Shown here: one piece after another, positions 1 to 61,569 of the stretch | How positions within the stretch are numbered: the stretch's first letter is position 1 | Layout: each line of letters begins with the position of its first letter | DNA from: Candidatus Omnitrophota bacterium | GTDB taxonomy: Bacteria > Omnitrophota > Gorgyraeia > Zapsychrales > Zapsychraceae | DNA: 61,569 nt | Reading direction: 5' to 3' | NCBI GenBank assembly: GCA_003528115.1 | Contig: DOGZ01000022.1 | Span: 24,397 to 85,965, forward strand | The notes under the pieces: generated by a model | Database searches by the model: none | What the model was told of the DNA's origin: nothing | Seen by the model: the letters and a program-made list of their open reading frames with translations, nothing else | Translations under genes and position numbers: made by a program

Positions 1-1743
1 GCGCATTTGCGCAATCATCTGGCCGGGTTCGTTTTTCAGCAGTTTCATCTTCTTTCCCGGACAACCGCCCTGGAAAATGTTCACCTGCCCTTGGTTTATG
101 CCGGAGAACACAACGATAGACACAAGGCGCGCCAGCGGCTGACAGAGGTTGGTCTCGCCTCCCGGGAAAACCATAATCCCAACGAGATGTCCGGCGGAGA
201 ACAGCAGAGGGTCGCCATTGCCCGCGCGTTGGTGAATGATCCCTTGATCCTGTTCGCGGATGAGCCTACCGGAAATTTGGATACGCGCAGCGAAGAGGAA
301 ATTATCAGGATTTTAGAAGCCCTGAACCTCCAGGGAAAGACGATCATCATGGTGACGCATGAGAAGGAGATTGCCGAACATGCCCGGCGTGTCCTGTTTA
401 TGCGGGATGGGAGGATAGTCTCGGATGAACGCAAGAAGGACGGGCAACGGGGTTCCTTGAATTTACCGTCGGAGACAACGCGGCAAAGGCAGAGACTTGA
501 AGAGGTCATGGCGGGTGTCACGCAGGGCGGCGCGAAATTTATGAACCATCTGCGCCTCGCGATGCAGGCGATCTTTTCGCACAAATTCCGGGCGTTTCTT
601 TCTATGCTGGGGATTTTGATTGGCGTGGGAGCGGTGATCGCGATGCTCGCCTTAGGAGAAGGGGCCAAGGCCTCCATTGAACAGCGCCTGGCGTCCCTCG
701 GGTCGAACCTGCTTTCCGTCCGGTCCGGATCTTCCAGGCTGCGGGGCGTCGCTCTGGAAGCGGGGGCCGTCACGCGTTTAACCATCAAAGATGCCGCGGC
801 CATCGCCAAATTGCCGTCCGTCAAAATGGTTTCTCCCAATGTGACGGGAAGAGCGCAAGTCATTTATGGTAATCTGAATTGGAACACCCGACTGGAAGGC
901 GTGGGGATCCATTATCAAACCATGCGTTCGTCCATCCCTGTCCTCGGTCGTTTTTTTACCGAGGAGGAATTACGGCGCCGGGACAAGGTGGCTGTTCTAG
1001 GCCTGACGGTCGCCAGGGAATTGTTTGGCGAGAGTAATCCCGTCGGGAGCATGATTAAGATCAACCGCGTCAATTTTCAGGTTCTCGGTGTTCTTCCGGA
1101 AAAAGGGGCGAGTGGTTGGCGGGATCAGGATGACGAGATTGTTATTCCATTGACGACGGCGATGTACCGTGTTTTGGGGAAGGATTACGTGGACGGCATT
1201 GATGTGGAGGTGCGCGGTCCCGAATTGATGGATCAGGCGCAGGAAGATATATTGGACCTGATTGTTCACCGGCAGCGATTGACGGGGAATGTCAAGGACA
1301 GCCTGGATATCCGCAATATGGCCGAGATCCAGGAAACATTGGCCAGCACGACCAAGACCATGAGTTGGCTGTTAGGGGCGATCGCCGTTATTTCCCTATT
1401 GGTCGGCGGCATCGGGATTATGAATATTATGCTTGTCTCCGTGACGGAACGGACTAAAGAAATCGGGTTGCGTAAAGCGATCGGGGCCAGGGCTTCGGAT
1501 ATCATGACGCAATTCTTGATTGAGGCCATTGTCATGACCGTCAGCGGCGGTTTGATAGGCGTACTTTTAGGGACCGGGATCGCCGTTCTTCTCTCATTTT
1601 TGGCCGGATGGGCGACTAAAGTTTCGCTCTTTGCCGTTGTTTTAGCCATCGTCTTTTCCATCGGGGTCGGGCTGATATTCGGACTTTGGCCGGCGCAGCG
1701 GGCGGCCAGGCTTAATCCTATCGAAGCCTTAAGGTATGAGTAA
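1..1743 (+). CDS. macB: MacB-type ABC exporter, fused ATPase and FtsX-like permease (5' end outside window)
   Basis: Frame open from nt 1. ABC signature MSGGEQQRVAIARAL, Walker B ILFADEPTGNLD, H-loop MVTHE. Followed by a TM helix, a ~230-aa periplasmic domain and a C-terminal FtsX-type TM bundle. Confidence 0.85.
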   Translation, partial: AHLRNHLAGFVFQQFHLLSRTTALENVHLPLVYAGEHNDRHKARQRLTEVGLASRENHNPNEMSGGEQQRVAIARALVNDPLILFADEPTGNLDTRSEEEIIRILEALNLQGKTIIMVTHEKEIAEHARRVLFMRDGRIVSDERKKDGQRGSLNLPSETTRQRQRLEEVMAGVTQGGAKFMNHLRLAMQAIFSHKFRAFLSMLGILIGVGAVIAMLALGEGAKASIEQRLASLGSNLLSVRSGSSRLRGVALEAGAVTRLTIKDAAAIAKLPSVKMVSPNVTGRAQVIYGNLNWNTRLEGVGIHYQTMRSSIPVLGRFFTEEELRRRDKVAVLGLTVARELFGESNPVGSMIKINRVNFQVLGVLPEKGASGWRDQDDEIVIPLTTAMYRVLGKDYVDGIDVEVRGPELMDQAQEDILDLIVHRQRLTGNVKDSLDIRNMAEIQETLASTTKTMSWLLGAIAVISLLVGGIGIMNIMLVSVTERTKEIGLRKAIGARASDIMTQFLIEAIVMTVSGGLIGVLLGTGIAVLLSFLAGWATKVSLFAVVLAIVFSIGVGLIFGLWPAQRAARLNPIEALRYE

Positions 1744-1770
1744 AAAGAATTTATTTAGGGAGAGAATTGT

Positions 1771-2406
1771 ATGTGCACCTTAACACATTTATTTGAAAAC
1801 AACCAACGTTGGTCAACGGCTCTTCAGAAACAGGATCCTGAGTTTTTTCTAAAGTTATCCAAACTCCAGACCCCGCGCTATTTGTGGATCGGTTGCTCCG
1901 ACAGCCGGGTCCCGGCCAATGAAGTGACGGGACTTTTGCCGGGTGAATTGTTTGTCCACCGCAATGTGGGCAACGTCGTTGTGCCGACGGATTTGAATTG
2001 CCTGTCTGTTATTCAATACGCCGTGGATGTCTTGAAGGTGAAGGATATTATCGTTTGCGGTCATTACGGATGCGGCGGTGTCAGGGCCGCGTGGGACGGC
2101 GCCCGGTTAGGCCTTATTGATAACTGGCTCAGACATATTCAAGATGTCGTCCAAGAACACGAGGTCCAGTTTAAACAGATCCAGGATGACAGCAAAGGCT
2201 TTGAGCGGCTTTGCGAACTCAATGTCATTGAGCAAGCCCTGAATGTGTGTCAAACGACGATTGTTAAGGATGCGTGGGGGCGGGGGGAGCCGTTGACGGT
2301 CCACGCGTGGATCTATGATCTGCGGGACGGGCTTTTAAAGGATCTGGGATTGTGCGTCAGCCGCGCCGTCGATGCGATTGCGGTCTACCGGAAGATCGTC
2401 CAATAA
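1771..2406 (+). CDS. can: beta-class carbonic anhydrase
   Basis: Zn-ligand motifs CSDSRVP and GHYGCGG; ~210 aa, typical Can/CynT length. Confidence 0.9.
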   Translation: MCTLTHLFENNQRWSTALQKQDPEFFLKLSKLQTPRYLWIGCSDSRVPANEVTGLLPGELFVHRNVGNVVVPTDLNCLSVIQYAVDVLKVKDIIVCGHYGCGGVRAAWDGARLGLIDNWLRHIQDVVQEHEVQFKQIQDDSKGFERLCELNVIEQALNVCQTTIVKDAWGRGEPLTVHAWIYDLRDGLLKDLGLCVSRAVDAIAVYRKIVQ

Positions 2407-2468
2407 AATTATGACTGCAGGACTTTAAAAAAATATTAACGTTTTGTGCACAAGGAGGTTCACGCCAA

Positions 2469-4328
2469 ATGACAGATAAGAAAGATACCATTCAGACATT
2501 CGAATACAAGGCGGAGATGAAGCGGCTGTTGCATTTGATTATTCATTCGTTGTACACCCATCCCGAGGTTTTTTTGCGGGAGCTTATTTCCAACGCCTCG
2601 GACGCCCTCAAGAAAGTCCGTTATCAACAGTTAACGGAAGAGGGCATGATTGATAAAGAGAAGGATCTTGAGATAAGGATTGAGGTTGATGAGACAACGC
2701 AGACGTTTTCGATTGAAGATAACGGGATCGGCATGACTCAAGAAGAGCTTATTCATAACATCGGGACCGTGGCCAGGTCGGGCACCCTGGAGTTCTTGCA
2801 GAAAATGAAAGAGGAGGGCAAGGATACGGCGGATTTTATCGGGCAATTCGGGGTCGGTTTTTATTCGGTTTTTATGGTCACGGAGCAAGTCACGGTTGAG
2901 ACGCGCCACGCGCATAAAGAGGCCCAGGGGCTGCGCTGGGTTTCCGGCGGTGAGGGGAATTATTCGGTAGAGCCCATCGACAAACCCGGCCGGGGGACAA
3001 AGATCACTTTTCAATTTAAAGAAGAGGCGAAAGAGTTTGCCGGCGAATCCAGGATCCAAGAGACGATCAGGAAATATTCCAATTTTGCCGATTTCCCGAT
3101 TTTTGTGAATAAGGTGAAAGTCAACACGGTCGAGGCCTTGTGGCGCAAGAGCGAGCATGAAATCACCCCGGAGGAAGTCAATGAATTTTATAAATTCATT
3201 ACCAATGATTACGAAGATCCTTTGGGACATTTGTCCCTTTCGATTGAAGGCGCGGAGGCTTCGTACAAAGCCTTAGTGTTTATCCCCGCGAAGGCTCCGT
3301 TTGATTTAATGAGGACGCGGGAGCATAAGACCATCCAGCTCTACACCAATAAAATTATGATTGTGGATGATTGTAAAGAGCTGTTGCCGGAGTATCTTCA
3401 GTTTATCCGGGGGGTGGTGGATACGGCGGATCTGCCTTTGAATGTCTCACGCGAAATGGTTCAATCCTCGCCGGTCCTGGGCAAGATTAAGTCCGGCATG
3501 ACAACGAAAATCATCCAATGGCTGCAACGGCTGGCGAATAAGGAAACCGAAAAGTATCTTTTATTTTATAAAACCTTTGGCCCGGTGTTTAAGACAGGCG
3601 TTAATACGGATTTTGCCAATCGGGAGAAGCTGATTGAACTTTTGAGGTTCGAGAGTTCCGCGTTAAAGGTCGGAGAGTTGACTTCCTTTAAAGAATATGG
3701 GGGGCGGATGAAAGAAAAGCAAAAGGAAATTTATTATTTGACCGGCGATACCAGGGAGCACGTCGAGCGGAATCCGAACCTGGAGTATTTTAAAAAGCAT
3801 GCTATTGAGGTCTTATTCTTGATTGATCCGGTGGATGTCTTTGTGGTGCCTTCGATCAGGGAGTATGACAAGAAACCGGTCAGGGCGATTGATCAGGGAG
3901 ATGTTGATTTGGAGATGGGCGACGGGAATAAGGACAAATCCGACGATTCTCTGTCTAAATCTCTTATCGGTTTATTCAAGGAAACGTTGAAGGATCAAGT
4001 CGAGGATGTGAAGATTTCTCGGCGGCTGGTGGATTCGGCCGTGACCCTGGTGATAGGGGCTCAGGGGATGGACCGGCAGATGGAGCGGATGATGAAGATG
4101 ATGGGCCAGGATGTTCCGGCGTCCAAGAGGATCCTGGAGGTCAATGTGGATCATCCCGTCATCCGGAATTTAGCGAGAAAATATATTTTGAATCCCTCCG
4201 ACATGCTTTTGAAGAAATGCATCACGCAGTTGTACGAAAGCGCCCAGCTCATGGACGGGGAACTCGCCTCCCGCAGTGATTACGTCAAGCGGATGATGGA
4301 AATTATGGAAGAAGCCACAAAGTCCTGA
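2469..4328 (+). CDS. htpG: molecular chaperone HtpG (Hsp90)
   Basis: N-terminal GHKL ATPase motifs (LRELISNASDALKK, DNGIGMT, GQFGVGFYS); 619 aa; full Hsp90 middle and C-terminal domains. Confidence 0.95.
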   Translation: MTDKKDTIQTFEYKAEMKRLLHLIIHSLYTHPEVFLRELISNASDALKKVRYQQLTEEGMIDKEKDLEIRIEVDETTQTFSIEDNGIGMTQEELIHNIGTVARSGTLEFLQKMKEEGKDTADFIGQFGVGFYSVFMVTEQVTVETRHAHKEAQGLRWVSGGEGNYSVEPIDKPGRGTKITFQFKEEAKEFAGESRIQETIRKYSNFADFPIFVNKVKVNTVEALWRKSEHEITPEEVNEFYKFITNDYEDPLGHLSLSIEGAEASYKALVFIPAKAPFDLMRTREHKTIQLYTNKIMIVDDCKELLPEYLQFIRGVVDTADLPLNVSREMVQSSPVLGKIKSGMTTKIIQWLQRLANKETEKYLLFYKTFGPVFKTGVNTDFANREKLIELLRFESSALKVGELTSFKEYGGRMKEKQKEIYYLTGDTREHVERNPNLEYFKKHAIEVLFLIDPVDVFVVPSIREYDKKPVRAIDQGDVDLEMGDGNKDKSDDSLSKSLIGLFKETLKDQVEDVKISRRLVDSAVTLVIGAQGMDRQMERMMKMMGQDVPASKRILEVNVDHPVIRNLARKYILNPSDMLLKKCITQLYESAQLMDGELASRSDYVKRMMEIMEEATKS

Positions 4329-4477
4329 GGCTTTACGGATTTCTCCACGCGTCTTGGAACACCAGCGCTCCGTAACAGAATTATTGATTAAGTTCTCCCC
4401 CTCCTTAATCCTCCCCACCGTCAGACTGGGGGAGGAAGGGTGGAGGTGAAAAAAAATTATGTTACAGTCTACCCGTT

Positions 4478-6886
4478 TTATTTCTTTTCAATGACAACAG
4501 CCCAATAGTCGTTGATTTTTTTTTGTTCCAGGATTGCGTGACCTTCTTCCCGCACGGAACCCGGCACGTTTTCGATCGGTTGGCCGTCGTCCAACCAGAT
4601 TTCCAGAAGTTCCCGCGGTTGGAGTTTAGCCAGTGCCATTTTGGTTTTGACGAAGTTCATCGGACAGGTCACGCCGCGGAAGTCCTTGACGATTTTGGGC
4701 AAGGAAGGCGGGGACGTCGTTATTTCCCGGGAAGGAAACGCGCCGGGGTGTTGAGGGACGCCGGCCGTTGGTAGAGCAGCGCATTCGTTAATCTTGAACT
4801 GGAACGCGTTGTCCATGATCTCGTAGAGAAGTTTTACGCGGTCCGCGAGGGCCAGGACGTCCTGGGCGCGCGCGCAGAGGGAGGCGTCGTTTCTTTCTCG
4901 CGCCATTTCCAGGAGAGGTTGAAAACGGCCCGCGACCAGGCCGGTGTGGATGAAATGGGTCGTGAAGTTTTCGTGGAGTTCTTTTTCCGTCTTGGGTTCG
5001 CAGCCCCGGGTGATCAAAAGCGCGCGGGCGGCGTAATAAACGATGGTCCTCAGGTGTTCCGGTTTCTTCTCAGGCGCTTCTCCGGCATCCAGTTTCTTGC
5101 GTGTTTCCTCAATCATTTTCAGGTCCATGTCGATTAAGTCGAACAGACCGGCGGAGCATTCGCCCTTGCCCCGGTCCGCCACGGAAAACAGTTTATCGGA
5201 ATCCCAGTCGAAATAGGTGTTCTTGTCTTCCTCGAAACTTGGGATCTCCTTGTATTGAGCGCAGAGTTTTCTTAGATCCTCTTTTCCTTCCCGCTCCAAG
5301 TAGGCCTCGAAATTTTTATGTTCTGAAGATTTGGAAAGATACCTTTTTAAGGCCTCTTGAATGAAGGCGGGGATGTCCCGGGCGCTGATCTCTCCCAATT
5401 TCTCGTTGAGTTTGGTCTCGCCGTCGCGGACCACGGCGCCGGCCACGACATTGTACGCCGGGTAAACCTTGTCGCCCTTCCGGGCCACCTTACCGAAAAA
5501 GCCCAGATGCGCGATCGGATGCTGGCCGCAGGCGTTGGGACAGCCGGAGATATTGATTCGGATATCGGAAAGAGTGTCCAGCGCCTTGGCCGGGATTTCA
5601 TAACGGCTTAAGGCCTTGATCACGGCGTTGGCCGCTGGGCGCGAGAGGCATATTCCTAACTGGCAGGTCGAGGCGCCGGCGCAGGAGATCATTTTGTCGA
5701 TGAAGAGCGGCCTGTTAAAATGATCCAACGTGTCTTTGAGAAAAAGATAGACGTTGCCCAGATATGTTTCAGGGATATTTCTGATTAAAAAATTCTGGTC
5801 CTTGGACATCCGCAGGACGTTTTCGCCGAACGGCCGCAGGAATTGCCCGAGTCGGACGGCCTGGGCATTGTCCAAATATCCCAGGTGAACAGGGACGATG
5901 ATCGAGAAGATGCCTTTTTGTTTCTGAGGCTGGACAAAACGTTTTTCCCATAATTCAAAATCATTTTGGTCTTCGATCTTGCCTTCCCTGAGGACGGGCG
6001 ACCGGCCGCTATTGTCGATCGCTTCAATAGTCAGGGGAGGGAGGTTTTGGGTCTTGACGGCTTGATACTCCTCGTCGAACCGTTTTTGAAATTCTTCAGG
6101 CCCCAGGGTGTTCCAGAGAAAACGCAGGCGGGCCGCGTGCTTGTTTTTGCGGTTGCCGTATTTCCAAAAGATTCTTTTGACCGCCGTGGTCACAGCGTAG
6201 ACCTGATCGTCCTCGATGAAATCCAAGAGAAAATGCCCCGCGTCGGATTTTGCCCCCAATCCACCGGCGACATAGACTTTAAACCCTTTTTGACCATCCT
6301 TGATCCGAGTGATGAATCCGACATCAGCGATCGTGGCATAGCCGCGGTCTTCTGAAGAACCGGAAAAGGCGATCTTGAATTTCCGTGGCAGTGTCCAGGA
6401 ATCCGACTCGGCAATCAACCGGCTTGTCAACGCCAGGGCGTAGGGCGTGGTGTCAAACGCCTCGTCCAGACTGATCCCCGCGTCTTCCTGGGACATGATA
6501 TTCCTGACGGTGTTTCCGCCGCCTCCGCGCGAGGCCAGGCCGGTTTCTTTCAACCCGCGCATAACGGGAATCAGGTTATCCAGGGTCACATAATGGATTT
6601 GAATCTCCTGGCGCGTGGTCAGATGGATTTTATCCGATCCGTAGCGCGTGGCAAGTTCGGCTATCTTGATCAGTTGCTCGGGGGTGATGCAGCCCGCGGC
6701 GCAACGCACCCGTACCATGTAGGTATCGCTCTTGCGCTGTTCGTACACGCCAAAAGGGACCCGGTGCAGTTTTAATTCCGCCGGAGACATCTCGCCTTGC
6801 TTGCATTTGGCGATCAGGCCCTCGAGCTCATTGATCTCCTGGTCTAAATTATCCGGTAAACGGTATTGGATTTGCATAGGACTCAC
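4478..6886 (-). CDS. ferredoxin-type sulfite/nitrite reductase fused to a C-terminal TusA/SirA-like sulfur-carrier domain
   Basis: NIR_SIR siroheme/4Fe-4S motifs (SCAGASTCQLGIC, SGCPNACGQH). A ~170-aa helical linker follows. The last ~70 aa are TusA-like (GVTCPMNFVKTK..LEIWLDDG) with the conserved Cys. Confidence 0.8.
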   Translation of the reverse strand: MSPMQIQYRLPDNLDQEINELEGLIAKCKQGEMSPAELKLHRVPFGVYEQRKSDTYMVRVRCAAGCITPEQLIKIAELATRYGSDKIHLTTRQEIQIHYVTLDNLIPVMRGLKETGLASRGGGGNTVRNIMSQEDAGISLDEAFDTTPYALALTSRLIAESDSWTLPRKFKIAFSGSSEDRGYATIADVGFITRIKDGQKGFKVYVAGGLGAKSDAGHFLLDFIEDDQVYAVTTAVKRIFWKYGNRKNKHAARLRFLWNTLGPEEFQKRFDEEYQAVKTQNLPPLTIEAIDNSGRSPVLREGKIEDQNDFELWEKRFVQPQKQKGIFSIIVPVHLGYLDNAQAVRLGQFLRPFGENVLRMSKDQNFLIRNIPETYLGNVYLFLKDTLDHFNRPLFIDKMISCAGASTCQLGICLSRPAANAVIKALSRYEIPAKALDTLSDIRINISGCPNACGQHPIAHLGFFGKVARKGDKVYPAYNVVAGAVVRDGETKLNEKLGEISARDIPAFIQEALKRYLSKSSEHKNFEAYLEREGKEDLRKLCAQYKEIPSFEEDKNTYFDWDSDKLFSVADRGKGECSAGLFDLIDMDLKMIEETRKKLDAGEAPEKKPEHLRTIVYYAARALLITRGCEPKTEKELHENFTTHFIHTGLVAGRFQPLLEMARERNDASLCARAQDVLALADRVKLLYEIMDNAFQFKINECAALPTAGVPQHPGAFPSREITTSPPSLPKIVKDFRGVTCPMNFVKTKMALAKLQPRELLEIWLDDGQPIENVPGSVREEGHAILEQKKINDYWAVVIEKK

Positions 6887-6892
6887 CTTGAT

Positions 6893-7288
6893 TTAATCCA
6901 TTATTTCTATTTTTTCATGTTCAACGACCGCGTTGACAATTTTATAAGATTGGACATCTTCCTTCCCGCCAGCCAAGGAGATAATCACATAGCTGATCGT
7001 CGGGTCATACGCGAGTTTAATATCTTCAGCCGATGGCCGGGCCGGTGAGGCCGGATGGCTGTGGTACACGGCGCATAATTCATATCCGCTGGCCCGGGCG
7101 TCCTTGAGCGCGGCAAACTGTTCCTGGGGATCAAAGGAAAAATGCTCGGCGCTGTGATCCATATTGGTTAACGCGTAATGCCGGTGGACGATCCCGTCTT
7201 CTCGGGCCAGATAGCCGCAGGCCTCCAGCGGCGCCTCTTTCCGGGCGTGTGCAATAATTTGGGAAAGCACGCCGCGTGTTATTTTCAT
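6893..7288 (-). CDS. JAMM/MPN+ metalloprotease (Mec+/HcyD/QbsD-like)
   Basis: JAMM motif EACGYL ... HSHPASPARPSAED. I place the start at ATG 7288 (MKITRG..), which overlaps the upstream stop as ATGA. The longer ORF from 7372 would overlap the E1 gene by 88 nt. Confidence 0.85.
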   Translation of the reverse strand: MKITRGVLSQIIAHARKEAPLEACGYLAREDGIVHRHYALTNMDHSAEHFSFDPQEQFAALKDARASGYELCAVYHSHPASPARPSAEDIKLAYDPTISYVIISLAGGKEDVQSYKIVNAVVEHEKIEIMD

Positions 7289-8097
7289 CCCGGAGGCCTC
7301 TTTAAGTCGCAGACCGGTTGCTCGGCGTCCACCAGGGTGGTGATGGTCGGGCTCTCGCCGCAGACAGGGCACTGTGGAGCACGATGCACGCGCGCTTGCC
7401 GGAAATTCATGGTCAGGGCGTTAAAGATCAGCAGTTTATTCGTCAAGAGTTCCCCGCATCCGGTTAAAAACTTTACGGCCTCAGCCGCCTGGATGGTGCC
7501 TAACATGCCGGCCACGGCCCCCAGAATCCCGGCTTGCGAACAGCTCGGCACGGCGCCTTTGGGCGGCGGGGAGTCGAAGATGCAGCGATAACAGGCCGAT
7601 CCCGGGACATAGGTCATGGTCTGCCCGTCGAATCTCAAGATGCCGCCGTGAGAGAAGGGTTTCTTGCCCATCACGCAGGCGTCGTTAATAAGGAACTTGG
7701 CCGGGAAGTTGTCCGTCCCGTCCACGATAAAGTCAAAATCTTTGATCAGGCCCAGGATGTTATCCGCCGTGGCCCGTTGATGAAACGCGAGCACACGGAC
7801 GTCGGGATTGATCTTTTCGATCTTTTCCTTGGCCGAAAGCACCTTGGGCCGGCCGACATCCGGCGTGAAATGAATGACCTGCCGCTGCAGATTACTTAAT
7901 TCTACGACATCTCCATCGACCAGACCGATGGTCCCGACACCCGCGGCAGCCAGATAAAGCGCGGCCGGCGCGCCTAATCCTCCGGTCCCGATAATCAGGA
8001 CCTTGCCCCGCACGATCTTCTGCTGGCCTTCAACGCCGATATCTTTAAGGATGATATGGCGGCTGTAGCGTTCTAATTGTTCCTCGGTAAAATCCAT
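7285..8097 (-). CDS. ThiF/MoeB/HesA-family E1-like adenylyltransferase
   Basis: Nucleotide-binding GTGGLGAPAALYLAAAGVG..DGD..ELSNLQRQ. CxxC pairs (CYRC, CPVC) for structural Zn. The start shares one nt with the metY stop (TAATG). Confidence 0.9.
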   Translation of the reverse strand: MDFTEEQLERYSRHIILKDIGVEGQQKIVRGKVLIIGTGGLGAPAALYLAAAGVGTIGLVDGDVVELSNLQRQVIHFTPDVGRPKVLSAKEKIEKINPDVRVLAFHQRATADNILGLIKDFDFIVDGTDNFPAKFLINDACVMGKKPFSHGGILRFDGQTMTYVPGSACYRCIFDSPPPKGAVPSCSQAGILGAVAGMLGTIQAAEAVKFLTGCGELLTNKLLIFNALTMNFRQARVHRAPQCPVCGESPTITTLVDAEQPVCDLKRPPG

Positions 8098-9335
8098 TAT
8101 AATTCTCCCAACGCGGATTTGATATCGGCGATGATGTCTTCCGGCGCCTCAATACCGACGGATAATCGGATCATGGTTTCGCGCACGCCCATTTCGTTCT
8201 TAAGGGCCGGGGCGTATTCACAGAAAATCGTTGAGGCCGGATGCAGGATCAGCGTCCGGTTGTCATTTAAATTGGTGGCCCGACGGATAATTTTAAGCTT
8301 ATTCATGAACCTGAAACACTCCTCTTTGGAGTCCAGATCAAAGGTCAGAAGTCCGCCGGGTCTTGTCCCGAATTGTTTCTGGCATATTCTAAAGAATTTG
8401 GACGTCTCCAGTCCCGGATAGTTGACGCTCTTGACACGGCGTTCATTTTCCAGGAATTTCGCGATCTTCAAGGCATTCAGGCACGAGACATCAATCCTTA
8501 AAGGCAGGGTCTCCAGACCGATACTTTGCATAAAGGCGTTGTGCGGGGACAGGCAGGCGCCGAGATTCCGGTACACCTTGCGGCGCAGCCGGTTGATCAG
8601 GGTAAAGGGACCAAACTGCCTGGCATCCTCGGCGAATTGGGGATGCTTGCGCCAGTCATAGGTTCCGTTATCGATGATCAGACCGCCGACCGTTGTCGCC
8701 CCGCCGGAGATGTATTTTGTGCTGGAGAGGACGTCGATATCCACGCCGAAGTCGATGGAACGAAAGGCATACGGCGGGGTTAAAGTCGTATCGGCAATCA
8801 CCAGGAGGTTGCGCGCGTGCGCCAGATCCGCGATAGCCCGTATGTCTACGACCTCAAGCTGCGGGTTGGTCACGGTTTCAAAGAAAACAGCGCGGGTGCG
8901 GTCATCGATGAGCTTCTCGATTCCATCGAGCCGTGTCAGATCCGTGAACCTGGTTTCCAGCCCCCAGTCCTTGAGGGTGCTCATCAGCAAGGAATAGGTG
9001 TTGCCGAACAAATGTTTGCTGGACACAATATTGTCTCCCTGCCCCGCCACCGCTAAAAGCACATTGGCAATAGCGGCCATCCCCGAAGAGAGGGCGATCA
9101 CGCCCACGGCGTCGGTGACCGCCTTGATTTGTTGTTCAAATGCCTCGACCGTAGGATTGGTGATCCGGGAGTACGCATGCGCCGGTTTCTTGCGTTGAAA
9201 GGCGAGCTCGGATTCCTCAGCGGACTTAAACTCAAAAGCCACATTTTCATAGACCGGCATATGGAGAGAACCGTGAGGGTCTTCTTTAAGAAAGGGGTGA
9301 TGTAAAATTTTTGTGATAAATTTCAGATCGCTCAT
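8097..9335 (-). CDS. metY: O-acetylhomoserine sulfhydrylase-type PLP enzyme (Cys/Met metabolism family)
   Basis: 412 aa; PLP-lysine region LSSTKYISGG; N-terminal HxP.YxxxxF.. pattern typical of MetY/MetZ. Confidence 0.85.
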   Translation of the reverse strand: MSDLKFITKILHHPFLKEDPHGSLHMPVYENVAFEFKSAEESELAFQRKKPAHAYSRITNPTVEAFEQQIKAVTDAVGVIALSSGMAAIANVLLAVAGQGDNIVSSKHLFGNTYSLLMSTLKDWGLETRFTDLTRLDGIEKLIDDRTRAVFFETVTNPQLEVVDIRAIADLAHARNLLVIADTTLTPPYAFRSIDFGVDIDVLSSTKYISGGATTVGGLIIDNGTYDWRKHPQFAEDARQFGPFTLINRLRRKVYRNLGACLSPHNAFMQSIGLETLPLRIDVSCLNALKIAKFLENERRVKSVNYPGLETSKFFRICQKQFGTRPGGLLTFDLDSKEECFRFMNKLKIIRRATNLNDNRTLILHPASTIFCEYAPALKNEMGVRETMIRLSVGIEAPEDIIADIKSALGEL

Positions 9336-9365
9336 GGATTGATCGAATGGGTTGAGTGAATTGAA

Positions 9366-9596
9366 TTAAGAGTTGTGAAGTCCGTGAATGCCCCCGCCTC
9401 CCATAAAATAGAGAAAATCAATCTCGTCCGCGTCGTTCACCCGGGTTGTGGGATAGGCGGCTCTATTGACGAATTCGCCGTTGAGTTGGACCGAAACCAT
9501 GTCCGGCTGTTGCACACGGCTTATTTTCAACAAATCAGCGACCGTGAGCGTTGCTTGTTGGAAGACTTCTTCTTTGCCGTTGACTTTAATTTTCAT
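9366..9596 (-). CDS. ThiS/MoaD-family sulfur carrier protein with residues beyond the GG motif
   Basis: 76 aa, beta-grasp-like MKIKVNGKE.. start. The C-terminal sequence ..FMGGGGIHGLHNS has 7 residues after the last Gly-Gly. Confidence 0.75.
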   Translation of the reverse strand: MKIKVNGKEEVFQQATLTVADLLKISRVQQPDMVSVQLNGEFVNRAAYPTTRVNDADEIDFLYFMGGGGIHGLHNS

Positions 9597-9640
9597 AGAA
9601 AATAATCCTTCTTGAATTTACGGGCTGTAAAATTGACCAA

Positions 9641-9669
9641 AGTATATCGTAACCGATTGATTCGATCAA
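9641..9669 (-). promoter_or_regulatory. candidate sigma70-type promoter of the sulfur-carrier operon
   Basis: On the minus strand: TTGATC, 17 nt spacer, TATACT, about 45 nt upstream of the ThiS-like ATG. Confidence 0.4.
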
Positions 9670-9735
9670 GAAAAAAGATGGGTCAGAAAGAGAATAACGG
9701 GGCGGAGGAACGGTGTCAAGGGTAGAAGAAAGAGG

Positions 9736-12036
9736 CTATTTCTTTTCAGACTGGAGGGCTTGGATCAGGGCGTCTTTGTTCTGATGAAACCAGATGAGCC
9801 AGGTTAGGATAAGTTTTTTCCCGGCATCGTAGCGTGCTTGATTTGAGGTGATGTACCCGGCTAACCGCAATTCTAATCCGTGAACAAGAGAAGTCTTAAA
9901 ACGGTCGCCTAATCCCGCGTACATTTGATTTAACTCCTCGGGATCAACAAGCTGGGCCTCCTGCCATTCTCTGCGCAAATAGATGATTTTTTTGACGTCC
10001 TTTTCTCCAAAGGTCTCAAAAGGCGGTTGGTTGTTCAATAGAGGCATGGTCTGGCCCAGAGAGGCCAGGACGTTTGTAAAATGATAAACCATGTTTGTCC
10101 TGGATAGTGTCCCTGTCTCATCCTTCAGGAAGATATCGATAAAATTAAATCGTCGGACTTTGACGTAAGTCCCGTTTTCGTCGGAGATCTTCGCGGCGTC
10201 TCTTTCGTGAAATTGGACCATCACGCAAGGATCAAAGCGGCCCAGGGGATAGGCGCGCGGTCTGCCGGAGGAGATATTTTCAACATCGACGTGCTCCACG
10301 CGAAAGGGACGGGCCGGATTTTCTTTGAGGAACACCCAGAACGGATATTCCCAATAGTCGCCGTTACCGATAAGGCCTATGTCGGCGCAGGTCCCGGACT
10401 TTATGTATTTGCCCGTTTTATCATAGGGAGCGTGGATATCCGGTCTCTTGGCAAAATATTGCTCGAGACGCGGGACATGGAAGATATTTTTTGGGCCTAA
10501 GAGAGGTCGTGTATTACAGAAAAAAAGCCAGGGCAAAGCATAGACAGACAGGACCGCGGCCACAAGGGCGGTTGGCCAGGGTCTAGGGGCTGAGGACAAT
10601 AGGATGCTGATCAGCGGCGCGGCGATCAGGAAAAACGCCAGATGCAGACGGGCGTGCCAGGGCTGCCATTTCAGAAGAAGGCAGAATAGTAAAAAAGCGG
10701 ATAGCGTTGAGAACGTGTACCCTTTGATGTCTTTTATGCCTGGAAATTTTCGTGAGAGACAGAGCCACGAAGCTAGGAGAATCAGGAACAGATGGGGAAG
10801 ATTGCCGGCATAATCTTCATCTAAAGACACGTTGGGGAATTGATATTTATCCCATGTCGTGCGGGGATCGTTGATGTCGATGGGGAGTTGCCGATGCGTC
10901 CAGCGAATGGTTTTATCTAAAGCCTCATTGATTGGTTGGCTCGGGGTTCTTAGGTGCAAGGAGATATTTCTAAGGATATTGGAGAGCCACGCGGGGATGG
11001 AAAACACCTCATTGCGGTACGCGTCTTCACCGGTGGCCAGCGGCGCGCCGTAAAGCTGGATAGTGCGCAGACCATGACCCAGGTTCAAGCTGACGAGAAT
11101 AACAGCCAGAACGCAAACGGGCTTCCAAATGTTCCGGCGCATTTTTAAAAAGAGAGCGTAAAAGAACCATATCAAAAAGGGGAAGGCGTAAATGTACGCG
11201 GTGGGTTTGGTTAAGACCGCGAGTCCGAGACTCGACGAGGCGGTTGAGATGAGAAAAAGGCGCGGATCCTTTTTGGCCATGAGGGCGAAATTGAGAAAAG
11301 ATAATATCCAGAACGCCACCACGTAATCGTTTTGCGTGCTCGACGATTGCAGGATCCCCATGGGGATTGTGGCGGCAATGAGCGAGGAAAGGATCTGGGC
11401 GCGGCGGTTAGCGCCCAACTGTTGCGCCAGCAGGGAGACGCCGACGAGACTTCCGATCATGCTGAACCACTGGACGAGGTTGGCGAACCGGTCGCCGTTA
11501 CTGAGAATCTGCAGATGCAGGAGGACCATTTCCGCCCAGGGAGTCATGTAGAGTTGCCGTGGAATATGGGTGGGATAAGGGGCCAGGCTTTGGTTTTGAA
11601 TCCAGTGGACAACGCGGCCCATGTGATAGGTCATCGAATCCCATGTGTTGGGGGGAGCGAGGAAGGCTGTCACGGCCGTGACGACGGCAAAAAGGGCGAT
11701 GAGGCATAATAAGGATATTTCTGTGGCGGAAAACCCGAGATTTTTTAAACGTGTCCTCGAAGGAAGAAAACGGAAAGGGTTCAGGTGTTTATCCCGATGA
11801 GATTTATAAAGGGCCCCGGCTAAAGCGAGGGACAGAGTCCCCCAAAATCCGGCGAGAGTTTCCCAACGAATGAGATGGAACAGGCTTAATACCTCCGTAC
11901 TGCCGACGATGCAAATGCCCCAGAGGACCGAAGAGAGCAGGAGACAGCGCCGCCAGCAGCCCCACCCCAAGGGGTGTCTGGAGAGGAGACAAAAATAGAT
12001 CAGGATAAAACAGAGGACGGGCAGAAGAACGAACAT
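9736..12036 (-). CDS. large polytopic membrane protein, GT-C-fold (ArnT/PMT-like) glycosyltransferase candidate
   Basis: More than 12 hydrophobic segments in the first ~520 aa, with a soluble ~240-aa C-terminus. The loop motif PPNTWDSMTYHMGR resembles the acidic first-loop motif of GT-C enzymes. Family call is tentative. Confidence 0.5.
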   Translation of the reverse strand: MFVLLPVLCFILIYFCLLSRHPLGWGCWRRCLLLSSVLWGICIVGSTEVLSLFHLIRWETLAGFWGTLSLALAGALYKSHRDKHLNPFRFLPSRTRLKNLGFSATEISLLCLIALFAVVTAVTAFLAPPNTWDSMTYHMGRVVHWIQNQSLAPYPTHIPRQLYMTPWAEMVLLHLQILSNGDRFANLVQWFSMIGSLVGVSLLAQQLGANRRAQILSSLIAATIPMGILQSSSTQNDYVVAFWILSFLNFALMAKKDPRLFLISTASSSLGLAVLTKPTAYIYAFPFLIWFFYALFLKMRRNIWKPVCVLAVILVSLNLGHGLRTIQLYGAPLATGEDAYRNEVFSIPAWLSNILRNISLHLRTPSQPINEALDKTIRWTHRQLPIDINDPRTTWDKYQFPNVSLDEDYAGNLPHLFLILLASWLCLSRKFPGIKDIKGYTFSTLSAFLLFCLLLKWQPWHARLHLAFFLIAAPLISILLSSAPRPWPTALVAAVLSVYALPWLFFCNTRPLLGPKNIFHVPRLEQYFAKRPDIHAPYDKTGKYIKSGTCADIGLIGNGDYWEYPFWVFLKENPARPFRVEHVDVENISSGRPRAYPLGRFDPCVMVQFHERDAAKISDENGTYVKVRRFNFIDIFLKDETGTLSRTNMVYHFTNVLASLGQTMPLLNNQPPFETFGEKDVKKIIYLRREWQEAQLVDPEELNQMYAGLGDRFKTSLVHGLELRLAGYITSNQARYDAGKKLILTWLIWFHQNKDALIQALQSEKK

Positions 12037-12101
12037 GTCCCCAAAATAGCAGATAATTTTTGGTGAAGCCAGGCCTTTATCAAAAAGCTGTTGAGGGTGA
12101 A

Positions 12102-12130
12102 TTGACAGCGTGGGGATAGCCTGGTAATAT
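12102..12130 (+). promoter_or_regulatory. near-consensus sigma70 promoter (TTGACA, 17 nt, TAATAT)
   Basis: TTGACA at 12102-12107, a 17-nt spacer, TAATAT at 12125-12130. It lies ~310 nt upstream of xthA. Confidence 0.55.
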
Positions 12131-12267
12131 TCTCACGCTATTCGCCTCCATGTTGGTTCAGGGTTCCACCTCCTGAAAAACCTTTCCGAGGATCTAAAGC
12201 GGGCCTGTGGCAAGGGTTTTTCGGTGATTTACCTGAAATCCATGCGCCTTTTGTATCGGAAAAACCG

Positions 12268-12291
12268 AATTTCACCTCCGGAGGTGAAATT
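12268..12291. repeat. 24-bp perfect palindrome AATTTCACCTCC/GGAGGTGAAATT, function unknown
   Basis: Read directly from the sequence: 12-nt arms with zero spacer, inside the long leader between the 12102 promoter and xthA. Confidence 0.6.
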
Positions 12292-12439
12292 GGACTGGAG
12301 CAAGCAGCGGCTTCTGTTATCCATTAACACCGACGGCAAAAGAAAATTGTTTGAAAAGAAAGCCCTGAACGGGTATTGGTCCAAACGTCAAATTTCTGAA
12401 CAGTTAAAAGCAGCCCCCGCGTAAAGAGAGAGAGGTAAA

Positions 12440-13192
12440 ATGAAGATCATTTCGTGGAATGTTAACGGATTGAAGTCAATCTTGAACAAGGGGTTCCTCG
12501 AATTCGTGAGAGAATTCCATCCTGACGTGCTGTGCCTGCAGGAGACGAGATCCCCCAAAGAAATGCCTCCCGTGGACCTGCCTGGCTACAAACAGTATTG
12601 GAATCATGCCAAAAAGCCCGGATATTCGGGGACAGCGATTTTTACCTTAAAGGATCCGCTCCAGTGGATCAACGGGATCGGTATGGCTAAGCACGACGGT
12701 GAGGGGAGGGTCATAACGGTGGAATTCAGGGATTTCTTCCTCGTGAACGTGTACGTGCCGAATGCCAAACGCGGGCTTGAGCGACTGCCTTACCGTACCC
12801 GAGACTGGGATGTCGATTTCCTGAAGTATCTGAAAAAGATCGAAGAACGCAAACCGGTTATTTTTGGCGGGGATCTCAACGTAGCGCATAAAGAAATCGA
12901 TCTCGCGCGTCCCGAGGGGAATGAGCAAAACCACGGGTTCACGAAAGAAGAGAGGGCCGGGTTCGACAATTTGATCAAGGCCGGATTTATCGATACGTTT
13001 CGGGAGTTTGAGAAAGACCGCGGGCATTACACGTGGTGGAGTCGGATGGGGAATTGTCGTCAACGCAATATTGGATGGCGGATTGATTATTTTCTGGTCT
13101 CGGCGTCATTGCGTCCGCGATTAAAAAACGCCTCCATTCTCAAAGATGTTTCAGGCTCGGATCATTGCCCGGTCAGCCTGGAAATAATATAA
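12440..13192 (+). CDS. xthA: exodeoxyribonuclease III (AP endonuclease, EEP fold)
   Basis: MKIISWNVNGLKS, LCLQETR, C-terminal GSDHCPV; 250 aa. Confidence 0.93.
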   Translation: MKIISWNVNGLKSILNKGFLEFVREFHPDVLCLQETRSPKEMPPVDLPGYKQYWNHAKKPGYSGTAIFTLKDPLQWINGIGMAKHDGEGRVITVEFRDFFLVNVYVPNAKRGLERLPYRTRDWDVDFLKYLKKIEERKPVIFGGDLNVAHKEIDLARPEGNEQNHGFTKEERAGFDNLIKAGFIDTFREFEKDRGHYTWWSRMGNCRQRNIGWRIDYFLVSASLRPRLKNASILKDVSGSDHCPVSLEII

Positions 13193-13193
13193 G

Positions 13194-13340
13194 TAGGACT
13201 TTCGCGTTTGGCGATCTGCTTCGTTGCAACCTTCTGTGCTTGCTCAGCGTACACAACAGTACGCCTCGCGGAGTTTATCCCGAGCTTTTCCCGGGACACC
13301 TCGGTTGCGCCTCGCATTTCATCCAAACGCGAAAGTCCTA
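13194..13340. repeat. 147-nt element bounded by an 18-bp perfect inverted repeat (MITE-like or long structured RNA)
   Basis: TAGGACTTTCGCGTTTGG at 13194-13211 and its exact reverse complement at 13323-13340. It starts 2 nt after the xthA stop. Confidence 0.6.
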
Positions 13341-13512
13341 ATAAGACGCGTTCTAAAAATGTGCTCAATGTGCTCGAAAATATTCTCGAAAATGTGCTAA
13401 AGAAAATGATGGTCAACAGGATTGTTTAGGTATAATATACGCCCTTGTTCCTGTTTGAAAATCCTTTCGAAAACTTATTAACCATTAATCGGAAAAGCGT
13501 GAGTGAAGTCAC

Positions 13513-15288
13513 ATGAATGTGGGATCTTACAAGATCATTGAGCAGAAAATTATCATGCAGATTCATAATCGCATCTGTGAGACTCCGGAAGAAGTGCTGG
13601 CAAGCGATTTGTTCAAAGACATCCTTCATCGGGCAATCACCAAATTGACCAAGAGGAACTCCTATTTGATGGAGATCTTTGACGGGAAGGTCATCGACGA
13701 TGGGGATATGTGCGTTCTCGTCCAGGTATTCGGATTTTTAACAAAGATGCCTGTTCAACTGGTCCCCAATGTTGTTCCGGGGGCGGAGCGGTTTTTAAGG
13801 AATCCGGTGCTGTTCCATGAGTTCGTTGAGTATTTATATAATTATTGGCGCAGTTATGACCGTTTTATTATCGCCGATTCCACAGGCATGGATTTGGTCA
13901 AACGGCCTTACCGGACATTTCACGCGACGATTGGCCACCTGACCGGTCTGATCCGGGGAATGTACCGGGATGTCCAGGAAAATTTGACAGGGGTTCACCC
14001 CCGAATTTACCGTCAAGTCACCGCCGGCGCCGAGGTCTCCACCATCGCGATCACACGGGACAGAGAATGGGAAGACCCGCTTTACGCGAAGCTCAATGTC
14101 GTTCCCTTTATACGCCAAATTTTATTATATCCACCCTTAATCCTTAATCCGCCGATGAATAAAAGGACAGGCCGGTTTGAAAGAATCAGAAAAAATCCTT
14201 TAGAATTTATCGATATCCACGGCAGTGATTGGCTCTGCTATCCGGCGAAAGTCGGGCCTCTGGTGATCTATGTTTATTTCCATCATAAATTTTCTGAATT
14301 AGGTCATTCCCTGTGCAATCTGTTTCCATTGGCGGAAGATGAAGATTTAGAGAGAAAGCCGGACGCGGTCTTCCTTTTCGGGGCTCCCACGGAGGCCCTT
14401 GATCAGTTCGGTGTCTTCCCGACGGTATTTTATGAAGATGAGAAAAATGATCTGCTGGTGGGGGCTATTCCAGGCCGAAATGAGTTCGGGTATTTCGGCT
14501 ATGTGAAGAAAATGGTCTTGACGCTGCATAATATTATTATGATTAAAAGAGGAAGGCTGCCTTTTCATGGGGCACTGGTGCGGGTCATCCTCAAGGGGAA
14601 CAGGGATTTCACGATTCTTCTGATCGGCGACACAGGAGCGGGAAAATCCGAAACCCTAGAGGCCTTTCGCGAATTGGGAGAGGATCATATTCAGGATCTT
14701 GTGGTGATCGCCGATGACATGGGATCGTTGGAAATTCAAGAAGACGGAAGTGTCATCGGTTATGGGACGGAGACCGGGGCGTTCCTGCGGCTGGACGATT
14801 TGCAGCCGGGATACGCGCTGGGGCAGATCGACCGGGCCATTATCATGAGCGCGAATCAGGTGAACGCGCGGATTATTTTACCGGTGACGACGTATGACAT
14901 CGTCATCAAAGGTCAGAAAATCGATTTTATTATGTACGCGAATAATTATGAGGGGGTGGACCCGGATTACCCGATTATTGAACGGTTCCCTTCTCCTGAG
15001 GAGGCCATTAAAGTATTCCGCGACGGGAAGGTGATGAGTAAAGGGACGACCACCTCAACCGGAATTACGCACTCCTATTTCGCGAATGTGTTTGGGCCGC
15101 CTCAATATAAGGCCGAGCATGATCTATTGGCGGATAAATATTTCAAGGCCTTCTTTCAAGCCGGTGTTTTTGTCGGACAGATGAGAACGCGTTTGGGTTT
15201 ATCCGGTTGGGAAAGGCAGGGCCCGCGGGAGGCCGCGCAGAAACTGCTTGAGATTTTTAAGAACGATACGCAGGGATCCGTTTCGTAA
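13513..15288 (+). CDS. uncharacterised protein with a C-terminal PEPCK/HprK-superfamily P-loop kinase-like domain
   Basis: LPFHGALVRV..ILLIGDTGAGKSETLEAF..VVIADDMGSLEI matches the HprK C-domain pattern HG.LV.V.G.GVLI.G.SG.GKSE..LEL....LV.DD and also the PEPCK-ATP layout. I could not assign the N-terminal ~340 aa. Confidence 0.6.
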   Translation: MNVGSYKIIEQKIIMQIHNRICETPEEVLASDLFKDILHRAITKLTKRNSYLMEIFDGKVIDDGDMCVLVQVFGFLTKMPVQLVPNVVPGAERFLRNPVLFHEFVEYLYNYWRSYDRFIIADSTGMDLVKRPYRTFHATIGHLTGLIRGMYRDVQENLTGVHPRIYRQVTAGAEVSTIAITRDREWEDPLYAKLNVVPFIRQILLYPPLILNPPMNKRTGRFERIRKNPLEFIDIHGSDWLCYPAKVGPLVIYVYFHHKFSELGHSLCNLFPLAEDEDLERKPDAVFLFGAPTEALDQFGVFPTVFYEDEKNDLLVGAIPGRNEFGYFGYVKKMVLTLHNIIMIKRGRLPFHGALVRVILKGNRDFTILLIGDTGAGKSETLEAFRELGEDHIQDLVVIADDMGSLEIQEDGSVIGYGTETGAFLRLDDLQPGYALGQIDRAIIMSANQVNARIILPVTTYDIVIKGQKIDFIMYANNYEGVDPDYPIIERFPSPEEAIKVFRDGKVMSKGTTTSTGITHSYFANVFGPPQYKAEHDLLADKYFKAFFQAGVFVGQMRTRLGLSGWERQGPREAAQKLLEIFKNDTQGSVS

Positions 15289-15322
15289 ACGCATTTTACA
15301 AGAAAAATGAAAGGGGGTGAAC

Positions 15323-15445
15323 ATGATGGACAAGAAAAATCAGCAACAGAAAAAAGACAACAAACAAGCCGAGCAAAAGAGCCAGCAGAAGCCTGCGGCT
15401 TCCTCTCAGCCCAAGAAATCCGGCGGTTGCGGTTGCTCACATTAA
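15323..15445 (+). CDS. candidate micro-ORF, 40 aa, K/Q-rich with C-terminal GGCGCSH
   Basis: AGGGGG Shine-Dalgarno 5 nt upstream of ATG 15323. Product MMDKKNQQQKKDNKQAEQKSQQKPAASSQPKKSGGCGCSH, followed by a rho-independent terminator. Confidence 0.4.
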   Translation: MMDKKNQQQKKDNKQAEQKSQQKPAASSQPKKSGGCGCSH

Positions 15446-15575
15446 TCTTCCAGTTCTTCCGTCTTTTTAGTGCTGTGTTACCTAAATAATTTACAGAAGA
15501 ACACAGTACAATACTTCGTACATCTGCAAATAAATCTGTTTAAAACTTAGGTAACGAAGTACTGGAGAAATCTAT

Positions 15576-15627
15576 AAGCCCGCTGGTCCCGATCCATGAT
15601 CGGGTCCCGGCGGGCTTAATTTTCTTT
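15576..15627 (+). terminator. rho-independent terminator
   Basis: Imperfect GC-rich hairpin AAGCCCGCTGGTCCCGATC / GATCGGGTCCCGGCGGGCTT followed by AATTTTCTTT. Confidence 0.65.
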
Positions 15628-15690
15628 CAGGACCTCTTCGCGTTACTTCCACACCACGTTTGCACATCACTTTCTTTCTGACAAAACAGA

Positions 15691-15699
15691 TGGTATACT
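15691..15699 (+). promoter_or_regulatory. possible extended -10 promoter element (TGGTATACT)
   Basis: TGnTATACT about 90 nt upstream of the BKACE start codon. No good -35. Confidence 0.3.
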
Positions 15700-15791
15700 T
15701 CTGGCACTTTAACCCGGATTATACAGTCCTGTGAGGCTACAACGGGTTTTTCCCGTTGGGCCGAGATATCTTAAAAGAAGGAAGGTCACGC

Positions 15792-16667
15792 ATGTCAGAG
15801 AATCTGATTATCAATTTTACGCCGACGGGAATGATTCCGACCAAGGCGATGACGCCGCATGTGCCGATCCATGTTTCTGAGATTGTTGAGGCGGTGCATG
15901 AGGCCTGGGAGATCGGCATCACCATGGTCCATCTCCACGCGCGCGATCCGGAAACGGAAGCCCCGACTTACAAGGCGGAGACGTACGCGAAAATCATTGA
16001 GGGAATACGGACCTTCGCCCCGGGGCTGGTTATTTGTGTTTCTTTAAGCGGACGCAATTTCGGAGAGTTTGAAAAGCGTTCGGAACCCTTAAATCTGGAC
16101 GGGAGTTTAAAGCCGGACATGGGGAGTTTGACCTTAAGTTCGGTGAATTTTAACCAGCAGGCCTCGATCAACGAGCCGGAAATGATTAAAGCCCTGGCCC
16201 AGAAAATGAAAGAGCGCGGAATCGTTCCGGAGTTAGAGGCGTTTGATTCGGGCATGATTAATTATGCCCATTATCTGGCCAAAAAAGGTCTGATCGAACC
16301 GCCGTACTATTTTAATCTCCTTTTGGGAAATATTGCCTGCGCCCAAGCGGATCTGCTTCATGCCGGGATCATGATCCGGGATCTGCCGCCGCAGTCGTAT
16401 TGGAGCCTGGCCGGTATCGGCGACGCCCAGATTAAGATGAACAGTGTGGCCATTGCCATGAGCGGCGGGGTGCGGGTGGGGCTTGAGGATAACATTTTTT
16501 ACGACGGTCAGAAAAATATACATGCCCGCAACATGGATTTATTAAAACGAATTCATATCATCGCCGAGGCTAACGAGCGGCCGTTGATGATGTCCCGGGA
16601 ATTCAGGAAACGCATGTGCCTTCAAGACGGCAATGGTCACTACGGCCGCCGTCAAGTTAATTGTTAA
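15792..16667 (+). CDS. BKACE-family (3-keto-5-aminohexanoate cleavage enzyme-like, DUF849) enzyme
   Basis: INFTPTGMIPTK..P....EI...V.EA.E.G....HLHARD N-terminal signature of the family. Start chosen at ATG 15792, behind AAGGAAGG. Confidence 0.85.
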   Translation: MSENLIINFTPTGMIPTKAMTPHVPIHVSEIVEAVHEAWEIGITMVHLHARDPETEAPTYKAETYAKIIEGIRTFAPGLVICVSLSGRNFGEFEKRSEPLNLDGSLKPDMGSLTLSSVNFNQQASINEPEMIKALAQKMKERGIVPELEAFDSGMINYAHYLAKKGLIEPPYYFNLLLGNIACAQADLLHAGIMIRDLPPQSYWSLAGIGDAQIKMNSVAIAMSGGVRVGLEDNIFYDGQKNIHARNMDLLKRIHIIAEANERPLMMSREFRKRMCLQDGNGHYGRRQVNC

Positions 16668-16771
16668 TAGCTACTTTCAGAAAAGGCGCAGTGTTGTACT
16701 GTGTTCCACATATTAACAATTAAGTTGACACAGTACTACGGCCGTCAGACGAAGAAAGAGGGATAACACCG

Positions 16772-17476
16772 ATGAAAAAATACATTATTTTCGGCGGCGG
16801 GTCCTACCTCAGTGACATCTTTGATTTGATCCACGCGAACAATGGGAGGGTCTGGAAAATATTTCAGAATATGCCGGAGATCACTAAGGCCGGGGACCTG
16901 ACGCTCAGACAAAGGGTCTCGCTGCTGGATTATGCTGTTGAGATTTATGAGAACTTGGAGACTTTTAAACCGGAGAAAGACGCGGCGTATGTGATCGGTT
17001 GCATCACCGTCCACAAATATGTTCTGATTCAGGAATTGAAATCAAAATACGGCCTTGAGGTTGCCTCGTTGATTCATCCGCGGGCGCATTTGGGAGCTCA
17101 TGTTCATGTCGGTGAAGGGGTGACCGTCGGCCCGATGACCGTGGCGGCCCCCAATGTTTATCTTGATGACTTCTGCGCCGTGAATCGGGCGGTTTCTCTG
17201 GGGCATGACGCCAGGATCGGAAAGTATTCCCGCGTCGGACCTTCCGTGGCCCTGGCCGGAGGCACGCGTGTGGGGGATAAATGTTCCATTGGGATCAGCG
17301 CGACGGTGTTGGATCATGTTACGATCGGAGACTGGAGCATTGTCGGCGCCGGCGCCCTGGCCACGAAAGATATCCCGGAAAGAGTCGTGGCTTATGGGGC
17401 CCCTGCCAAAGTGATTCGAAAAAATGAGGAAATAGATTTTGTGGTATATCAATCGAACAGAGCAATAATAATTTAA
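16772..17476 (+). CDS. NeuD/PglD-family sugar N/O-acetyltransferase (left-handed beta-helix)
   Basis: N-terminal Rossmann-like MKKYIIFGGG.. followed by hexapeptide repeats (GEGVTVG, GKYSRVG, GDKCSIG, GDWSIVG). Confidence 0.8.
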   Translation: MKKYIIFGGGSYLSDIFDLIHANNGRVWKIFQNMPEITKAGDLTLRQRVSLLDYAVEIYENLETFKPEKDAAYVIGCITVHKYVLIQELKSKYGLEVASLIHPRAHLGAHVHVGEGVTVGPMTVAAPNVYLDDFCAVNRAVSLGHDARIGKYSRVGPSVALAGGTRVGDKCSIGISATVLDHVTIGDWSIVGAGALATKDIPERVVAYGAPAKVIRKNEEIDFVVYQSNRAIII

Positions 17477-17523
17477 TAACTCTTGGAGCGCGCGATTCGT
17501 TAAACGCGCAACCTCTCTCGGGA

Positions 17524-18741
17524 ATGAATAAAACAATCCTCAACGATTTAGCCGTCTTCGGAGGCTCCCCGGCCTTCCCGGAACCCTTGCATGTCGGGCG
17601 TCCTAATGCCTGTCACCGGGAGCGGTTTTTGAAGCGGGTCAACGACCTGTTGGACAGGCGCTGGTTGACCAACCAGGGGCCTTTTGTTACGGAGTTTGAA
17701 CAGCGTGTCGCCGAGTTTCTTGGAGTCAGGCATTGTGTGGCGATGTGTAACGGGACAACGGCCCTGGAAATCGCTATCCGGGCCGCCGGGCTTTCCGGGG
17801 AGGTGATCGTCCCCGCCTTTACGTTTATCTCAACGGCGCACGCCTTGAAGTGGCAGGGAGTAACTCCCGTTTTCTGCGACGTGGATCCGCGGACGCATCA
17901 TATCGATCCCTCCCGCCTTGAAGGGTTGATCACAGAACGGACGACGGGCGTCATCGGGGTCCATCTTTGGGGAAGACCCTGCGCCGTGGAGGCGCTGGAG
18001 GAGATCACCCGAAAAAGGCGACTGAAATTATTGTTTGACGCGGCGCATGCCTTCGGGAATTCTCATCAAGGGCGCAGGATCGGTTCTTTCGGCGACGCGG
18101 AAGTCTTTAGTTTTCACGCTACGAAATTCTTTCACACGCTGGAAGGCGGCGCGGTCGTCACCAACGATGACGGCCTGGCGCGCGTGTTAAGATTGATGCA
18201 TAACATGGGGTTTTCAGGATATGATCAGGTTGTTTGCGCCGGGACGAACGCTAAGATGAACGAGATCTCGGCCGCGATGGGCTTGACGATGTTTGAAAGT
18301 TTAGAGGCAATTTTAGCGATCAACCAACGTCATTACAGACACTACGAGCGGGAGCTTTCTGAAATCCCGGGCCTTCAGTTGATGCGTTACGACGAAGGGG
18401 AAAGGAACAATTATCAGTATATTGTCTTAGACATCGATGAACCCAAGGCGGGGATCAGCCGTGATCAACTGGTCGTGATATTGCATAAAGAAAACGTGTT
18501 GGCGCGTCGCTATTTTTATCCAGGCTGTCATCAGATGGAACCTTACCGGTCCGATCCTTTCTACGGCGGTTTACACCTGCCGGTGACGGATCATCTGGCC
18601 GGCCGATTGCTGATCCTGCCCACCGGGGAGGCCCTGCAACCGGACCAGGTCACGGGGATATGCCGGATCATCCGTTGGGTGATGGACCACGCGCCCGAGA
18701 TCGCACAGAGGTTATCGAAAAACACAGAAGGTGGGAAGTAG
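17524..18741 (+). CDS. DegT/DnrJ/EryC1/StrS-family sugar aminotransferase
   Basis: Family-typical layout, with the catalytic Lys in SFHATKFF. Confidence 0.9.
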   Translation: MNKTILNDLAVFGGSPAFPEPLHVGRPNACHRERFLKRVNDLLDRRWLTNQGPFVTEFEQRVAEFLGVRHCVAMCNGTTALEIAIRAAGLSGEVIVPAFTFISTAHALKWQGVTPVFCDVDPRTHHIDPSRLEGLITERTTGVIGVHLWGRPCAVEALEEITRKRRLKLLFDAAHAFGNSHQGRRIGSFGDAEVFSFHATKFFHTLEGGAVVTNDDGLARVLRLMHNMGFSGYDQVVCAGTNAKMNEISAAMGLTMFESLEAILAINQRHYRHYERELSEIPGLQLMRYDEGERNNYQYIVLDIDEPKAGISRDQLVVILHKENVLARRYFYPGCHQMEPYRSDPFYGGLHLPVTDHLAGRLLILPTGEALQPDQVTGICRIIRWVMDHAPEIAQRLSKNTEGGK

Positions 18742-18750
18742 AGGAAGCCT

Positions 18751-19650
18751 ATGCCGCCGTCCGCCCAGCAGCCTAAAGTGAGCGTCAAAATGGTGACGTA
18801 TAATCATGAGTCCTTTATCGCTCAGGCGATCGAAAGCGTCCTGATGCAGGAGGTGGAATTTGATTACGAAATCGTCATTGGGGAAGACAGTTCAACGGAT
18901 GGGACGCGCGGGATTGTCCTGGATTATCAAAAGAGGTATCCTGACCGCGTCCGGCTGTTATTGACGGACAGAAACAGGGGACGACGGCACAATTTTTTAC
19001 AGACTTTAAAGGCTTGCCGGGGGAAATATGTGGCGATGCTCGATGGAGATGATTACTGGACATCGCCGCGTAAACTGCAAAAACAGGCCGATTTCTTGGA
19101 TACCCATCCGGGATGCGCGATCTGTTTTCATAATGCCGTCATGATTTATGAAAACGGGAAGGCCCCCCGGCTTTATCATAGAGAGAAACTCAAACAGATC
19201 CTCAAACTGGAAGATCTCTTGTACGGCAACATCATGCCGACCTGCGCGACGATGTTTAGAAATCATCTTTTTGATGAGTTTCCCGGGTTGTTTGATCCTC
19301 TCCCGTTCGGCGACTGGCCGTTACAGATTCTGAATGCCCGGCACGGGGATATCGGCTATCTGGATGAAGTGATGAGTGTCTACCGTATCCACAGCGGAGG
19401 CCTGTGGTCCAGGGGCGGGGAGGTGAGCCTGGAGGAACGTATTCAACAGGCTAAAGGGATTGTGGCCTTTTACAAGGCGATCAATCAATTCCTGGCGTAT
19501 CAATATGACCGAATCATCCGAGGGGAGATCTTAAAACAAAAAAAACAAATACGCCGGCGCCAGGTTGAGAAAATCAAACGCCGGATCATGACCGCCTTCC
19601 CAAGGGGATATCATCTTTACCGTTGGCTCAAAGACGACGCCCAGGCTTAG
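18751..19650 (+). CDS. family 2 glycosyltransferase
   Basis: VSVKMVTYNHESFIAQAIESVL.Q....EIVIGEDSSTDGT and DGDDYW (DxD) motifs. Confidence 0.9.
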   Translation: MPPSAQQPKVSVKMVTYNHESFIAQAIESVLMQEVEFDYEIVIGEDSSTDGTRGIVLDYQKRYPDRVRLLLTDRNRGRRHNFLQTLKACRGKYVAMLDGDDYWTSPRKLQKQADFLDTHPGCAICFHNAVMIYENGKAPRLYHREKLKQILKLEDLLYGNIMPTCATMFRNHLFDEFPGLFDPLPFGDWPLQILNARHGDIGYLDEVMSVYRIHSGGLWSRGGEVSLEERIQQAKGIVAFYKAINQFLAYQYDRIIRGEILKQKKQIRRRQVEKIKRRIMTAFPRGYHLYRWLKDDAQA

Positions 19651-19705
19651 CCGTATCAAAACATTCAAGAATAGTATTGATTCTTAAAGACAGCAAGAGG
19701 GCCGT

Positions 19706-20407
19706 ATGCGCTTGGCGATTATGCAGCCGTATCTTTTTCCTTACATTGGATATTTTCAATTGATCCACGGCATGGATCAATTTGTTATTCTCGATGATGT
19801 TCAATACATTAAGAAGGGCTGGATTAACAGGAACAGGCTCCTTCTTGACGGGAAAGCCCACGCGTTCACGTTCAGTTTGAAAAAAGCTTCGCACCGGTTA
19901 CCTATTAAGGAAAGATATTTTGTGGATGATCACGGTGTCGAGAAAGAAAGCTTTATGGGGTTAATGGCCTTGGCTTACAGGAAAGCCCCCCACTATCGCG
20001 AGACCGCGGCTTTCATAGAAGATCTATTGGGTTTCGACGAGTTGAATGTCGCGGAATTCATCCGCCATAGTTTGGAAGAAATTTGTAAATACTTAGGTAT
20101 AAAAACCTCTTTTCATGTCTCTTCCCGCTTGAAGAGGACTGAGGTATCTGATAGACTGAGCCGTCTTTTAGGCATTATGACTATTATGGGATCAACGCAG
20201 TATATTAATCCAATCGGCGGGCGGGAGCTTTATTCAAAGGAAGAATTCGCCGGTCATGGAATGACCTTAAATTTTCTACGGACAAAGCCGATTCTTTACC
20301 GGCAAGGAGACCACGCCTTTGTTGAATCGCTTTCCATCATTGATGTCATGATGTTTAATTCAAGGGATGAAATCCGGCGTTTATTAACAGCGTATGAATT
20401 TTTTTAA
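19706..20407 (+). CDS. WbqC-family protein
   Basis: N-terminal MRLAIMQPYLFPYIGYFQLI signature of WbqC-like proteins; glycan-cluster context. Confidence 0.8.
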   Translation: MRLAIMQPYLFPYIGYFQLIHGMDQFVILDDVQYIKKGWINRNRLLLDGKAHAFTFSLKKASHRLPIKERYFVDDHGVEKESFMGLMALAYRKAPHYRETAAFIEDLLGFDELNVAEFIRHSLEEICKYLGIKTSFHVSSRLKRTEVSDRLSRLLGIMTIMGSTQYINPIGGRELYSKEEFAGHGMTLNFLRTKPILYRQGDHAFVESLSIIDVMMFNSRDEIRRLLTAYEFF

Positions 20408-20424
20408 AGGTGAAGGGGAGCGTT

Positions 20425-21198
20425 ATGAGAAAAGGGATAAAAGGGGTGCCGGAATTATTAGCGGTGTCCAAGCGCGCCGGTAAAGCCATTATGGATTATG
20501 ACATGCTTCGTGACGGCGATCGGGTGGCCGTGGCGGTGTCCGGCGGCAAAGACAGCCTTTCCTTGCTCCATGTTTTAAGAGACCGCCAGAGGGTGGCTCC
20601 GATTCATTTTGAATTCGTCGCGGTTCACATTGATTTTTGTTTTTCGGATTTCGATCCCGCCCCTCTGATCGCCTATCTGGAACGCGAGGGATTCGCGTAT
20701 CTCGTGGAGAAGGCGGGCTCTTTATCGGAGGAACGCTGGGAGGAGATTGATTGTTTCCGCTGGTCGCGGCATCGGCGGACAGCCCTTTTTGATCTGGCGG
20801 ATCGACAGGGGTTTAATAAAATCGCGTTTGGCCATCACATGGATGATATCGCGGAAACGATCCTCCTGAATCAGTTCTATCGGGGAGAGATTGCCTCGAT
20901 GAGACCTAAACAGGAACTCTTTGACGGGAAGGTCACGATTATCCGGCCGCTGGCGTATGAACGGGAAGAGACCATGATCCGTTTGGCGCAAAGGCTCAAC
21001 ATCACGCAAATAGGCCAGTCCAAGTGTGCCAATGAGGAAACTTCCCATCGGCTGATCATTAAGAAAATGCTCCGTCAGCTTGAGGCCGTGAACCCGATGA
21101 TCGTTCAAAATATTTTTAAGAGCCTGCAGAATGTCCGAAGAGATTATCTGCTGGAGATCGCTCCGGCAAAATCACCGGCGGGTTCAATGAAATCGTAA
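20425..21198 (+). CDS. TtcA/TilS-type PP-loop ATPase with degenerate Cys motifs
   Basis: PP-loop VAVSGGKDSLSLL and GHHMDDIAETILLN. Start set at ATG 20425, behind GAAGGGGA (the track starts at GTG 20410). Confidence 0.75.
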   Translation: MRKGIKGVPELLAVSKRAGKAIMDYDMLRDGDRVAVAVSGGKDSLSLLHVLRDRQRVAPIHFEFVAVHIDFCFSDFDPAPLIAYLEREGFAYLVEKAGSLSEERWEEIDCFRWSRHRRTALFDLADRQGFNKIAFGHHMDDIAETILLNQFYRGEIASMRPKQELFDGKVTIIRPLAYEREETMIRLAQRLNITQIGQSKCANEETSHRLIIKKMLRQLEAVNPMIVQNIFKSLQNVRRDYLLEIAPAKSPAGSMKS

Positions 21199-21204
21199 GA
21201 GCGT

Positions 21205-21906
21205 ATGGATAAAATTCTGGAATTCTGGTTCGAGGGGCTTAATGATCAAACGGTTATTGACAAGCGCGCTTTTCCGGCGAAGAAGTGGTTTATCAAGAAC
21301 CGGCGCGTTGATGACGAGATCCGGGAGGCATTTGAACACGATCTGATCCGGGCCGGTCAGGGAGAGTTCAAGGATTGGGAGCGCAGTGCCCGCGGACGGT
21401 TGGCGTTAGTGATTCTTTTTGACCAATTCCCCCGTAACATATACCGCAACACACCCAAGATGTTCGCGTATGATCCCCTGGCCCTGGATCTGGCCGTACG
21501 CTCTATCCGTGAAGAGAAAGATCAGGAATTACAGCTTATTGAGAGGGTTTTTCTTTATATGCCCTTGATGCACGCCGAGGATGTCAAAACACAGACATGG
21601 TCGGTCGAGCGTTTTACGCATTTATTGACCTCCGCACAACTAATGGAACATGCTCGACGAGCGAAAGGAGGTCGAGATACTGACTACCGTAATGTTCCAT
21701 TACTTTTAGGGAAGTCAGTAGTCCGAGAATCTTCAGAAAAGAGCCCCGCCAATACCCCCTATTATGAATACACATTGGGTTATGCCCGACGGCACTTTTC
21801 GATTATTGAGAAATTCGGCCGTTTCCCTCATCGAAATTCAATTCTGGGGAGGACTTCCACGATGGCAGAATTGGAGTTTCTCAACACGCCTAACGCTTCT
21901 TTCTAG
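21205..21906 (+). CDS. DUF924-family protein
   Basis: C-terminal FGRFPHRNSILGRTST.AE.EFL and central YMPLMHAED motifs. Confidence 0.75.
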   Translation: MDKILEFWFEGLNDQTVIDKRAFPAKKWFIKNRRVDDEIREAFEHDLIRAGQGEFKDWERSARGRLALVILFDQFPRNIYRNTPKMFAYDPLALDLAVRSIREEKDQELQLIERVFLYMPLMHAEDVKTQTWSVERFTHLLTSAQLMEHARRAKGGRDTDYRNVPLLLGKSVVRESSEKSPANTPYYEYTLGYARRHFSIIEKFGRFPHRNSILGRTSTMAELEFLNTPNASF

Positions 21907-22171
21907 TCGATTTTAGTGGTTTTTCATTTTGCGTTCGTTCCGTTCTCTTGATAAACTATTTGCCGTATTCTCCAACCGGCAAGCGATGGACATGCTCCTG
22001 CCGCCTTGGGATATCGCGGGGATATCGCGCGTTTGAGGAATTCGTTGACATAGGTGATAAAATACTTCAAGCTAAAAACAAAACTTTTCCCCCAAAGCCG
22101 CGGAGCCGCAAGTAAGACTCTTCGGGCTAAGCCTTGGGGAAAGGAAACCGAAGTGAGGAAAGGAGCGAAAG

Positions 22172-22582
22172 ATGAAGGACTGTTGTGAAAAGTTGAAACC
22201 GTTTGCGCCATTATTTTTGCGTTTGGGACTGGGTGTCATTTTTACGTACCATGGGTTTGGTAAAGTTTTTGGCGAAGGGGCGGGTTTAGGATCTACCTGG
22301 AATCCTCATGGGATGCCGGCCATTGTGCAAATTCTCGTCGCTTGGGGTGAATTTCTCAGCGGCCTATCCGCCCTCATTGGTTTTTTGACTCCATTGGCGG
22401 CTTTTAACATCATCGTGATTATGACCGGAGCGATCGTCCTGGTCCATGGGAAGAATGGTTTTGGTATGATGAACCATGGGTTCGAATATAATTACGCCCT
22501 GATCATGATGTCGTTGGCCTTAATAGGGACGGGGCCGGGGCCGTTTACCATAGGCGGAAAATGTGGTTGCGACAAGAAGTAA
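22172..22582 (+). CDS. DoxX-family membrane protein
   Basis: LFLRLGLGVIFTYHGFGKVFG and four hydrophobic segments; 136 aa. Confidence 0.85.
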   Translation: MKDCCEKLKPFAPLFLRLGLGVIFTYHGFGKVFGEGAGLGSTWNPHGMPAIVQILVAWGEFLSGLSALIGFLTPLAAFNIIVIMTGAIVLVHGKNGFGMMNHGFEYNYALIMMSLALIGTGPGPFTIGGKCGCDKK

Positions 22583-22583
22583 A

Positions 22584-22767
22584 GTTCATCCGCCTACGCC
22601 GGAGACCACGGGCTTGCCCGTGGAGGAAGGCGAAAGTGGGGAGAAAGTTGGGCTACGGCGGATGTTCGCCCTTATCTGGAAACGGCGGATGAACCCGGCG
22701 AAGCTCCCAAACGAAAGTTTTGGAGCGAAGACGGGTCATTTAGATGGGACCACGGCTTTAGCCGTGG
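22584..22767 (+). ncRNA. candidate structured RNA or structured 3' UTR downstream of doxX
   Basis: An 11-bp long-range stem (22584-22594 with 22684-22694). Hairpins at 22606-22623 (8 bp), 22703-22726 (GAAA loop) and 22750-22767 (7 bp). A terminator follows. Confidence 0.25.
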
Positions 22768-22778
22768 GGCTCCATTTT

Positions 22779-22825
22779 AAAAAGGATAGGCTTTAAGAAA
22801 TTTCAAGTCTATCCTTTTTTCTTTT
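22779..22825 (+). terminator. rho-independent terminator
   Basis: AAAGGATAG ... CTATCCTTT stem followed by a T-rich run TTTCTTTTT. Confidence 0.6.
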
Positions 22826-22847
22826 TACACCTTCGGGAGGTGCGGTA

Positions 22848-23471
22848 ATGAAAAAAATAATTGTTTGTATTTTTGTTTGTAGTTGCTTTCTTTTAGGCAT
22901 ATCCCTTTTTAATCCGTCGGTGTTTGCTCAGGAAGATATTCAGTCCTTAAAAAGGCAGGTTGAAATCTTAAATAAGAAAGTGGCGGAATTAGAAGCTGAG
23001 AAATCCCGGAAATCATTGGCGCCTCCCAATAACCTTCAGGGCTTTGAGGAGAATTCCTGGGATCCTTTTGCCGAGATGGATCGTTTACAGGAGCAGATGA
23101 ACCAAATGTTTCAGGACCCGTTTGGGGCTCAATTGCATCGCGATCAATCGATGATTCAACATCATGAATTTCAAGAGCCTGACTTTAATTTAGAAGAAAC
23201 GGATGTCGGCTATCTTATCAAATTCAATACTGCGGGTTTAGACCGCAAAAAAATTGATATTCAGATCAATGAAAATTCGTTGACTCTCTCCGGCGAGAGT
23301 TCCAGGGAAACAGAGGAAAGTAATCCCCAGGCTGTTATGCGGTCGCGCAGTTTCGGAAAATTTCTCAAAACAATCCCTTTACCTGTTGACGCGGACATAC
23401 AGAAACTGAAGACAGAACAAAAGGGAGAGGTTCTTGAGATAACGATTCCAAAAAAGAAAATAAATTCCTAA
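22848..23471 (+). CDS. Hsp20/alpha-crystallin-domain protein with an N-terminal Sec signal peptide and coiled-coil
   Basis: MKKIIVCIFVCSCFLLGISLFNPSVFA/QE signal-like N-terminus. ACD motifs: DFNLEETDVGYLIKFNTAGL.., LTLSGE, GKFLKTIPLP, GVLEITIPKK-like. Confidence 0.85.
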   Translation: MKKIIVCIFVCSCFLLGISLFNPSVFAQEDIQSLKRQVEILNKKVAELEAEKSRKSLAPPNNLQGFEENSWDPFAEMDRLQEQMNQMFQDPFGAQLHRDQSMIQHHEFQEPDFNLEETDVGYLIKFNTAGLDRKKIDIQINENSLTLSGESSRETEESNPQAVMRSRSFGKFLKTIPLPVDADIQKLKTEQKGEVLEITIPKKKINS

Positions 23472-23662
23472 GATTTCCTCTTCTATTTTTTAAAAAAATA
23501 ATCGTCAGCAAAAATTAACCATAGCAGTATTAGAAAATATGGATATAATGAGGCCATCCCAAGAATTTTTAGTCATGAAATCAAGATCTGTTTTCCTTCC
23601 CTTACGTCCGCCGAGAGGGGAGGACTTAGCAAGAAAGAGAAAATAGAACAATTTTATTCAGG

Positions 23663-24742
23663 GTGGCATGTGCGATGAGATTTCTTGTGAAAAACATTCT
23701 TTCTAGTTTTGCTATGGCGGGCGTGAGCTTCTCCCTCTTGTTGGGTGGGGGCGCGATTTCCAGCTATGCCGGGTTAAGCCCCGAGGAGCAAACAACGATT
23801 GAGACGTTTGAGCGTGTTTCTCCTTCCGTGGTTTTTATTAAGAACGCCTCCGTGCAATGGGATTGGTTCTCGACAGATCTTTATGAAATTCCCCAGGGGG
23901 CCGGTTCCGGGTTTGTATGGGACAAGGAAGGACACATTGTTACGAATTTTCACGTGATTTATCAAGCGGATAAGATTGAGGTGGTTCTTTCCGATCATAA
24001 TTCGTATCCGGCCCGGGTGGCGGGTATTTCCCCCGACGATGATCTTGCCGTCTTAAAGATTGAGGCGCCCGCGGCAATCCTCAGTCCGATTTCCGTCGGG
24101 AGTTCGAAAGATTTGAAAGTGGGCCAAAGGACGTTATCGATTGGAAATCCGTTTGGGCTGGATTACTCATTAACCACCGGTGTAGTCAGCGCGTTGGGCC
24201 GATCCATGCGTTCGGTCAGCGGAAGAAAAATTCATGATGTTATTCAGACAGACGCGGCGATCAATCCGGGCAATTCCGGTGGACCGCTCTTGGATTCGTC
24301 GGGGAATCTTATTGGTATGGCCACCGCCATTTATAGCCCTTCCGGGGCTTACGCGGGCGTGGGATTCGCTATTCCCGTGGATATCGTCAAGAGGGTGGTC
24401 CCTCAACTGATCCGGCATGGACGGATCAAGAAGGTGGGGTTAGGCGTGGTGCTTGTCCCGGACAATATCCGGGAACGCATGGGTATGGACGGGGCCATGA
24501 TTTTGAATGTCTTGAAAAACAGTTCCGCGAGTCAGGCGGGCCTTCAGCCGACGCGGAAGAATTATTTTGGACAGATTATTCACGGGGATGTGATTATTTC
24601 TATAAACGGCCAGCCGATAACCGGCAATGAGGATCTGACTGCTTTTTTTGAAAAGGATAAAAAAGAGGGTGAGCAGGTTAATATCAAGTTTTTACGTAAT
24701 GGAAAAGAATATGGAACAACAGCGATTTTGAAGGAATTATAA
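23663..24742 (+). CDS. HtrA/DegP-family periplasmic serine protease with one PDZ domain
   Basis: Catalytic triad contexts TNFHV, DLAVLKI, GNSGGPLL. Signal peptide present. The start may be ATG 23675 instead of GTG 23663. Confidence 0.9.
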   Translation: MACAMRFLVKNILSSFAMAGVSFSLLLGGGAISSYAGLSPEEQTTIETFERVSPSVVFIKNASVQWDWFSTDLYEIPQGAGSGFVWDKEGHIVTNFHVIYQADKIEVVLSDHNSYPARVAGISPDDDLAVLKIEAPAAILSPISVGSSKDLKVGQRTLSIGNPFGLDYSLTTGVVSALGRSMRSVSGRKIHDVIQTDAAINPGNSGGPLLDSSGNLIGMATAIYSPSGAYAGVGFAIPVDIVKRVVPQLIRHGRIKKVGLGVVLVPDNIRERMGMDGAMILNVLKNSSASQAGLQPTRKNYFGQIIHGDVIISINGQPITGNEDLTAFFEKDKKEGEQVNIKFLRNGKEYGTTAILKEL

Positions 24743-24823
24743 AGGGGTTACATTTTAGAGAAAGGAGAGACGGGGGATTTTAATACAATAATGAATTAGC
24801 CAAAATCCAAAAAAGGGGGGGGT

Positions 24824-25069
24824 ATGGTTAGAGGCAAAGTGAAATGGTTTGATCAAAAAATGGGCTATGGCTATCTGGTTAATGCTAAAGGGGAAGAAGT
24901 ATTGGCCTATGCCGGTAATATTGAAAGTCAGGACCTGAGCATTCCGCAAACGGAGTTTTTAAATCAGGGACAGGACGTTGAGTTTGATACGGTGAGCGAC
25001 CAAGGGGAGATGATCGCGGTTAATATCATCACGAGTGGACATCAGAATTTTGCCGATATTAGTCAATAA
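24824..25069 (+). CDS. divergent cold-shock-domain (CSD) protein
   Basis: GKVKWFDQKMGYGYL resembles the CspA RNP1 context GTVKWFN..KGFGFI. 81 aa, with a GGGGGG Shine-Dalgarno upstream. Confidence 0.65.
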   Translation: MVRGKVKWFDQKMGYGYLVNAKGEEVLAYAGNIESQDLSIPQTEFLNQGQDVEFDTVSDQGEMIAVNIITSGHQNFADISQ

Positions 25070-25197
25070 GAACACTGGGTGAAAGAAATAATCAATCAGG
25101 ATCAAAGTGTTTGAAATCCATGAGGGCGGGGGGCGAATCGAATGAAAAGAATCGCCCCTTCCCCATTATTCTGGAAATTATTCAGGAGGAAATAAAG

Positions 25198-26166
25198 ATG
25201 TGGGCTTTTCAAATGAGAATGTGGCTTTTGTTAGGGGCACTTTTCGCCATCATCTACGCGATGATTGTGATGATCGGGACAGCGATGGGCCTGGGGAGTT
25301 TCTATTCCTATTTGGTTATTTCTTTCGTGATGATGTTTATTCAATTCATGATCGGCCCCAAAATCGTCGAATGGACCATGCGTGTCCGATACATTAAGCG
25401 TGACGAGGATCCGGCGTTATTCGGGATGATTGAAGATCAAGCCCGAAGGGCCGACATGCCTATGCCCCGCGTTTGTGTCGCTCAGATCGGGATTCCCAAC
25501 GCCTTTGCCTTTGGGCGCGGCATCCGTGATGGGCGCGTTTGCGTGACCGAAGGCATCCGGCGGCTTTTGAGTCAGGATGAGTTAAAGGCGGTCATCGGGC
25601 ATGAGATCACCCATTTAAAGAACCGCGATGTTATTACCATCACGCTTCTATCGGTGATTCCGATGATTATGTACCGCGTGGCCTGGCATTTTCTTTTTTA
25701 CGGTGGGGGGAGGCGCAGAGAACACAGTGGCGGGAATACGGCTTTTATCGGCCTAGCGGCATTCCTTTTTTATTTTGTCACCAACCTTTTAGTCCTTTAC
25801 GCCTCACGGATCCGGGAGTATTTCGCGGACGAGGGGTCAGTGCGATTGGGCAATCGGCCCGAGGCCTTGGCCACAGCCCTGTATAAACTCGTTTACGGCG
25901 CGGCCCGCATGGATAAGGCTTCCTTGAAGGAGACCGAAGGCATCAAGGCGTTTTTTATTAATGATCCGTCTAAAGCTTTGAGTGAAATCCGCGAGTTAAG
26001 CCAGCTTGATATGGATCGCAGCGGCACGATTGATCCGGAGGAACTGGCCCGGTTGCGTAGTAAGCAAGTTCGTTTGGAATTTGGAGATAAACTTTTGGAA
26101 TTTTTAAGCACGCATCCGAATATGCTGAAACGCATCCAACACCTTTCCGGGTTGCAAATCCATTGA
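25198..26166 (+). CDS. htpX: HtpX-family M48 membrane zinc protease with an embedded EF-hand-like loop
   Basis: HEITHLKNRD (HExxH). TM segments flank the catalytic domain. Start at ATG 25198, behind AGGAGG. Confidence 0.85.
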   Translation: MWAFQMRMWLLLGALFAIIYAMIVMIGTAMGLGSFYSYLVISFVMMFIQFMIGPKIVEWTMRVRYIKRDEDPALFGMIEDQARRADMPMPRVCVAQIGIPNAFAFGRGIRDGRVCVTEGIRRLLSQDELKAVIGHEITHLKNRDVITITLLSVIPMIMYRVAWHFLFYGGGRRREHSGGNTAFIGLAAFLFYFVTNLLVLYASRIREYFADEGSVRLGNRPEALATALYKLVYGAARMDKASLKETEGIKAFFINDPSKALSEIRELSQLDMDRSGTIDPEELARLRSKQVRLEFGDKLLEFLSTHPNMLKRIQHLSGLQIH

Positions 26167-26249
26167 TTGCTAAGGAAGAGACTGAATTGCAAGGGTTAAT
26201 GAATTGGCCCGTTTTCTTAATGACGTTGTTTTAAAGAAAGAATGCGGTA

Positions 26250-26591
26250 ATGAAAATAATAACGGGGACCATGGGGATCGGTGAGCTCAACCAAATGGCA
26301 GTGAATATGTTTGGAAGTTTGGTAAAAGCCGTCGTTGATGTTGATAGGGAACACCTCGCCGTTGATGCCGAGCTTCACTCTGATTTGGAAGCATTGCTTC
26401 TTGAAAAAGGTTCAAAACAGGAAAGCCTTTGGGGGATCAACCTGTATCCTGAAATGCAAGGGGATGGATTTGTTGAATTTGATTCTATGATTAATTTGCG
26501 CCCTTCTCAAGGCAATAGAAGCCGGAGCGTTGAAAACGAAGAAACGCGTCAAAAGATCATTGCCATTGTTGGAAAGAGGGTTCATCGATGA
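26250..26591 (+). CDS. small conserved protein, DUF5674-like (from memory)
   Basis: LVKAVVDVD...LAVDAELHSD.EALLLE.GSKQE.LWGINLYPE pattern as I recall for DUF5674. Confidence 0.5.
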   Translation: MKIITGTMGIGELNQMAVNMFGSLVKAVVDVDREHLAVDAELHSDLEALLLEKGSKQESLWGINLYPEMQGDGFVEFDSMINLRPSQGNRSRSVENEETRQKIIAIVGKRVHR

Positions 26592-26920
26592 TTTATCAAC
26601 ATCGGGGTTTGGCTGAAGGACGGTGGCAGCAGTTAAGTTTTATTGAACAAATGGCGAATATCGGAAGCGAAGTGGGACGTGCTTTGAGCTGGCGGGCGAA
26701 GGATAATCCCATTTATTGCCAGCGCGCGTTTGAGCGCGCCCTTGAGTTGATTGATTTAACTCTGGAAGGCGCGAAAGGTTTTCCTCGTCTCAAAGAGCTC
26801 ACCCGTTTGCGTGAAGCCCTTGTGGATTACTTTTATGGGGAAAATGAATTTATGTCGAGTGAAGCGACGTGGAATAATTATTTCCATCACTTCCTCTGGG
26901 CGGCACGTAAGAATTATTGA
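26588..26920 (+). CDS. hypothetical protein, ATGA-coupled to the preceding gene
   Basis: 110-aa ORF overlapping the upstream stop by 4 nt. No domain recognised. Confidence 0.55.
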   Translation: MIYQHRGLAEGRWQQLSFIEQMANIGSEVGRALSWRAKDNPIYCQRAFERALELIDLTLEGAKGFPRLKELTRLREALVDYFYGENEFMSSEATWNNYFHHFLWAARKNY

Positions 26921-26998
26921 AAGGGAAGGCCCCGCGGGGCGCTGAGCCGATTTCTCTAGGACGCGCGTGTTTGGCGATCTGTACAGTCAGGAAAATTT

Positions 26999-28393
26999 AT
27001 GAACTTCCTCAGACGTTTTCAAATCAAGGTGCCTTTGGTGATGATTTTCGCCATGTGCCTTGTTTTGCTTTTGAGTTTTTTATTGGTTTATAAATTCACC
27101 CTGGATTCTCAGTTGGACAACATCAGAAAAAGATTGATGGTACTGGCTCAGACGGCCGTGCTGACGATTGACCCCGAACTCCTCCAGAATGTTCCTCTTC
27201 ATAGACAAGGCGTTGAATCCGCGCCTTATCAGGTTATTAAAGAAAAACTGGAAAAGATAAAAAAGATAAGTCCGCAGATCAAGTATATTTATACAATGAC
27301 GAAGACGGAAACGGAGGGGGTTTGGCAGTTCATCGTTGATCCGGATCCCGTGGGTAGAGACAAGAAAGGGAAAGTGTTGACTTCTTTTCCGGGAGACCGG
27401 TATGACGTCTTTCGGTTCCCCGAGATGCTTCGGGCCTTTGAAGGGCCGTCGGCGGATCAAAGGCTTCATCGTGATGAGTGGGGGGTGACTTTGTCCGGGT
27501 ATGCCCCTGTCCTCGACAAAGAAGGCAAGGCTGTGGCCATGTTGGGGGTGGATATCCTGGCGGAGGATGTGTACGCCATCCAGCGGGAGGCCGAAAGGCG
27601 CGTTATCTTTGTGTTCGCTTTTGGAGTGATCCTTGCTTTGATTGTCGGGGGGATCATCTCAAGGACCATCACGCGCCCCGTCAGCAGACTTGTGGAAGGG
27701 ACAAGCCGCATCGCGCAAGGGAATCTCCAGTACAGAGTCCATATCGACGGGGATGATGAAATAAGCGATTTAGCCAGGTCATTTAATCAAATGGCCAGAA
27801 GTCTTTATAAATCCAAGAGAAGGATTTTCAGTTATTTTCATTATGTCGTCAAAACTTTGATCCGGGTGCTGGAAGCGAAGGATCATTACACCAAGGGACA
27901 TTCCCAGATGGTCGCTGAATATGCCGGAAAGATTGCTCTGAGAATGGGGGTCCCCCGGGAGGACATCAAAATCTTCAAAAAGATAACCCTTTTGCATGAT
28001 ATCGGCAAGGTGGGGATCGAAGATGGTATTTTAAACAAACCCGGCAAGCTCACCGATGAGGAAAGGAAAAGAATCAATGAACACCCCCTCATCGGCGAAG
28101 AGATTTTAAGGCCCATTATCGGTAATGAAAAAATGCTGGCCGTTGTCCGGGGACATCATGAACGTTACGACGGCCAAGGGTATCCGGACAGGCTCGGTAA
28201 AGATGAAATTAATATTTTCGCGGCCATCGTGGCCGTGGCGGACACCTATGACGCCATGACCTCGGACCGGGCCTACAGAAAGGCCTTGGGTCATCACGCG
28301 GCCGTCGAAGAACTCAAAAAAAACCGCGGCACCCAATTCCATCCTAAGATTGTCGATGTTTTTCTGCAGGTCCTGGAAGAAGAAAAGTTTTGA
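26999..28393 (+). CDS. membrane sensor with periplasmic domain, HAMP and HD-GYP phosphodiesterase domain
   Basis: Two TM segments, a HAMP-like RPVSRLVEGTSRIAQGNL, and HD-GYP motifs LLHDIGK and HHERYDGQGYP. Confidence 0.85.
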   Translation: MNFLRRFQIKVPLVMIFAMCLVLLLSFLLVYKFTLDSQLDNIRKRLMVLAQTAVLTIDPELLQNVPLHRQGVESAPYQVIKEKLEKIKKISPQIKYIYTMTKTETEGVWQFIVDPDPVGRDKKGKVLTSFPGDRYDVFRFPEMLRAFEGPSADQRLHRDEWGVTLSGYAPVLDKEGKAVAMLGVDILAEDVYAIQREAERRVIFVFAFGVILALIVGGIISRTITRPVSRLVEGTSRIAQGNLQYRVHIDGDDEISDLARSFNQMARSLYKSKRRIFSYFHYVVKTLIRVLEAKDHYTKGHSQMVAEYAGKIALRMGVPREDIKIFKKITLLHDIGKVGIEDGILNKPGKLTDEERKRINEHPLIGEEILRPIIGNEKMLAVVRGHHERYDGQGYPDRLGKDEINIFAAIVAVADTYDAMTSDRAYRKALGHHAAVEELKKNRGTQFHPKIVDVFLQVLEEEKF

Positions 28394-28452
28394 TGCGAGG
28401 GAACAGTCAATATACGGGTTAAAAGCAATTCCATTTATAAAGGAAGGAAGAA

Positions 28453-29895
28453 ATGATGTCGAAAACACACGCGGAACCGTCCTATTCGAATTATCGATTA
28501 ACCGTGCGGCTTGAGCTGGAAAATCAGCCCGGGATTTTCGCCTCGGTAGTCAATTTGCTGGCGAAAGAGCGGGCGAATTTAGGAGCGGTGGATATCGTCC
28601 AGGTAACAAAGGATCACATGGTGCGGGACATTACTTTTGATGTGGATAATGAGGCCCATGGTCAACGGATTCTTGACGAATTTCGCAGTTTAAATAAAGT
28701 AAAAGTGATTTCCTTCTCCGATCCGATTTTTCTTATCCATCTGGGAGGAAAAATACGCGTTGAGAATAAAATCCCCATTCTTACCAGAAATCAACTTTCC
28801 ATGGCCTATACGCCCGGGGTTGCCAAAGTCTCCAAGGCCATAGCGGAAGATGTATCGAAAGTTTATACGTTGACTATCAAAGGGAATAGCGTCGCGGTCA
28901 TTAGTGATGGTTCCGCCATTCTGGGGCTCGGGAATTTGGGGCCGGAAGCCGCTTTGCCGGTCATGGAAGGTAAGGCGATGATTTTTAAGGAATTTGCCGG
29001 CATTGACGCGTGGCCTATTTGTTTGGCGACGCAGGAAACGGAAGACATTATCAAGACGGTTCAGCACATCGCCCCTGTTTTTGGCGGGATCAATTTGGAA
29101 GATATCAGCGCCCCGCGTTGTTTTGAAATTGAAGAGCGGCTTAAATCCATCCTCGACATACCGGTGATGCATGATGATCAGCATGGGACCGCCGTTGTGA
29201 TCTTGGCCGCGCTAAGAAATGCCTTAAAATTGGTCGGGAAAGATATTAAGGAAATTAAAGTTGTGGTGAGCGGACTGGGCGCCGCGGGCATTGCGTGTTG
29301 TAAGATCCTGTTAAACGCGGGGGTCGAGCATCTTTATGGCGCGAAGCGAAAAGGGGTCGTCTTGATCTGTAATGAAAAAAATATTCACGCCGCGCGAAAG
29401 GACATATTTTCTTGTATTAAACCGGAGGAGCCTTTTTTAACCTTACGTGAGGCCCTCATCGAGGCGGATGTGTTTATCGGCGTGTCTGCGGGAAACATCT
29501 TAACAGCGAAAGATGTTAAGCGCATGAATAAAGATAATATTGTTTTTGCCGTAGCCAATCCGGATCCGGAAATAGATCCTAAAGAGGCTATTAAAGTTTG
29601 CCGTATTTTTGCGACGGGCCGCTCGGATTTTCCTAACCAGATTAATAATGCCTTGGCATTTCCTGGGATTTTCCGAGGAGCCCTTAATGTCAGAGCTCGA
29701 CAAATCAACGAAGACATGAAGCTCGCGGCCGCGGCGGCCATCGCGGGTCTTATTCATGAGGACCAATTAAATGATGAGTATATTATTCCGAGTATTTTTG
29801 ATCAGCGTGTCGTTAAAGCGGTGTCTTCCGCTGTTGAGCTTGCCGCGCATAAGACCGGAGTTTCACGCAAGAAAATGAGAACGGAGAATTACTGA
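28453..29895 (+). CDS. NAD(P)-dependent malic enzyme with an N-terminal ACT domain
   Basis: LSMAYTPGVA, VISDGSAILGLGNLG, GINLEDI, Rossmann VVSGLGAAGIA. A ~75-aa ACT-like N-terminus. Confidence 0.9.
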   Translation: MMSKTHAEPSYSNYRLTVRLELENQPGIFASVVNLLAKERANLGAVDIVQVTKDHMVRDITFDVDNEAHGQRILDEFRSLNKVKVISFSDPIFLIHLGGKIRVENKIPILTRNQLSMAYTPGVAKVSKAIAEDVSKVYTLTIKGNSVAVISDGSAILGLGNLGPEAALPVMEGKAMIFKEFAGIDAWPICLATQETEDIIKTVQHIAPVFGGINLEDISAPRCFEIEERLKSILDIPVMHDDQHGTAVVILAALRNALKLVGKDIKEIKVVVSGLGAAGIACCKILLNAGVEHLYGAKRKGVVLICNEKNIHAARKDIFSCIKPEEPFLTLREALIEADVFIGVSAGNILTAKDVKRMNKDNIVFAVANPDPEIDPKEAIKVCRIFATGRSDFPNQINNALAFPGIFRGALNVRARQINEDMKLAAAAAIAGLIHEDQLNDEYIIPSIFDQRVVKAVSSAVELAAHKTGVSRKKMRTENY

Positions 29896-30000
29896 TTTTC
29901 CCCAAAGTAATGGACCATTATGGTGGTCAGTAGGTTTTAAATATTCCATCCTTTCTATGTCTATTAAATAATTTTCCAGAAAATTGAGGGGAGTTTCTAA

Positions 30001-31686
30001 ATGGGGCGCCATAAACTTAAACCGAAATTGATAACAGTATTAAAAGAAGGATATTCGCTAAAAAAATTTGTTCCTGATTTAATTGCAGGAATTATTGTAG
30101 GGATTGTCGCGTTACCGTTAGCCATCGCTTTTGCCATTGCTTCCGGCGTTAAACCCGAACAGGGATTATATACGGCAGTTGTGGCAGGGTTTATTGTTTC
30201 TTGTTTAAGCGGCAGCCGTGTTCAAATCGGCGGGCCGACGGGCGCATTTATTGTCATCGTTTACGGTATCGTTTCAAAATATGGGTATGACGGTTTGGCG
30301 ACAGCAACTTTAATGGCTGGATTCTTGCTTATTTTGATGGGGATTGCGCGGTTCGGTGATATCATTAAATATATCCCTTATCCCGTGACAGTCGGGTTTA
30401 CCGGGGGAATAGCATTAATTATTTTGGCAGCGCAGATTCGGGATTTTCTAGGATTGACCGGAGGGGCTGTCCCAGCGGAATTTATTGAAAAGATCAAGTA
30501 TTATGCCGAACATATTAATACTTATAATTTTTACGCCGTCGGTATAGGTATTTTAACGCTGTTGATTATCGTTTATTGGCCCAAGGTCACGCGAAAAATT
30601 CCGGGGTCTTTTATTGCAATTATTTTTACGACGCTGCTCGTTAAAATATTTCATCTGCCGATTGAAACGATCGGCAGCCGTTTTGGAGGGGTCCCCAATA
30701 CGTTACCGATGCCGCATGTACCTAATATCAGCATAGATATTATAAAAAAATTAAGTTCACCGGCTCTAACGATTGCCATGTTGGCGGGTATCGAATCATT
30801 GCTTTCCGCTGTTGTTGCCGATGGCATGACAGGCAACCGCCATCGTTCCAACATGGAATTAATCGCCCAAGGAGTGGCCAATATTGCTTCCCCCGTTATG
30901 GGTGGAATCCCAGCGACTGGCGCAATTGCCAGAACAGCCACCAATGTTAAAAATGGCGGGCGAACACCGTTTGCGGGCATTATTCATGCGGTCACACTTT
31001 TACTTATTTTAATTTTTTTCGGACCATGGGCAGCTTTGATTCCGATGGCGGCTCTGGCCGGCATACTCATCAGTGTTGCTTATAATATGAGCGAATGGCA
31101 TTTATTTGTTAAAATATTTAGAAGTCCAATGAGTGATGTCATCGTTCTATTGACGACGTTTTTGTTGACAGTATTCGTTGATCTGACTGTCGCCATCAAA
31201 TTCGGTGTTGTGCTGGCGGCTTTTTTATTTATGAAAAGGATGTCCGAGGCAACGGAAGTCGGATACATCACAGATTCTTTAGTTGATCAAGAGATCGATG
31301 AAGAAGATATGGTTGATCAAAATCGAATATCACAAAAAGATATTCCCGATGAAGTTGAAGTATTTGAAATAGATGGGCCGTTTTTCTTTGGAGCAGCCGA
31401 TAAATTTAAAGATACGATTCGCAGTCTTGAGAAGAAGCCTAAAATTCTTATTCTTCGCATGCGGCATGTTCCAACGATTGATGCGACTGGAATAAGCGCT
31501 CTGGAAAATGTATTGAGTCTTTCCAAGCAAGATGGCACTCGAATTATTTTGTCGGGATTACAGGCAAGACCTTTAGAGAAAATGAAACGGGCCGGTTTAT
31601 TAAAGTATATCGAAGATGAAAATATTCAGTCGACCATTGATCAAACGTTCGATCGTGCACGACAGATACTTAAGGAGAACAAGTAA
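30001..31686 (+). CDS. SulP-family anion transporter with a C-terminal STAS domain
   Basis: Sulfate_transp-type TM core (GLYTAVVAGF, QIGGPTGAF, ATNVKNGGRTP) and STAS (ILILRMRHVPTIDATGISALE). Confidence 0.9.
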   Translation: MGRHKLKPKLITVLKEGYSLKKFVPDLIAGIIVGIVALPLAIAFAIASGVKPEQGLYTAVVAGFIVSCLSGSRVQIGGPTGAFIVIVYGIVSKYGYDGLATATLMAGFLLILMGIARFGDIIKYIPYPVTVGFTGGIALIILAAQIRDFLGLTGGAVPAEFIEKIKYYAEHINTYNFYAVGIGILTLLIIVYWPKVTRKIPGSFIAIIFTTLLVKIFHLPIETIGSRFGGVPNTLPMPHVPNISIDIIKKLSSPALTIAMLAGIESLLSAVVADGMTGNRHRSNMELIAQGVANIASPVMGGIPATGAIARTATNVKNGGRTPFAGIIHAVTLLLILIFFGPWAALIPMAALAGILISVAYNMSEWHLFVKIFRSPMSDVIVLLTTFLLTVFVDLTVAIKFGVVLAAFLFMKRMSEATEVGYITDSLVDQEIDEEDMVDQNRISQKDIPDEVEVFEIDGPFFFGAADKFKDTIRSLEKKPKILILRMRHVPTIDATGISALENVLSLSKQDGTRIILSGLQARPLEKMKRAGLLKYIEDENIQSTIDQTFDRARQILKENK

Positions 31687-31688
31687 CG

Positions 31689-32399
31689 ATGGAACTGACG
31701 ATTAACGATATCGTTAAGATTTTTGCGGTTCCGGAGGATACGGTTAACAATTGGATTGAAAAAAAAGATATGCCTTGTATCAAGGCGAATGAACAATATC
31801 GTTTTAATTATATTGAATTGCTTGATTGGGCTCTTCAGAAGAAAATCCAACTGACTCCCGAAGTATTGAGTTTGGGAGACCGCGAGAATTATGAGGTTAG
31901 TGTTTTATACCAAGCGATTAAAAACGGTCGTATTCATTATGATGTTCCCGGGGATAATCGGGAAGAAGTTTTGAAATCTATTGTTGATATATTGCCTCTT
32001 CCGTCTAAGTTAAATAGGAAATCTCTTTGGCAGATGTTGATTGCCCGAGAAAAAATGATGGCAACGGCTCTTGGCAATGGCATCGCTATTCCCCATGTAC
32101 GTAATCCAGTTGTTTTGAATATAGAGCAGCCTTCCATCTCTTTGTGTTTCTTGAAAAAAACCGTCGATTTTAAAGCAATTGACGGCAAACCGGTTTTTAT
32201 CCTCTTTATTCTCTTAAGCCCCTCCGTTAAAAGCCATTTAACTCTTCTAAGCCGGTTAGCTTATTGTTTGCAGAGTACAAAGCTCCAGGGATATTTGCAG
32301 GCAAAAGCGACACAAGAAGAAATTTTAGCTGAAATTAGGATTCTTGAATCAAAATTATCCTCCGTTCCTGATGAGAATGGGAAGAAAGGGGATCGATGA
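31689..32399 (+). CDS. HTH (excisionase/MerR-like) fused to a PTS EIIA type-2 (PtsN-like) domain
   Basis: N-terminal LTINDIVKIFAVPEDTVNNWIEKKDMP. EIIA motif ALGNGIAIPHVRNP with the phospho-His. Confidence 0.8.
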   Translation: MELTINDIVKIFAVPEDTVNNWIEKKDMPCIKANEQYRFNYIELLDWALQKKIQLTPEVLSLGDRENYEVSVLYQAIKNGRIHYDVPGDNREEVLKSIVDILPLPSKLNRKSLWQMLIAREKMMATALGNGIAIPHVRNPVVLNIEQPSISLCFLKKTVDFKAIDGKPVFILFILLSPSVKSHLTLLSRLAYCLQSTKLQGYLQAKATQEEILAEIRILESKLSSVPDENGKKGDR

Positions 32400-34375
32400 T
32401 GGACTTTTTTTTATACAGTCTGACTATTTTGTCTGTCTCCGGGGTTTTAATAATACTGACCACGCGATTTAGAAAAATGAGCGAAAGTATTTTCCTGATC
32501 TCGTTGATATTAGGATGCGGCTTGGGGTTCATTTCTGCCGTAACTATCCTTGCTAGTCGGACACCAATAGATTATCGGTTGAATTTTCGAATGCCTATCG
32601 GAGAGTTCTATATAGGTGTCGACCCCTTAAGTGCATTCTTTTTATTAGTGATTACCATTTTATTTTTTTTGGCTGGTTTATATGGGTACAGTTATTTGAA
32701 AGATCATGGGAAAAAGAATTTAAGTGTTCATTATGCTCTCTATCATTTGGCGTTAATTTCTTTGATGCTTGTGGTCACCGCCCAAAATGCTGTTTTATTT
32801 CTGATGGCTTGGGAGATGGTAACAGTCACGTCGTATTTTCTTATTGTATTTTATGACGAGAGGGAAGTTACGAGAAAAGCCGGATATCTTTTTTTGATAG
32901 CCGCGCATACTGGAACATTTTGTTTATGGGTGATGTTTCTTCTAATGGCGCGTCACACAGGGGCGATGAATTTTGATCAAATGATGTTAACACCATTTCC
33001 TTTACCACTTGCGGGCTTGCTTTTTGTTTTAGGAGTTATAGGTTTTGGTGTTAAAACGGGCTTTATTCCTCTTCATATATGGCTGCCCCACGCTCATCCG
33101 GCAGCTCCGAGTCATGTATCAGCAGTTTTGTCCGCCGTTATGATCAAGATGGGTGTTTATGGATTAATGAGAATCATTTTTATTATTAAAGATTTTCCGG
33201 AATGGTGTGCGGTTACGTTGCTTTTGATTGGAATGATCTCAGGAGTGGGGGGTGTTTTGTATGCGTTAGGTCAGCATGAAATCAAAAAATTACTCGCTTA
33301 TCACAGTATTGAAAATATCGGGATTATAACACTAGGTTTAGGAACGGGATTGTGGGGGCAGATTTATCATAATGAGTCTGTGATTCTTGTTGGTTATGCC
33401 GGCGCGCTTTTGCATGTTTTTAATCATGCCGTTTTTAAAGGGCTTTTATTTTTAAGCGCAGGATCAGTGATCCGATCGACGCATACGGGAGAGATTGACC
33501 ATCTAGGGGGACTTTTGAAACACCTTCCTTGGACAGGATGTTTATTTTTAATTGGTTCTTTATCGATCTGCGGGTTACCGCTCTTTAATGGTTTTGTCAG
33601 TGAGTGGCTTGTTTTCCGTGGATTGTTTGAAGGGATGTTTCAGTTTAAAATGAACGCGCTTATTTTTAACAGTTTGGGTATTATTTCATTGGCCTTGATC
33701 GGTGGTTTGGCCGCGGCGTGTTTTGCGAAAGCTTTTGGCGCGATATTTCTAGGGAATAGTCGATCGGTTGATTTTACTCATGTAAAAGAAAATTCTCCCA
33801 TCATGTGTGTTTCAATGTTTGTACTAGGAGGGATTTGCTTGTGGATTGGATTTTTTCCAACGCAAATGGTGTCTTTTGCCTTGGGGGCCGCTTCAACTAT
33901 TTCCAGCGCTCAGATTTCAACCACAATTGAGGAGGCAATTATTTTTCCTCTTTTAAAAGTAGTGTTAGTTCTGATTATTTTGATGACGATTGCCGTTGTC
34001 CTGATTTTATTTAAAAGGATCGCGATGAAATTTCTACCCATTGAAAATGCGCCGACATGGGGGTGCGGGTATTCTCTCCCAACGCGTCGCATGCAGTACA
34101 CGGCTTCATCATTTGCAGAACCGATTTTACGGATTTTTCGAAATGTCCTTGGGTTTAATGTTGAAGGGAATAAACCGAAAGGATATTTCCCTGATGAAGC
34201 GAAGATTTCTTCGCATGTCCTCGAAGCTTCCGAGGATATTTTGTTTCGTCCGATTTTTAAATTTATCGAGTTTTTATCGGTGAAATTTAAAATTATCCAA
34301 TATGGGTATACCCAGTTGTACTTGCTTTACATTTTTATTTTTCTTTTAGTTTTATTGGTTTGGAAAATGATTTAG
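32396..34375 (+). CDS. HyfB/HycC/NuoL-like antiporter-type membrane subunit
   Basis: Proton_antipo_M core GFGVKTGFIPLHIWLPHAHPAAPSHVSAVLSAVMIKMGVYG. 659 aa. ATGA overlap with the EIIA gene. Confidence 0.85.
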   Translation: MMDFFLYSLTILSVSGVLIILTTRFRKMSESIFLISLILGCGLGFISAVTILASRTPIDYRLNFRMPIGEFYIGVDPLSAFFLLVITILFFLAGLYGYSYLKDHGKKNLSVHYALYHLALISLMLVVTAQNAVLFLMAWEMVTVTSYFLIVFYDEREVTRKAGYLFLIAAHTGTFCLWVMFLLMARHTGAMNFDQMMLTPFPLPLAGLLFVLGVIGFGVKTGFIPLHIWLPHAHPAAPSHVSAVLSAVMIKMGVYGLMRIIFIIKDFPEWCAVTLLLIGMISGVGGVLYALGQHEIKKLLAYHSIENIGIITLGLGTGLWGQIYHNESVILVGYAGALLHVFNHAVFKGLLFLSAGSVIRSTHTGEIDHLGGLLKHLPWTGCLFLIGSLSICGLPLFNGFVSEWLVFRGLFEGMFQFKMNALIFNSLGIISLALIGGLAAACFAKAFGAIFLGNSRSVDFTHVKENSPIMCVSMFVLGGICLWIGFFPTQMVSFALGAASTISSAQISTTIEEAIIFPLLKVVLVLIILMTIAVVLILFKRIAMKFLPIENAPTWGCGYSLPTRRMQYTASSFAEPILRIFRNVLGFNVEGNKPKGYFPDEAKISSHVLEASEDILFRPIFKFIEFLSVKFKIIQYGYTQLYLLYIFIFLLVLLVWKMI

Positions 34376-34388
34376 AGAAATAAACGAT

Positions 34389-35306
34389 ATGGGATTCCAA
34401 ATTTTATTGCACATAGGTATTGTGATTATTTTGTCCCCGTTGCTTTTGGGAATTATCGGAAAAACAAAAGCCTTTTTTGCTGGACGCTGGGGGGCGCCGT
34501 TGTTACAGCCCTATTACGATATCGGGAAATTATTAAGAAAGGGAAATGTTTATAGCACGACAACAACGTGGATTTTTCAGGCGGCACCCATTGTTTCTTT
34601 GGCCGCTGTTCTTGTTTCATCAATTTTGATACCGATGGGCGGCTTAAAAGCTCCGTTTTCATTTTGGGGAGATATTATTCTTTTCGCGGGGCTTTACGCT
34701 TTAGCTAGATTCTTTATTATTATCGCAGCCCTTGATACAGGATCAAGTTTCGAAGGAATGGGCGCGAGCCGAGAAGCAGCCTTTTCATGTTTAGCGGAAA
34801 TCGTATTATTCTTAGATTTTATTATCCTCGCATTGTTGTCTAAAAAACTTATCTTATCAGAAATGATTATGCGAAATATTTTATCTTGGGAGTTATTCGG
34901 GCCGGTGCTTCTTTTGGTCGTGGCGAGTTATTTCTTGGTTTTATTGACGGAGAATGCGCGCATTCCCATTGATGACCCGGCCACACACTTAGAACTAACG
35001 ATGATCCATGAGGTGATGGTGTTGGATCATAGCGGATGGGACTTGGCTTATATTTTATACGGGGCTGCGATTAAGTTGTTTGTTTTAGGAGCGCTACTTG
35101 TCAATATTTTAATTCCGTTTCATGGTTTGCCTGCCATTGTGCAGTTTATGGTTTTCTGGGGGGGCATGATTATATTGGCGATTGGCCTTGGAATTGTAGA
35201 ATCTTGTATGGCAAGATTACGGTTAAATCGTGTTCCGCAATTGCTCACAGGTGCTTTTGTTTTAGCTTTGGTCGGACTGTTGATTATTTTAGTCAAAGGG
35301 GTATGA
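34389..35306 (+). CDS. HyfC/HycD/NuoH-like membrane subunit
   Basis: GKTKAFFAGRWGAPLLQPYYDIGKLLRK matches the HycD/NuoH N-terminal signature. 305 aa, about 8 TM. Confidence 0.85.
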   Translation: MGFQILLHIGIVIILSPLLLGIIGKTKAFFAGRWGAPLLQPYYDIGKLLRKGNVYSTTTTWIFQAAPIVSLAAVLVSSILIPMGGLKAPFSFWGDIILFAGLYALARFFIIIAALDTGSSFEGMGASREAAFSCLAEIVLFLDFIILALLSKKLILSEMIMRNILSWELFGPVLLLVVASYFLVLLTENARIPIDDPATHLELTMIHEVMVLDHSGWDLAYILYGAAIKLFVLGALLVNILIPFHGLPAIVQFMVFWGGMIILAIGLGIVESCMARLRLNRVPQLLTGAFVLALVGLLIILVKGV

Positions 35307-35941
35307 CGCCAATGTGGTTGGAATCGGCATTAATTTTAATTATTCTTTTTGGGATCATTATTTTAGGGAATAATCGTCTTTCGACTATGATCCAGCTTCT
35401 TGCGCTGCAATCTCTGGTGTTGAGCATAACACCTTTGTTGATCCATCCAAGTATTCATGCGTTTACCATGACAATCGTAACAATTGTTCTAAAAGTTATC
35501 GTGATGCCGAGTTTGCTTTTTTGGGCGATCCGGCATGTTTCTATTCGACGTGAAGTCCAGCCTCTCATTGGTTACGGGAAGACTTTATTATTAGGCGGTT
35601 TTCTTATGGGAGTGGCATTTTTGATATCTTCAAAATTAGACTTGCCTGATAAAGGAATGTCGAATTTATTGGTTCCCACGGCTTTTTCTCTTGTGATGAT
35701 CGGATTTTTACTTTTAGTCACCCGGTTTAAAGCGATCACTCAGGTTATTGGTTATCTGGTCATGGAAAACGGCATTTTTCTATTTGCCCTTTTATTATTG
35801 GAAAAAACACCTCTCTTAGTCGAGATGGGAATATTTTTGGATATTTTTGTCGGTGTTCTGGTCATGGGGATTATTATTAATCACATCAACCAGGAATTTG
35901 GTAGCGCGAGTACGGTTAATTTAACCAATTTGAGAGACTAG
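35303..35941 (+). CDS. HyfE-like small membrane subunit
   Basis: 212 aa if started at ATG 35303 (ATGA overlap with the upstream stop), about 7 TM, the size of E. coli HyfE. The track ORF from 35204 overlaps the previous gene. Confidence 0.7.
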   Translation: MTPMWLESALILIILFGIIILGNNRLSTMIQLLALQSLVLSITPLLIHPSIHAFTMTIVTIVLKVIVMPSLLFWAIRHVSIRREVQPLIGYGKTLLLGGFLMGVAFLISSKLDLPDKGMSNLLVPTAFSLVMIGFLLLVTRFKAITQVIGYLVMENGIFLFALLLLEKTPLLVEMGIFLDIFVGVLVMGIIINHINQEFGSASTVNLTNLRD

Positions 35942-35946
35942 ATTTT

Positions 35947-37371
35947 ATGGAGTTATTCTTATTATTAGAGCTGCCGTTGTTAATGGCCATGGTTGTTTTT
36001 CTTCCACAGAAAAATAGTTTAAGGAAAATTATTCTTCTGTTAACCAGTTCTATCCATGTGTTTGCAACGATCAGTCTTTGGCAGTATCCGCGGGCTGTTC
36101 GATTTAATTCTTTTTTAGGATTCGATGCCGTAAGCCAATTAGTTCTCAATTGTATCAGTCTCTTATTTTTTGTCGTTTCGATTTATCTGATAGGTTATCT
36201 TGATGAAAAGAAGCGTCGATCCAACAGGATTCTCATTAGCTGTCTGTTGGGGCTTCTGGCGAGCATGACGCTGGTTATGATGAGCCGGCATATGGGGCTT
36301 TTATGGATAGCCATTGCTTCGTCGACGTTATTAAGCGTCCCGTTAGTAAATTATTATCGTACCCCCAAAAGTATCGAGGCTACTTGGAAATATTTATTGA
36401 TTTCTTCGGTGGGCATTGCCTTAGGTTTACTCGGGACGCTTTTTTTGGCGATATCAGCGACGTCTATTAATACGATTTTCTTAGACGATATTTTAAATAA
36501 TGCGGCGTATCTTTCACCGTCGTGGTTAAAATTGAGCGTGATTTTTCTTTTGGTCGGGTATGGGACAAAAATGGGATTAGCCCCGATGCACACCTGGAAA
36601 CCCGACACGTACGGTGAAGCGCCATCACCCATCGGGGCGCTCATGTCCGGGGCCGTGACAGGGTGCGCTTTTCTGGCTGTCTTAAGAGTTTTTCAAATTT
36701 GTTTTTATGCGCATTTGAAGGAATTTGTTTCTCCAATATTGATTCTCTTGGGAATTTTATCTTTGGGGATAGCGGCGGTCTTTATCCTGGGACAGAAAGA
36801 TTTTAAACGGATGTTAGGCTATTCCAGTGTGGAGCATATGGGAATGTTGGTTTTGGCTCTGGGTTTAGGGGGAGGGGCGATTTGGGCCAGCTTATTTCAT
36901 ATGGTTAATAATACCTTTGCAAAAGGATTAATTTTTTTGGTATCAGGCAATCTGAACCAGATTTTCCGGAGCAGAAAAATTGAAAATATCCAAGGGGTCA
37001 TTCATCGGTTTCCCATCACTGGTGTCTGCTTGATTGTGGGATTGCTTGTGATCACCGGTTTCCCCCCCTTTGGGATTTTTTATAGCGAACTCTTAATTCT
37101 TAAAGAGGCGTTGATAACTCATCAGTACATGGTTGGGTTGTTTTATTTGCTATTTTTATCAGTGATTTTTTTTGGTTACGCAAGAATTATTTTAAGTATG
37201 GCTTTGGGCCAGCCAACAGAAGGCCATCATCAAAGGGTGAAGAAGGAAAATTTCTTTATGGTTGTGCCGTTAATTATTTTATTATTCATTTTATTTTTTG
37301 TCGGAATTTTGGTGCCCGATGCTTTTTATAATTTAATTAATGAAGCGATCGCGCTTTTAGGGGGAAAGTAA
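35947..37371 (+). CDS. HyfF/NuoN/NuoM-like antiporter-type membrane subunit
   Basis: GYGTKMGLAPMHTWKPDTYGEAPSPIGALMSG and MLGYSSVEHMG motifs. Confidence 0.85.
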   Translation: MELFLLLELPLLMAMVVFLPQKNSLRKIILLLTSSIHVFATISLWQYPRAVRFNSFLGFDAVSQLVLNCISLLFFVVSIYLIGYLDEKKRRSNRILISCLLGLLASMTLVMMSRHMGLLWIAIASSTLLSVPLVNYYRTPKSIEATWKYLLISSVGIALGLLGTLFLAISATSINTIFLDDILNNAAYLSPSWLKLSVIFLLVGYGTKMGLAPMHTWKPDTYGEAPSPIGALMSGAVTGCAFLAVLRVFQICFYAHLKEFVSPILILLGILSLGIAAVFILGQKDFKRMLGYSSVEHMGMLVLALGLGGGAIWASLFHMVNNTFAKGLIFLVSGNLNQIFRSRKIENIQGVIHRFPITGVCLIVGLLVITGFPPFGIFYSELLILKEALITHQYMVGLFYLLFLSVIFFGYARIILSMALGQPTEGHHQRVKKENFFMVVPLIILLFILFFVGILVPDAFYNLINEAIALLGGK

Positions 37372-37372
37372 A

Positions 37373-38899
37373 GTGGAACAAAAAGAGTTTCATGCGCGCA
37401 ATGGACAGAGTTGGGAGTTAAATCAAATTCCTATTCTAGAAGAAAGTTCGTTCCGGCAGAAAATTTTGGAGGGATGTCATCACAATTTAAGACTTGTTAA
37501 TCTATATGCCCAACAGGATGAGAATAGGAATATCAAAGTTTTTGCGATACTCGGGAATGATCAAGAAGGAAGATTGACGGTTTTTGCCATGCAGATACCG
37601 CACGATCAAGCGTTGTTCCAATCATTGACATCTGAACTTCCCCAAGCCCATATGTTTGAAAGGGAAATGGCCGAGCAGTTTGCGATTGCACCCATAGGAC
37701 ATCCTTGGCTTAAGCCGGTGCGTTATCATCAGAATTATCGCAATGTCTCTGATCTGTGGCCGGAGGTTTCTTCAAAGTCTATCCCGGGAGTTTATCCTTT
37801 TTATCGTGTAAATGGTGAAGAAGTGCATGAAGTAGCTGTTGGACCTGTTCATGCGGGTATTATTGAACCCGGACATTTTCGTTTTCAATGTCATGGCGAA
37901 GAAATCTTAAATTTAGAAATTCAGTTGGGTTATCAGCATCGTGGTATCGAGAAAGTGATGGAAAATGTTTCAGTAGAAAGAGCTGTGCTTTTGGCTGAAT
38001 CAATTGCCGGAGACTCTGTCATCGGGCATGCGACGGCCTATTGCAATATTATTGAATCGTTAAGCGACTGTGAAATATCTCCTCGGGCGGAAGCGATTCG
38101 ATCAATCGCTCTTGAATTGGAACGGCTTTCCAATCATATCGGGGATTTAGGCGCTTTAAGCACAGATATAGGCTTTTTACCGCCGTCGGCATATTTCGGC
38201 CGGCTCCGGGGAGAATTTTTAAATTTATTGATGGAGTTAAGCGGCAACCGTTACGGACGAAGTTTGTGTCGTCCCGGCGGAGTTTTATTTGATTTGGATG
38301 AAGGAATGATTAAAAATTTTCGAGAACGGCTTTTGATCGCCCAAAGAGATTTAAAAGAAATATCGGATCTGTTTTTTTCAAAATCATCGGTTCTTTCACG
38401 TCTTGAAGGAACAGGAATAGTTTCAAAGAAGACGGCTAAAGAGCTAGGACTTGTCGGTCCGGTGGCCCGTGCTTCGGGGCTCGGCCTTGATGTCCGTAGC
38501 GATTATGCCTTTGGGATGTATCGTTTTAATTATATTCCTGTTTCCACAGTTCATTCGGGAGATGTGTACGCCCGGGCACTCATCCGCTGGCTCGAGTCTC
38601 AGCGGTCGATTGAATTTCTTTTAGATGTATTGAATCAGATTCCCGAGGGAGATTTACAAACAAAGGTTTCCGTATTGAAACCAAATCATATGGCTTTATC
38701 TATGATCGAAGGGTGGCGGGGAGAAATTGTCCACGTGGCGATGACGGATTCCAATTCCCGCGTTGTGCGTTATAAAATAAAAGATCCTTCTTTTAGTAAT
38801 TGGATGGGTCTTTCTATGGCGGTGCGTGGCGTGCAGATTTCCGATTTTCCGCTTTGCAATAAAAGTTTTAATTTGTCTTACGCTGGGCACGATCTTTAA
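37373..38899 (+). CDS. NuoC-NuoD / HycE-like 'large subunit' lacking all four [NiFe] cysteine ligands (Ehr-type)
   Basis: GPVHAGIIEPGHFRF, LEIQLGYQHRGIEK. The L1 site reads AGDSVIGH (38006-38029) and the L2 site NLSYAGHDL (38870-38896), in place of CGxCxxxH and DPCxxCxxR. Confidence 0.85.
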   Translation: MEQKEFHARNGQSWELNQIPILEESSFRQKILEGCHHNLRLVNLYAQQDENRNIKVFAILGNDQEGRLTVFAMQIPHDQALFQSLTSELPQAHMFEREMAEQFAIAPIGHPWLKPVRYHQNYRNVSDLWPEVSSKSIPGVYPFYRVNGEEVHEVAVGPVHAGIIEPGHFRFQCHGEEILNLEIQLGYQHRGIEKVMENVSVERAVLLAESIAGDSVIGHATAYCNIIESLSDCEISPRAEAIRSIALELERLSNHIGDLGALSTDIGFLPPSAYFGRLRGEFLNLLMELSGNRYGRSLCRPGGVLFDLDEGMIKNFRERLLIAQRDLKEISDLFFSKSSVLSRLEGTGIVSKKTAKELGLVGPVARASGLGLDVRSDYAFGMYRFNYIPVSTVHSGDVYARALIRWLESQRSIEFLLDVLNQIPEGDLQTKVSVLKPNHMALSMIEGWRGEIVHVAMTDSNSRVVRYKIKDPSFSNWMGLSMAVRGVQISDFPLCNKSFNLSYAGHDL

Positions 38900-38938
38900 T
38901 GGTTTGACTTCGCTCACCACAAGGGAGGTATTTGAGTT

Positions 38939-39700
38939 ATGTGGGGTGTAATCGTCAATCGATTTAAACAGGGATTTAGGACATTGTCCTATCCTAAAGA
39001 AATCCCTTCTTTCCCGAAACGTTTTCGTGGCAGACCAATTATTCCAACCACAGAAACCCAATTTTTAATCGACAAAGAGAAAGACCCTTTAGGTGCGGTT
39101 GTGCTCGAAAAGAAACCTGCGATTGATATGGGGAAATGTTTGTTCAATGAAGATATGAAAACTGTTTGTTCAAAAGGGACTTTGATTTATTCTCAAGATC
39201 ATCGTATGGCTGTTTCAAAAAGGGAGGATTTGATTATTCAAGATGAGGTCAGGCTGGCCACCGCACTCAATGAAAAGACAAGAAGGATTTTCGGAAGATC
39301 ACTTAAATTGCGAGAGGTCTGTGCGGGGAGTTGTGGCGGTTGCGATGCCGAAATTCAGGCGATGGGGAATGTGGTTTTTGACTTATCGCGCTTTGGAATT
39401 CAATTTGTCGCTTCTCCTCGACATGCGGACGGCTTGATGATCACGGGTCCGGTCACAAAAAATATGGAATTGGCTTTAAGGAAAACTTATGAGGCTGTTC
39501 CCCAGTCTAAAATTGTCATTGCCGTTGGGGCCTGTGCCATCAGTGGGGGCCCGTTTCAAGGAGGGAAAGAGGTTCATAACGGCGTTGAGGAATTGATCCC
39601 AGTGGACTTGTATATTCCCGGATGCCCTCCGCATCCGTTGACCATTCTTGATGGGTTACTTCGTTTGCTTGGGAGATTGCAAAATGAAAAAAGAATATAA
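38939..39700 (+). CDS. NuoB/HycG-like small subunit retaining the [4Fe-4S] Cys ligands, with a ~115-aa N-terminal extension
   Basis: GSCGGCDAEI, GACAISGGPF and IPGCPPHP motifs. The N-terminal region (IDMGKCLFNEDMKTVCSKG) looks like a cysteine-depleted ferredoxin motif. Confidence 0.8.
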   Translation: MWGVIVNRFKQGFRTLSYPKEIPSFPKRFRGRPIIPTTETQFLIDKEKDPLGAVVLEKKPAIDMGKCLFNEDMKTVCSKGTLIYSQDHRMAVSKREDLIIQDEVRLATALNEKTRRIFGRSLKLREVCAGSCGGCDAEIQAMGNVVFDLSRFGIQFVASPRHADGLMITGPVTKNMELALRKTYEAVPQSKIVIAVGACAISGGPFQGGKEVHNGVEELIPVDLYIPGCPPHPLTILDGLLRLLGRLQNEKRI

Positions 39701-39920
39701 AAGTTTAAAAATTTGTCGTCTTTGTTTGTCCTTTGTTTGATAGGTACACCCGAAGGACATCTCTATTGTGGCTTGACAGCGGACATCGGTCGTTTTTTGC
39801 CTTGTGCGTTAAAATGATTCCATGTAGAATAACCGCGATTTATGTCATTTGTCGAAGGCGGTTTATCCGGCAGGGACCCCGGGCATGCCCGTCGGGCTCC
39901 ATATCCAGAGGTTTTAAATC

Positions 39921-40979
39921 ATGCTTAATATCGGTGTTATAGGATTCGGCTACTGGGGGCCTAATGTCGTTCGCAATTTGACGGCTATCCGGGAGACGGC
40001 TGTTAAAATGATCTGCGACAGTCAACCGGTCATCTTAAAAGAGGCGCGGGAACTTTATCCCCACATCCGTGTGTGTCTGGATTATAAGGAAGTCGTGACC
40101 TCCCCGGACATCGACGCCGTGGCTATTGTCACTCCGGTATCCACCCATTATCAGCTTGCCAAACAGGCGTTGGAAAACGGCAAGCATATCTTTGTGGAAA
40201 AGCCGTTCACGCGTAGCATCGAAGAGGCCGAAGAACTGATCCGATTGGCCGAGAAAAATCATTTAAAGATCATGGTCGATCATACCTTTATCTTTACCGG
40301 CGCTGTCCGGAAGATCAAAGAGGTGATTGATAATAACACATTAGGCGATTTGTATTATTATGATTCCACGCGGGTGAGTTTAGGATTATACCAGCATGAC
40401 GTGAATGTCATCTGGGACCTGGCACCGCATGATTTCTCCATCATTGATTATGTCATTAAGAACAAGCCGTTGGCCTTGATCGCCCAGGGGGCGGACCACG
40501 TCGGCCGCGGTCAGGAAAATATCGCGTACATCACCTTGTATTACGATAAAAAACTCATCGTGCATATCAATGTCAATTGGCTCTCTCCAGTGAAGGTCAG
40601 GCATACCTTGATCGGCGGAAAGAAGAAGATGCTGGTCTGGGATGATTTGGAGGCCGATGAGAAGATCAAGATTTATGATAAGGGGTTCATCGTCGAGAAT
40701 AAAGAAGGGATTCATCATCTGCGCGTGGACTACCGCTCGGGCGATATGTGGTCCCCCCGGCTGGAGCATGAAGAGGCGTTAAAGCGGGAATTAAAGTATT
40801 TTGTCCATTGTATCGAAAACGATGAAACTCCCGTCAATGACGGTCAGGCCGGGCTCAGGGTCGTCAAGATGTTGACTCTCGCGGATCTTTCTTTGAAAAA
40901 CGGCGGGACGTTAATTAAACTGCAGAAGAATGTCGAAGATGAGCTCCTGGCGTCGGGAGCGGATAGAAATATTCCCTGA
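39921..40979 (+). CDS. Gfo/Idh/MocA-family sugar-nucleotide oxidoreductase (WbpB-like)
   Basis: MLNIGVIGFGYWGPNVVRNL Rossmann N-terminus, EKP motif (VEKPF); glycan-cluster context. Confidence 0.85.
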   Translation: MLNIGVIGFGYWGPNVVRNLTAIRETAVKMICDSQPVILKEARELYPHIRVCLDYKEVVTSPDIDAVAIVTPVSTHYQLAKQALENGKHIFVEKPFTRSIEEAEELIRLAEKNHLKIMVDHTFIFTGAVRKIKEVIDNNTLGDLYYYDSTRVSLGLYQHDVNVIWDLAPHDFSIIDYVIKNKPLALIAQGADHVGRGQENIAYITLYYDKKLIVHINVNWLSPVKVRHTLIGGKKKMLVWDDLEADEKIKIYDKGFIVENKEGIHHLRVDYRSGDMWSPRLEHEEALKRELKYFVHCIENDETPVNDGQAGLRVVKMLTLADLSLKNGGTLIKLQKNVEDELLASGADRNIP

Positions 40980-41005
40980 CCTCGTTGGAAAGGCTTCTTT
41001 AAGAA

Positions 41006-42010
41006 ATGAATTTTACGCACAACACCACCATTTTATTGACCGGCGGCGCGGGTTTTGTCGGCTCTCACGTGATCGATCAGCTTTTGCCTGAAGGGATCCG
41101 GGAGATTGTCGTCATCGACAATTTTGTCCGGGGCTCCAGGGAAAATATTCAGGGGCCTTTGGCCGGCGGACGTGTCCGACTGATGGAAGGGGACATCCGC
41201 GACCGGGATTTAATCGACGAAGCCTTTAAAGGCGTCGATTTTTGTTTTCATCTGGCGGCCTTGAGAATAACGCAATGCGCGGCTGAACCGCGGGAGGCCC
41301 TGGAGATTATGTATGACGGCACCTTCAATGTCCTGGAAGCGTGTGTGAAACATCACGTCAAGAAATTAGTCTTCGCCTCCTCAGCCTCCGTTTACGGCCA
41401 GGCGGTGGTCTTTCCGACCCGGGAAGAACATCACCCTTACGGAAATTATACGCTTTACGGCGCGGCCAAGATGGCCAATGAATTAATGTGCCGGTCCTTC
41501 AGTCATATGTATGGCCTCAAATTCAACGCCCTTCGGTATTTTAATATTTACGGTCCCCGCATGGACGCGTATGGAAAATATACCGAGGTCCTGATCCGCT
41601 GGTATCACGCGATCAGAGAGGGGAAGCCGCCTCTGATTTATGGCGACGGTCGGCAGACCATGGATTTTGTTTATATCGAGGAAATTGCCCGGGCGACCAT
41701 TTTGGCATTAAAGGCCGATGTCTGCGATGAGGCCTTCAATATCGCCGGCGGTGTCGAGACATCGCTGGAGGAACTGTGTTATTTGCTGCTGGAGGTGATG
41801 GCCTCAGATTTGAAACCGCGGTATGTCCCTTTGCCCGAAGACCGAAAGAAAGTGGAGGTTTGGCGGCGTCTGGCGGATACTTCCAAGGCCAAGGCCATGA
41901 TCGGGTTTGAAGCGAAGGTGGATTTGAAAGAAGGGCTGAGGCATTTGGTCCGATGGTTGGATAAAGAAGTCGGCCGCAAGGAAACGCGTGATTGTGTCGT
42001 TAAATACTGA
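41006..42010 (+). CDS. NAD-dependent sugar-nucleotide epimerase/dehydratase (SDR extended family)
   Basis: LLTGGAGFVGSH; catalytic YxxxK in YGAAK. Confidence 0.85.
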   Translation: MNFTHNTTILLTGGAGFVGSHVIDQLLPEGIREIVVIDNFVRGSRENIQGPLAGGRVRLMEGDIRDRDLIDEAFKGVDFCFHLAALRITQCAAEPREALEIMYDGTFNVLEACVKHHVKKLVFASSASVYGQAVVFPTREEHHPYGNYTLYGAAKMANELMCRSFSHMYGLKFNALRYFNIYGPRMDAYGKYTEVLIRWYHAIREGKPPLIYGDGRQTMDFVYIEEIARATILALKADVCDEAFNIAGGVETSLEELCYLLLEVMASDLKPRYVPLPEDRKKVEVWRRLADTSKAKAMIGFEAKVDLKEGLRHLVRWLDKEVGRKETRDCVVKY

Positions 42011-42136
42011 TTTCCGGAAAAGTAACGGAACTCTATGGTAGTATCTCTACCTGCGTTCTCTGAAGGATACGGTTTCATTAATTGTACGTAGGTCAATAAT
42101 TGATGAATTTTCTGATTTCCGAGGGGCCGGTCAAAT

Positions 42137-43390
42137 ATGATTCCCGTCGCTAAACCTAATTTAGGAGAAGAAGAGGCCGCTGCTATCCGCGAGGTGATTC
42201 TCTCGGGATGGATCGCCCAGGGGCCGAAGGTGAAAGCGTTCGAAGAGGCGTTCGCGGCTTATAGCGGGTGCCGGTACGCGTGCGCGGTCTCCAATTGCAC
42301 GACGGCTTTGCATCTCGCCCTTTTGGTTCTCGGCGTAAAGCCGGGCGACGTTGTCATCACGGTCAGCCATTCCTTCATCGCGACGGCCAACAGTATCCGT
42401 TACTGCGGGGCCGAACCTGTCTTTGTGGATATTGATCCCGCCACGTATAATATCTCCCCCGAAGGACTGGAAAGACTATTCAGAGAAGATTGTGAACTCA
42501 TCGACGGGAAATTGTTTTACAAACAGGCCCTCCGGCTCCTGACCGGCGAATCGCCGTTGCGGGCGTTGTCCAAGGATGCCGTACCTCGTCTGGGCCGTGT
42601 TGCGGCCGTCCTTATGGTTCATCAGATGGGGATGCCTTGTGACTTGGGGAGAGTTTTGCCTCTGGCCAGAGCGTGGAATCTTCCGGTTATTGAAGACGCG
42701 GCGTGCGCGATCGGAAGCGAGACCCGTTGGGAGGACGACGGACCTTGGGAGAAGATCGGGCGGCCGCACGGGGACTTGGCGTGTTTTTCTTTTCATCCGC
42801 GCAAGATTCTGACAACGGCCGAAGGCGGGATGATCACGACGAGTAATCCCGCATATGATCGCAAGCTGCGTCTCCTGCGTCACCAGGGAATGAGCGTCTC
42901 GGATTTGATCAGGCATCAGTCCCAAAGCGTTATTGTCGAAGAATATCCCGTGGTCGGGTATAACTACCGGCTGACGGATATTCAGGCCGCTCTGGGGTTG
43001 GCGCAATTAAAGAAATTGCCGCAGATGATCCTTAGGCGCAGAGACCTAGCCGCCGCGTATCAAAGAGAACTGCGCGGGATCGGCTGGGTTGAGTTGCCTC
43101 AGGAACCTCCTTACGCCAGGACGAATTGGCAGAGTTTTCCTGTGCGCGTGCGGGAAGACGCTCCCTTAAACCGCAATGAACTCATGCAGAGCCTTCTGGA
43201 TGCCGGCATTTCCACGAGGCCGGGGATTATGAATGCCCATCAGGAAGAGCCCTATCAACCGCAGCGCTGGCATTTGCCGCATTCCGAAAAGGCGCGGCAG
43301 GAGACAATCCTTCTTCCGCTTTTTGACGCGATGAACGAAGAGGATTTTTATAAAGTCATTCATCATCTGAAAGGATGTCTGGTGAAATGA
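42137..43390 (+). CDS. DegT/DnrJ/EryC1/StrS-family sugar aminotransferase
   Basis: MIPVAKPNLGEEE.., catalytic Lys context SFHPRKIL, YNYRLTDIQAALG. Confidence 0.85.
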   Translation: MIPVAKPNLGEEEAAAIREVILSGWIAQGPKVKAFEEAFAAYSGCRYACAVSNCTTALHLALLVLGVKPGDVVITVSHSFIATANSIRYCGAEPVFVDIDPATYNISPEGLERLFREDCELIDGKLFYKQALRLLTGESPLRALSKDAVPRLGRVAAVLMVHQMGMPCDLGRVLPLARAWNLPVIEDAACAIGSETRWEDDGPWEKIGRPHGDLACFSFHPRKILTTAEGGMITTSNPAYDRKLRLLRHQGMSVSDLIRHQSQSVIVEEYPVVGYNYRLTDIQAALGLAQLKKLPQMILRRRDLAAAYQRELRGIGWVELPQEPPYARTNWQSFPVRVREDAPLNRNELMQSLLDAGISTRPGIMNAHQEEPYQPQRWHLPHSEKARQETILLPLFDAMNEEDFYKVIHHLKGCLVK

Positions 43391-45093
43391 AACGGCGTAT
43401 TCTGGGTATCCAGGCCTTTTTCCCGGACTCATCCGCGTGCCTGGTGGAGGAGGGAAAGATCCTGTGCGCGGTTCAGGAGGAGAGGCTCACCCGTCACAAA
43501 CGGACGCGGGCCTTTCCGAACAAAGCCATTGAGTATTGTTTAAAGAAAACAAATACGTCTCTGGAAGAGATTGATACCGTCGCCTTTCCCGTCAATCCGG
43601 GGATTTATCTGGAACATTTTAATTCTCCACAGTCCGCCCAGCCAAGATACCGCGGCGAAATTTGGTACAGTGTCCTGAATCACCTCATGGCCCTGGCTCC
43701 GGAACCGTTGCGCGTGACGGACGCCGCGCAACACATCGGGTTCGCCGGCAATGGCAAGATGCATATCCAGTACGTCGATCATCATCTGGCCCACGCGGCG
43801 ATAGGATTTTATCCATCGGGTTTTCAAGAGGCCGCGATCCTTTCGGTGGACGGATTCGGCGAGAAAGATTGCGTTATGTTCGCCCGGGGCCGGGGGCAGC
43901 GCATTGAACCTTTCTTCCGGCAGGAGTTTCCGCATAGCTTGGGATGTTTTTATCTCACCATGACGGAGTTCCTGGGGTTTACCCCTAACAGCGATGAGTG
44001 GAAGGTGATGGGCGCGAGTTCGTACGGCCGTCCCGAGGTTTATTATGAGACGTTATTGTCCTTATTTAAATTTAAGGAAATGGGGTTTGAACTGGATTTG
44101 AATTATTTTAACTTTTATAATTTTCACCGGCCGTTGAATTATTCTTCCAAGCTTCTGGAGCTCATCGGTCCTGCCCGACGAAGCGGTGAAGAAATGACCC
44201 AACGGCATTTTGATATCGCCGCCGCCACCCAGAAAGTGGCGGAGACGGTTCTTTTCAGGCTTGCGGCCCAATTGTATGAAAAGGCAGGACTAGACAGATT
44301 ATGTTTTTCCGGCGGAGTGGCGATGAATTCTGTTTTAAACGGCAAGATTGTAACCCATTCTCCTTTTAAGGACGTGTATATCCCCTTTTCACCGGATGAC
44401 AGCGGGGGAAGCATCGGCGCCGCTCTTTACGTGGCGCATCATCTCAAAGGGATGCCGCGTCAAGAATGGACGCATAATTATCTGGGCCCCGCGTACGCGC
44501 AGGAAGAGATCCTCGGCGAGTTGAAAAAGTTTGGTCTCACGTATGAGGTTTCGCCGGATCCGGCTAAGGAGGCCGCCGAGGCGCTGTGCGCGGGCAAGAT
44601 CATCGGCTGGTTTCAAGGGGCGCTCGAATTCGGGGACAGGGCCCTGGGCAACCGGAGCATCCTGGCGGATCCCCGCAAGCCCGAGATGAAAGATGCCGTT
44701 AATATCAAGGTCAAATTCCGCGAAGAGTTCCGGCCTTTTGCCCCGTCGATTTTGGAAGAATGTTTGGAGGAATATTTTGAAGAAGCCAGGCCGACGCCTT
44801 TTATGGAGAAGGTCTTTACCGTTAAAGAAAATAAAAGGGAAGATATCCCTGCCGTGGTGCATGTGGATGGCTCGGGCCGGTTGCAGACGGTCAGTGAGAG
44901 GACGAATCCGCTCTACCATTCTCTAATCAAACATTTCCAGGCGTTGACCGGAATCCCGGTGGTTTTGAATACGAGCTTTAACGTGAAAGGCGAGCCGATG
45001 GTGTGCTCGGTGCAGGATGCCGTACGGACCTTTTACACCTGCGGCCTGCAGGTGTTGTTTCTAGGGAAGTATGTGGTGAAAAAGGGCGCATAA
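43387..45093 (+). CDS. NodU/CmcH-family carbamoyltransferase
   Basis: MKRRILGIQAFFPDSSACLVEEGKILCAVQEERLTRHK N-terminal signature. ATGA overlap with the DegT stop at 43387-43390. Confidence 0.9.
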   Translation: MKRRILGIQAFFPDSSACLVEEGKILCAVQEERLTRHKRTRAFPNKAIEYCLKKTNTSLEEIDTVAFPVNPGIYLEHFNSPQSAQPRYRGEIWYSVLNHLMALAPEPLRVTDAAQHIGFAGNGKMHIQYVDHHLAHAAIGFYPSGFQEAAILSVDGFGEKDCVMFARGRGQRIEPFFRQEFPHSLGCFYLTMTEFLGFTPNSDEWKVMGASSYGRPEVYYETLLSLFKFKEMGFELDLNYFNFYNFHRPLNYSSKLLELIGPARRSGEEMTQRHFDIAAATQKVAETVLFRLAAQLYEKAGLDRLCFSGGVAMNSVLNGKIVTHSPFKDVYIPFSPDDSGGSIGAALYVAHHLKGMPRQEWTHNYLGPAYAQEEILGELKKFGLTYEVSPDPAKEAAEALCAGKIIGWFQGALEFGDRALGNRSILADPRKPEMKDAVNIKVKFREEFRPFAPSILEECLEEYFEEARPTPFMEKVFTVKENKREDIPAVVHVDGSGRLQTVSERTNPLYHSLIKHFQALTGIPVVLNTSFNVKGEPMVCSVQDAVRTFYTCGLQVLFLGKYVVKKGA

Positions 45094-45155
45094 ATTATGA
45101 AGATGATGCTCCCGGTGCAATCCAACACGCTTAAGTCCGAGGGATGTTTTAAAAG

Positions 45156-45413
45156 ATGGATCAACGAGATCATAAAAAACAGAGGGTTGAAATGAACAGA
45201 TATTTTGATGGGGAATCGCTGGTTGTTATGGCAATCACTTTAGGGCTTTTTGTCACAGCCCTTTTTGTCAAGGGATTCACGCACGACCTCCTGCTGGAGG
45301 CCGGTATTTTTCTTATCTCGGTCAAGATCATTATGGCGGGATATAGAAATCATAGGGACATGAGTGAGATCAAAGCCAGGCTGGATGAGTTGAAGAAAAT
45401 GATGGAACGTTAA
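45156..45413 (+). CDS. small membrane protein, hypothetical
   Basis: 85-aa ORF with two hydrophobic segments. It still has the higher-GC composition of the flanking cluster. Confidence 0.45.
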   Translation: MDQRDHKKQRVEMNRYFDGESLVVMAITLGLFVTALFVKGFTHDLLLEAGIFLISVKIIMAGYRNHRDMSEIKARLDELKKMMER

Positions 45414-45523
45414 CGTATAGGTATTTAGATAAACCGATAGAATAATAGAGTTTATTTTTGCAGCTTCGGATGTCCGATGGGTACACTATCTACTGACTTT
45501 GATGGCATTCGTAGAAAAAATAT

Positions 45524-45691
45524 ATGAGTAAAAATAATCCAAATGTTTATATTATTGCAGGCCCGAATGTGGCAGGTAAGACGACATTTGCTAGGCAGTT
45601 CTTACCTTTAATAGCTAGAGGAATAGGGGATAAGGTAGAGATTATTGACCATGATTTATACGAATCCATTTTAAAGAGAAAGGGTTCTTAA
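45524..45691 (+). pseudogene. internally deleted zeta-toxin/AAA-like P-loop gene remnant
   Basis: MSKNNPNVYIIAGPNVAGKTTFARQFLP (Walker A) runs after ~30 aa directly into a C-terminal-like tail. 55 codons, whereas I expect ~190-aa relatives. Confidence 0.45.
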
Positions 45692-46021
45692 ACGACAAAG
45701 ACCCAACAGATCAAATTACATAAAAGCGCTCAGAAAGCTATGCGTGAAGCAGTTAAAGGTGTGGTTTTAGAACACAAAAGAATTGATTTACCATTGGCTG
45801 TTTGGAAAAATGGAAAGGTAGTTAATATTTCGGCTAAGAAATTAAAATAATTTAGACAGGCCGTTGCCTGCACCACCAAAGGCGAGAGGTGAAGTATTGT
45901 ACGACTTTGGCCGGATTTTTAGAAAAGTGTATCTTTCAAGGCCAGGCCATGATCGTGACAAGGTATCTTTTTAAATAAACAAGTCACAACTAAATTAAAA
46001 ATATTACAAAATACCGTACAA

Positions 46022-46378
46022 ATGCTGACGGACTTAAGCGAACGTAAAGCATTAACAAGCGATGAGGTCAAAGGGTTATTTCAAGTTATTCGTGATTATA
46101 GTTATGGCTTAAGCGTTTTGGATGATTACGATCATGGACGCATTGCAGTTAAAACAGCGACTAAAAAGGAATTCTATCAATTAACTGCCGTTAATCTTAT
46201 CGAACAAATGAAAAAGCAGTTTGGCGCTTCAGGTTTATTTGGCAAAGAAAAAGACGAATCATTCAAAAGTTCATTAGGCGCCATTTACCAAATCTTATTG
46301 CGCGGGGAGATATCTTACAGAAGAAAAATCTTTAAGAACTGTCAACCCAAAGCTCGCGAAAGAATGGCATCCATTTAA
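46022..46378 (+). pseudogene. N-terminal fragment of a RhuM/Fic-DOC-type protein, truncated before the Fic motif
   Basis: VIRDYSYGLSVLDDYDHGRI...LFGKEKDESFKSSLGAIYQ resembles the region preceding HxFxDGNKR in Fic/DOC proteins. The frame then degenerates and stops. Confidence 0.4.
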
Positions 46379-46526
46379 AAATAACAGTTTAACGCCAGAA
46401 AATGTCATGGCTAATTCTGGTAAAAAGGCTTGGTGGCGTTGCTCCAAAGACCATGAATGGTTTGCCGTCATTGGAAGTAGAAATAAGGGTGCTGGATGTC
46501 CTCATTGCAACTGGAATAGGAACTGA
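46278..46526 (+). pseudogene. treble-clef zinc-ribbon (DUF4379-like) fragment with no plausible start codon
   Basis: NPKLAKEWHPFKNNSLTPENV..SGKKAWWRCSKDHEWFAVIGSRNKGAGCPHC read in the third frame, overlapping the end of the previous fragment. Confidence 0.45.
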
Positions 46527-46529
46527 TCA

Positions 46530-46967
46530 ATGTGTGATTTTGAAAAATACCTTAAGAGATGTCAATGGCTTGATTACGAAAAATCAAATAAAAAACGTTT
46601 GGGCTATGGAGCCGTGTTTCTGGCTATAGGGATAGTTTTGATTTGTATCGCAGTACATAAATTTCATATCATTGATAAAATGTTGAAGTATTATCTTGAG
46701 CTTTTATGGGTGGCTGGTTGGTCAAGTGCTGGAATTGGCGCAGGCTTGATTAATCGGCGAATAAAGGAGAAAGAAGAAACGCGAGATAAGCAGCATTGTC
46801 ATTTTATAATATATTATTTCATCTTTGCTTTTTTTGTTTCTGGCTTGGCGGGTTTTGCTTTGGGGAGATATGAAAATGGTGCATTAAATTTTTCTTTATC
46901 TGCATTAATAAGTTTAACGATTGGATTTTCCGCTAAAAAGCTTAATGAATTAGCTCCCATTAAATAA
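46530..46967 (+). CDS. hypothetical membrane protein
   Basis: 145-aa ORF with 4 hydrophobic segments, AT-rich. Confidence 0.45.
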   Translation: MCDFEKYLKRCQWLDYEKSNKKRLGYGAVFLAIGIVLICIAVHKFHIIDKMLKYYLELLWVAGWSSAGIGAGLINRRIKEKEETRDKQHCHFIIYYFIFAFFVSGLAGFALGRYENGALNFSLSALISLTIGFSAKKLNELAPIK

Positions 46968-47033
46968 AATGAAAGTGATAAAATCAAAAAATTGAACTTG
47001 TCGCAATGTCGTATTCATTCATCTGCCTATAAG

Positions 47034-47125
47034 CCGATGAACATCTAAAGGACGCAATTTTAAATGATTGATATTAACCAAGATAAAAAGAGGGTATTCA
47101 TTGAGACCTACGGCTGACAGATGGA
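47034..47125 (+). repeat. junction repeat copy A (degenerate), with a 17-codon MiaB-N-terminus-like micro-ORF
   Basis: Shares CCGATGAACA, AAAGGAC, AAATGATTGA and TTCATTGAGACCTACGGCTG with copy B. Micro-ORF 47064-47117: MIDINQDKKRVFIETYG, then stop. Confidence 0.6.
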
Positions 47126-47189
47126 TGCGTTATAGGATGACAATGGAGAGGATAGTGGAAGCTTTGGTAAAACTGCAAGGAGATTAAAC

Positions 47190-47984
47190 ATGGATATACG
47201 AAAAAGATTTACATCGGTCTCGATTTTATTGTTTATAATTTTCGCACTTTTTATTTCATCTGAAAGAGGATATCCTGAGGATGACGAGAGAAGTATCCCA
47301 TATTTTAAAGAAAGATTTTCATCAAATTATTGGCAGGTGAGATATTGTTTATTAGGCGTTTTAATCGGGAGAAACCAAAAGACTAAAGACCTCTTAGAGC
47401 AGCTTATTTTGGATAAGAATGAATCGGTTTCATCGCAAGCACTTGAACGTTATATGGGCAATTATGTTAATGTGAATAAAAAATTGGCCATAGATAATAT
47501 AGAAAAACTTCGACCAATTCCGGTAGGGATGAATTTTAAAAAAATACCAGATATTAGATCTGTTTCTTTTTATCTTACTATGCTTGACCAGGATATTAAT
47601 AATCCGAGCAATGGCAGGTATATAATGTTTGTTGGTTTGTTAGGTGGGCAAAAAGAAATAGAAGAAATTAAAAAGTATATGCAAAGCAGCAATGATTATA
47701 TTTTGCTAGAGACCGTGAAGGCGTTGATTAGATTAGGGGATAATCAAGATGCTTTGGTTATCATCAAAGAATTATTATTAAAAAATATAAAGGAGCATCT
47801 TTATTATCAAACAGAGACGCTATATATCTTGGCAGAATTAGATAGGGCAGCTTTCGAAAATGAATATCGGAAAATTAGAAAACTAATAGATGAGGATCTT
47901 AGCATTCAACCAAACTGGCTCAATGACCATTTTCTCCAAGGGTTAGAATTCAATATTTCGTCAGGACAAAAATCTTCGGAATAA
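47190..47984 (+). CDS. hypothetical exported/anchored protein with HEAT-like repeats
   Basis: N-terminal hydrophobic segment. Helical repeats (SNYWQVRYCLLGVL.., NDYILLETVKALIRLGD) resemble PBS-lyase HEAT-like repeats. Weak call. Confidence 0.5.
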   Translation: MDIRKRFTSVSILLFIIFALFISSERGYPEDDERSIPYFKERFSSNYWQVRYCLLGVLIGRNQKTKDLLEQLILDKNESVSSQALERYMGNYVNVNKKLAIDNIEKLRPIPVGMNFKKIPDIRSVSFYLTMLDQDINNPSNGRYIMFVGLLGGQKEIEEIKKYMQSSNDYILLETVKALIRLGDNQDALVIIKELLLKNIKEHLYYQTETLYILAELDRAAFENEYRKIRKLIDEDLSIQPNWLNDHFLQGLEFNISSGQKSSE

Positions 47985-48009
47985 AATCATAATCGTTCAT
48001 CGGTTTAAA

Positions 48010-48205
48010 CCGATGAACACCGAAAGGACAATTTCATAAATGATTGACATGAATAAACTTGAAAAACGTGTTTTCATCGAGACCTACGGCTGGGAGATGA
48101 ATAAATACGACAATCTATGATCTCCCTTATTTTTCCAACCTATAACGAAGAGAGCAATTTACCGGAGTTGTACAAGCGTCTTGGGGATGTGACCTCAAAG
48201 CTTCC
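48010..48205 (+). repeat. junction repeat copy B (82 bp identical to copy C at 48079-48160)
   Basis: Preceded by a perfect 9-bp hairpin at 47995-48018. Micro-ORF 48040-48120: MIDMNKLEKRVFIETYGWEMNKYDNL, followed by a copy of the GT2 5' end. Confidence 0.85.
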
Positions 48206-48278
48206 CATCGGCATCTATGGCTGTCCGTTGGTGCAAGTACCGTACGACAATTTTGGGGATTTTGAAGATGTTAAATGA
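48117..48278 (+). pseudogene. duplicated 5' fragment of the GT2 gene at 51529
   Basis: MISLIFPTYNEESNL.ELYKRL is shared with the product of 51529. It diverges afterwards and stops after 53 codons. Confidence 0.7.
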
Positions 48279-48352
48279 ACTGGAGCAAAGGGATAGAGAA
48301 AAAATATAAAAGGACGCTCCTCTTTTAATAACAGCAAGGAGATTGATTAAAA

Positions 48353-49372
48353 ATGCGGATTAGTAAAACTGAAATATTGGATCGCTACCATGCATGTCGG
48401 CAAAAGCTTGGTAAAGCTCCGGGGAGCACTATTTTTTGTAAAACTGCAGGGGTCAAGTTGGCAGACATTTTTTATTATTGGCCACGCTTTACCGATCTTG
48501 TTAAAGAAGCTGGTGAAATCTCTCCGGGATGGAATAGCAAAATTCCAAATGAGGAACTCTATGAGGAATATGCAAAAGTATGTCTTCACTTGGGGAAGAT
48601 TCCCACCATCTTAGAGTTGCGGATTGCAACTCGCCAACTTAAAACCCGAACCCATAGAGTTAGAAATCGTTATGGTACTATCGCCGAATTCGATCAATCA
48701 TTTCGTAAGTGGCTTGAAAAGCAATCAGGTGATATCCGCAAAATTTTGGATTTTCCTGGTTGGGATCGTAAAAACAGGCCATCGAAACCAGATGAAGAAC
48801 TCCAATCTATTCCTTCACCCAGTTACTCATTTCATCCATATCTTCCGGCCTGCCTGCAGTATTTGAATGTGCTTGCCAGAGGTGATGTCCCACAAAATGA
48901 AAACCAAAGTCAATCCGCTGCCATTCTTTTTGAACGCCGATGTGCAGATGCATTCCAGTGTCTCGGTTTTGAAATTGAAAATTTTGGGCAAGGCAAAGGA
49001 CGTGTTAGTGATTTTGTTGCCTTAGCTCGCCGTGAACGGTTTGCCGTTATTGTCGATGCAAAAAGTCGAAGCGAGGGATATATCCTTGGCACTGAAGATC
49101 GGAAATTTCTCGAATACGCAGTTAAACACGGCCGAGAGCTTCAATCAAAGGGATTTGAGAAAATTTATCTTGTTATTGTAGCGGCTTCTTTCAGAGAAAA
49201 GGACTTGGATCAGTTGACGGTTTATCTAACGGATTCTCCTATCCGAAGTGCTGACTTGATTACCGCCAGCGCACTAATTCGTATTGTTGAAGATAGCATT
49301 CGTGAGCGTCATTCATTTAATCTAAGTAAGCTTGACGAACTTTTTTTCGGCAATAAAATTATTTCCAAGTAG
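48353..49372 (+). CDS. two homing-endonuclease-associated (HEAR-like) repeats fused to a PD-(D/E)xK restriction-endonuclease-like domain
   Basis: Repeats: ILDRYHACRQKLGKAPGS..FYYWPRFTDLVKEAG and LYEEYAKVCLHLGKIPT..RNRYGTIAEFDQSFRKWL. Nuclease core: SDFVALAR..FAVIVDAKSR. Confidence 0.65.
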   Translation: MRISKTEILDRYHACRQKLGKAPGSTIFCKTAGVKLADIFYYWPRFTDLVKEAGEISPGWNSKIPNEELYEEYAKVCLHLGKIPTILELRIATRQLKTRTHRVRNRYGTIAEFDQSFRKWLEKQSGDIRKILDFPGWDRKNRPSKPDEELQSIPSPSYSFHPYLPACLQYLNVLARGDVPQNENQSQSAAILFERRCADAFQCLGFEIENFGQGKGRVSDFVALARRERFAVIVDAKSRSEGYILGTEDRKFLEYAVKHGRELQSKGFEKIYLVIVAASFREKDLDQLTVYLTDSPIRSADLITASALIRIVEDSIRERHSFNLSKLDELFFGNKIISK

Positions 49373-49436
49373 AGACGATGAACGTATACGACATTTCGGG
49401 GATTTTAAAGATGCTATCCGATTGTGAGGACAAGAG

Positions 49437-50498
49437 TTGAAAACATTTCAGCAGTTTGAGAAGGCAATAGAAAATATTCCGACAACCACCTCCTGGTATC
49501 TGGCGGATTTGGGAGAGGCACGGGGGAAGCAGGAGCTTTTTACCAAACAGTCACCGCAGAAGCTAAAGGTATTGCGCGAACATGCTCTAATTGAAAGCGC
49601 TGTTTCCTCAAACCGAATCGAGGGCGTGACTGTTAATCAAAAAAGAGTGGGCACGATTGTTTTTGGGAAAAGACATCTCAAAGATCGAAACGAAGAAGAA
49701 GTACGCTGTTACCGAACGGCACTTGATTGGATTCATCGTGAAGGGGCAAAAATTCCGATCTCTGAAAAAACAATTCTGAAGCTTCACCAAATGAGCCGAG
49801 GCGAAATTTGGGATGCTGGCAAATATAAAGAAAAGAACGTGGATATTATTGAGAAACTGCCCGGCGGAAGAGAACGAGTGCGATTTAAGACGGTTGAACC
49901 GTCAAAGACATCTGCTTTTATGAAGACGCTTATCGAATCTTGGCAAGACACTTTGAAAGAAAAGAGTGTCCACCCTCTGATTGCCCTTGCTGCGTTCAAT
50001 TTAGATTTTCTTTGCATTCATCCTTTTCGCGATGGCAACGGCCGTGTTTCAAGAGTGATCCTTCTGCTTCAATGTTATTTTCTCGGTTATGAAGTCGGCC
50101 GTTACATCAGCCTGGAACGGTTAATCGAACAAAACAAGGAACGTTATTACGAAACCTTGGAGCAAAGTTCTCAGGCTTGGCATGAAGGCAAGCACGACCC
50201 GTGGCCCTATATTAATTACCTCTTATATATTTTAAAGATAGCCTATCAAGAATTTGAAAGCCGTGTGGGACAGATGAAAAGTCCACGCGGCGCGAAAACA
50301 GAGTTGATCGAAACAGCTATTGCTTCCTTCGAGAAAGAATTTGCCATTTCTGATCTCGAAAAAGCCTGTCCGGGAGTAAGCCGGGATATGATTCGACTAG
50401 TCCTTCGCAATCTTCAAAAGTCGAAGAAAGTCGAATGTATAGGCCGCGGCCCAGGAGCTCTGTGGAAGAAAAAGGGTAATATCTCTAAAAGAGGGTAA
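49437..50498 (+). CDS. Fic-family protein (AMPylase-type) with an N-terminal inhibitory-helix motif and a C-terminal wHTH
   Basis: Fic motif HPFRDGNGRVSR. SNRIEG matches the (S/T)xxxE(G/N) inhibitory motif. TTG start at 49437. Confidence 0.88.
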   Translation: MKTFQQFEKAIENIPTTTSWYLADLGEARGKQELFTKQSPQKLKVLREHALIESAVSSNRIEGVTVNQKRVGTIVFGKRHLKDRNEEEVRCYRTALDWIHREGAKIPISEKTILKLHQMSRGEIWDAGKYKEKNVDIIEKLPGGRERVRFKTVEPSKTSAFMKTLIESWQDTLKEKSVHPLIALAAFNLDFLCIHPFRDGNGRVSRVILLLQCYFLGYEVGRYISLERLIEQNKERYYETLEQSSQAWHEGKHDPWPYINYLLYILKIAYQEFESRVGQMKSPRGAKTELIETAIASFEKEFAISDLEKACPGVSRDMIRLVLRNLQKSKKVECIGRGPGALWKKKGNISKRG

Positions 50499-50549
50499 TA
50501 ATAAGGGTAAGTTCAAAATTTGAAATTATAACCCCTGGGAAAGCATTTA

Positions 50550-51449
50550 ATGTCTACTAACTTTAGGTCAGTAAAAATTATATTCATGTTCGTGTTTGGC
50601 CTATTCATTGTTTGTGATTTGGTGATTATATTTGAAGCGATGATCGGTGATTTTTTGTGGCATTTATTCTCAGGTGACTTTATAAGCAGTTTCGACTTTT
50701 TAGGGTCATTTATCCAGTTACTCATTCCCACCATTATTATTTTCCTTTGTTGGTTGGTTTTAAATCGCCCATCGTTTCTAGGTTCATCTGAAGGAATGGA
50801 ACTGTTTAAGAAAGAACTGGGCTTTAATTTTTTGGCATTTCCAGAAGACTATTTCTACAGGGAAAGAAATATTTTGGAAAGACGTAAATGTAGGTACTTG
50901 ATTTTCTTTCGGGGGCAGTTTGTAGTAGAAAAACTGGGTAATAAATTTATAAGTCTTTGTAGTATATTCACGGATCAAATTTTAAGCATAGGGAATATAG
51001 ATATTTTTTTGTACAAATCTGCTTGGATTAGCCTGTTTGCGATCATGATCATAGACTCAATTTCTAATACTGCAATTACAACGCCAATTTTTAGTATTGG
51101 GACAGGATCCTTGATTTACGAAATGTGTCTGGTTGCTTTAATTTTGATATTGTCAGCATACCTAAGTCATATGGTGTGGAGAAAATATATCGTTGATCAC
51201 TCCCGCTTTGATTCGGGGACGATATTCCGCAGGCGATTTCTATCTTTGCAACTGTCCGCTCATCATCCGGATTGCATTTTTATCTGTCCGATTGAAAGGT
51301 TCAGTGAATTTGATCAAAAAAGAGCCGAGCATTTGTGTGAATCATTCATTAAAAATTCAAATAGCATTTATAACGGGAAGGTGATTAACTTGGATTACTT
51401 AAAAGAATGGGCGGCTAATGAAAACATAGGAGTCAATGAACGCAGATGA
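50550..51449 (+). CDS. hypothetical polytopic membrane protein
   Basis: 299-aa AT-rich ORF with at least 5 hydrophobic segments. No motif recognised. Confidence 0.5.
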   Translation: MSTNFRSVKIIFMFVFGLFIVCDLVIIFEAMIGDFLWHLFSGDFISSFDFLGSFIQLLIPTIIIFLCWLVLNRPSFLGSSEGMELFKKELGFNFLAFPEDYFYRERNILERRKCRYLIFFRGQFVVEKLGNKFISLCSIFTDQILSIGNIDIFLYKSAWISLFAIMIIDSISNTAITTPIFSIGTGSLIYEMCLVALILILSAYLSHMVWRKYIVDHSRFDSGTIFRRRFLSLQLSAHHPDCIFICPIERFSEFDQKRAEHLCESFIKNSNSIYNGKVINLDYLKEWAANENIGVNERR

Positions 51450-51473
51450 CGACTGAGCGAGAAACAATGTCAA

Positions 51474-51617
51474 GGAAACGTGTGTGGATAGAGACCTACG
51501 GCTGGGAGATGAATAAATACGACAATCTATGATCTCCCTTATTTTTCCAACCTATAACGAAGAGAGCAATTTGGCGGAGTTGTACAAGCGTCTCAGGGAG
51601 ACGACCTCAAGGCTCAC
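51474..51617 (+). repeat. junction repeat copy C (native junction with the intact GT2 gene)
   Basis: 51491-51572 is identical to 48079-48160. Micro-ORF 51467-51532: MSRKRVWIETYGWEMNKYDNL, whose stop overlaps the GT2 ATG (ATGA). Confidence 0.85.
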
Positions 51618-52446
51618 GGCGCATACGTTTGAGTTTATCTTTGTGGATGATGCCTCAACGGATCAGACGCCGGAGATCCTTAAAGTCCTCCATCAAAAGG
51701 ATGAACGGGTCAAAATGATCCGCTTTGCGCGCAACTGCGGCAGTCACGCGGCGTTGTCGGCGGGCTTGCATCATTGCAAGGGGGAGTCTGCCATTGTCCT
51801 GGCCGCGGATTTACAGGATCCGCCGGAGTTGATCGGCCGCCTGCTGGAGGCGTGGCAACAGGGGGCGAAGATCGTCTGGGGCGCGCGGTCCAAACGGGAA
51901 GGCGAGACGGCTTCGACGACGTTCTTATCGAAGACGTATTACCGGACCATGAACTGGCTGACCTCTGTCAAGATGCCGCCTTCGGGCGCGGATGTCTTTT
52001 TGGCCGATCGGAGTGTTATCGAGGCCTTTAAGCAGGTCACGGAGAAACACACGTCGATCTTTATGACTCTGGCGTGGTTGGGATTCAGGCAAACGACGAT
52101 TTATTATGTCAAGCAGGCCAGATTTTCCGGCCGCTCCAAATGGACCGTGAGAAAAAAGATCAAACTCACCATTGATTCGCTCTTGGCCTTTAGTGACGTC
52201 TTTGTCCGATATATGAGTTTTTTAGGATTTTTCACCGCCGTTCTCGGGTTTATTTATGCCGCCCATGTTTTGTGGACATTTATCCATGGTTCACCGGTGG
52301 AAGGCTGGTCGTCGTTGATGGTGGCCATCCTGGTTATCGGCGGCGTTCAGATGATGATGTGCGGGGTCCTGGGAGAATACCTCTGGCGGACCTTCGATGA
52401 GTCCCGTCGCCGTCCGCGGTATATTATTGAATACAAGATTGAGTAG
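51529..52446 (+). CDS. polyprenyl-phosphate glycosyltransferase, GT2 (ArnC/GtrB/DPM1-like) with C-terminal TM helices
   Basis: MISLIFPTYNEE.N, FVDDASTDQT, AADLQDPPE motifs. Two C-terminal TM segments. Confidence 0.88.
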   Translation: MISLIFPTYNEESNLAELYKRLRETTSRLTAHTFEFIFVDDASTDQTPEILKVLHQKDERVKMIRFARNCGSHAALSAGLHHCKGESAIVLAADLQDPPELIGRLLEAWQQGAKIVWGARSKREGETASTTFLSKTYYRTMNWLTSVKMPPSGADVFLADRSVIEAFKQVTEKHTSIFMTLAWLGFRQTTIYYVKQARFSGRSKWTVRKKIKLTIDSLLAFSDVFVRYMSFLGFFTAVLGFIYAAHVLWTFIHGSPVEGWSSLMVAILVIGGVQMMMCGVLGEYLWRTFDESRRRPRYIIEYKIE

Positions 52447-52472
52447 GCAATGACAGAAATGATTACCTCACC

Positions 52473-53645
52473 ATGCCCTGGTTTCGCGCGCGATTAATTA
52501 AAGGCGAGTGTTTTCCGCCGGACGTTCCCTGGCCATCGGGTATCGAGGCCTATGTTCCCCTTCATGAAGATCTTCTGAAGACCGTGGCCCCCCCAACAAA
52601 CGAAATTCAGATCTATTACAAAAGACAGAACTCAAGCGATCTTTTCCCGCTCGTCTGGATTCGGGACGGGAAGCAGGAGGCGGGTCTGGATCTAACATCG
52701 TGGATTCGGTCTCTCCAGGAAGAGACGTATCGTCCTGAGCACACAAGGCCGTTGACGGCGCGGCTGCCGTTTCACTATCACCGGATTCCGGGATGGGCCA
52801 GGAACAGTCTGGCGGCGTTCCTGGTTCAATGGAATTCGTCGGGTTTGAAAAAAAGACCGGTGTTTCCGGTCAGCCTTTTTAATGGAGGATGTGAAATCCT
52901 CCTCGGTGTGTGCCGGAGCGCGTGGAACGGCGGACTGCGCCTTCCGACTCTCGTGCTGACGCATGATATCGACACGTTTTTGGGATTTGAGTGGGTTGAA
53001 CCCATGGCCGAGATCGAGGAGGTTTTGGGTTTGCGGTCCTCCTGGAACGTCGTTCCGCGTCATTACCCGATGGACGAAGGCCGTCTGTGTCGGTTGATGG
53101 AACGTGGACATGAAATCGGGTTGCACGGGATACGGCATGATAACAAAGAGGCTTTTTTAAGTGAACAGGTTTTGCGCGGGGAGTTTCATCAGCTTAAAGG
53201 TTTCATGGAGAAGTTTGGCATAAAAGGGTACCGCTCTCCGTCATGGTACAGGACAAAAACGATGTTCAAGGTGCTGGGGGAGTTTTTCAGGTATGATTTG
53301 AGTTGTCCGGACAATGACCTGATCTGTCCGGCCGGTCACGGCGGAGTAGGGTTTGTGCGGCCGTTTCGCCGGGATAATGGACTGATGGAATTGCCGTGCA
53401 CCTTGCCTTTTGAGGTGCCGTTATTTTCATCCGTGAAGCCCGGTGATCTGGTCGATTATTGGCGGGAGAAGATTGATTTTGTCCATGCCTGTCAAGGGAT
53501 GCTTCTTGTGAATACGCATCCGGACCCCAACTATTCGGGCAACAAAGACATGGCGCGGGCGTATGAGCAGTTATTAAAATATATTCTCAAGAGGGAATGG
53601 ACGCGGATGTTGCCCAGAGAAGTGAGTGAGAATTTCAAACGATGA
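52473..53645 (+). CDS. polysaccharide deacetylase-type (CE4, ArnD-like) enzyme
   Basis: LTHDIDT and GLHGIRHD metal/catalytic motif contexts. Confidence 0.7.
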   Translation: MPWFRARLIKGECFPPDVPWPSGIEAYVPLHEDLLKTVAPPTNEIQIYYKRQNSSDLFPLVWIRDGKQEAGLDLTSWIRSLQEETYRPEHTRPLTARLPFHYHRIPGWARNSLAAFLVQWNSSGLKKRPVFPVSLFNGGCEILLGVCRSAWNGGLRLPTLVLTHDIDTFLGFEWVEPMAEIEEVLGLRSSWNVVPRHYPMDEGRLCRLMERGHEIGLHGIRHDNKEAFLSEQVLRGEFHQLKGFMEKFGIKGYRSPSWYRTKTMFKVLGEFFRYDLSCPDNDLICPAGHGGVGFVRPFRRDNGLMELPCTLPFEVPLFSSVKPGDLVDYWREKIDFVHACQGMLLVNTHPDPNYSGNKDMARAYEQLLKYILKREWTRMLPREVSENFKR

Positions 53646-54409
53646 ATCCAGGGTTATATGCTCAGTTGGCGCGGATTGAAGACCGGCACTGGTGGCATGT
53701 CTCCCGGCGAAAACAGGTGGAGGATGTTCTTTCGCGTCTCCTTCCCGGTAAGACGTCCTGGGGGTTAGACATCGGCTGCGGCACCGGGGGCAACAGAAAT
53801 GTTTTAGCGAAATATTGCGTTAAGGCCGTGGGTTTGGACAATTCCTCTGACGCCCTGAAATGGGCTACTCATCAATGGTCCAGGTCTGAGTTAATCCGCG
53901 GGGACGCGAATCATCTGGACAAATTATTTTTGCCGGAGACATTTGGGCTTGTGACGGTCTTTCATGTCCTTTATCATCAATGGATTCGCGATGAGGGAGA
54001 CATCCTGAAACAGGCATTTCGTGTCCTTAAACCCGGCGGTTATCTGGTGATCACAGAACCGGCTTTCCCCTGTTTGACGCGACGGCATGACCTTCAGGAT
54101 ATGGGAAAGACCAGATACCGGTTGGGAAGTTTTCAGCGGATGCTCCGCGAGGCGGGTTTTGAAATTATCATGGGAACATACGTGAGCGCCGTGAGTTTTT
54201 TGCCTGCGTTTGTGATTAAATGGGTTGAGCGCTTGGGGAAAATCAACGATTCCGGCGCTGATGACCTTGTCGAAGAGTTGGAACTTCCGCCGGACTGGGT
54301 CAATCAATTGTTATTGGGTATTATGGGGATTGAGAGAAAGATCATCTGTTGGACCGGTTATATCCCCGTTGGGACTTCGTTATTATGCGTGGCCAGGAGG
54401 CCGGAATAA
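53642..54409 (+). CDS. class I SAM-dependent methyltransferase
   Basis: Motif I GLDIGCGTGGN and post-I GLDNS. 4-nt overlap with the previous gene. Confidence 0.85.
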   Translation: MNPGLYAQLARIEDRHWWHVSRRKQVEDVLSRLLPGKTSWGLDIGCGTGGNRNVLAKYCVKAVGLDNSSDALKWATHQWSRSELIRGDANHLDKLFLPETFGLVTVFHVLYHQWIRDEGDILKQAFRVLKPGGYLVITEPAFPCLTRRHDLQDMGKTRYRLGSFQRMLREAGFEIIMGTYVSAVSFLPAFVIKWVERLGKINDSGADDLVEELELPPDWVNQLLLGIMGIERKIICWTGYIPVGTSLLCVARRPE

Positions 54410-54424
54410 ATTCGGACAATCCGT

Positions 54425-56218
54425 ATGATTAAGAATAAGAAAATATTTTGGATCGCCTTTTTTATTTTAACTGCCCTGGCGTTCTTTATGAAGTTTTATG
54501 GCCCGCAGGCCGTCGAGTCTTTGTACGCTCAGGGGGCGATCGGGTTTCTTAATAAAATGGCAGGCGTGGATACGGCCCGCTCTTTGGAATTTTACCTTGG
54601 AAAGACCCAGGAGACGTTTTGGGGACCGGGCAGTGTTCTTCTCTCGGGTCTCGCGTTCCTGGCTTTTGCCTTAATGTATTTAAGGAGGATCGGACACTGG
54701 AAGTTCGGGGCTGCCGTCTTTTTGTATTTGCTTGCCACCAAATGGGAAATCCTGTTGTATCCTCCTTACGGCGATTCCGCCAGCGGTCCGTTTGTGGAAG
54801 CGATCTGGCTGGTTCATCATCACTTTGATTACATCGGACTCGCCCGTGAGCCGGGTTTTATTTCCGGCGGCCCCAAGGTCTATCTTTTCTCGATTTATCC
54901 GACGTATGTGGCGGGTTTAATGACGTTGATCCCGAACGTGAAAGTATTTCTCATGATTAATCATCTGCTGGTCTTTGCCTTTGGGGCCGCGATCGTCAGT
55001 CTCCTGCGACGGATTTCATTAAAATTTTTTGACGCAACGACCGCTCTCTTGATTTCTCTTCTGCTATTGTCTCTGCCGTTGTTTCACAGTCAGGTGGAAG
55101 CGCTGAATATGGAGATCCCGGCCTTACTGCCCATTATGGGTTCGTTGTACTACTTGGTGAATCGAAGAATGGGGCCGGCATGTGTGATGTCCATGCTGGC
55201 GGCCTTGGTCAAGGTGTACGCCGTGATTGCCGGGGCCACGGTCTTTGTCGCCGGGATGGGGCTTTACTTTTTCGATAAGGAACATCGATTTAAGGCCAGG
55301 ACCCTCGGGTGGAGTCTGTTGGCCATCTTTTTTGCCGCGGCTGTTGCTTACGCCGAGCGTTTCTTTTTTCACGATCAATGGCAGGTCTCTAAGGTGGGTT
55401 TATGGGAGGGATGGAAATATATTAAGTCTTTAAAGACAACCCATCTGTACTTCCTCAGCGTGATGATGTTCGCCGGTTTGTTCCTTAAGGAGAAAAGGAC
55501 CAACGTCCAAGAACCTTTGATATTTTTTCTGCGCAGGCATTACGCGGCCCTGGTATTTTTCCTTTATTCCGGCGCCTGGTTTTTCGTGTTCCTGAATTCA
55601 GGATCCATGATCCCCCGCTATCTGTTGCTGATTGCCCCGTCGATGGTGTTTTTATTATTTTATGTCTTACGGGCGGTGATGGGTTCGGAGAAGATTTTGT
55701 GTTTCTTGGTCACGGGATTGATTGCCTTTTCTTTATTTTGCTCCTATGGCTTTCCTTATCCTCCGTTGGAAAAAGTCATTCATTCCTGGCTGGAGAGGAG
55801 CCTGGAGTACCGCAACGACATTCAGCTTCAGATGAAACTGGCCAGGGTCATTGAAGACAAATACAGCGATTACACGATCGGGGCGCCGTTCACGATTGCC
55901 CAGACGCTGGGCCTGCCGGAATTGGGTTTTGTGACAAAAAAATTGTCTGTGATGATCTTTGATCATCCCTGCGTCTACGGCGGGATTCAACATTTCAGAG
56001 GATTACAGTATTTAGACATGAACCGGACGCTGTGGGTCGGCTTTGAGACCAATGTCCCGCCGCCGCTGGATCAATGGATCGAGTATCCGGTAGGGCCGCA
56101 AGATCATGTGGTGGATACCGTTAGCGTCGGCTATCGAACGGTGAAATTATTCCTGGGTGGATTTTCCATCGAGAAGATGCGGCTGATATTGATTCAATTA
56201 ATTAAAGAACGGGGATGA
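54425..56218 (+). CDS. polytopic membrane protein, candidate GT-C-type glycosyltransferase of the Arn-like pathway
   Basis: More than 12 hydrophobic segments and a soluble C-terminal ~150 aa. Positioned after ArnC-like and ArnD-like genes. No strong motif, so this is a context-based call. Confidence 0.45.
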   Translation: MIKNKKIFWIAFFILTALAFFMKFYGPQAVESLYAQGAIGFLNKMAGVDTARSLEFYLGKTQETFWGPGSVLLSGLAFLAFALMYLRRIGHWKFGAAVFLYLLATKWEILLYPPYGDSASGPFVEAIWLVHHHFDYIGLAREPGFISGGPKVYLFSIYPTYVAGLMTLIPNVKVFLMINHLLVFAFGAAIVSLLRRISLKFFDATTALLISLLLLSLPLFHSQVEALNMEIPALLPIMGSLYYLVNRRMGPACVMSMLAALVKVYAVIAGATVFVAGMGLYFFDKEHRFKARTLGWSLLAIFFAAAVAYAERFFFHDQWQVSKVGLWEGWKYIKSLKTTHLYFLSVMMFAGLFLKEKRTNVQEPLIFFLRRHYAALVFFLYSGAWFFVFLNSGSMIPRYLLLIAPSMVFLLFYVLRAVMGSEKILCFLVTGLIAFSLFCSYGFPYPPLEKVIHSWLERSLEYRNDIQLQMKLARVIEDKYSDYTIGAPFTIAQTLGLPELGFVTKKLSVMIFDHPCVYGGIQHFRGLQYLDMNRTLWVGFETNVPPPLDQWIEYPVGPQDHVVDTVSVGYRTVKLFLGGFSIEKMRLILIQLIKERG

Positions 56219-56248
56219 GAAGGATTTAACGGTCGAGAGGGCATTGTT

Positions 56249-58819
56249 ATGAACCGGGAACATCCAATGAAGATGAGCAAGGATATTTTAGATTTCGACT
56301 ACACGAGTTGCTCGCTGCAGGTCCTTTTGGAAAGACTCAAGACCTCTTTCAAAGGATTATCGGAGGACGACGCCAGAGGACGCTTAGCGCGATTCGGCAC
56401 CAACGAACCTGCCAAGAAAAAGAACATCACCATTTTCTTTCAAATCCTATCCAAATTTCTTAACCCGCTGGTTATGGTGCTCTTCATCATTGCCGGTTTC
56501 TCTGTGTTCTTCGGCGAGAAAGTCAGCGCGATGTTGGTGATGTCGATGGCCGTGATCAGTGTGTTTTTATCGTTCATTCAAGAGTATCGCGCGGGCAAGG
56601 AGGCGCAACGTCTTAGTGAAATGGTGCGGGCGACCGCCACTGTTTATCGGGACGGAAAGCCGAGGGAAGTCCAAATCAAGGAAATTGTTCCCGGAGATGT
56701 CGTCGACTTGTTTGCCGGCGATATGATCCCCGCGGACTTGAGGATTATTTCCTGCAAAGATCTGTTTATTAATCAATCGACGCTTACGGGGGAGTCCTTC
56801 CCGGCTGAAAAGACCTCCGATCCCGCGAAGCCGGGCAGTCGCGGTTCCGCCGAGGTGACGAATATGGTTTTTATGGGATCCAGTGTCGTCAGCGGCACGG
56901 CTCTGGGCGTGGCAGTGAAAACCGGCTTTGCCACTCAATTCGGCGAATTGTCGGGAAGACTTGCCGCGATATCCACCGAAAGCGGTTTTGATAAAGGGAT
57001 CCGCCAATTCACGTGGTTAATGATCTATGGGATGAGTGTGCTGGTGGTTATTATTTTCGCCATCAATGCCTTGATGAAAGGGAACACGGCGCAGGCCTTT
57101 CTTTTTTCGTTGTCCGTCGCGGTGGGACTGACTCCGCAAATGCTGCCGATGTTGGTGGCGATCAACCTTTCGAAAGGCGCCATCGCTATGTCGAAGAAAG
57201 ATGTTATTGTCAAAAGATTGAACGCCATTCAGAATTTTGGGGCCATGGATGTGCTCTGCACGGATAAGACCGGAACTCTGACGCTGGACAAAATCGTTCT
57301 GGAGCGGCATTGTGACGTGGTGCGGCGCAATGATGAGGACGTTTTGCGCTACGCCTACATCAATAGTTATTATCAAACAGGGCTTAAAAATATTTTAGAC
57401 CGGGCCATTTTGAAGTATGAGAAATTGCTGGTCAAACAGCACAGGAAAATCGATGAGGTCCCGTTCGATTTTTCCCGGAAAATCATGTCCGTGGTGGTGG
57501 AAGTTGACGGAAGACACAGGATTATCGCCAAAGGCGCGCCGGAAGAAATTTACAAAAGATGCGCGAAGTTTGAGTTGGACGGTGAAATATTGGATTTGGA
57601 CGAGGGCAACCTGATCCTTGTCCAGTTAAGGCAGGAATACGACACGTTGAGCGCGGAAGGCGTGCGGGTCCTGGCGGTCGCCTATAAAGATTTTGATCAG
57701 GAAAAGGAAAAATATTCCAAGGAGGATGAGCAAGATCTGATTCTTAAAGGGTATATCGCCTTTTTGGATCCTCCCAAGCCATCGGTCAGGAAAACCATTG
57801 AGAGTTTAAAAAGTTTGGGGATAGAGTTTAAGGTCTTGACCGGAGATAATGAATTGGTGACCAAGAAAATATGCGGTGAGGTCGGGTTGGATATCAAAGG
57901 TTTCGCCAACGGTGATGAGGTTGAGAAGGCGGGGGATGCCGCTCTCCGAGAGCTGGTGAAAACAACCACGGTCTTTGCCCGGTTGTCGCCGTTACAGAAA
58001 GAGAGAGTGATTCTTGCCTTGAGAGAGAACAAGCGAATTGTCGGATATTTGGGGGATGGGATCAACGATGCCCCTGCCCTCAAGGCCGCGGATGTGGGGA
58101 TCTCCGTCAACAACGCCGTCGATATTGCCAAGGAATCGGCCGACATTATTCTTTTGAAAAAAAGCCTGTTGGTGCTGGGGGACGGCGTCCTGGAGGGCCG
58201 GCGGACGTTCGGCAACATTCTCAAGTACGTTAAAATGGGATCGAGCTCAAACTTCGGTAACATGATCAGCATGACGGGGGCCAGTCTTTTTCTGCCGTTT
58301 CTCCCGATGCTGCCTATTCAAATCTTGTTGAATAATTTCCTTTATGATCTCTCTCAAATCGCTATCCCGTCCGATGAAGTGGATCAAGAGTATCTCCTTA
58401 AATCGAGGCCGTGGGATGTGGCGTACATTAAGAAATTTATGCTGGCGCTGGGGCCTGTAAGCTCCGTGTTTGATTTTATCACCTTCGGCGTATTGTTATT
58501 TGTTTTCCACGCCTCTGTGCCGGTGTTTCATACGGGCTGGTTTTTAGAATCGTTGTGCACCCAAACACTGGTGATCTACATCATCCGAACAGGAAAAATT
58601 CCGTTTATCGAAAGCAAGCCAAGTCAATTCTTGATGTTCACCTCGATTTATATAGTGACGATAGCCCTTCTTATTCCGTTTCTCCCTCTAGGCAAACATT
58701 TCGGTTTTGAACCCCCGCCGCCGGCCTATTTTATCGCCCTTGCTTTGATTTTGGCGCTTTATCTATTCTCGGTGCAATTCGTTAAAAGCTGGTTTATTAA
58801 GAGATACGGGTATGAATAG
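56249..58819 (+). CDS. mgtA: magnesium-importing P-type ATPase
   Basis: DKTGTLT, TGDN, GDGINDAPAL. MgtA-type N-terminus (LSEDDARGRLARFGTNE) and NLSKGAIAMSKKDVIVKRL context. Confidence 0.9.
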   Translation: MNREHPMKMSKDILDFDYTSCSLQVLLERLKTSFKGLSEDDARGRLARFGTNEPAKKKNITIFFQILSKFLNPLVMVLFIIAGFSVFFGEKVSAMLVMSMAVISVFLSFIQEYRAGKEAQRLSEMVRATATVYRDGKPREVQIKEIVPGDVVDLFAGDMIPADLRIISCKDLFINQSTLTGESFPAEKTSDPAKPGSRGSAEVTNMVFMGSSVVSGTALGVAVKTGFATQFGELSGRLAAISTESGFDKGIRQFTWLMIYGMSVLVVIIFAINALMKGNTAQAFLFSLSVAVGLTPQMLPMLVAINLSKGAIAMSKKDVIVKRLNAIQNFGAMDVLCTDKTGTLTLDKIVLERHCDVVRRNDEDVLRYAYINSYYQTGLKNILDRAILKYEKLLVKQHRKIDEVPFDFSRKIMSVVVEVDGRHRIIAKGAPEEIYKRCAKFELDGEILDLDEGNLILVQLRQEYDTLSAEGVRVLAVAYKDFDQEKEKYSKEDEQDLILKGYIAFLDPPKPSVRKTIESLKSLGIEFKVLTGDNELVTKKICGEVGLDIKGFANGDEVEKAGDAALRELVKTTTVFARLSPLQKERVILALRENKRIVGYLGDGINDAPALKAADVGISVNNAVDIAKESADIILLKKSLLVLGDGVLEGRRTFGNILKYVKMGSSSNFGNMISMTGASLFLPFLPMLPIQILLNNFLYDLSQIAIPSDEVDQEYLLKSRPWDVAYIKKFMLALGPVSSVFDFITFGVLLFVFHASVPVFHTGWFLESLCTQTLVIYIIRTGKIPFIESKPSQFLMFTSIYIVTIALLIPFLPLGKHFGFEPPPPAYFIALALILALYLFSVQFVKSWFIKRYGYE

Positions 58820-58981
58820 CCCTGCATAAATAACTTTGCCTTTTGGCATGAGGATGTTTTATACTTCGGCTGGTATTTGATGATAAAGGCAAACCATCGG
58901 AAACGATGGGACGCAAAGTTAAAGGGTCCTCTGGTAGTAAGGATAGCCTGGCCGCCAATCAGAAACACGCAGATGATAAAG

Positions 58982-59013
58982 CCTATCCTTATAATAAAAG
59001 GATAGGTTTTTTT
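58982..59013 (+). terminator. rho-independent terminator
   Basis: CCTATCCTT, ATAATAA loop, AAGGATAGG, followed by TTTTTTT. Confidence 0.75.
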
Positions 59014-59059
59014 GTTGGAACGCCCGGCAGGGCAAACCCTTTTGGGAGCGGAGTTCTTC

Positions 59060-59797
59060 ATGAATGATCAGAAAAAAAACAATACCTTGGTCGTAACGCT
59101 TGTGACAGTCCTTGTTCTCTTGATGGCAGGGATGATGTTGATGAACCATTGGCTTCGGAGGGAGGCAAACAAGATCAAGGACTATTCGAAGAAACAACCG
59201 GTTTTCGCGGTTGCGGTTCAAGACAATCCGTCTTCCGCGGCTGGATCACAAGAAACTATGCAAGGCGAGGTCATCCGAAGGGCGAGGGTAGTTCGTGGAG
59301 AGGAGTATATTGAGAATATTTTTTATATAGGAAATACGGAAATCGCCCGGTTCAAAGAGTCGCACGAGGGACAATCCGATTTTCAGGGGACGATCCCTGA
59401 CGGCAAGGTGAATTTTGTTGATGAATATAAAAATACGCGCGGAGAGGAATATTATAAATACGGGAAAAGACACGGGGAGAGCCGGAGTTATTACGCGGAC
59501 GGAAAGTTAAAGGCTGAAGAACAGTATCGGCTCGGCCGGCTGATGCTCAAGAAAGAATATTATAACGACGGTCTTTTAAGGTTTGAGGTGGATTACGAAG
59601 ACGCCAGATCATGGGGCGACAATAAAGAGGTCGGAGTCGGCAAATTATATCATAGGGACGGCACGTTGAAGTTTGAATGGCATATCACCAGGAGTGAAAG
59701 CCCGGGGTTCAAGAAATCCTACAATAAAGACGGGAGTTTAAGACACGCGGCCTATTACGATGACTTCGGTCGATTGATCGAGGAGAAAACACATTGA
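59060..59797 (+). CDS. membrane-anchored MORN-variant repeat protein (YwqK-family-like)
   Basis: N-terminal TM after MNDQKKNN. Repeats of the YY.DGKLK.E..Y..G type. Start at ATG 59060, behind GGAGCGGAG. Confidence 0.75.
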   Translation: MNDQKKNNTLVVTLVTVLVLLMAGMMLMNHWLRREANKIKDYSKKQPVFAVAVQDNPSSAAGSQETMQGEVIRRARVVRGEEYIENIFYIGNTEIARFKESHEGQSDFQGTIPDGKVNFVDEYKNTRGEEYYKYGKRHGESRSYYADGKLKAEEQYRLGRLMLKKEYYNDGLLRFEVDYEDARSWGDNKEVGVGKLYHRDGTLKFEWHITRSESPGFKKSYNKDGSLRHAAYYDDFGRLIEEKTH

Positions 59798-59816
59798 GCC
59801 CAAGCGGCGGATTTGA

Positions 59817-60329
59817 GTGAAGAGAATGAAGAAAACAGGAAAATATTTTGGAAGCCGCGGATTCCAGCGCCGGTCCGTCAACTCTCAAGGCATGACGTTG
59901 GTCGAGATCCTGGTTACCGTCGGGATCCTGGTGATCACTATGGCGGGCGTTTTACAGGTGTTCATTTTTTGTTCCAAGTTGTCGGACGCGTCTCATGAAG
60001 TCACCCTGGCTATGGCAGAAGCCCAGGGGAAATTAGACGAAATCCGCGATCACAGTTTTTCACAGGTCCCCACGGATTATGCACTCGGCGGTACGCCGGG
60101 AAACACATTTAATTTATCCCAGCTTACGGGTAAGGGCGTGATTTATATCAACGCGGCCAATCCCAATTTATTGGAAATTGACGTGGTGGTCCATTGGCGG
60201 AGCGGGGATAACCGTATGATCGGCGAAGACAGCGATCTGGACGGTATCCTGGATTCTGGAGAGGACATTAACGGAAACGGCCGGCTGGATTCCATCGCGA
60301 GGCTCGTCACGCTTGTGGCGGAACGATAG
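59817..60329 (+). CDS. type IV pilin-like / pseudopilin protein with tandem EF-hand-like Ca-binding loops
   Basis: Prepilin N-methylation motif QGMTLVEILVTVGILVI. Loops DSDLDGILDSGE (60228-60263) and DINGNGRLDSIA (60264-60299). Confidence 0.8.
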   Translation: MKRMKKTGKYFGSRGFQRRSVNSQGMTLVEILVTVGILVITMAGVLQVFIFCSKLSDASHEVTLAMAEAQGKLDEIRDHSFSQVPTDYALGGTPGNTFNLSQLTGKGVIYINAANPNLLEIDVVVHWRSGDNRMIGEDSDLDGILDSGEDINGNGRLDSIARLVTLVAER

Positions 60330-60341
60330 GAGGGTAAAGGA

Positions 60342-61055
60342 GTGTTGAGGACGCGGCGTTTGAGTGAAAATACTGACTTCCCTAAAATGAATGGGACATT
60401 ACGGCAGCCAGCCCCAACTTCCCTCAAAGAATCATTCAGAGGTAGTTGGGACGTCCCTGCTTCCTCTAAGCATTTTATTTTGAAAGCAGGGGTATCTCGA
60501 CCTCCGTTCGCTCAGAGAAGTATTTCCATGAGTTGTAGGGAGGTCAATCGTTCAGGCTTTACGCTCATTGAAGCTCTTGTGACGGTCATTCTTTTTTTAT
60601 TCATCTACGGCGCGTGTACTTTGATTTTATTGTCAGGAACAGACGCGTGGCAGATCCGCAGCGTGAACGTGGAGTTGCGCCAGGAATTGAGGAAAGCGAT
60701 GGAGAAGATCAAAGACGACTTGAGTCAGTCGGGGGCATCTGCCATCACCGGAGTTCCCGCGGACGATACGTGGCACACCACGATGACTTTTCAAACGGCC
60801 GTGGGGGTTTCTTCGGGAATTATTCAATGGGGCGTCCCTATTCAATACGTTCTCGGCGGGACGGACGCGAATCAGATCCATCGCGTTCAGGGAATACAGG
60901 ATCACGTGGTGGCGCATGATATTCTGTCCATGGAGTTTCGCCGTTCCTCCGCTTCGCCGGACATGACGGAGATTGCCTTGCAGGCGCGGAAAAACACGCT
61001 CAAAGGCCGGCAGTTGACGGAAAGTTTAACGTTCCAGGTTCAATTAAGGAATTAA
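60342..61055 (+). CDS. type IV pilin-like protein (start uncertain: GTG 60342 or ATG 60528)
   Basis: Prepilin motif SGFTLIEALVTVILFLFI. AGGAGG lies 9 nt upstream of GTG 60342. The ATG at 60528 would give a conventional short leader. Confidence 0.7.
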   Translation: MLRTRRLSENTDFPKMNGTLRQPAPTSLKESFRGSWDVPASSKHFILKAGVSRPPFAQRSISMSCREVNRSGFTLIEALVTVILFLFIYGACTLILLSGTDAWQIRSVNVELRQELRKAMEKIKDDLSQSGASAITGVPADDTWHTTMTFQTAVGVSSGIIQWGVPIQYVLGGTDANQIHRVQGIQDHVVAHDILSMEFRRSSASPDMTEIALQARKNTLKGRQLTESLTFQVQLRN

Positions 61056-61059
61056 CCCT

Positions 61060-61569
61060 ATGACGCGCGACCAGGTATTCTTAAAAAGATTGATGAAAGA
61101 TAATAAGGGAAGTCTTTTGATTATCTCTTTAATGGTCGTCATGGTCATGATCATTCTGGGTACGGCGTTTATGGTCTTGACGTCGAATGAAAAAAGGATT
61201 TCAGAGCGGCAGAGAAAAACGGCGCAGGCCTTTTATATAGCGGAGGCCGGGATCGAACGGGCGCTGTATGATTTGAGGCGGGATTTCTTAGATGACGTCA
61301 GCAGTCCGAGCTGGGCCGACGGGGACATTCATGGGTACGCGATCGGGCCTGATACAAACAGCTTTTACGCGATTCCCTACATGGACGCAGCGCTGAATGG
61401 AGGGACGTATAATGTTCAATTGAAGAATGTGCCGGGCGGTAAAGATATTTGGATTCAATCCTCGGGGGTCTTGGGAGACGCGGTACAGACCATTCAGGTT
61501 TATGTCAAGATGTTCAGTGTTTCTCCCTGGAACAATGCCATCTTTGCCGGCGCCGGCAAAGATGGCATT
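61060..61569 (+). CDS. PilX-N-terminal-domain-like minor pilin/pilus assembly protein (3' end outside window)
   Basis: Open frame from ATG 61060 to the window end. GSLLIISLMVVMVMIILGTAFMVLTSNEKRISERQRKTAQAFYIAEAGIE resembles the PilX_N pattern. Confidence 0.6.
   Translation, partial: MTRDQVFLKRLMKDNKGSLLIISLMVVMVMIILGTAFMVLTSNEKRISERQRKTAQAFYIAEAGIERALYDLRRDFLDDVSSPSWADGDIHGYAIGPDTNSFYAIPYMDAALNGGTYNVQLKNVPGGKDIWIQSSGVLGDAVQTIQVYVKMFSVSPWNNAIFAGAGKDGI

Follow-up and report, generated by a model that had tools for sequence, protein, structure and literature searches.

Results

Gene organization of the locus

In the window, which is the whole stretch of DNA analysed (61,569 nt, from an uncultivated Omnitrophota bacterium), positions 30001-39700 of the + strand hold eight genes that run in one direction almost without gaps. 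With the features directly upstream, the locus reads as follows:

28453..29895, + strand: malic enzyme with an ACT domain (Pfam malic, Malic_M and ACT_4)
29913..29928, + strand: terminator-like hairpin (consensus scan only)
30001..31686, + strand: SulP/STAS transporter (Sulfate_transp 1e-85, STAS 1e-18)
31689..32399, + strand: HTH_17 plus PTS EIIA-2 protein, PtsN-like (phospho-His136 in GNGIAIPHV)
32396..34375, + strand: EhrA, HyfB/NuoL-like, antiporter-type (Proton_antipo_M; best NCBIfam match hydrogenase-4 subunit B)
34389..35306, + strand: EhrB, HyfC/NuoH-like (NADHdh 9e-31)
35303..35941, + strand: EhrC, HyfE-like, NuoK-related (NCBIfam hydrogenase-4 membrane subunit 3e-24; Oxidored_q2 weak)
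35947..37371, + strand: EhrD, HyfF/NuoN-like, antiporter-type with a modified channel (Proton_antipo_M)
37373..38899, + strand: EhrL, fused NuoC/NuoD (HycE-like), NiFe site absent (Complex1_30kDa and 49kDa)
38939..39700, + strand: EhrS, NuoB/HycG-like with a vestigial NuoI/HycF-like N-terminus (Oxidored_q6, residues 132-242)

The SulP and HTH-EIIA genes are separated by 2 nt, and the HTH-EIIA gene shares an ATGA overlap with EhrA. A 13-nt gap follows between EhrA and EhrB, then a second ATGA overlap between EhrB and EhrC, the true start of the latter being 35303. EhrC and EhrD are 5 nt apart, EhrD and EhrL only 1 nt (EhrL starts with GTG), and the 39-nt gap between EhrL and EhrS contains a GGGAGG ribosome-binding site. 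The open reading frames and junctions claimed in an earlier sequence-only reading were thus re-found at the same coordinates, and Pfam and NCBIfam profile searches of each product confirmed all of its domain assignments. The overlaps and short gaps also support its view of a single coupled unit; the eight genes look like one operon that, from its layout, appears to be translationally coupled. The malic enzyme gene is followed by 105 nt of spacer before SulP. The hairpin lies in this spacer and, as it comes from a consensus scan alone, only weakly supports SulP as the first gene of the eight-gene unit. The malic enzyme gene is probably on a separate transcript.

Purifying selection is strong on each of the eight genes, with dN/dS of 0.04-0.18 against the related locus L081 (0.04-0.05 for SulP), and pN was far below pS in comparisons with L083 and L001.

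The HTH-EIIA gene is the conserved partner of Ehr

The second gene encodes an HTH-EIIA protein (PF00359, 3e-27) whose best NCBIfam match is TIGR01419 (PtsN), below its cut-off (66.9 against 138.7). The nearest solved structures are PtsN proteins, with 2a0j as the best PDB match, and phospho-His136 is invariant in 61/61 Ehr-linked homologues, so the earlier description of a PtsN-like EIIA with a GIAIPH histidine stands. EIIA-Ntr (PtsN) of E. coli regulates K+ transport via TrkA and KdpD, and MtlR-type regulators join an HTH domain to a regulatory EIIA domain. The window protein shares the EIIA-2 fold and phospho-His motif with the former, and the pairing of HTH and regulatory EIIA domains with the PRD/EIIA transcription factors (MtlR/LicR); unlike the latter it is a minimal two-domain HTH_17-EIIA protein with no PRD or EIIB, and, in contrast to both, its gene lies within a complex-I-like operon and appears translationally coupled to it.

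Of the ~50 assessable species-level loci, about 39 (~77%) had an HTH-EIIA gene directly beside the ehr genes: 34 with it immediately upstream of EhrA, plus L010, L014 and L069 and two divergent cases; at the remaining ~11/50 none was found within 10 kb. The loci with EIIA belong to Verrucomicrobiota, Planctomycetota, Gemmatimonadota, Geobacterales, Spirochaetota, Acidobacteriota, Hydrogenedentota, Actinomycetota and Fibrobacterota. In Omnitrophota and in two Ignavibacteria loci (L165, L166), EIIA and EhrA overlap or lie no more than 11 nt apart; in a third Ignavibacteria locus (L164) the gene call at this junction is ambiguous. At other Ehr loci the genes upstream of EIIA are mutually unrelated. 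The conserved partner of Ehr is EIIA, not SulP, and HTH-EIIA is the conserved seventh gene of the Ehr family. Genes for PTS phosphocarriers (EI-Ntr, NPr) were absent among the 28 window ORFs that were Pfam-scanned.

Residues kept and lost in the Ehr subunits

The remaining six genes encode a module of the Ehr type, as had been proposed. When EhrL was aligned with E. coli HycE (7z0s_E), the L1 motif CGIC was found as AGDS and the L2 motif DPCYSC as NLSYAG, so that all four NiFe cysteine ligands are replaced; the same is true of 12 homologues. Because these ligands are lost, Ehr cannot be a hydrogenase, and on the alignment neither production nor consumption of H2 at a NiFe site is predicted to be possible. 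Aligned with 2fug_4, EhrL has also exchanged the quinone ligands of Nqo4 (T. thermophilus numbering), His38 for Ile164 and Tyr87 for Gly213. Its C-terminus, ISDFPLCNKSFNLSYxGHDL, is family-specific and invariant, and at least 8000 EhrL homologues were found at E <= 1e-10.

EhrS retains the cysteines of the NuoB-type [4Fe-4S] (N2-type) cluster (CAGSCGGC, GACA, GCPP). The sequence-only reading had noted that there is no HycF/NuoI; this holds for a separate subunit, but EhrS residues ~57-108 form a degenerate HycF/NuoI-like segment (weak match of residues 57-108 to HycF/NuoI models). One CxxCxxCxxxCP motif occurs in this segment in 64/86 family members; what is left of it in the window reads C-LF-N-ED-M-KTV-C-S. 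In the membrane arm, the EhrA channel residues E140, K220, K251, K348 and E403 are invariant in 46/46 sequences. The EhrD channel retains the TM7 Lys and TM12 Glu and lacks the TM8 Lys family-wide; its TM5 Glu, present in 69/74 sequences, is Ala in the window, L001, L002, L083 and L084, all Omnitrophota, and is retained in Omnitrophota without SulP. As EhrS has lost its ferredoxin-type motif and EhrD its TM5 Glu in the clade of the window, Ehr there may depart from the family norm in how it works.

Ehr among related complexes

The Ehr of Geobacter sulfurreducens (GSU0739-0745 plus ehrA-2, GSU0734) was reportedly the subject of work by Coppi in 2005 and Marreiros et al. in 2013. To our knowledge, Ehr has been known since 2005 without a known function. 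Having been described since then, Ehr makes the core of the locus not new, and the claim of an undescribed system fails for the complex itself, which belongs to the described "energy-converting hydrogenase-related" (Ech-related) family (PMC7894505, PMC6349859). Linkage of EIIA or SulP to Ehr is unmentioned in the Ehr literature covered, from which Marreiros 2013 is excepted. In the window as in Geobacter, the six kinds of subunit follow one another as EhrA, B, C, D, L and S, an order that recurs in 80 related loci including those of Geobacter and Geomonas. Also shared are a large subunit without NiFe cysteines and a small subunit fused to a NuoI-like segment, a fusion already reported for EhrS-type subunits (PMC6349859, Supplementary Note 4); in the Geobacter/Geomonas loci EhrL is 48-50% identical and an HTH-EIIA gene is present. 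The window differs in that SulP is the first gene of its operon, in that it has one EhrA where Geobacterales have two, and in the loss of the NuoI-like Fe-S motif and the EhrD TM5 Glu.

Ehr resembles formate hydrogenlyase and hydrogenase-4 (E. coli Hyc, 7z0s; Hyf) in the architecture of the membrane arm, and EhrA, C, D and L match HyfB, HyfE, HyfF and HycE best, but it has no NiFe ligands, separate HycF, FdhH, hyp, hycI, focA or hyfR. Of the features of group 4 [NiFe] hydrogenases (Hyc/Hyf/Ech/Mbh), the NiFe cysteines were missing, and so, among the 28 Pfam-scanned window ORFs, were the maturation and electron-input genes. With complex I, photosynthetic NDH-1 and Mrp it shares homologues of NuoB, C, D, H, K (NuoK-like), L and N and, in EhrA, the full set of channel Glu and Lys residues. 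Unlike complex I, it lacks NuoEFG and the quinone ligands (Ile and Gly in place of His38 and Tyr87), and in place of a NuoI with two [4Fe-4S] clusters it has a vestigial remnant without a complete cluster motif; in contrast to Mrp, it has retained a hydrophilic arm that carries an Fe-S cluster.

Redox partners are missing from the neighbourhood

The Pfam scan covered 28 window ORFs, including all immediate flanks; the ~20 ORFs of at least 150 aa outside it lie at least 10 kb from the locus. Among the 28 there were no genes for formate dehydrogenase (FDH), hyp, hycI or NuoEFG, in line with the earlier statement on these genes, nor for an endopeptidase or an electron-input partner (FdhH, CODH, ferredoxin subunit). 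All-against-all clustering of the flanks across ~165 loci likewise revealed no FDH, hyp, NuoEFG or other conserved partner. A conventional redox partner beside comparable loci, which would have explained the module as a normal hydrogenase, was found neither in nor adjoining them.

One alternative, drawn by analogy with MBS/Mbx and the proposed FDH-Ehr complexes, is that Ehr might be a respiratory complex driven by redox chemistry, its ferredoxin- or FDH-linked donor being encoded elsewhere, and that it might reduce the anion imported by SulP or be coupled to it. MBS (6u8y) is among the nearest solved relatives of both EhrD and EhrL, the N2-type cluster is retained and most family members have the one ferredoxin-type motif; moreover, the abundance of Ehr subunits in Geobacter is higher on formate (PMC7894505), and for Margulisbacteria a complex of FDH with Ehr has been put forward (PMC6349859). 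However, we consider this reading unlikely: the ~165 loci have no conserved donor module or redox enzyme beside them, the extra cluster motif is missing in the clade of the window, EhrL has lost NiFe and quinone ligands alike, and the sole conserved partner is a PTS-type regulator.

SulP has joined Ehr repeatedly

SulP, an anion transporter of the SulP/SLC26 family, carries PF00916 (1e-85) and a C-terminal PF01740 (1e-18), and scores above the cut-off of TIGR00815 (sulP subfamily). Its best equivalog is DauA (536.5 bits, below the cut-off of 614), and the nearest solved structures are BicA (6ki1, top) and the fumarate symporter SLC26Dg (5da0).

Among 80 GTDB-species Ehr loci, SulP was found in the arrangement of the window in 1/80 and adjacent in another orientation in 2/80, and Omnitrophota sisters carry EIIA-Ehr without it. 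Most Ehr loci, like these sisters, have no SulP, so Ehr works without it. SulP lies directly upstream of EIIA-Ehr in two Omnitrophota lineages, one of them the clade of the window, and in Ignavibacteria; this order was seen in L081-L085, L097, L161 and L002, in 16 Ignavibacteria metagenome loci, and in 3/3 Ignavibacteria genomes (L164-L166) that had been chosen through EhrL. SulP was also found beside a third cysteine-less Ehr subtype, itself without EIIA, and beside Gemmatimonadota Ehr loci. Viewed from the transporter, an Ehr-type module adjoins 21/47 assessable SulP relatives dereplicated at 95% identity, and only ~3/21 assessable lineages at an 80% threshold. The linkage of SulP to Ehr that the sequence-only reading had singled out is therefore non-random and recurs in Ignavibacteria, but SulP does not belong to a conserved core.

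In neighbour-joining trees of SulP, the clades of the window and of Ignavibacteria were each recovered in 100/100 bootstrap replicates, and no replicate (0/100) placed either as sister to the other or to L002. The SulP of the window is 64-67% identical to unlinked SulPs and 54% to that of L002, whereas its Ehr proteins are nearer to those of L002. Since the Ehr-linked SulPs are polyphyletic, SulP was recruited repeatedly; one SulP subfamily has been recruited polyphyletically to three Ehr subtypes.

The malic enzyme gene and the anion

A malic enzyme gene also lies upstream of SulP in Omnitrophota L161, and in Planctomycetaceae L006 one (62% identity) lies upstream of EIIA-Ehr in the absence of SulP. 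It is absent from L081-L084, L002 and the whole tblastn set including the Ignavibacteria metagenome loci, and was not seen in the Pfam gene tables of L164-L166. The malic enzyme gene is a possible metabolic associate of the unit. SulP might then serve the ACT-malic enzyme by taking up a C4-dicarboxylate, e.g., malate, for decarboxylation, its placement before EIIA-Ehr being incidental. The position of the gene directly upstream of SulP in two loci, the C4-dicarboxylate transporter DauA as best equivalog match and the closeness to SLC26Dg fit such a role; nevertheless we regard it as improbable, because SulP-EIIA-Ehr occurs without malic enzyme in L081-L084, L002 and the Ignavibacteria loci, because a hairpin and a 105-nt gap precede SulP where only 2 nt separate it from EIIA, and because L006 without SulP, if anything, ties malic enzyme to Ehr too.

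The locus also recalls the inorganic-carbon uptake systems DAB (DabAB), MpsAB and cyanobacterial NDH-1/CupA, in that genes for a NuoL-type subunit and for small-anion handling are linked, and its SulP is homologous to BicA, DauA and SLC26Dg. An inorganic-carbon system of the DAB or NDH-1/Cup kind, in which Ehr drives CO2 hydration or bicarbonate accumulation and SulP is a BicA-like carrier, would agree with the established use of NuoL-like subunits in DAB, Mps and Cup systems, with BicA as the top solved-structure match, and with the CO2-releasing malic enzyme adjoining the unit in three loci. We find it very unlikely. DabA (PF10070), CupA/B or carbonic-anhydrase-like domains were absent from the eight products and their conserved neighbours, with no DabA-, CupA- or carbonic-anhydrase-like gene at any locus; the window has a six-subunit module with an Fe-S arm rather than one NuoL-like protein; with the BicA equivalog model SulP scores 287, far under the cut-off of 880; most Ehr loci lack SulP; and the hosts, judged by lineage names, are mostly heterotrophic anaerobes.

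That the cysteine-less module is a decaying, functionless relic, as was assumed for that of Geobacter KN400 (PMC13194489), might seem to follow from the lost NiFe site, ferredoxin-type motif and EhrD TM5 Glu and from the interruption of the L161 operon after EhrB, but it has next to no probability, being already contradicted by the dN/dS of every gene tested, by channel residues, phospho-His and an EhrL C-terminus that are invariant across phyla, and by the size of the family.

Discussion

The explanation that we favour, and hold with about even confidence, is that the locus encodes a non-hydrogenase, ion-translocating Ehr module under the control of an EIIA of the nitrogen-type PTS (PTS-Ntr), and that this module is coupled in function to an anion symporter resembling DauA/BicA. 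The operon would consist of the Ehr complex, a relative of complex I and group 4 hydrogenases, and a PtsN-like HTH-EIIA, with SulP/STAS recruited as its first gene in this lineage. Ehr would be a membrane module that translocates ions (H+ or Na+), and its expression may be gated by the phosphorylation state of EIIA through the HTH domain; its activity may possibly be gated too, by protein contact of EIIA. If EIIA phosphorylation does gate Ehr, then Ehr would be a readout of the nitrogen-type PTS and thus of carbon, nitrogen or K+ status. SulP, for its part, is probably an ion-coupled symporter for a small anion of the C4-dicarboxylate, bicarbonate or sulfate class, whose coupling-ion cycle may be matched to Ehr by co-translation. 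With the two cycles matched, anion uptake would in effect be energised or balanced by Ehr, and it is in this sense that we infer energy-coupled anion transport.

The synteny of EIIA with Ehr, the position of SulP upstream of EIIA-Ehr and the repeated recruitment of SulP look new. The accompaniment of Ehr by EIIA and the repeated joining of SulP are the first concrete clues to the function of Ehr.

The Ehr operon and its products

The locus at 30001-39700 (+ strand) is an operon of the energy-converting hydrogenase-related (Ehr) complex that also holds a PtsN-like HTH-EIIA gene, conserved in the family, and a SulP gene that was recruited to it. The names attached to its nearest homologues assign the window to Candidatus Omnitrophota. 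Its eight ORFs are all co-directional, and on re-checking the sequence we found exactly the junctions described in the sequence-only reading: SulP and EIIA are separated by a 2-nt gap (TAA-CG-ATG), ATGA overlaps lie at 32396-32399 and 35303-35306, and the remaining gaps are 13, 5, 1 and 39 nt. A GGGAGG ribosome-binding site precedes the last gene, EhrS. Each product assignment of that reading was upheld by profile searches, as follows.

Products of the operon at 30001-39700 (+ strand) in gene order, from profile searches
SulP: Sulfate_transp and STAS
HTH-EIIA: HTH_17 and PTS_EIIA_2
EhrA: Proton_antipo_M, of the HyfB kind
EhrB: NuoH/HyfC-like
EhrC: HyfE-like
EhrD: Proton_antipo_M, of the HyfF kind
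EhrL: Complex1_30kDa and 49kDa, NuoCD/HycE-like
EhrS: NuoB/HycG-like, Oxidored_q6

Matches in sigma-70 and terminator consensus scans inside the operon fell within coding sequence, and their count was near the shuffled expectation. When the upstream regions of six relatives were aligned, no conserved promoter or operator was seen upstream of SulP. When 28 window ORFs, all the immediate flanks included, were scanned with Pfam, none proved to be a formate dehydrogenase, hyp, hycI, NuoEFG or PTS carrier gene.

By their sequences, the six subunits form a module of the Ehr ("Ech/energy-converting hydrogenase-related complex") family; the EhrL alignment described below and the family literature bear out its earlier recognition as an Ehr-type, cysteine-less hydrogenase-like module. 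Its name was coined for Geobacter sulfurreducens (GSU0739-0745), and members were later recognised in many phyla; with 90% clustering, our EhrL search found at least 8000 homologues. Ehr complexes lack the NiFe ligands, are not hydrogenases and have no known role (PMC7894505, PMC13194489, PMC6349859, PMC10284858, PMC7304191, PMC3569383); their function, a question open since 2005, has "never been investigated" (PMC7894505) and the "function remains unknown" (PMC10284858). NuoC-NuoD and NuoI-NuoB fusions in Ehr have also been described (PMC6349859, Supplementary Note 4). Because the family is already described, the core of the finding is known. For the near-universal HTH-EIIA partner and the repeated SulP recruitment presented below we found no description in the accessible literature; the key 2013 survey lies outside that scope, and priority may lie there. 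A literature search for PtsN, SulP and STAS gave false positives only.

Conserved and lost sites in the Ehr subunits

When EhrL was aligned with E. coli HycE (PDB 7z0s), CGIC was replaced by AGDS and DPCYSC by NLSYAG, so that both NiFe-binding motifs are gone. His38 and Tyr87, which ligate quinone in T. thermophilus Nqo4, are matched in EhrL by Ile164 and Gly213; with these ligands replaced, the window Ehr is no complex I. We considered whether Cys224 and Cys495, both invariant in EhrL, might make up a new site where the NiFe centre used to be, and dropped the idea; Cys224 sits about 12 residues further down the helix than L1.

EhrS retains all four proximal [4Fe-4S] cluster cysteines and carries an N-terminal extension of about 120 residues, of which residues 57-108 weakly match HycF/NuoI models. 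A ferredoxin-type subunit, which the sequence-only reading had considered missing, is therefore present as a vestige: one CxxCxxCxxxCP motif, still found in the extension of 64/86 family members, is degenerate in the window and reads CLFNEDMKTVCS.

In EhrA, the five canonical charged channel residues (E140, K220, K251, K348 and E403) are invariant in 46/46 sequences, and since all are kept, at least one antiporter-type ion path looks intact in Ehr. EhrD retains Lys in TM7 and Glu in TM12, and the TM8 Lys is missing family-wide. The TM5 Glu is kept in 69/74 sequences and is Ala in the window (residue 124) and in L001, L002, L083 and L084, all Omnitrophota. This Ala was seen only in SulP-carrying Omnitrophota lineages, all other phyla retaining Glu. 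The Glu is kept in Omnitrophota without SulP and also in SulP-bearing Ignavibacteria, so the correlation of Ala with SulP is valid within Omnitrophota only. Judged by these residues and the gene content, the window Ehr lacks a NiFe site, quinone ligands and an electron-input module, and has an intact antiporter-type subunit and one retained Fe-S cluster motif.

A PtsN-like HTH-EIIA gene accompanies Ehr

An EhrL-alignment scan of one genome per GTDB species gave 80 loci from more than 12 phyla. The eight window proteins were anchored on these loci by tblastn, as naive longest-ORF calling gave spurious antisense ORFs in high-GC genomes, and the EIIA search was repeated with a clean HMM built from members of 190-290 aa, the first HMM having held read-through ORFs and matched EhrA. 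In 34 loci the HTH-EIIA gene immediately precedes EhrA; in L010 and L014 it stands in front of a second EhrA paralogue, in L069 it is inside the operon, and in L020 and L021 it is divergently adjacent; altogether it is found at Ehr in ~39 of the ~50 loci with enough flank to judge. None was present within 10 kb in 11 loci (Riflebacteria, Holophagae, Myxococcota, Elusimicrobiota and a few others). The EIIA phospho-His, in GIAIPH, is invariant in 61/61 sequences, and PtsN proteins are the nearest solved structures. The Ignavibacteria EIIA aligns over its full length, including the N-terminal HTH-like region; HTH_17 is no longer detected there by Pfam.

The genes upstream of EIIA elsewhere are mutually unrelated (integrase, Na/Ca exchanger, malic enzyme, radical-SAM protein, histidine kinase, sigma-54 activator, MlaD and Mur ligase), and all-against-all clustering of every flank ORF revealed no other conserved neighbour such as formate dehydrogenase, NuoEFG, ferredoxin, carbonic anhydrase or PTS carriers. 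Linkage to Ehr in related genomes, on which the sequence-only reading depended for both SulP and EIIA, held across these loci for EIIA and was rare for SulP, which has the window's order in only one of the 80 species loci, L002, from a second Omnitrophota lineage. In other orientations, SulP adjoins two Gemmatimonadota Ehr loci (L042 and L035). Since EIIA is found at most loci, SulP is rare and no other neighbour is shared, the conserved unit consists of EIIA and the six Ehr genes, to which a second EhrA may be added. The PtsN-like HTH-EIIA is a near-universal seventh gene of Ehr, and SulP is an accessory rather than a core component.

Several variations were observed around EIIA. L010 has two tandem EIIA genes (1564-3044), L069 an EIIA-like ORF between EhrA and EhrB (6257-6928), and L009 an EIIA homologue downstream of EhrS (6721-7467). 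The sister Omnitrophota loci L162 and L163 have the order ArsR-EIIA-EhrABCDLS without SulP; their ArsR-type gene is a small HTH_5 gene, and a similar one precedes the malic enzyme in L161, another Omnitrophota locus. In L162 (17820-20699) and L163 (17837-20702), a second EhrA-EhrB... set directly follows EhrS; this second Ehr operon, in tandem with the first, has no EIIA of its own.

SulP genes have joined Ehr operons repeatedly

Searching metagenomes with the SulP protein yielded 80 loci at 56-92% identity. SulP-EIIA-Ehr was found in the same order in the window's close relatives (L081-L085 and L097) and also in 16 far more distant loci, whose SulP, EIIA and EhrL are 60-62%, 27-30% and 44-46% identical to those of the window. 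By its source names, this distant group belongs to the Ignavibacteria, including Ignavibacteriales and Melioribacteraceae. In Ignavibacteria genomes picked via EhrL rather than SulP (L164-L166), SulP-EIIA-EhrABCDLS was present in 3/3, with SulP-EIIA gaps of 3-45 nt and EIIA-EhrA gaps of 5 nt (L165) and 11 nt (L166), the gene call at the L164 junction being ambiguous. In five more metagenome loci (L094, L095, L098, L105 and L111), SulP lies beside a third Ehr subtype that has a cysteine-less large subunit, a small subunit of 169 aa and no EIIA. This small subunit is without the NuoI-like extension, and the same subtype was also seen beside a canonical Ehr in a Geobacteraceae MAG (L020:10001-20530). 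In total, an Ehr-type module adjoins SulP in 21/47 assessable clusters dereplicated at 95% SulP identity; at 80% identity, about three Ehr-linked lineages stand against 18 unlinked ones.

Bootstrapping of a neighbour-joining tree of the SulP subfamily recovered the window and Ignavibacteria clades in 100/100 replicates each, and in 0/100 were they sister to each other or to L002. SulPs without Ehr neighbours interleave between the linked clades. The window SulP shares 64-67% identity with unlinked SulPs and only 54% with that of L002, whereas the window's EhrL, EhrA and EIIA are closer to L002 (55, 47 and 45%) than to Ignavibacteria (~46, 35 and 29%); the SulP and Ehr trees therefore disagree. 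The SulP-EIIA gap is 2 nt in the window and L002 alike. Given the disagreement of the trees, the simplest reading is that a SulP gene was repeatedly inserted at one place, immediately 5' of EIIA, and that one SulP subfamily joined three Ehr subtypes independently. Such convergent gene order is good evidence that SulP, EIIA and Ehr are functionally linked, though not that they are physically linked.

Possible mechanism and alternatives

The most likely interpretation is that Ehr translocates H+ or Na+, that HTH-EIIA would make Ehr expression, and perhaps activity, depend on how far the nitrogen-type PTS is phosphorylated, and that SulP may be an anion symporter coupled to an ion cycle matched to that of Ehr. 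The step at HTH-EIIA is proposed because PtsN acts on TrkA and KdpD and because regulators such as MtlR combine an HTH with an EIIA; the nitrogen-PTS governs K+ and ion homeostasis in E. coli. We consider the chances of this package as a whole, from Ehr operon to SulP coupling, to be about even: the identities of its parts are near-certain, and the coupling mechanism is the weak part.

Ehr might instead be a redox complex with a distant donor that acts on the imported anion. The proximal cluster cysteines of EhrS are kept and the quinone ligands and NiFe site are not, and we regard this reading as unlikely. It is slightly less probable still that SulP in truth belongs with the ACT-domain malic enzyme, whose gene was found at the following places.

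Positions of the ACT-domain malic enzyme gene
Window 28453-29895: just upstream of SulP
L161:6365-7810 (Omnitrophota): just upstream of SulP
L006:2355-3923 (Planctomycetaceae): beside EIIA-Ehr, 62% identity

The linkage was absent at all other loci searched, and from these three the neighbour gives no more than a hint of C4-dicarboxylate or CO2 metabolism. The best equivalog of SulP was DauA, below the DauA cut-off, the BicA score was far below the BicA cut-off, and in the PDB, BicA and the fumarate symporter SLC26Dg were equally close, so that the SulP substrate is not assignable.

A bolder proposal, which we think improbable, is that Ehr is not redox-driven, its hydrophilic arm serving as a docking and transduction site for phospho-EIIA and SulP joining a supercomplex via STAS, so that a PTS-gated or PEP/phosphoryl-energised ion pump would directly power anion transport. 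To our knowledge, neither phosphoryl or PTS energising of a complex-I-type membrane arm nor a primary-energised SLC26 transporter has ever been described. A DAB/Cup-like inorganic-carbon system seems more doubtful again, the BicA score being far below its cut-off. That the Ehr module is a decaying relic is ruled out, to all intents, by the strong purifying selection on all eight genes (dN/dS 0.04-0.18 against the close relative L081, and pN far below pS against L083 and L001; the rows for L097 EhrB and EhrD were paralogous-HSP artefacts and were excluded).

Surroundings of the operon

Other features were observed in the window.

Features of the window outside the operon
2469-4328 and 22848-26166: stress/proteostasis genes (HtpG, Hsp20 protein, HtrA-like protease with PDZ, M48 peptidase), upstream of the operon
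4478-6886 (-): 802-aa protein, NIR_SIR and NIR_SIR_ferr (nitrite/sulfite reductase) joined to a C-terminal TusA sulfurtransferase domain
8097-9335 (-): Cys/Met PLP enzyme gene, 1.2 kb downstream of the NIR_SIR-TusA gene, with two short ORFs between
26999-28393: HAMP-HD signalling protein, after the stress/proteostasis genes

The ORFs at 13513-15288 (591 aa), 52473-53645 (390 aa) and 54425-56218 (597 aa) had no Pfam match at 1e-6. The region at 45100-48300 has a GC of ~0.35 versus ~0.48 elsewhere and holds only short ORFs besides one of 264 aa (47190-47984), which had no Pfam match. A search of the whole window revealed no tRNA genes. In L161 (13958-20711; GCA_040960315.1), the order malic enzyme-SulP-EIIA-EhrA-EhrB is kept and the ehr operon is broken after EhrB by genes for an SNF2-family helicase, an SLFN/AlbA_2-HATPase and an MmeI-type methyltransferase; the break resembles a defence-island insertion, or is possibly a misassembly.

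Implications for the Ehr family

Ehr complexes stand at the evolutionary junction of hydrogenases and complex I. An EIIA with an invariant phospho-His as the seventh gene ties Ehr to nitrogen-PTS signalling, and the independent recruitment of SulP to three Ehr subtypes points to an anion-linked role. The two links give concrete handles on the long-open function of Ehr, testable in Geobacter sulfurreducens and Ignavibacteria. Should an SLC26 transporter be energised or balanced by Ehr, this would be a new coupling of a complex-I-type module to solute transport.

Follow-up and report, generated by a model that had tools for sequence, protein, structure and literature searches.

Introduction

Ehr (energy-converting hydrogenase related) complexes were reportedly first named in Geobacter sulfurreducens (GSU0739-45) in the mid-2000s, and Marreiros et al. 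2013 are said to have surveyed them. The known complexes combine a group-4-like large subunit lacking the Ni-Fe cysteines with a small subunit carrying [4Fe-4S] cysteines, two or three antiporter-like subunits, and NuoH-like and HyfE-like subunits. They have been placed beside group 4f (PMC10284858), and Ehr subunits have been found as proteins in Geobacter (PMC7894505). An initial annotation of the DNA studied here had stated that cysteine-less relatives of this kind go by the name Ehr and lack an assigned function, and the literature agrees (PMC3569383, PMC6349859, PMC10284858, PMC7894505). Ehr proteins often carry a wrong annotation, either 'hydrogenase' or 'NADH-quinone oxidoreductase subunit C', and the H2 metabolism inferred in metagenome studies is therefore inflated.

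Here we describe an Ehr locus from a Candidatus Omnitrophota bacterium, encoded on a 61,569-nucleotide stretch of contig DOGZ01000022.1 (the window). Beyond the loss of Ni-Fe ligands already annotated in its large subunit, we observed a degenerate ferredoxin domain in the small subunit EhrS, conserved replacement residues in the large subunit EhrL, and genes for a PtsN-like protein and a SulP transporter upstream.

Results

Organization of the cluster

The window has the same subunit composition as known Ehr complexes, encoded by six contiguous genes (HyfB-like, HyfC/NuoH-like, HyfE-like, HyfF-like, EhrL and EhrS) in a tightly packed operon (Table 1). The same six-gene order was found in 78 genome loci, also in independently called contigs. 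Differing from the known systems, the window cluster has SulP and malic enzyme genes upstream, and it has one HyfB-like gene where Desulfuromonas has two. E. coli formate hydrogenlyase, with HycE (7Z0S) as its large subunit, and hydrogenase-4, with HyfG, share the HyfB, C, E and F membrane types and the same N-terminal NuoC-like fusion in the large subunit. Compared with E. coli formate hydrogenlyase, the HycF/HyfH counterpart in the window is fused to the small subunit and is without clusters, and no HycB/HyfA, FdhF or hyp genes lie nearby.

Table 1. Features of the Ehr locus and its upstream genes, with positions in the window.
Feature	Position	Strand	Remarks
SulP-family anion transporter with STAS domain	30001..31686	+	Same operon, 2 nt upstream of the EIIA gene
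HTH_17 and PtsN-like PTS EIIA protein	31689..32399	+	Phosphorylatable His136 (GNGIAIPH); stop overlaps the HyfB-like start by 4 nt
EhrA, HyfB/NuoL-like antiporter-like subunit	32396..34375	+	TM5 Glu, TM7 Lys, TM8 Lys and TM12 Glu all present
EhrB, HyfC/HycD/NuoH-like membrane subunit	34389..35306	+	
EhrC, HyfE-like membrane subunit	35303..35941	+	Likely start ATG 35303, overlapping the upstream stop
EhrD, HyfF/NuoN-like antiporter-like subunit	35947..37371	+	TM7 Lys and TM12 Glu kept; TM5 Glu replaced by Ala
EhrL, NuoC/NuoD-fused, HycE/HyfG-like large subunit without Ni-Fe cysteines	37373..38899	+	508 aa, GTG start
Former L1 motif in EhrL, now A-G-D-S-V-I-G-H (versus C-G-x-C-x3-H)	38006..38029	+	aa 212-219
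Former L2 motif in EhrL, now N-L-S-Y-A-G-H-D-L (versus [DE][PL]CxxCx[DE][RL])	38870..38896	+	aa 500-508
EhrS, degenerate HycF/NuoI-like domain (aa 1-115) fused to a NuoB/HycG-like domain	38939..39700	+	

EhrL is an Ehr large subunit

The EhrL translation, which includes GPVHAGIIEPGHFRF and LEIQLGYQHRGIEK, has the Pfam domains Complex1_49kDa and Complex1_30kDa. The good alignment to HycE/HyfG-type large subunits on which the initial annotation had relied was reproduced, HycE (7z0s_E) being the top PDB match both by sequence (phmmer, E 2.8e-50) and by fold (Foldseek on the AF2 model, E 3.2e-23). The AF2 model, built from a 53-sequence alignment, bears out the fold, with pLDDT below 50 at residues 135-189, 372-396 and 475-508, which are the pocket and interface segments. 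At E <= 1e-30 a search with EhrL returned 1001 cluster representatives, a set that also takes in hydrogenases with the cysteines and subunits of complex I; an NJ tree placed the window protein within the Cys-less radiation, and it is 50% identical to the named EhrL AMV73063.1 of Desulfuromonas sp. DDH964. The ORF at 37373-38899 almost certainly encodes the large subunit of an Ehr complex rather than a hydrogenase, and as such it belongs to a kind of complex already described.

Similarity to NuoD/Nqo4 of complex I is lower in sequence than similarity to HycE or MbhL. Complex I and EhrL are alike in fold (TM-score about 0.65 to E. coli NuoCD), in having no Ni-Fe site and in having an N2-type cluster in the partner subunit. 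They differ in that the quinone-ligand positions His38 and Tyr87 of Nqo4 are Ile164 and Gly213 in EhrL (phmmer alignment to 2fug_4, T. thermophilus numbering) and in that there is no NuoEFG input module. An MBS/MBX-type assignment was set aside: the match of EhrL to the MBS L subunit (6u8y_L, 3.8e-26) is far weaker than to HycE or MbhL, and Mrp-type small subunits are lacking, with no homologues of MrpE/F/G, nor of CupA or DabA, found in the cluster.

The Ni-Fe ligands are lost and their replacements conserved

Both motifs that the initial annotation had reported at the former ligand sites lie exactly where it placed them (Table 1). When EhrL is aligned with E. coli HycE and HyfG by L-INS-i, the HycE cysteines C241, C244, C531 and C534 fall on EhrL A212, S215, S502 and G505, and the phmmer alignment puts the same residues in the same columns, with HycE 'vcgicgfah' opposite EhrL 'iagdsvigh' and 'sldpcys' opposite 'sfnlsya'. 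The two methods agree on the register (MAFFT --auto misplaces the C-terminal extension of HycE/HyfG), and no four cysteines are in place. Because Ala, Ser, Ser and Gly stand in for the four Ni-Fe cysteines, EhrL can, judging from its sequence, hold no NiFe(CO)(CN)2 centre, and [NiFe] binding is ruled out as the annotation had proposed.

We considered whether the protein could still be a [NiFe] or other metal-dependent hydrogenase that uses non-cysteine ligands. The overall group-4 scaffold and the 'EPGHFRF' loop are kept, and EhrL shares with HycE and HyfG the 'EPGHFR' core of this loop together with many conserved Arg, Glu and His residues. Set against this are the replacement of all four ligands and the missing C-terminal extension for protease maturation: the last residue, L508, aligns with HycE R537, the end of mature HycE, so that the peptide cleaved by HycI in HycE has no counterpart. 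A Pfam scan of the roughly 30 ORFs between 19.7 and 53.6 kb of the window also found no hyp or endopeptidase genes. To our knowledge there is no precedent for Ni-Fe coordination without Cys thiolates, and we regard this possibility as extremely improbable.

The Cys-bearing group-4 hydrogenases closest to Ehr (P0183, P0205 and P0217) are about 36% identical to EhrL and are also without the C-terminal extension. Their motif flanks are near-identical to those of EhrL (KSFNLCYSCTDR versus KSFNLSYAGHDL; also VGPIHAGIIEPGHFRF), but they keep CxxC...CxxC, whereas the window protein has Asp214 between the ex-Cys positions, and Gly505. The combination CCCC occurs in only 9-10 of 233 aligned relatives, the others having ATSG, SSSG, ASSG or STSG. 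The replacement motifs are common to about 180 EhrL homologues, and their consensus forms, [AS]GD[ST]x[IV][GA]H and SF[ND]LSY[CAS]GxDL, are kept across phyla. Asp214 and Gly505 are the sole EhrL positions that are at least 93% conserved and yet different from the Cys-bearing relatives, Asp214 being near-invariant and Ehr-specific. The pocket motifs contain no Cys, and His219 is their sole conserved His, His506 being variable; the Asp, Ser, Tyr and His residues make the pocket polar.

These data bear on whether EhrL is a functionless relic, a pseudogenised hydrogenase, or the product of an assembly or sequencing error at the Cys codons. The only support for such an origin is that all catalytic ligands, and the relay clusters described below, are lost. 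The codons at the four ex-Cys positions are GCC, TCT, TCT and GGG, and two of them lie two or more substitutions away from TGY; four independent changes of this kind therefore make a sequencing artefact impossible. The ORF is uninterrupted, with its length conserved across more than 180 homologues in many phyla, dN/dS is 0.06-0.11, the residues that took the place of the cysteines are themselves conserved, the genes of the operon are closely spaced, and Ehr proteins have been detected in Geobacter proteomes (PMC7894505). The explanation as relic or artefact is thus effectively refuted by the conservation data, and we consider it very improbable; the sequencing or assembly error that the initial annotation had named as a caveat is answered by the same replacement motifs and dN/dS values.

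Fe-S clusters vary across the family

EhrS retains C132, C135, C199 and C229, the proximal [4Fe-4S] cysteines, which align to those of HycG, MbhJ and NuoB. In its ferredoxin-like domain both CxxCxxCxxxCP motifs are destroyed, with only Cys67 and Cys77 left: motif 1 is wholly lost and motif 2 retains just its first and last Cys. Because the fused HycF/NuoI-like domain is without both ferredoxin motifs, no electron relay is left in the window complex. Desulfuromonas Ehr keeps these motifs whereas the Omnitrophota clade has lost both, and they are intact in the relatives L029, L034, L041, L042 and L049. Across the family, the proximal cysteines are kept in 57-64 of 67 members and the eight-Cys ferredoxin domain in many clades; a gamma/beta-proteobacterial clade has no ferredoxin domain, and in a Bacteroidetes clade the proximal-cluster cysteines are gone (DCDN). 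The L pocket signature is unchanged across clades while the Fe-S content varies.

One possible reading is a redox-driven ion pump, in which electrons from reduced ferredoxin, or from a dehydrogenase that docks onto the complex (formate dehydrogenase, for instance), would pass through the EhrS [4Fe-4S] cluster and reduce an acceptor in a remodelled EhrL pocket, driving ion translocation in the manner of Ech, MBH, MBS and complex I. The proximal cysteines are kept in the window and in most relatives and the complete 2x[4Fe-4S] domain in many clades, which speaks for redox activity in the ancestral Ehr at the least; Ehr is closest to true group-4 hydrogenases that bear the cysteines, its Geobacter subunits are found in greater amounts on formate (PMC7894505), and a link between formate dehydrogenase and Ehr has been hypothesized in print (PMC6349859). 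However, both relay clusters are lost in the window lineage, the clade without the proximal cluster still has the L signature, the quinone ligands are missing from EhrL, and the pocket motifs offer no Cys and, His219 aside, no conserved His for a redox cofactor. Nor is there a recurrent dehydrogenase or donor module: formate dehydrogenase, NuoEFG and hyp genes do not recur near the 78 Ehr loci, and neither formate dehydrogenase nor NuoEFG was found by Pfam among the window ORFs scanned (19.7-53.6 kb). For the window complex we hold a redox pump to be possible, if somewhat unlikely.

Conserved charges in the membrane arm

The glutamate of TM5, the lysines of TM7 and TM8 and the glutamate of TM12 are retained in 60-63 of 63 HyfB-like subunits, and EhrB retains the conserved charged residues of HycD/HyfC. 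The HyfC-like subunit also has a loop specific to Ehr, T-H-L-E-L-T-M-x-H-E.

An EIIA gene and a SulP gene precede the cluster

The product of the gene directly upstream of the window cluster contains a PTS_EIIA_2 domain (Pfam E 3e-27), and its best PDB matches are PtsN proteins. In 35 loci, which together span at least 8 phyla, an EIIA gene directly precedes the Ehr cluster, the upstream HTH/EIIA gene being present in Desulfuromonas also, and the predicted phospho-His (His136 in the window) is invariant in 36 of 36 EIIA neighbours. K+ transporters, the K+/H+ antiporter YcgO among them, are known targets that PtsN binds and regulates (PMC13104625). The counts given here for EIIA and SulP do not come from an automated upstream-gene walk, which undercounts both in high-GC loci owing to spurious antisense ORFs. 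The recurrent 'c7' neighbours of Ehr loci are receiver domains of the generic response-regulator type, and we set them aside as non-specific.

SulP genes adjoin Ehr clusters in 22 loci, the window included, among them a clade just 33-39% identical in L and autotrophs and methanotrophs (Gallionella, Methylococcales). SulP is missing from many Ehr loci and is therefore an accessory rather than an obligatory partner. A full-text literature search, with Marreiros et al. 2013 outside its scope, found no Ehr-SulP or Ehr-PtsN link.

The SulP linkage raises the possibility of an inorganic-carbon machine, in which vectorial CO2 hydration or bicarbonate transport would be coupled to the pmf, much as in cyanobacterial NDH-1MS/CupA or in DAB, and SulP would be the bicarbonate carrier. 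Besides the SulP loci in autotrophs and methanotrophs, this would fit the polar pocket and two reported gene neighbourhoods, an A. caldus hyfBCEFG cluster that adjoins a beta-carbonic anhydrase gene and another that adjoins carbon-fixation genes (PMC3826726). It fits poorly with the lack of recurrent CupA, DabA or carbonic-anhydrase genes in the Ehr clusters and with the residues of EhrL, in which we found no conserved Zn-ligand pattern and in which His506 is variable. The window SulP scores 536 bits against DauA, a C4-dicarboxylate transporter, versus 287 bits against BicA, both under the cutoff, and the upstream neighbour in Omnitrophota is a malic enzyme gene. On balance we judge a role in inorganic carbon improbable.

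Discussion

We favour, tentatively, a non-redox, transport-linked mechanism for the window Ehr complex. In this Omnitrophota lineage the proximal [4Fe-4S] cluster of EhrS would be the sole remaining cofactor site, and most likely no electrons pass from a donor to an acceptor, because the relay clusters have both been lost and the neighbouring genes include none for a donor module. The complex would more likely be a proton- or cation-translocating machine, a view suggested by the HyfB-like subunit, which keeps all four charged residues, and by the HyfF-like subunit, which keeps two of them and is without the TM5 Glu. The old active-site pocket, now centred on near-invariant Asp214 together with Ser/Thr215, Ser502 and Tyr503, could then have become a protonatable site for coupling or regulation, and the lone EhrS cluster could be structural or act as a redox sensor. 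The co-transcribed HTH/PtsN-like EIIA protein may control the complex, which might work with the co-transcribed SulP, for example by maintaining the pH balance, or a gradient of H+ or of Na+/K+, that uptake through SulP requires.

Two kinds of known system offer analogies for the non-redox mechanism. The same antiporter-like (PF00361) subunits move ions without or beyond classical redox chemistry in Mrp antiporters, NDH-1MS/CupA and DAB, to which the window complex may be likened in function only, and PtsN-type EIIA proteins regulate cation and proton transport by direct binding (TrkA, YcgO). The presence of an HTH domain counts against reading the EIIA protein as a regulator of the complex, since it may be a mere transcription factor.

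Counting against the non-redox mechanism are also the missing TM5 Glu in the window HyfF-like subunit, the proximal [4Fe-4S] cysteines and eight-Cys ferredoxin domains retained elsewhere in the family, and published work, which leans towards a redox partner, for instance formate dehydrogenase (PMC6349859, PMC7894505).

Taken in its general form, that the locus encodes a regulated ion-translocating module that works alongside SulP, is not a hydrogenase and in the Omnitrophota lineage is probably no electron-transfer enzyme, the proposal has in our estimation an about even chance of being correct. A more far-reaching and rather speculative version is an Ehr subfamily without any redox chemistry, in which the hydrophilic cap, with Asp214 in the old Ni-Fe pocket and at most a single Fe-S cluster, would be a regulated proton gate, the dedicated PtsN-like EIIA protein an on/off switch, and the membrane arm would energise or balance SulP anion uptake or, more generally, cation homeostasis. 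If true, this would be the first complex-I-like assembly whose peripheral arm transfers no electrons.

On the evidence of the window, the Omnitrophota organism is not to be credited with a membrane-bound hydrogenase. Ehr complexes are widespread and stand at the evolutionary junction of group-4 hydrogenases and complex I, and this locus supplies leads on their function: a conserved PtsN-like partner gene, present also in cultivable Desulfuromonas; a SulP linkage in two very divergent clades; and a natural series of Fe-S losses beside a near-invariant Asp in the old active site.

The former Ni-Fe site of EhrL

EhrL, the large-subunit-like protein of the window, has 508 amino acids, starts with GTG 1 base past the upstream stop codon and carries a Complex1_30kDa (NuoC-like) followed by a Complex1_49kDa (NuoD/HycE-like) Pfam domain. 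When every PDB chain was searched with phmmer, E. coli HycE was the top match (7z0s_E, E 2.8e-50), ahead of P. furiosus MbhL (1.2e-44) and of T. thermophilus Nqo4 (2.6e-39), which bears out the HycE/HyfG-type homology proposed in the initial annotation. Translation places the two former ligand motifs where that annotation had read them, AGDSVIGH at residues 212-219 (nt 38006-38029) and NLSYAGHDL at residues 500-508 (nt 38870-38896), and phmmer pairs them with HycE as CGICGFAH versus AGDSVIGH and DPCYS versus NLSYA. We checked the motifs for mis-registration in an L-INS-i alignment of 190-odd relatives with E. coli hycE, hyfG and nuoCD: the four ligand cysteines of HycE (C241, C244, C531, C534) and their counterparts in HyfG fall on A212, S215, S502 and G505 of the window protein. 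Its C-terminal residue, L508, aligns with HycE R537, which we take to be the mature C-terminus left after HycI cleavage (569 - 537 gives the known 32-residue peptide). The four codons are GCC, TCT, TCT and GGG, so replacement at all four sites is beyond any single error, confirming that the loss of the four Ni-Fe cysteines is real.

EhrL has thousands of homologues. All four cysteines are present in only 9-10 of 233 aligned sequences, the rest having ATSG, SSSG, ASSG, STSG or similar, and across phyla the replacement motifs read [AS]-G-D-[ST]-x-[IV]-[GA]-H and, at the C-terminus, S-F-[ND]-L-S-Y-[CAS]-G-x-D-L. When 135 Cys-less representatives (<60% mutual identity) were compared with Cys-bearing relatives, every position at least 93% conserved in the Cys-less set was common to true hydrogenases except Asp214 and Gly505, where hydrogenases have Ile/Val and Cys, respectively. 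The nearest Cys-bearing proteins in the alignment (P0183, P0205 and P0217) are ~36% identical to EhrL, with nearly identical motif flanks (KSFNLCYSCTDR versus KSFNLSYAGHDL). EhrL dN/dS against five relatives is 0.06-0.11. The former Ni-Fe site is a remodelled one, maintained by purifying selection.

EhrL belongs to the Ehr family

Cys-less relatives of group-4 large subunits have been named Ehr; they were first described from Geobacter, are 'present in many microorganisms', lie near group 4f phylogenetically and have no assigned function (PMC3569383; PMC10284858; PMC6349859; PMC7894505). A second homology search, seeded from a Desulfuromonas locus (L034), with a cluster look-up, recovered AMV73063.1, a deposited protein named EhrL from Desulfuromonas sp. 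DDH964. Over 506 residues the window protein shares 50% identity with it (E 6e-178) and has the same motifs. In a crude NJ tree rooted on NuoCD, EhrL lies deep within the Cys-less radiation, with Cys-bearing sequences basal. An AF2 model (pLDDT 74.6, pTM 0.77) has a HycE-type fold, matching HycE first and then E. coli NuoCD. EhrL is therefore a member of Ehr on every feature tested. It is not a hydrogenase, as both ligand motifs fail, nor a complex I NuoD, because the quinone ligands His38 and Tyr87 of Nqo4 align with Ile164 and Gly213. With all four Cys ligands replaced, it cannot ligate a Ni-Fe centre, as initially proposed, nor can it bind quinone in the way complex I does.

Organization of the ehr operon

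The operon is tightly packed, with gaps of 39 nt or less, or 4-nt overlaps, between the SulP and EhrS genes.

Coordinates of the ehr operon and flanking genes in the window
Feature	Position	Strand	Spacing to next gene
HAMP + HD (HD_5) signalling protein	26999-28393	+	
Malic enzyme, N-terminal ACT domain	28453-29895	+	
SulP anion transporter	30001-31686	+	2 nt
HTH_17 + PTS_EIIA_2 (PtsN-like; EIIA gene)	31689-32399	+	4-nt overlap
HyfB-like	32396-34375	+	13 nt
HyfC/NuoH-like	34389-35306	+	4-nt overlap if HyfE-like start is 35303
HyfE-like	35303-35941 (35303 probable start)	+	5 nt
HyfF-like	35947-37371	+	1 nt
EhrL	37373-38899	+	39 nt
EhrS	38939-39700	+	220 nt
Sugar-nucleotide modification block	39921-45093	+	

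The small subunit, EhrS, keeps all four proximal [4Fe-4S] cysteines (C132, C135, C199, C229) in its NuoB/HycG-like half. Its N-terminal 115 residues align with HycF/HyfH/NuoI, and both CxxCxxCxxxCP motifs there are destroyed, C67 and C77 alone surviving. One [4Fe-4S] is the sole cofactor site left in the window lineage; the relay clusters are gone and no electron donor is encoded nearby.

Antiporter-like conserved charged residues are kept at 4/4 positions in the HyfB-like subunit (TM5 Glu, TM7 Lys, TM8 Lys and TM12 Glu, likewise in 60-63 of 63 family members) and at two in the HyfF-like subunit (TM7 Lys, TM12 Glu); TM5 Glu of the latter is Ala, a change found in only 6/63 family members. The HyfC-like subunit keeps the charged residues common to HycD, HyfC and NuoH. 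Its TM5-6 loop (residues ~191-208) carries a conserved, Ehr-specific sequence, R-x-P-x-D-x-P-x-T-H-L-E-L-T-M-x-H-E, with His where HycD, HyfC and NuoH carry Glu, Gln or Tyr. The corresponding loop of complex I and of formate hydrogenlyase is turned towards the active-site cavity.

The HAMP-HD gene lies two genes upstream of SulP, and Ehr clusters in L083 and L087 are flanked by HAMP-guanylate cyclase and HAMP histidine kinase genes. Downstream, the unrelated sugar-nucleotide block encodes a GFO/IDH/MocA oxidoreductase, an NAD-dependent epimerase/dehydratase, a DegT-type aminotransferase and a carbamoyltransferase.

Ehr loci across phyla

Scanning one genome per species gave 78 loci, all with an identical six-gene core, from Omnitrophota, Desulfuromonadales, Myxococcota, Acidobacteriota, Planctomycetota, Verrucomicrobiota, Bacteroidota, Ignavibacteria, Spirochaetota, Methylococcales, Gallionella and other groups.

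Cysteine content of EhrS by clade
Clade	Ferredoxin-like domain	Proximal [4Fe-4S] Cys
Many (e.g. Acidobacteriota, Desulfuromonas, Verrucomicrobia)	8-10 Cys	kept
Omnitrophota incl. window	0-3 Cys	kept
Gamma/beta-proteobacterial	absent	kept
Bacteroidetes (L051-L056)	~4 Cys	lost (DCDN)

Individual Bacteroidetes small subunits lack three or all four proximal cysteines (DCDN or SDDN). All four clade types, these included, keep the x-D-[ST]-H...S-Y-G-x-D signature in L; the L signature is thus conserved in Ehr and the Fe-S content is not. A classical redox pump with an unknown acceptor is the main rival to the mechanism proposed below and only slightly less probable than it. In its favour are the proximal cluster, which most members keep, the ferredoxin domains with eight Cys seen in many clades, and the greater abundance of Geobacter Ehr on formate (PMC7894505). 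What is invariant in the family is the L pocket and membrane arm, not the electron wire.

Some Omnitrophota loci have a second full membrane set (HyfB-, HyfC-, HyfE- and HyfF-like) without its own L/S genes, after EhrS (L010 12143-17130, L014 5773-10848, L026 12245-17215) or upstream (L013), suggesting that the membrane arm can duplicate independently of the hydrophilic cap. A megaplasmid of a cultured strain, Variovorax sp. PBL-E5 plasmid 3 (L081, NZ_LR594673.1), has two neighbouring Cys-less six-gene clusters of different kinds (6851-14135 and 17547-24731) with a universal stress protein gene between; one small subunit is a fused '4Fe-4S binding' protein and the other plain NuoB-like.

In 35 loci, which span at least 8 phyla, the EIIA gene directly precedes the HyfB-like gene; independent gene calls with precomputed Pfam hits confirm this arrangement for cultured Desulfuromonas carbonis, two JGI contigs and a Chlamydiae-labelled MAG. 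Among proteins of solved structure, those closest to the EIIA protein are PtsN proteins, and its phospho-His motif, G-x-G-[ILV]-A-[ILV]-P-H, is invariant (36/36). In several Omnitrophota loci (L010 3868-4197, L017, L019, L021, L023, L059) the EIIA gene is directly preceded by a small gene of the ArsR HTH family, which separates it from SulP in those loci that have SulP. In D. carbonis (L087) a DUF1275 (YoaK-like membrane protein) gene, 2313-3056, separates the HTH/EIIA gene from the first ehr gene.

In 22 loci, that of the window among them, a SulP gene with or without a STAS domain sits next to the cluster; the set takes in the proteobacterial clade, in which L is only 33-39% identical and the EIIA gene is absent. 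A stand-alone STAS gene follows EhrS in three loci (L007, L008, L036). A CO2/bicarbonate role is possible but weak: SulP linkage, occurrence of Ehr in autotrophs and an A. caldus hyf cluster adjoining a beta-carbonic anhydrase gene (PMC3826726) fit it, but the window SulP is closer to DauA than to BicA and a conserved hydratase-like partner is lacking. Genes for formate dehydrogenase, NuoEFG, Hyp proteins, CupA, DabA or carbonic anhydrase do not recur around the compared loci, and a Pfam scan found none among window ORFs at 19.7-53.6 kb.

A malic-enzyme gene, in the window directly upstream of SulP, is also found beside the cluster in six related loci of Omnitrophota type (upstream in L002, L006, L011, L015 and L024; downstream, opposite strand, in L026); with the DauA-like SulP score this hints at C4-dicarboxylate uptake and decarboxylation. 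In Methylococcales-type loci the SulP-Ehr cluster is followed, 3-3.5 kb downstream, by an F-type ATPase operon (L064 9322-14947; L066 14965-21381); the operon includes ATPase_gene1 (AtpQ-like), the N-ATPase arrangement, consistent with an ion-homeostasis neighbourhood.

A proposed mechanism

In complex I and formate hydrogenlyase the NuoI/HycF subunit overlies and buries the proximal cluster, so in the window clade the cluster-less NuoI-like domain of EhrS should insulate it. This, with the invariant L pocket and membrane arm, leads us to favour, tentatively and at well short of even confidence, an ion-translocating module that is not a hydrogenase and, in this clade, not an electron-transfer complex. 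The former active site would serve as a protonatable coupling or gating site, the PtsN-like EIIA protein may regulate the module, and SulP may cooperate with it. PtsN binds and regulates K+ transporters, including the K+/H+ antiporter YcgO (PMC13104625), so there is precedent for cation/proton transport being controlled by an EIIA-Ntr protein.

The window EhrL is a correctly recognised and ordinary member of a known family; its orthologues in Omnitrophota, with 58-82% identity, are very many. The literature searched did not mention the conserved PtsN-like partner, SulP linkage or graded Fe-S loss; the 2013 Ehr survey was outside it, so we claim no priority for these. Variovorax sp. PBL-E5 may provide an experimental system for the family.
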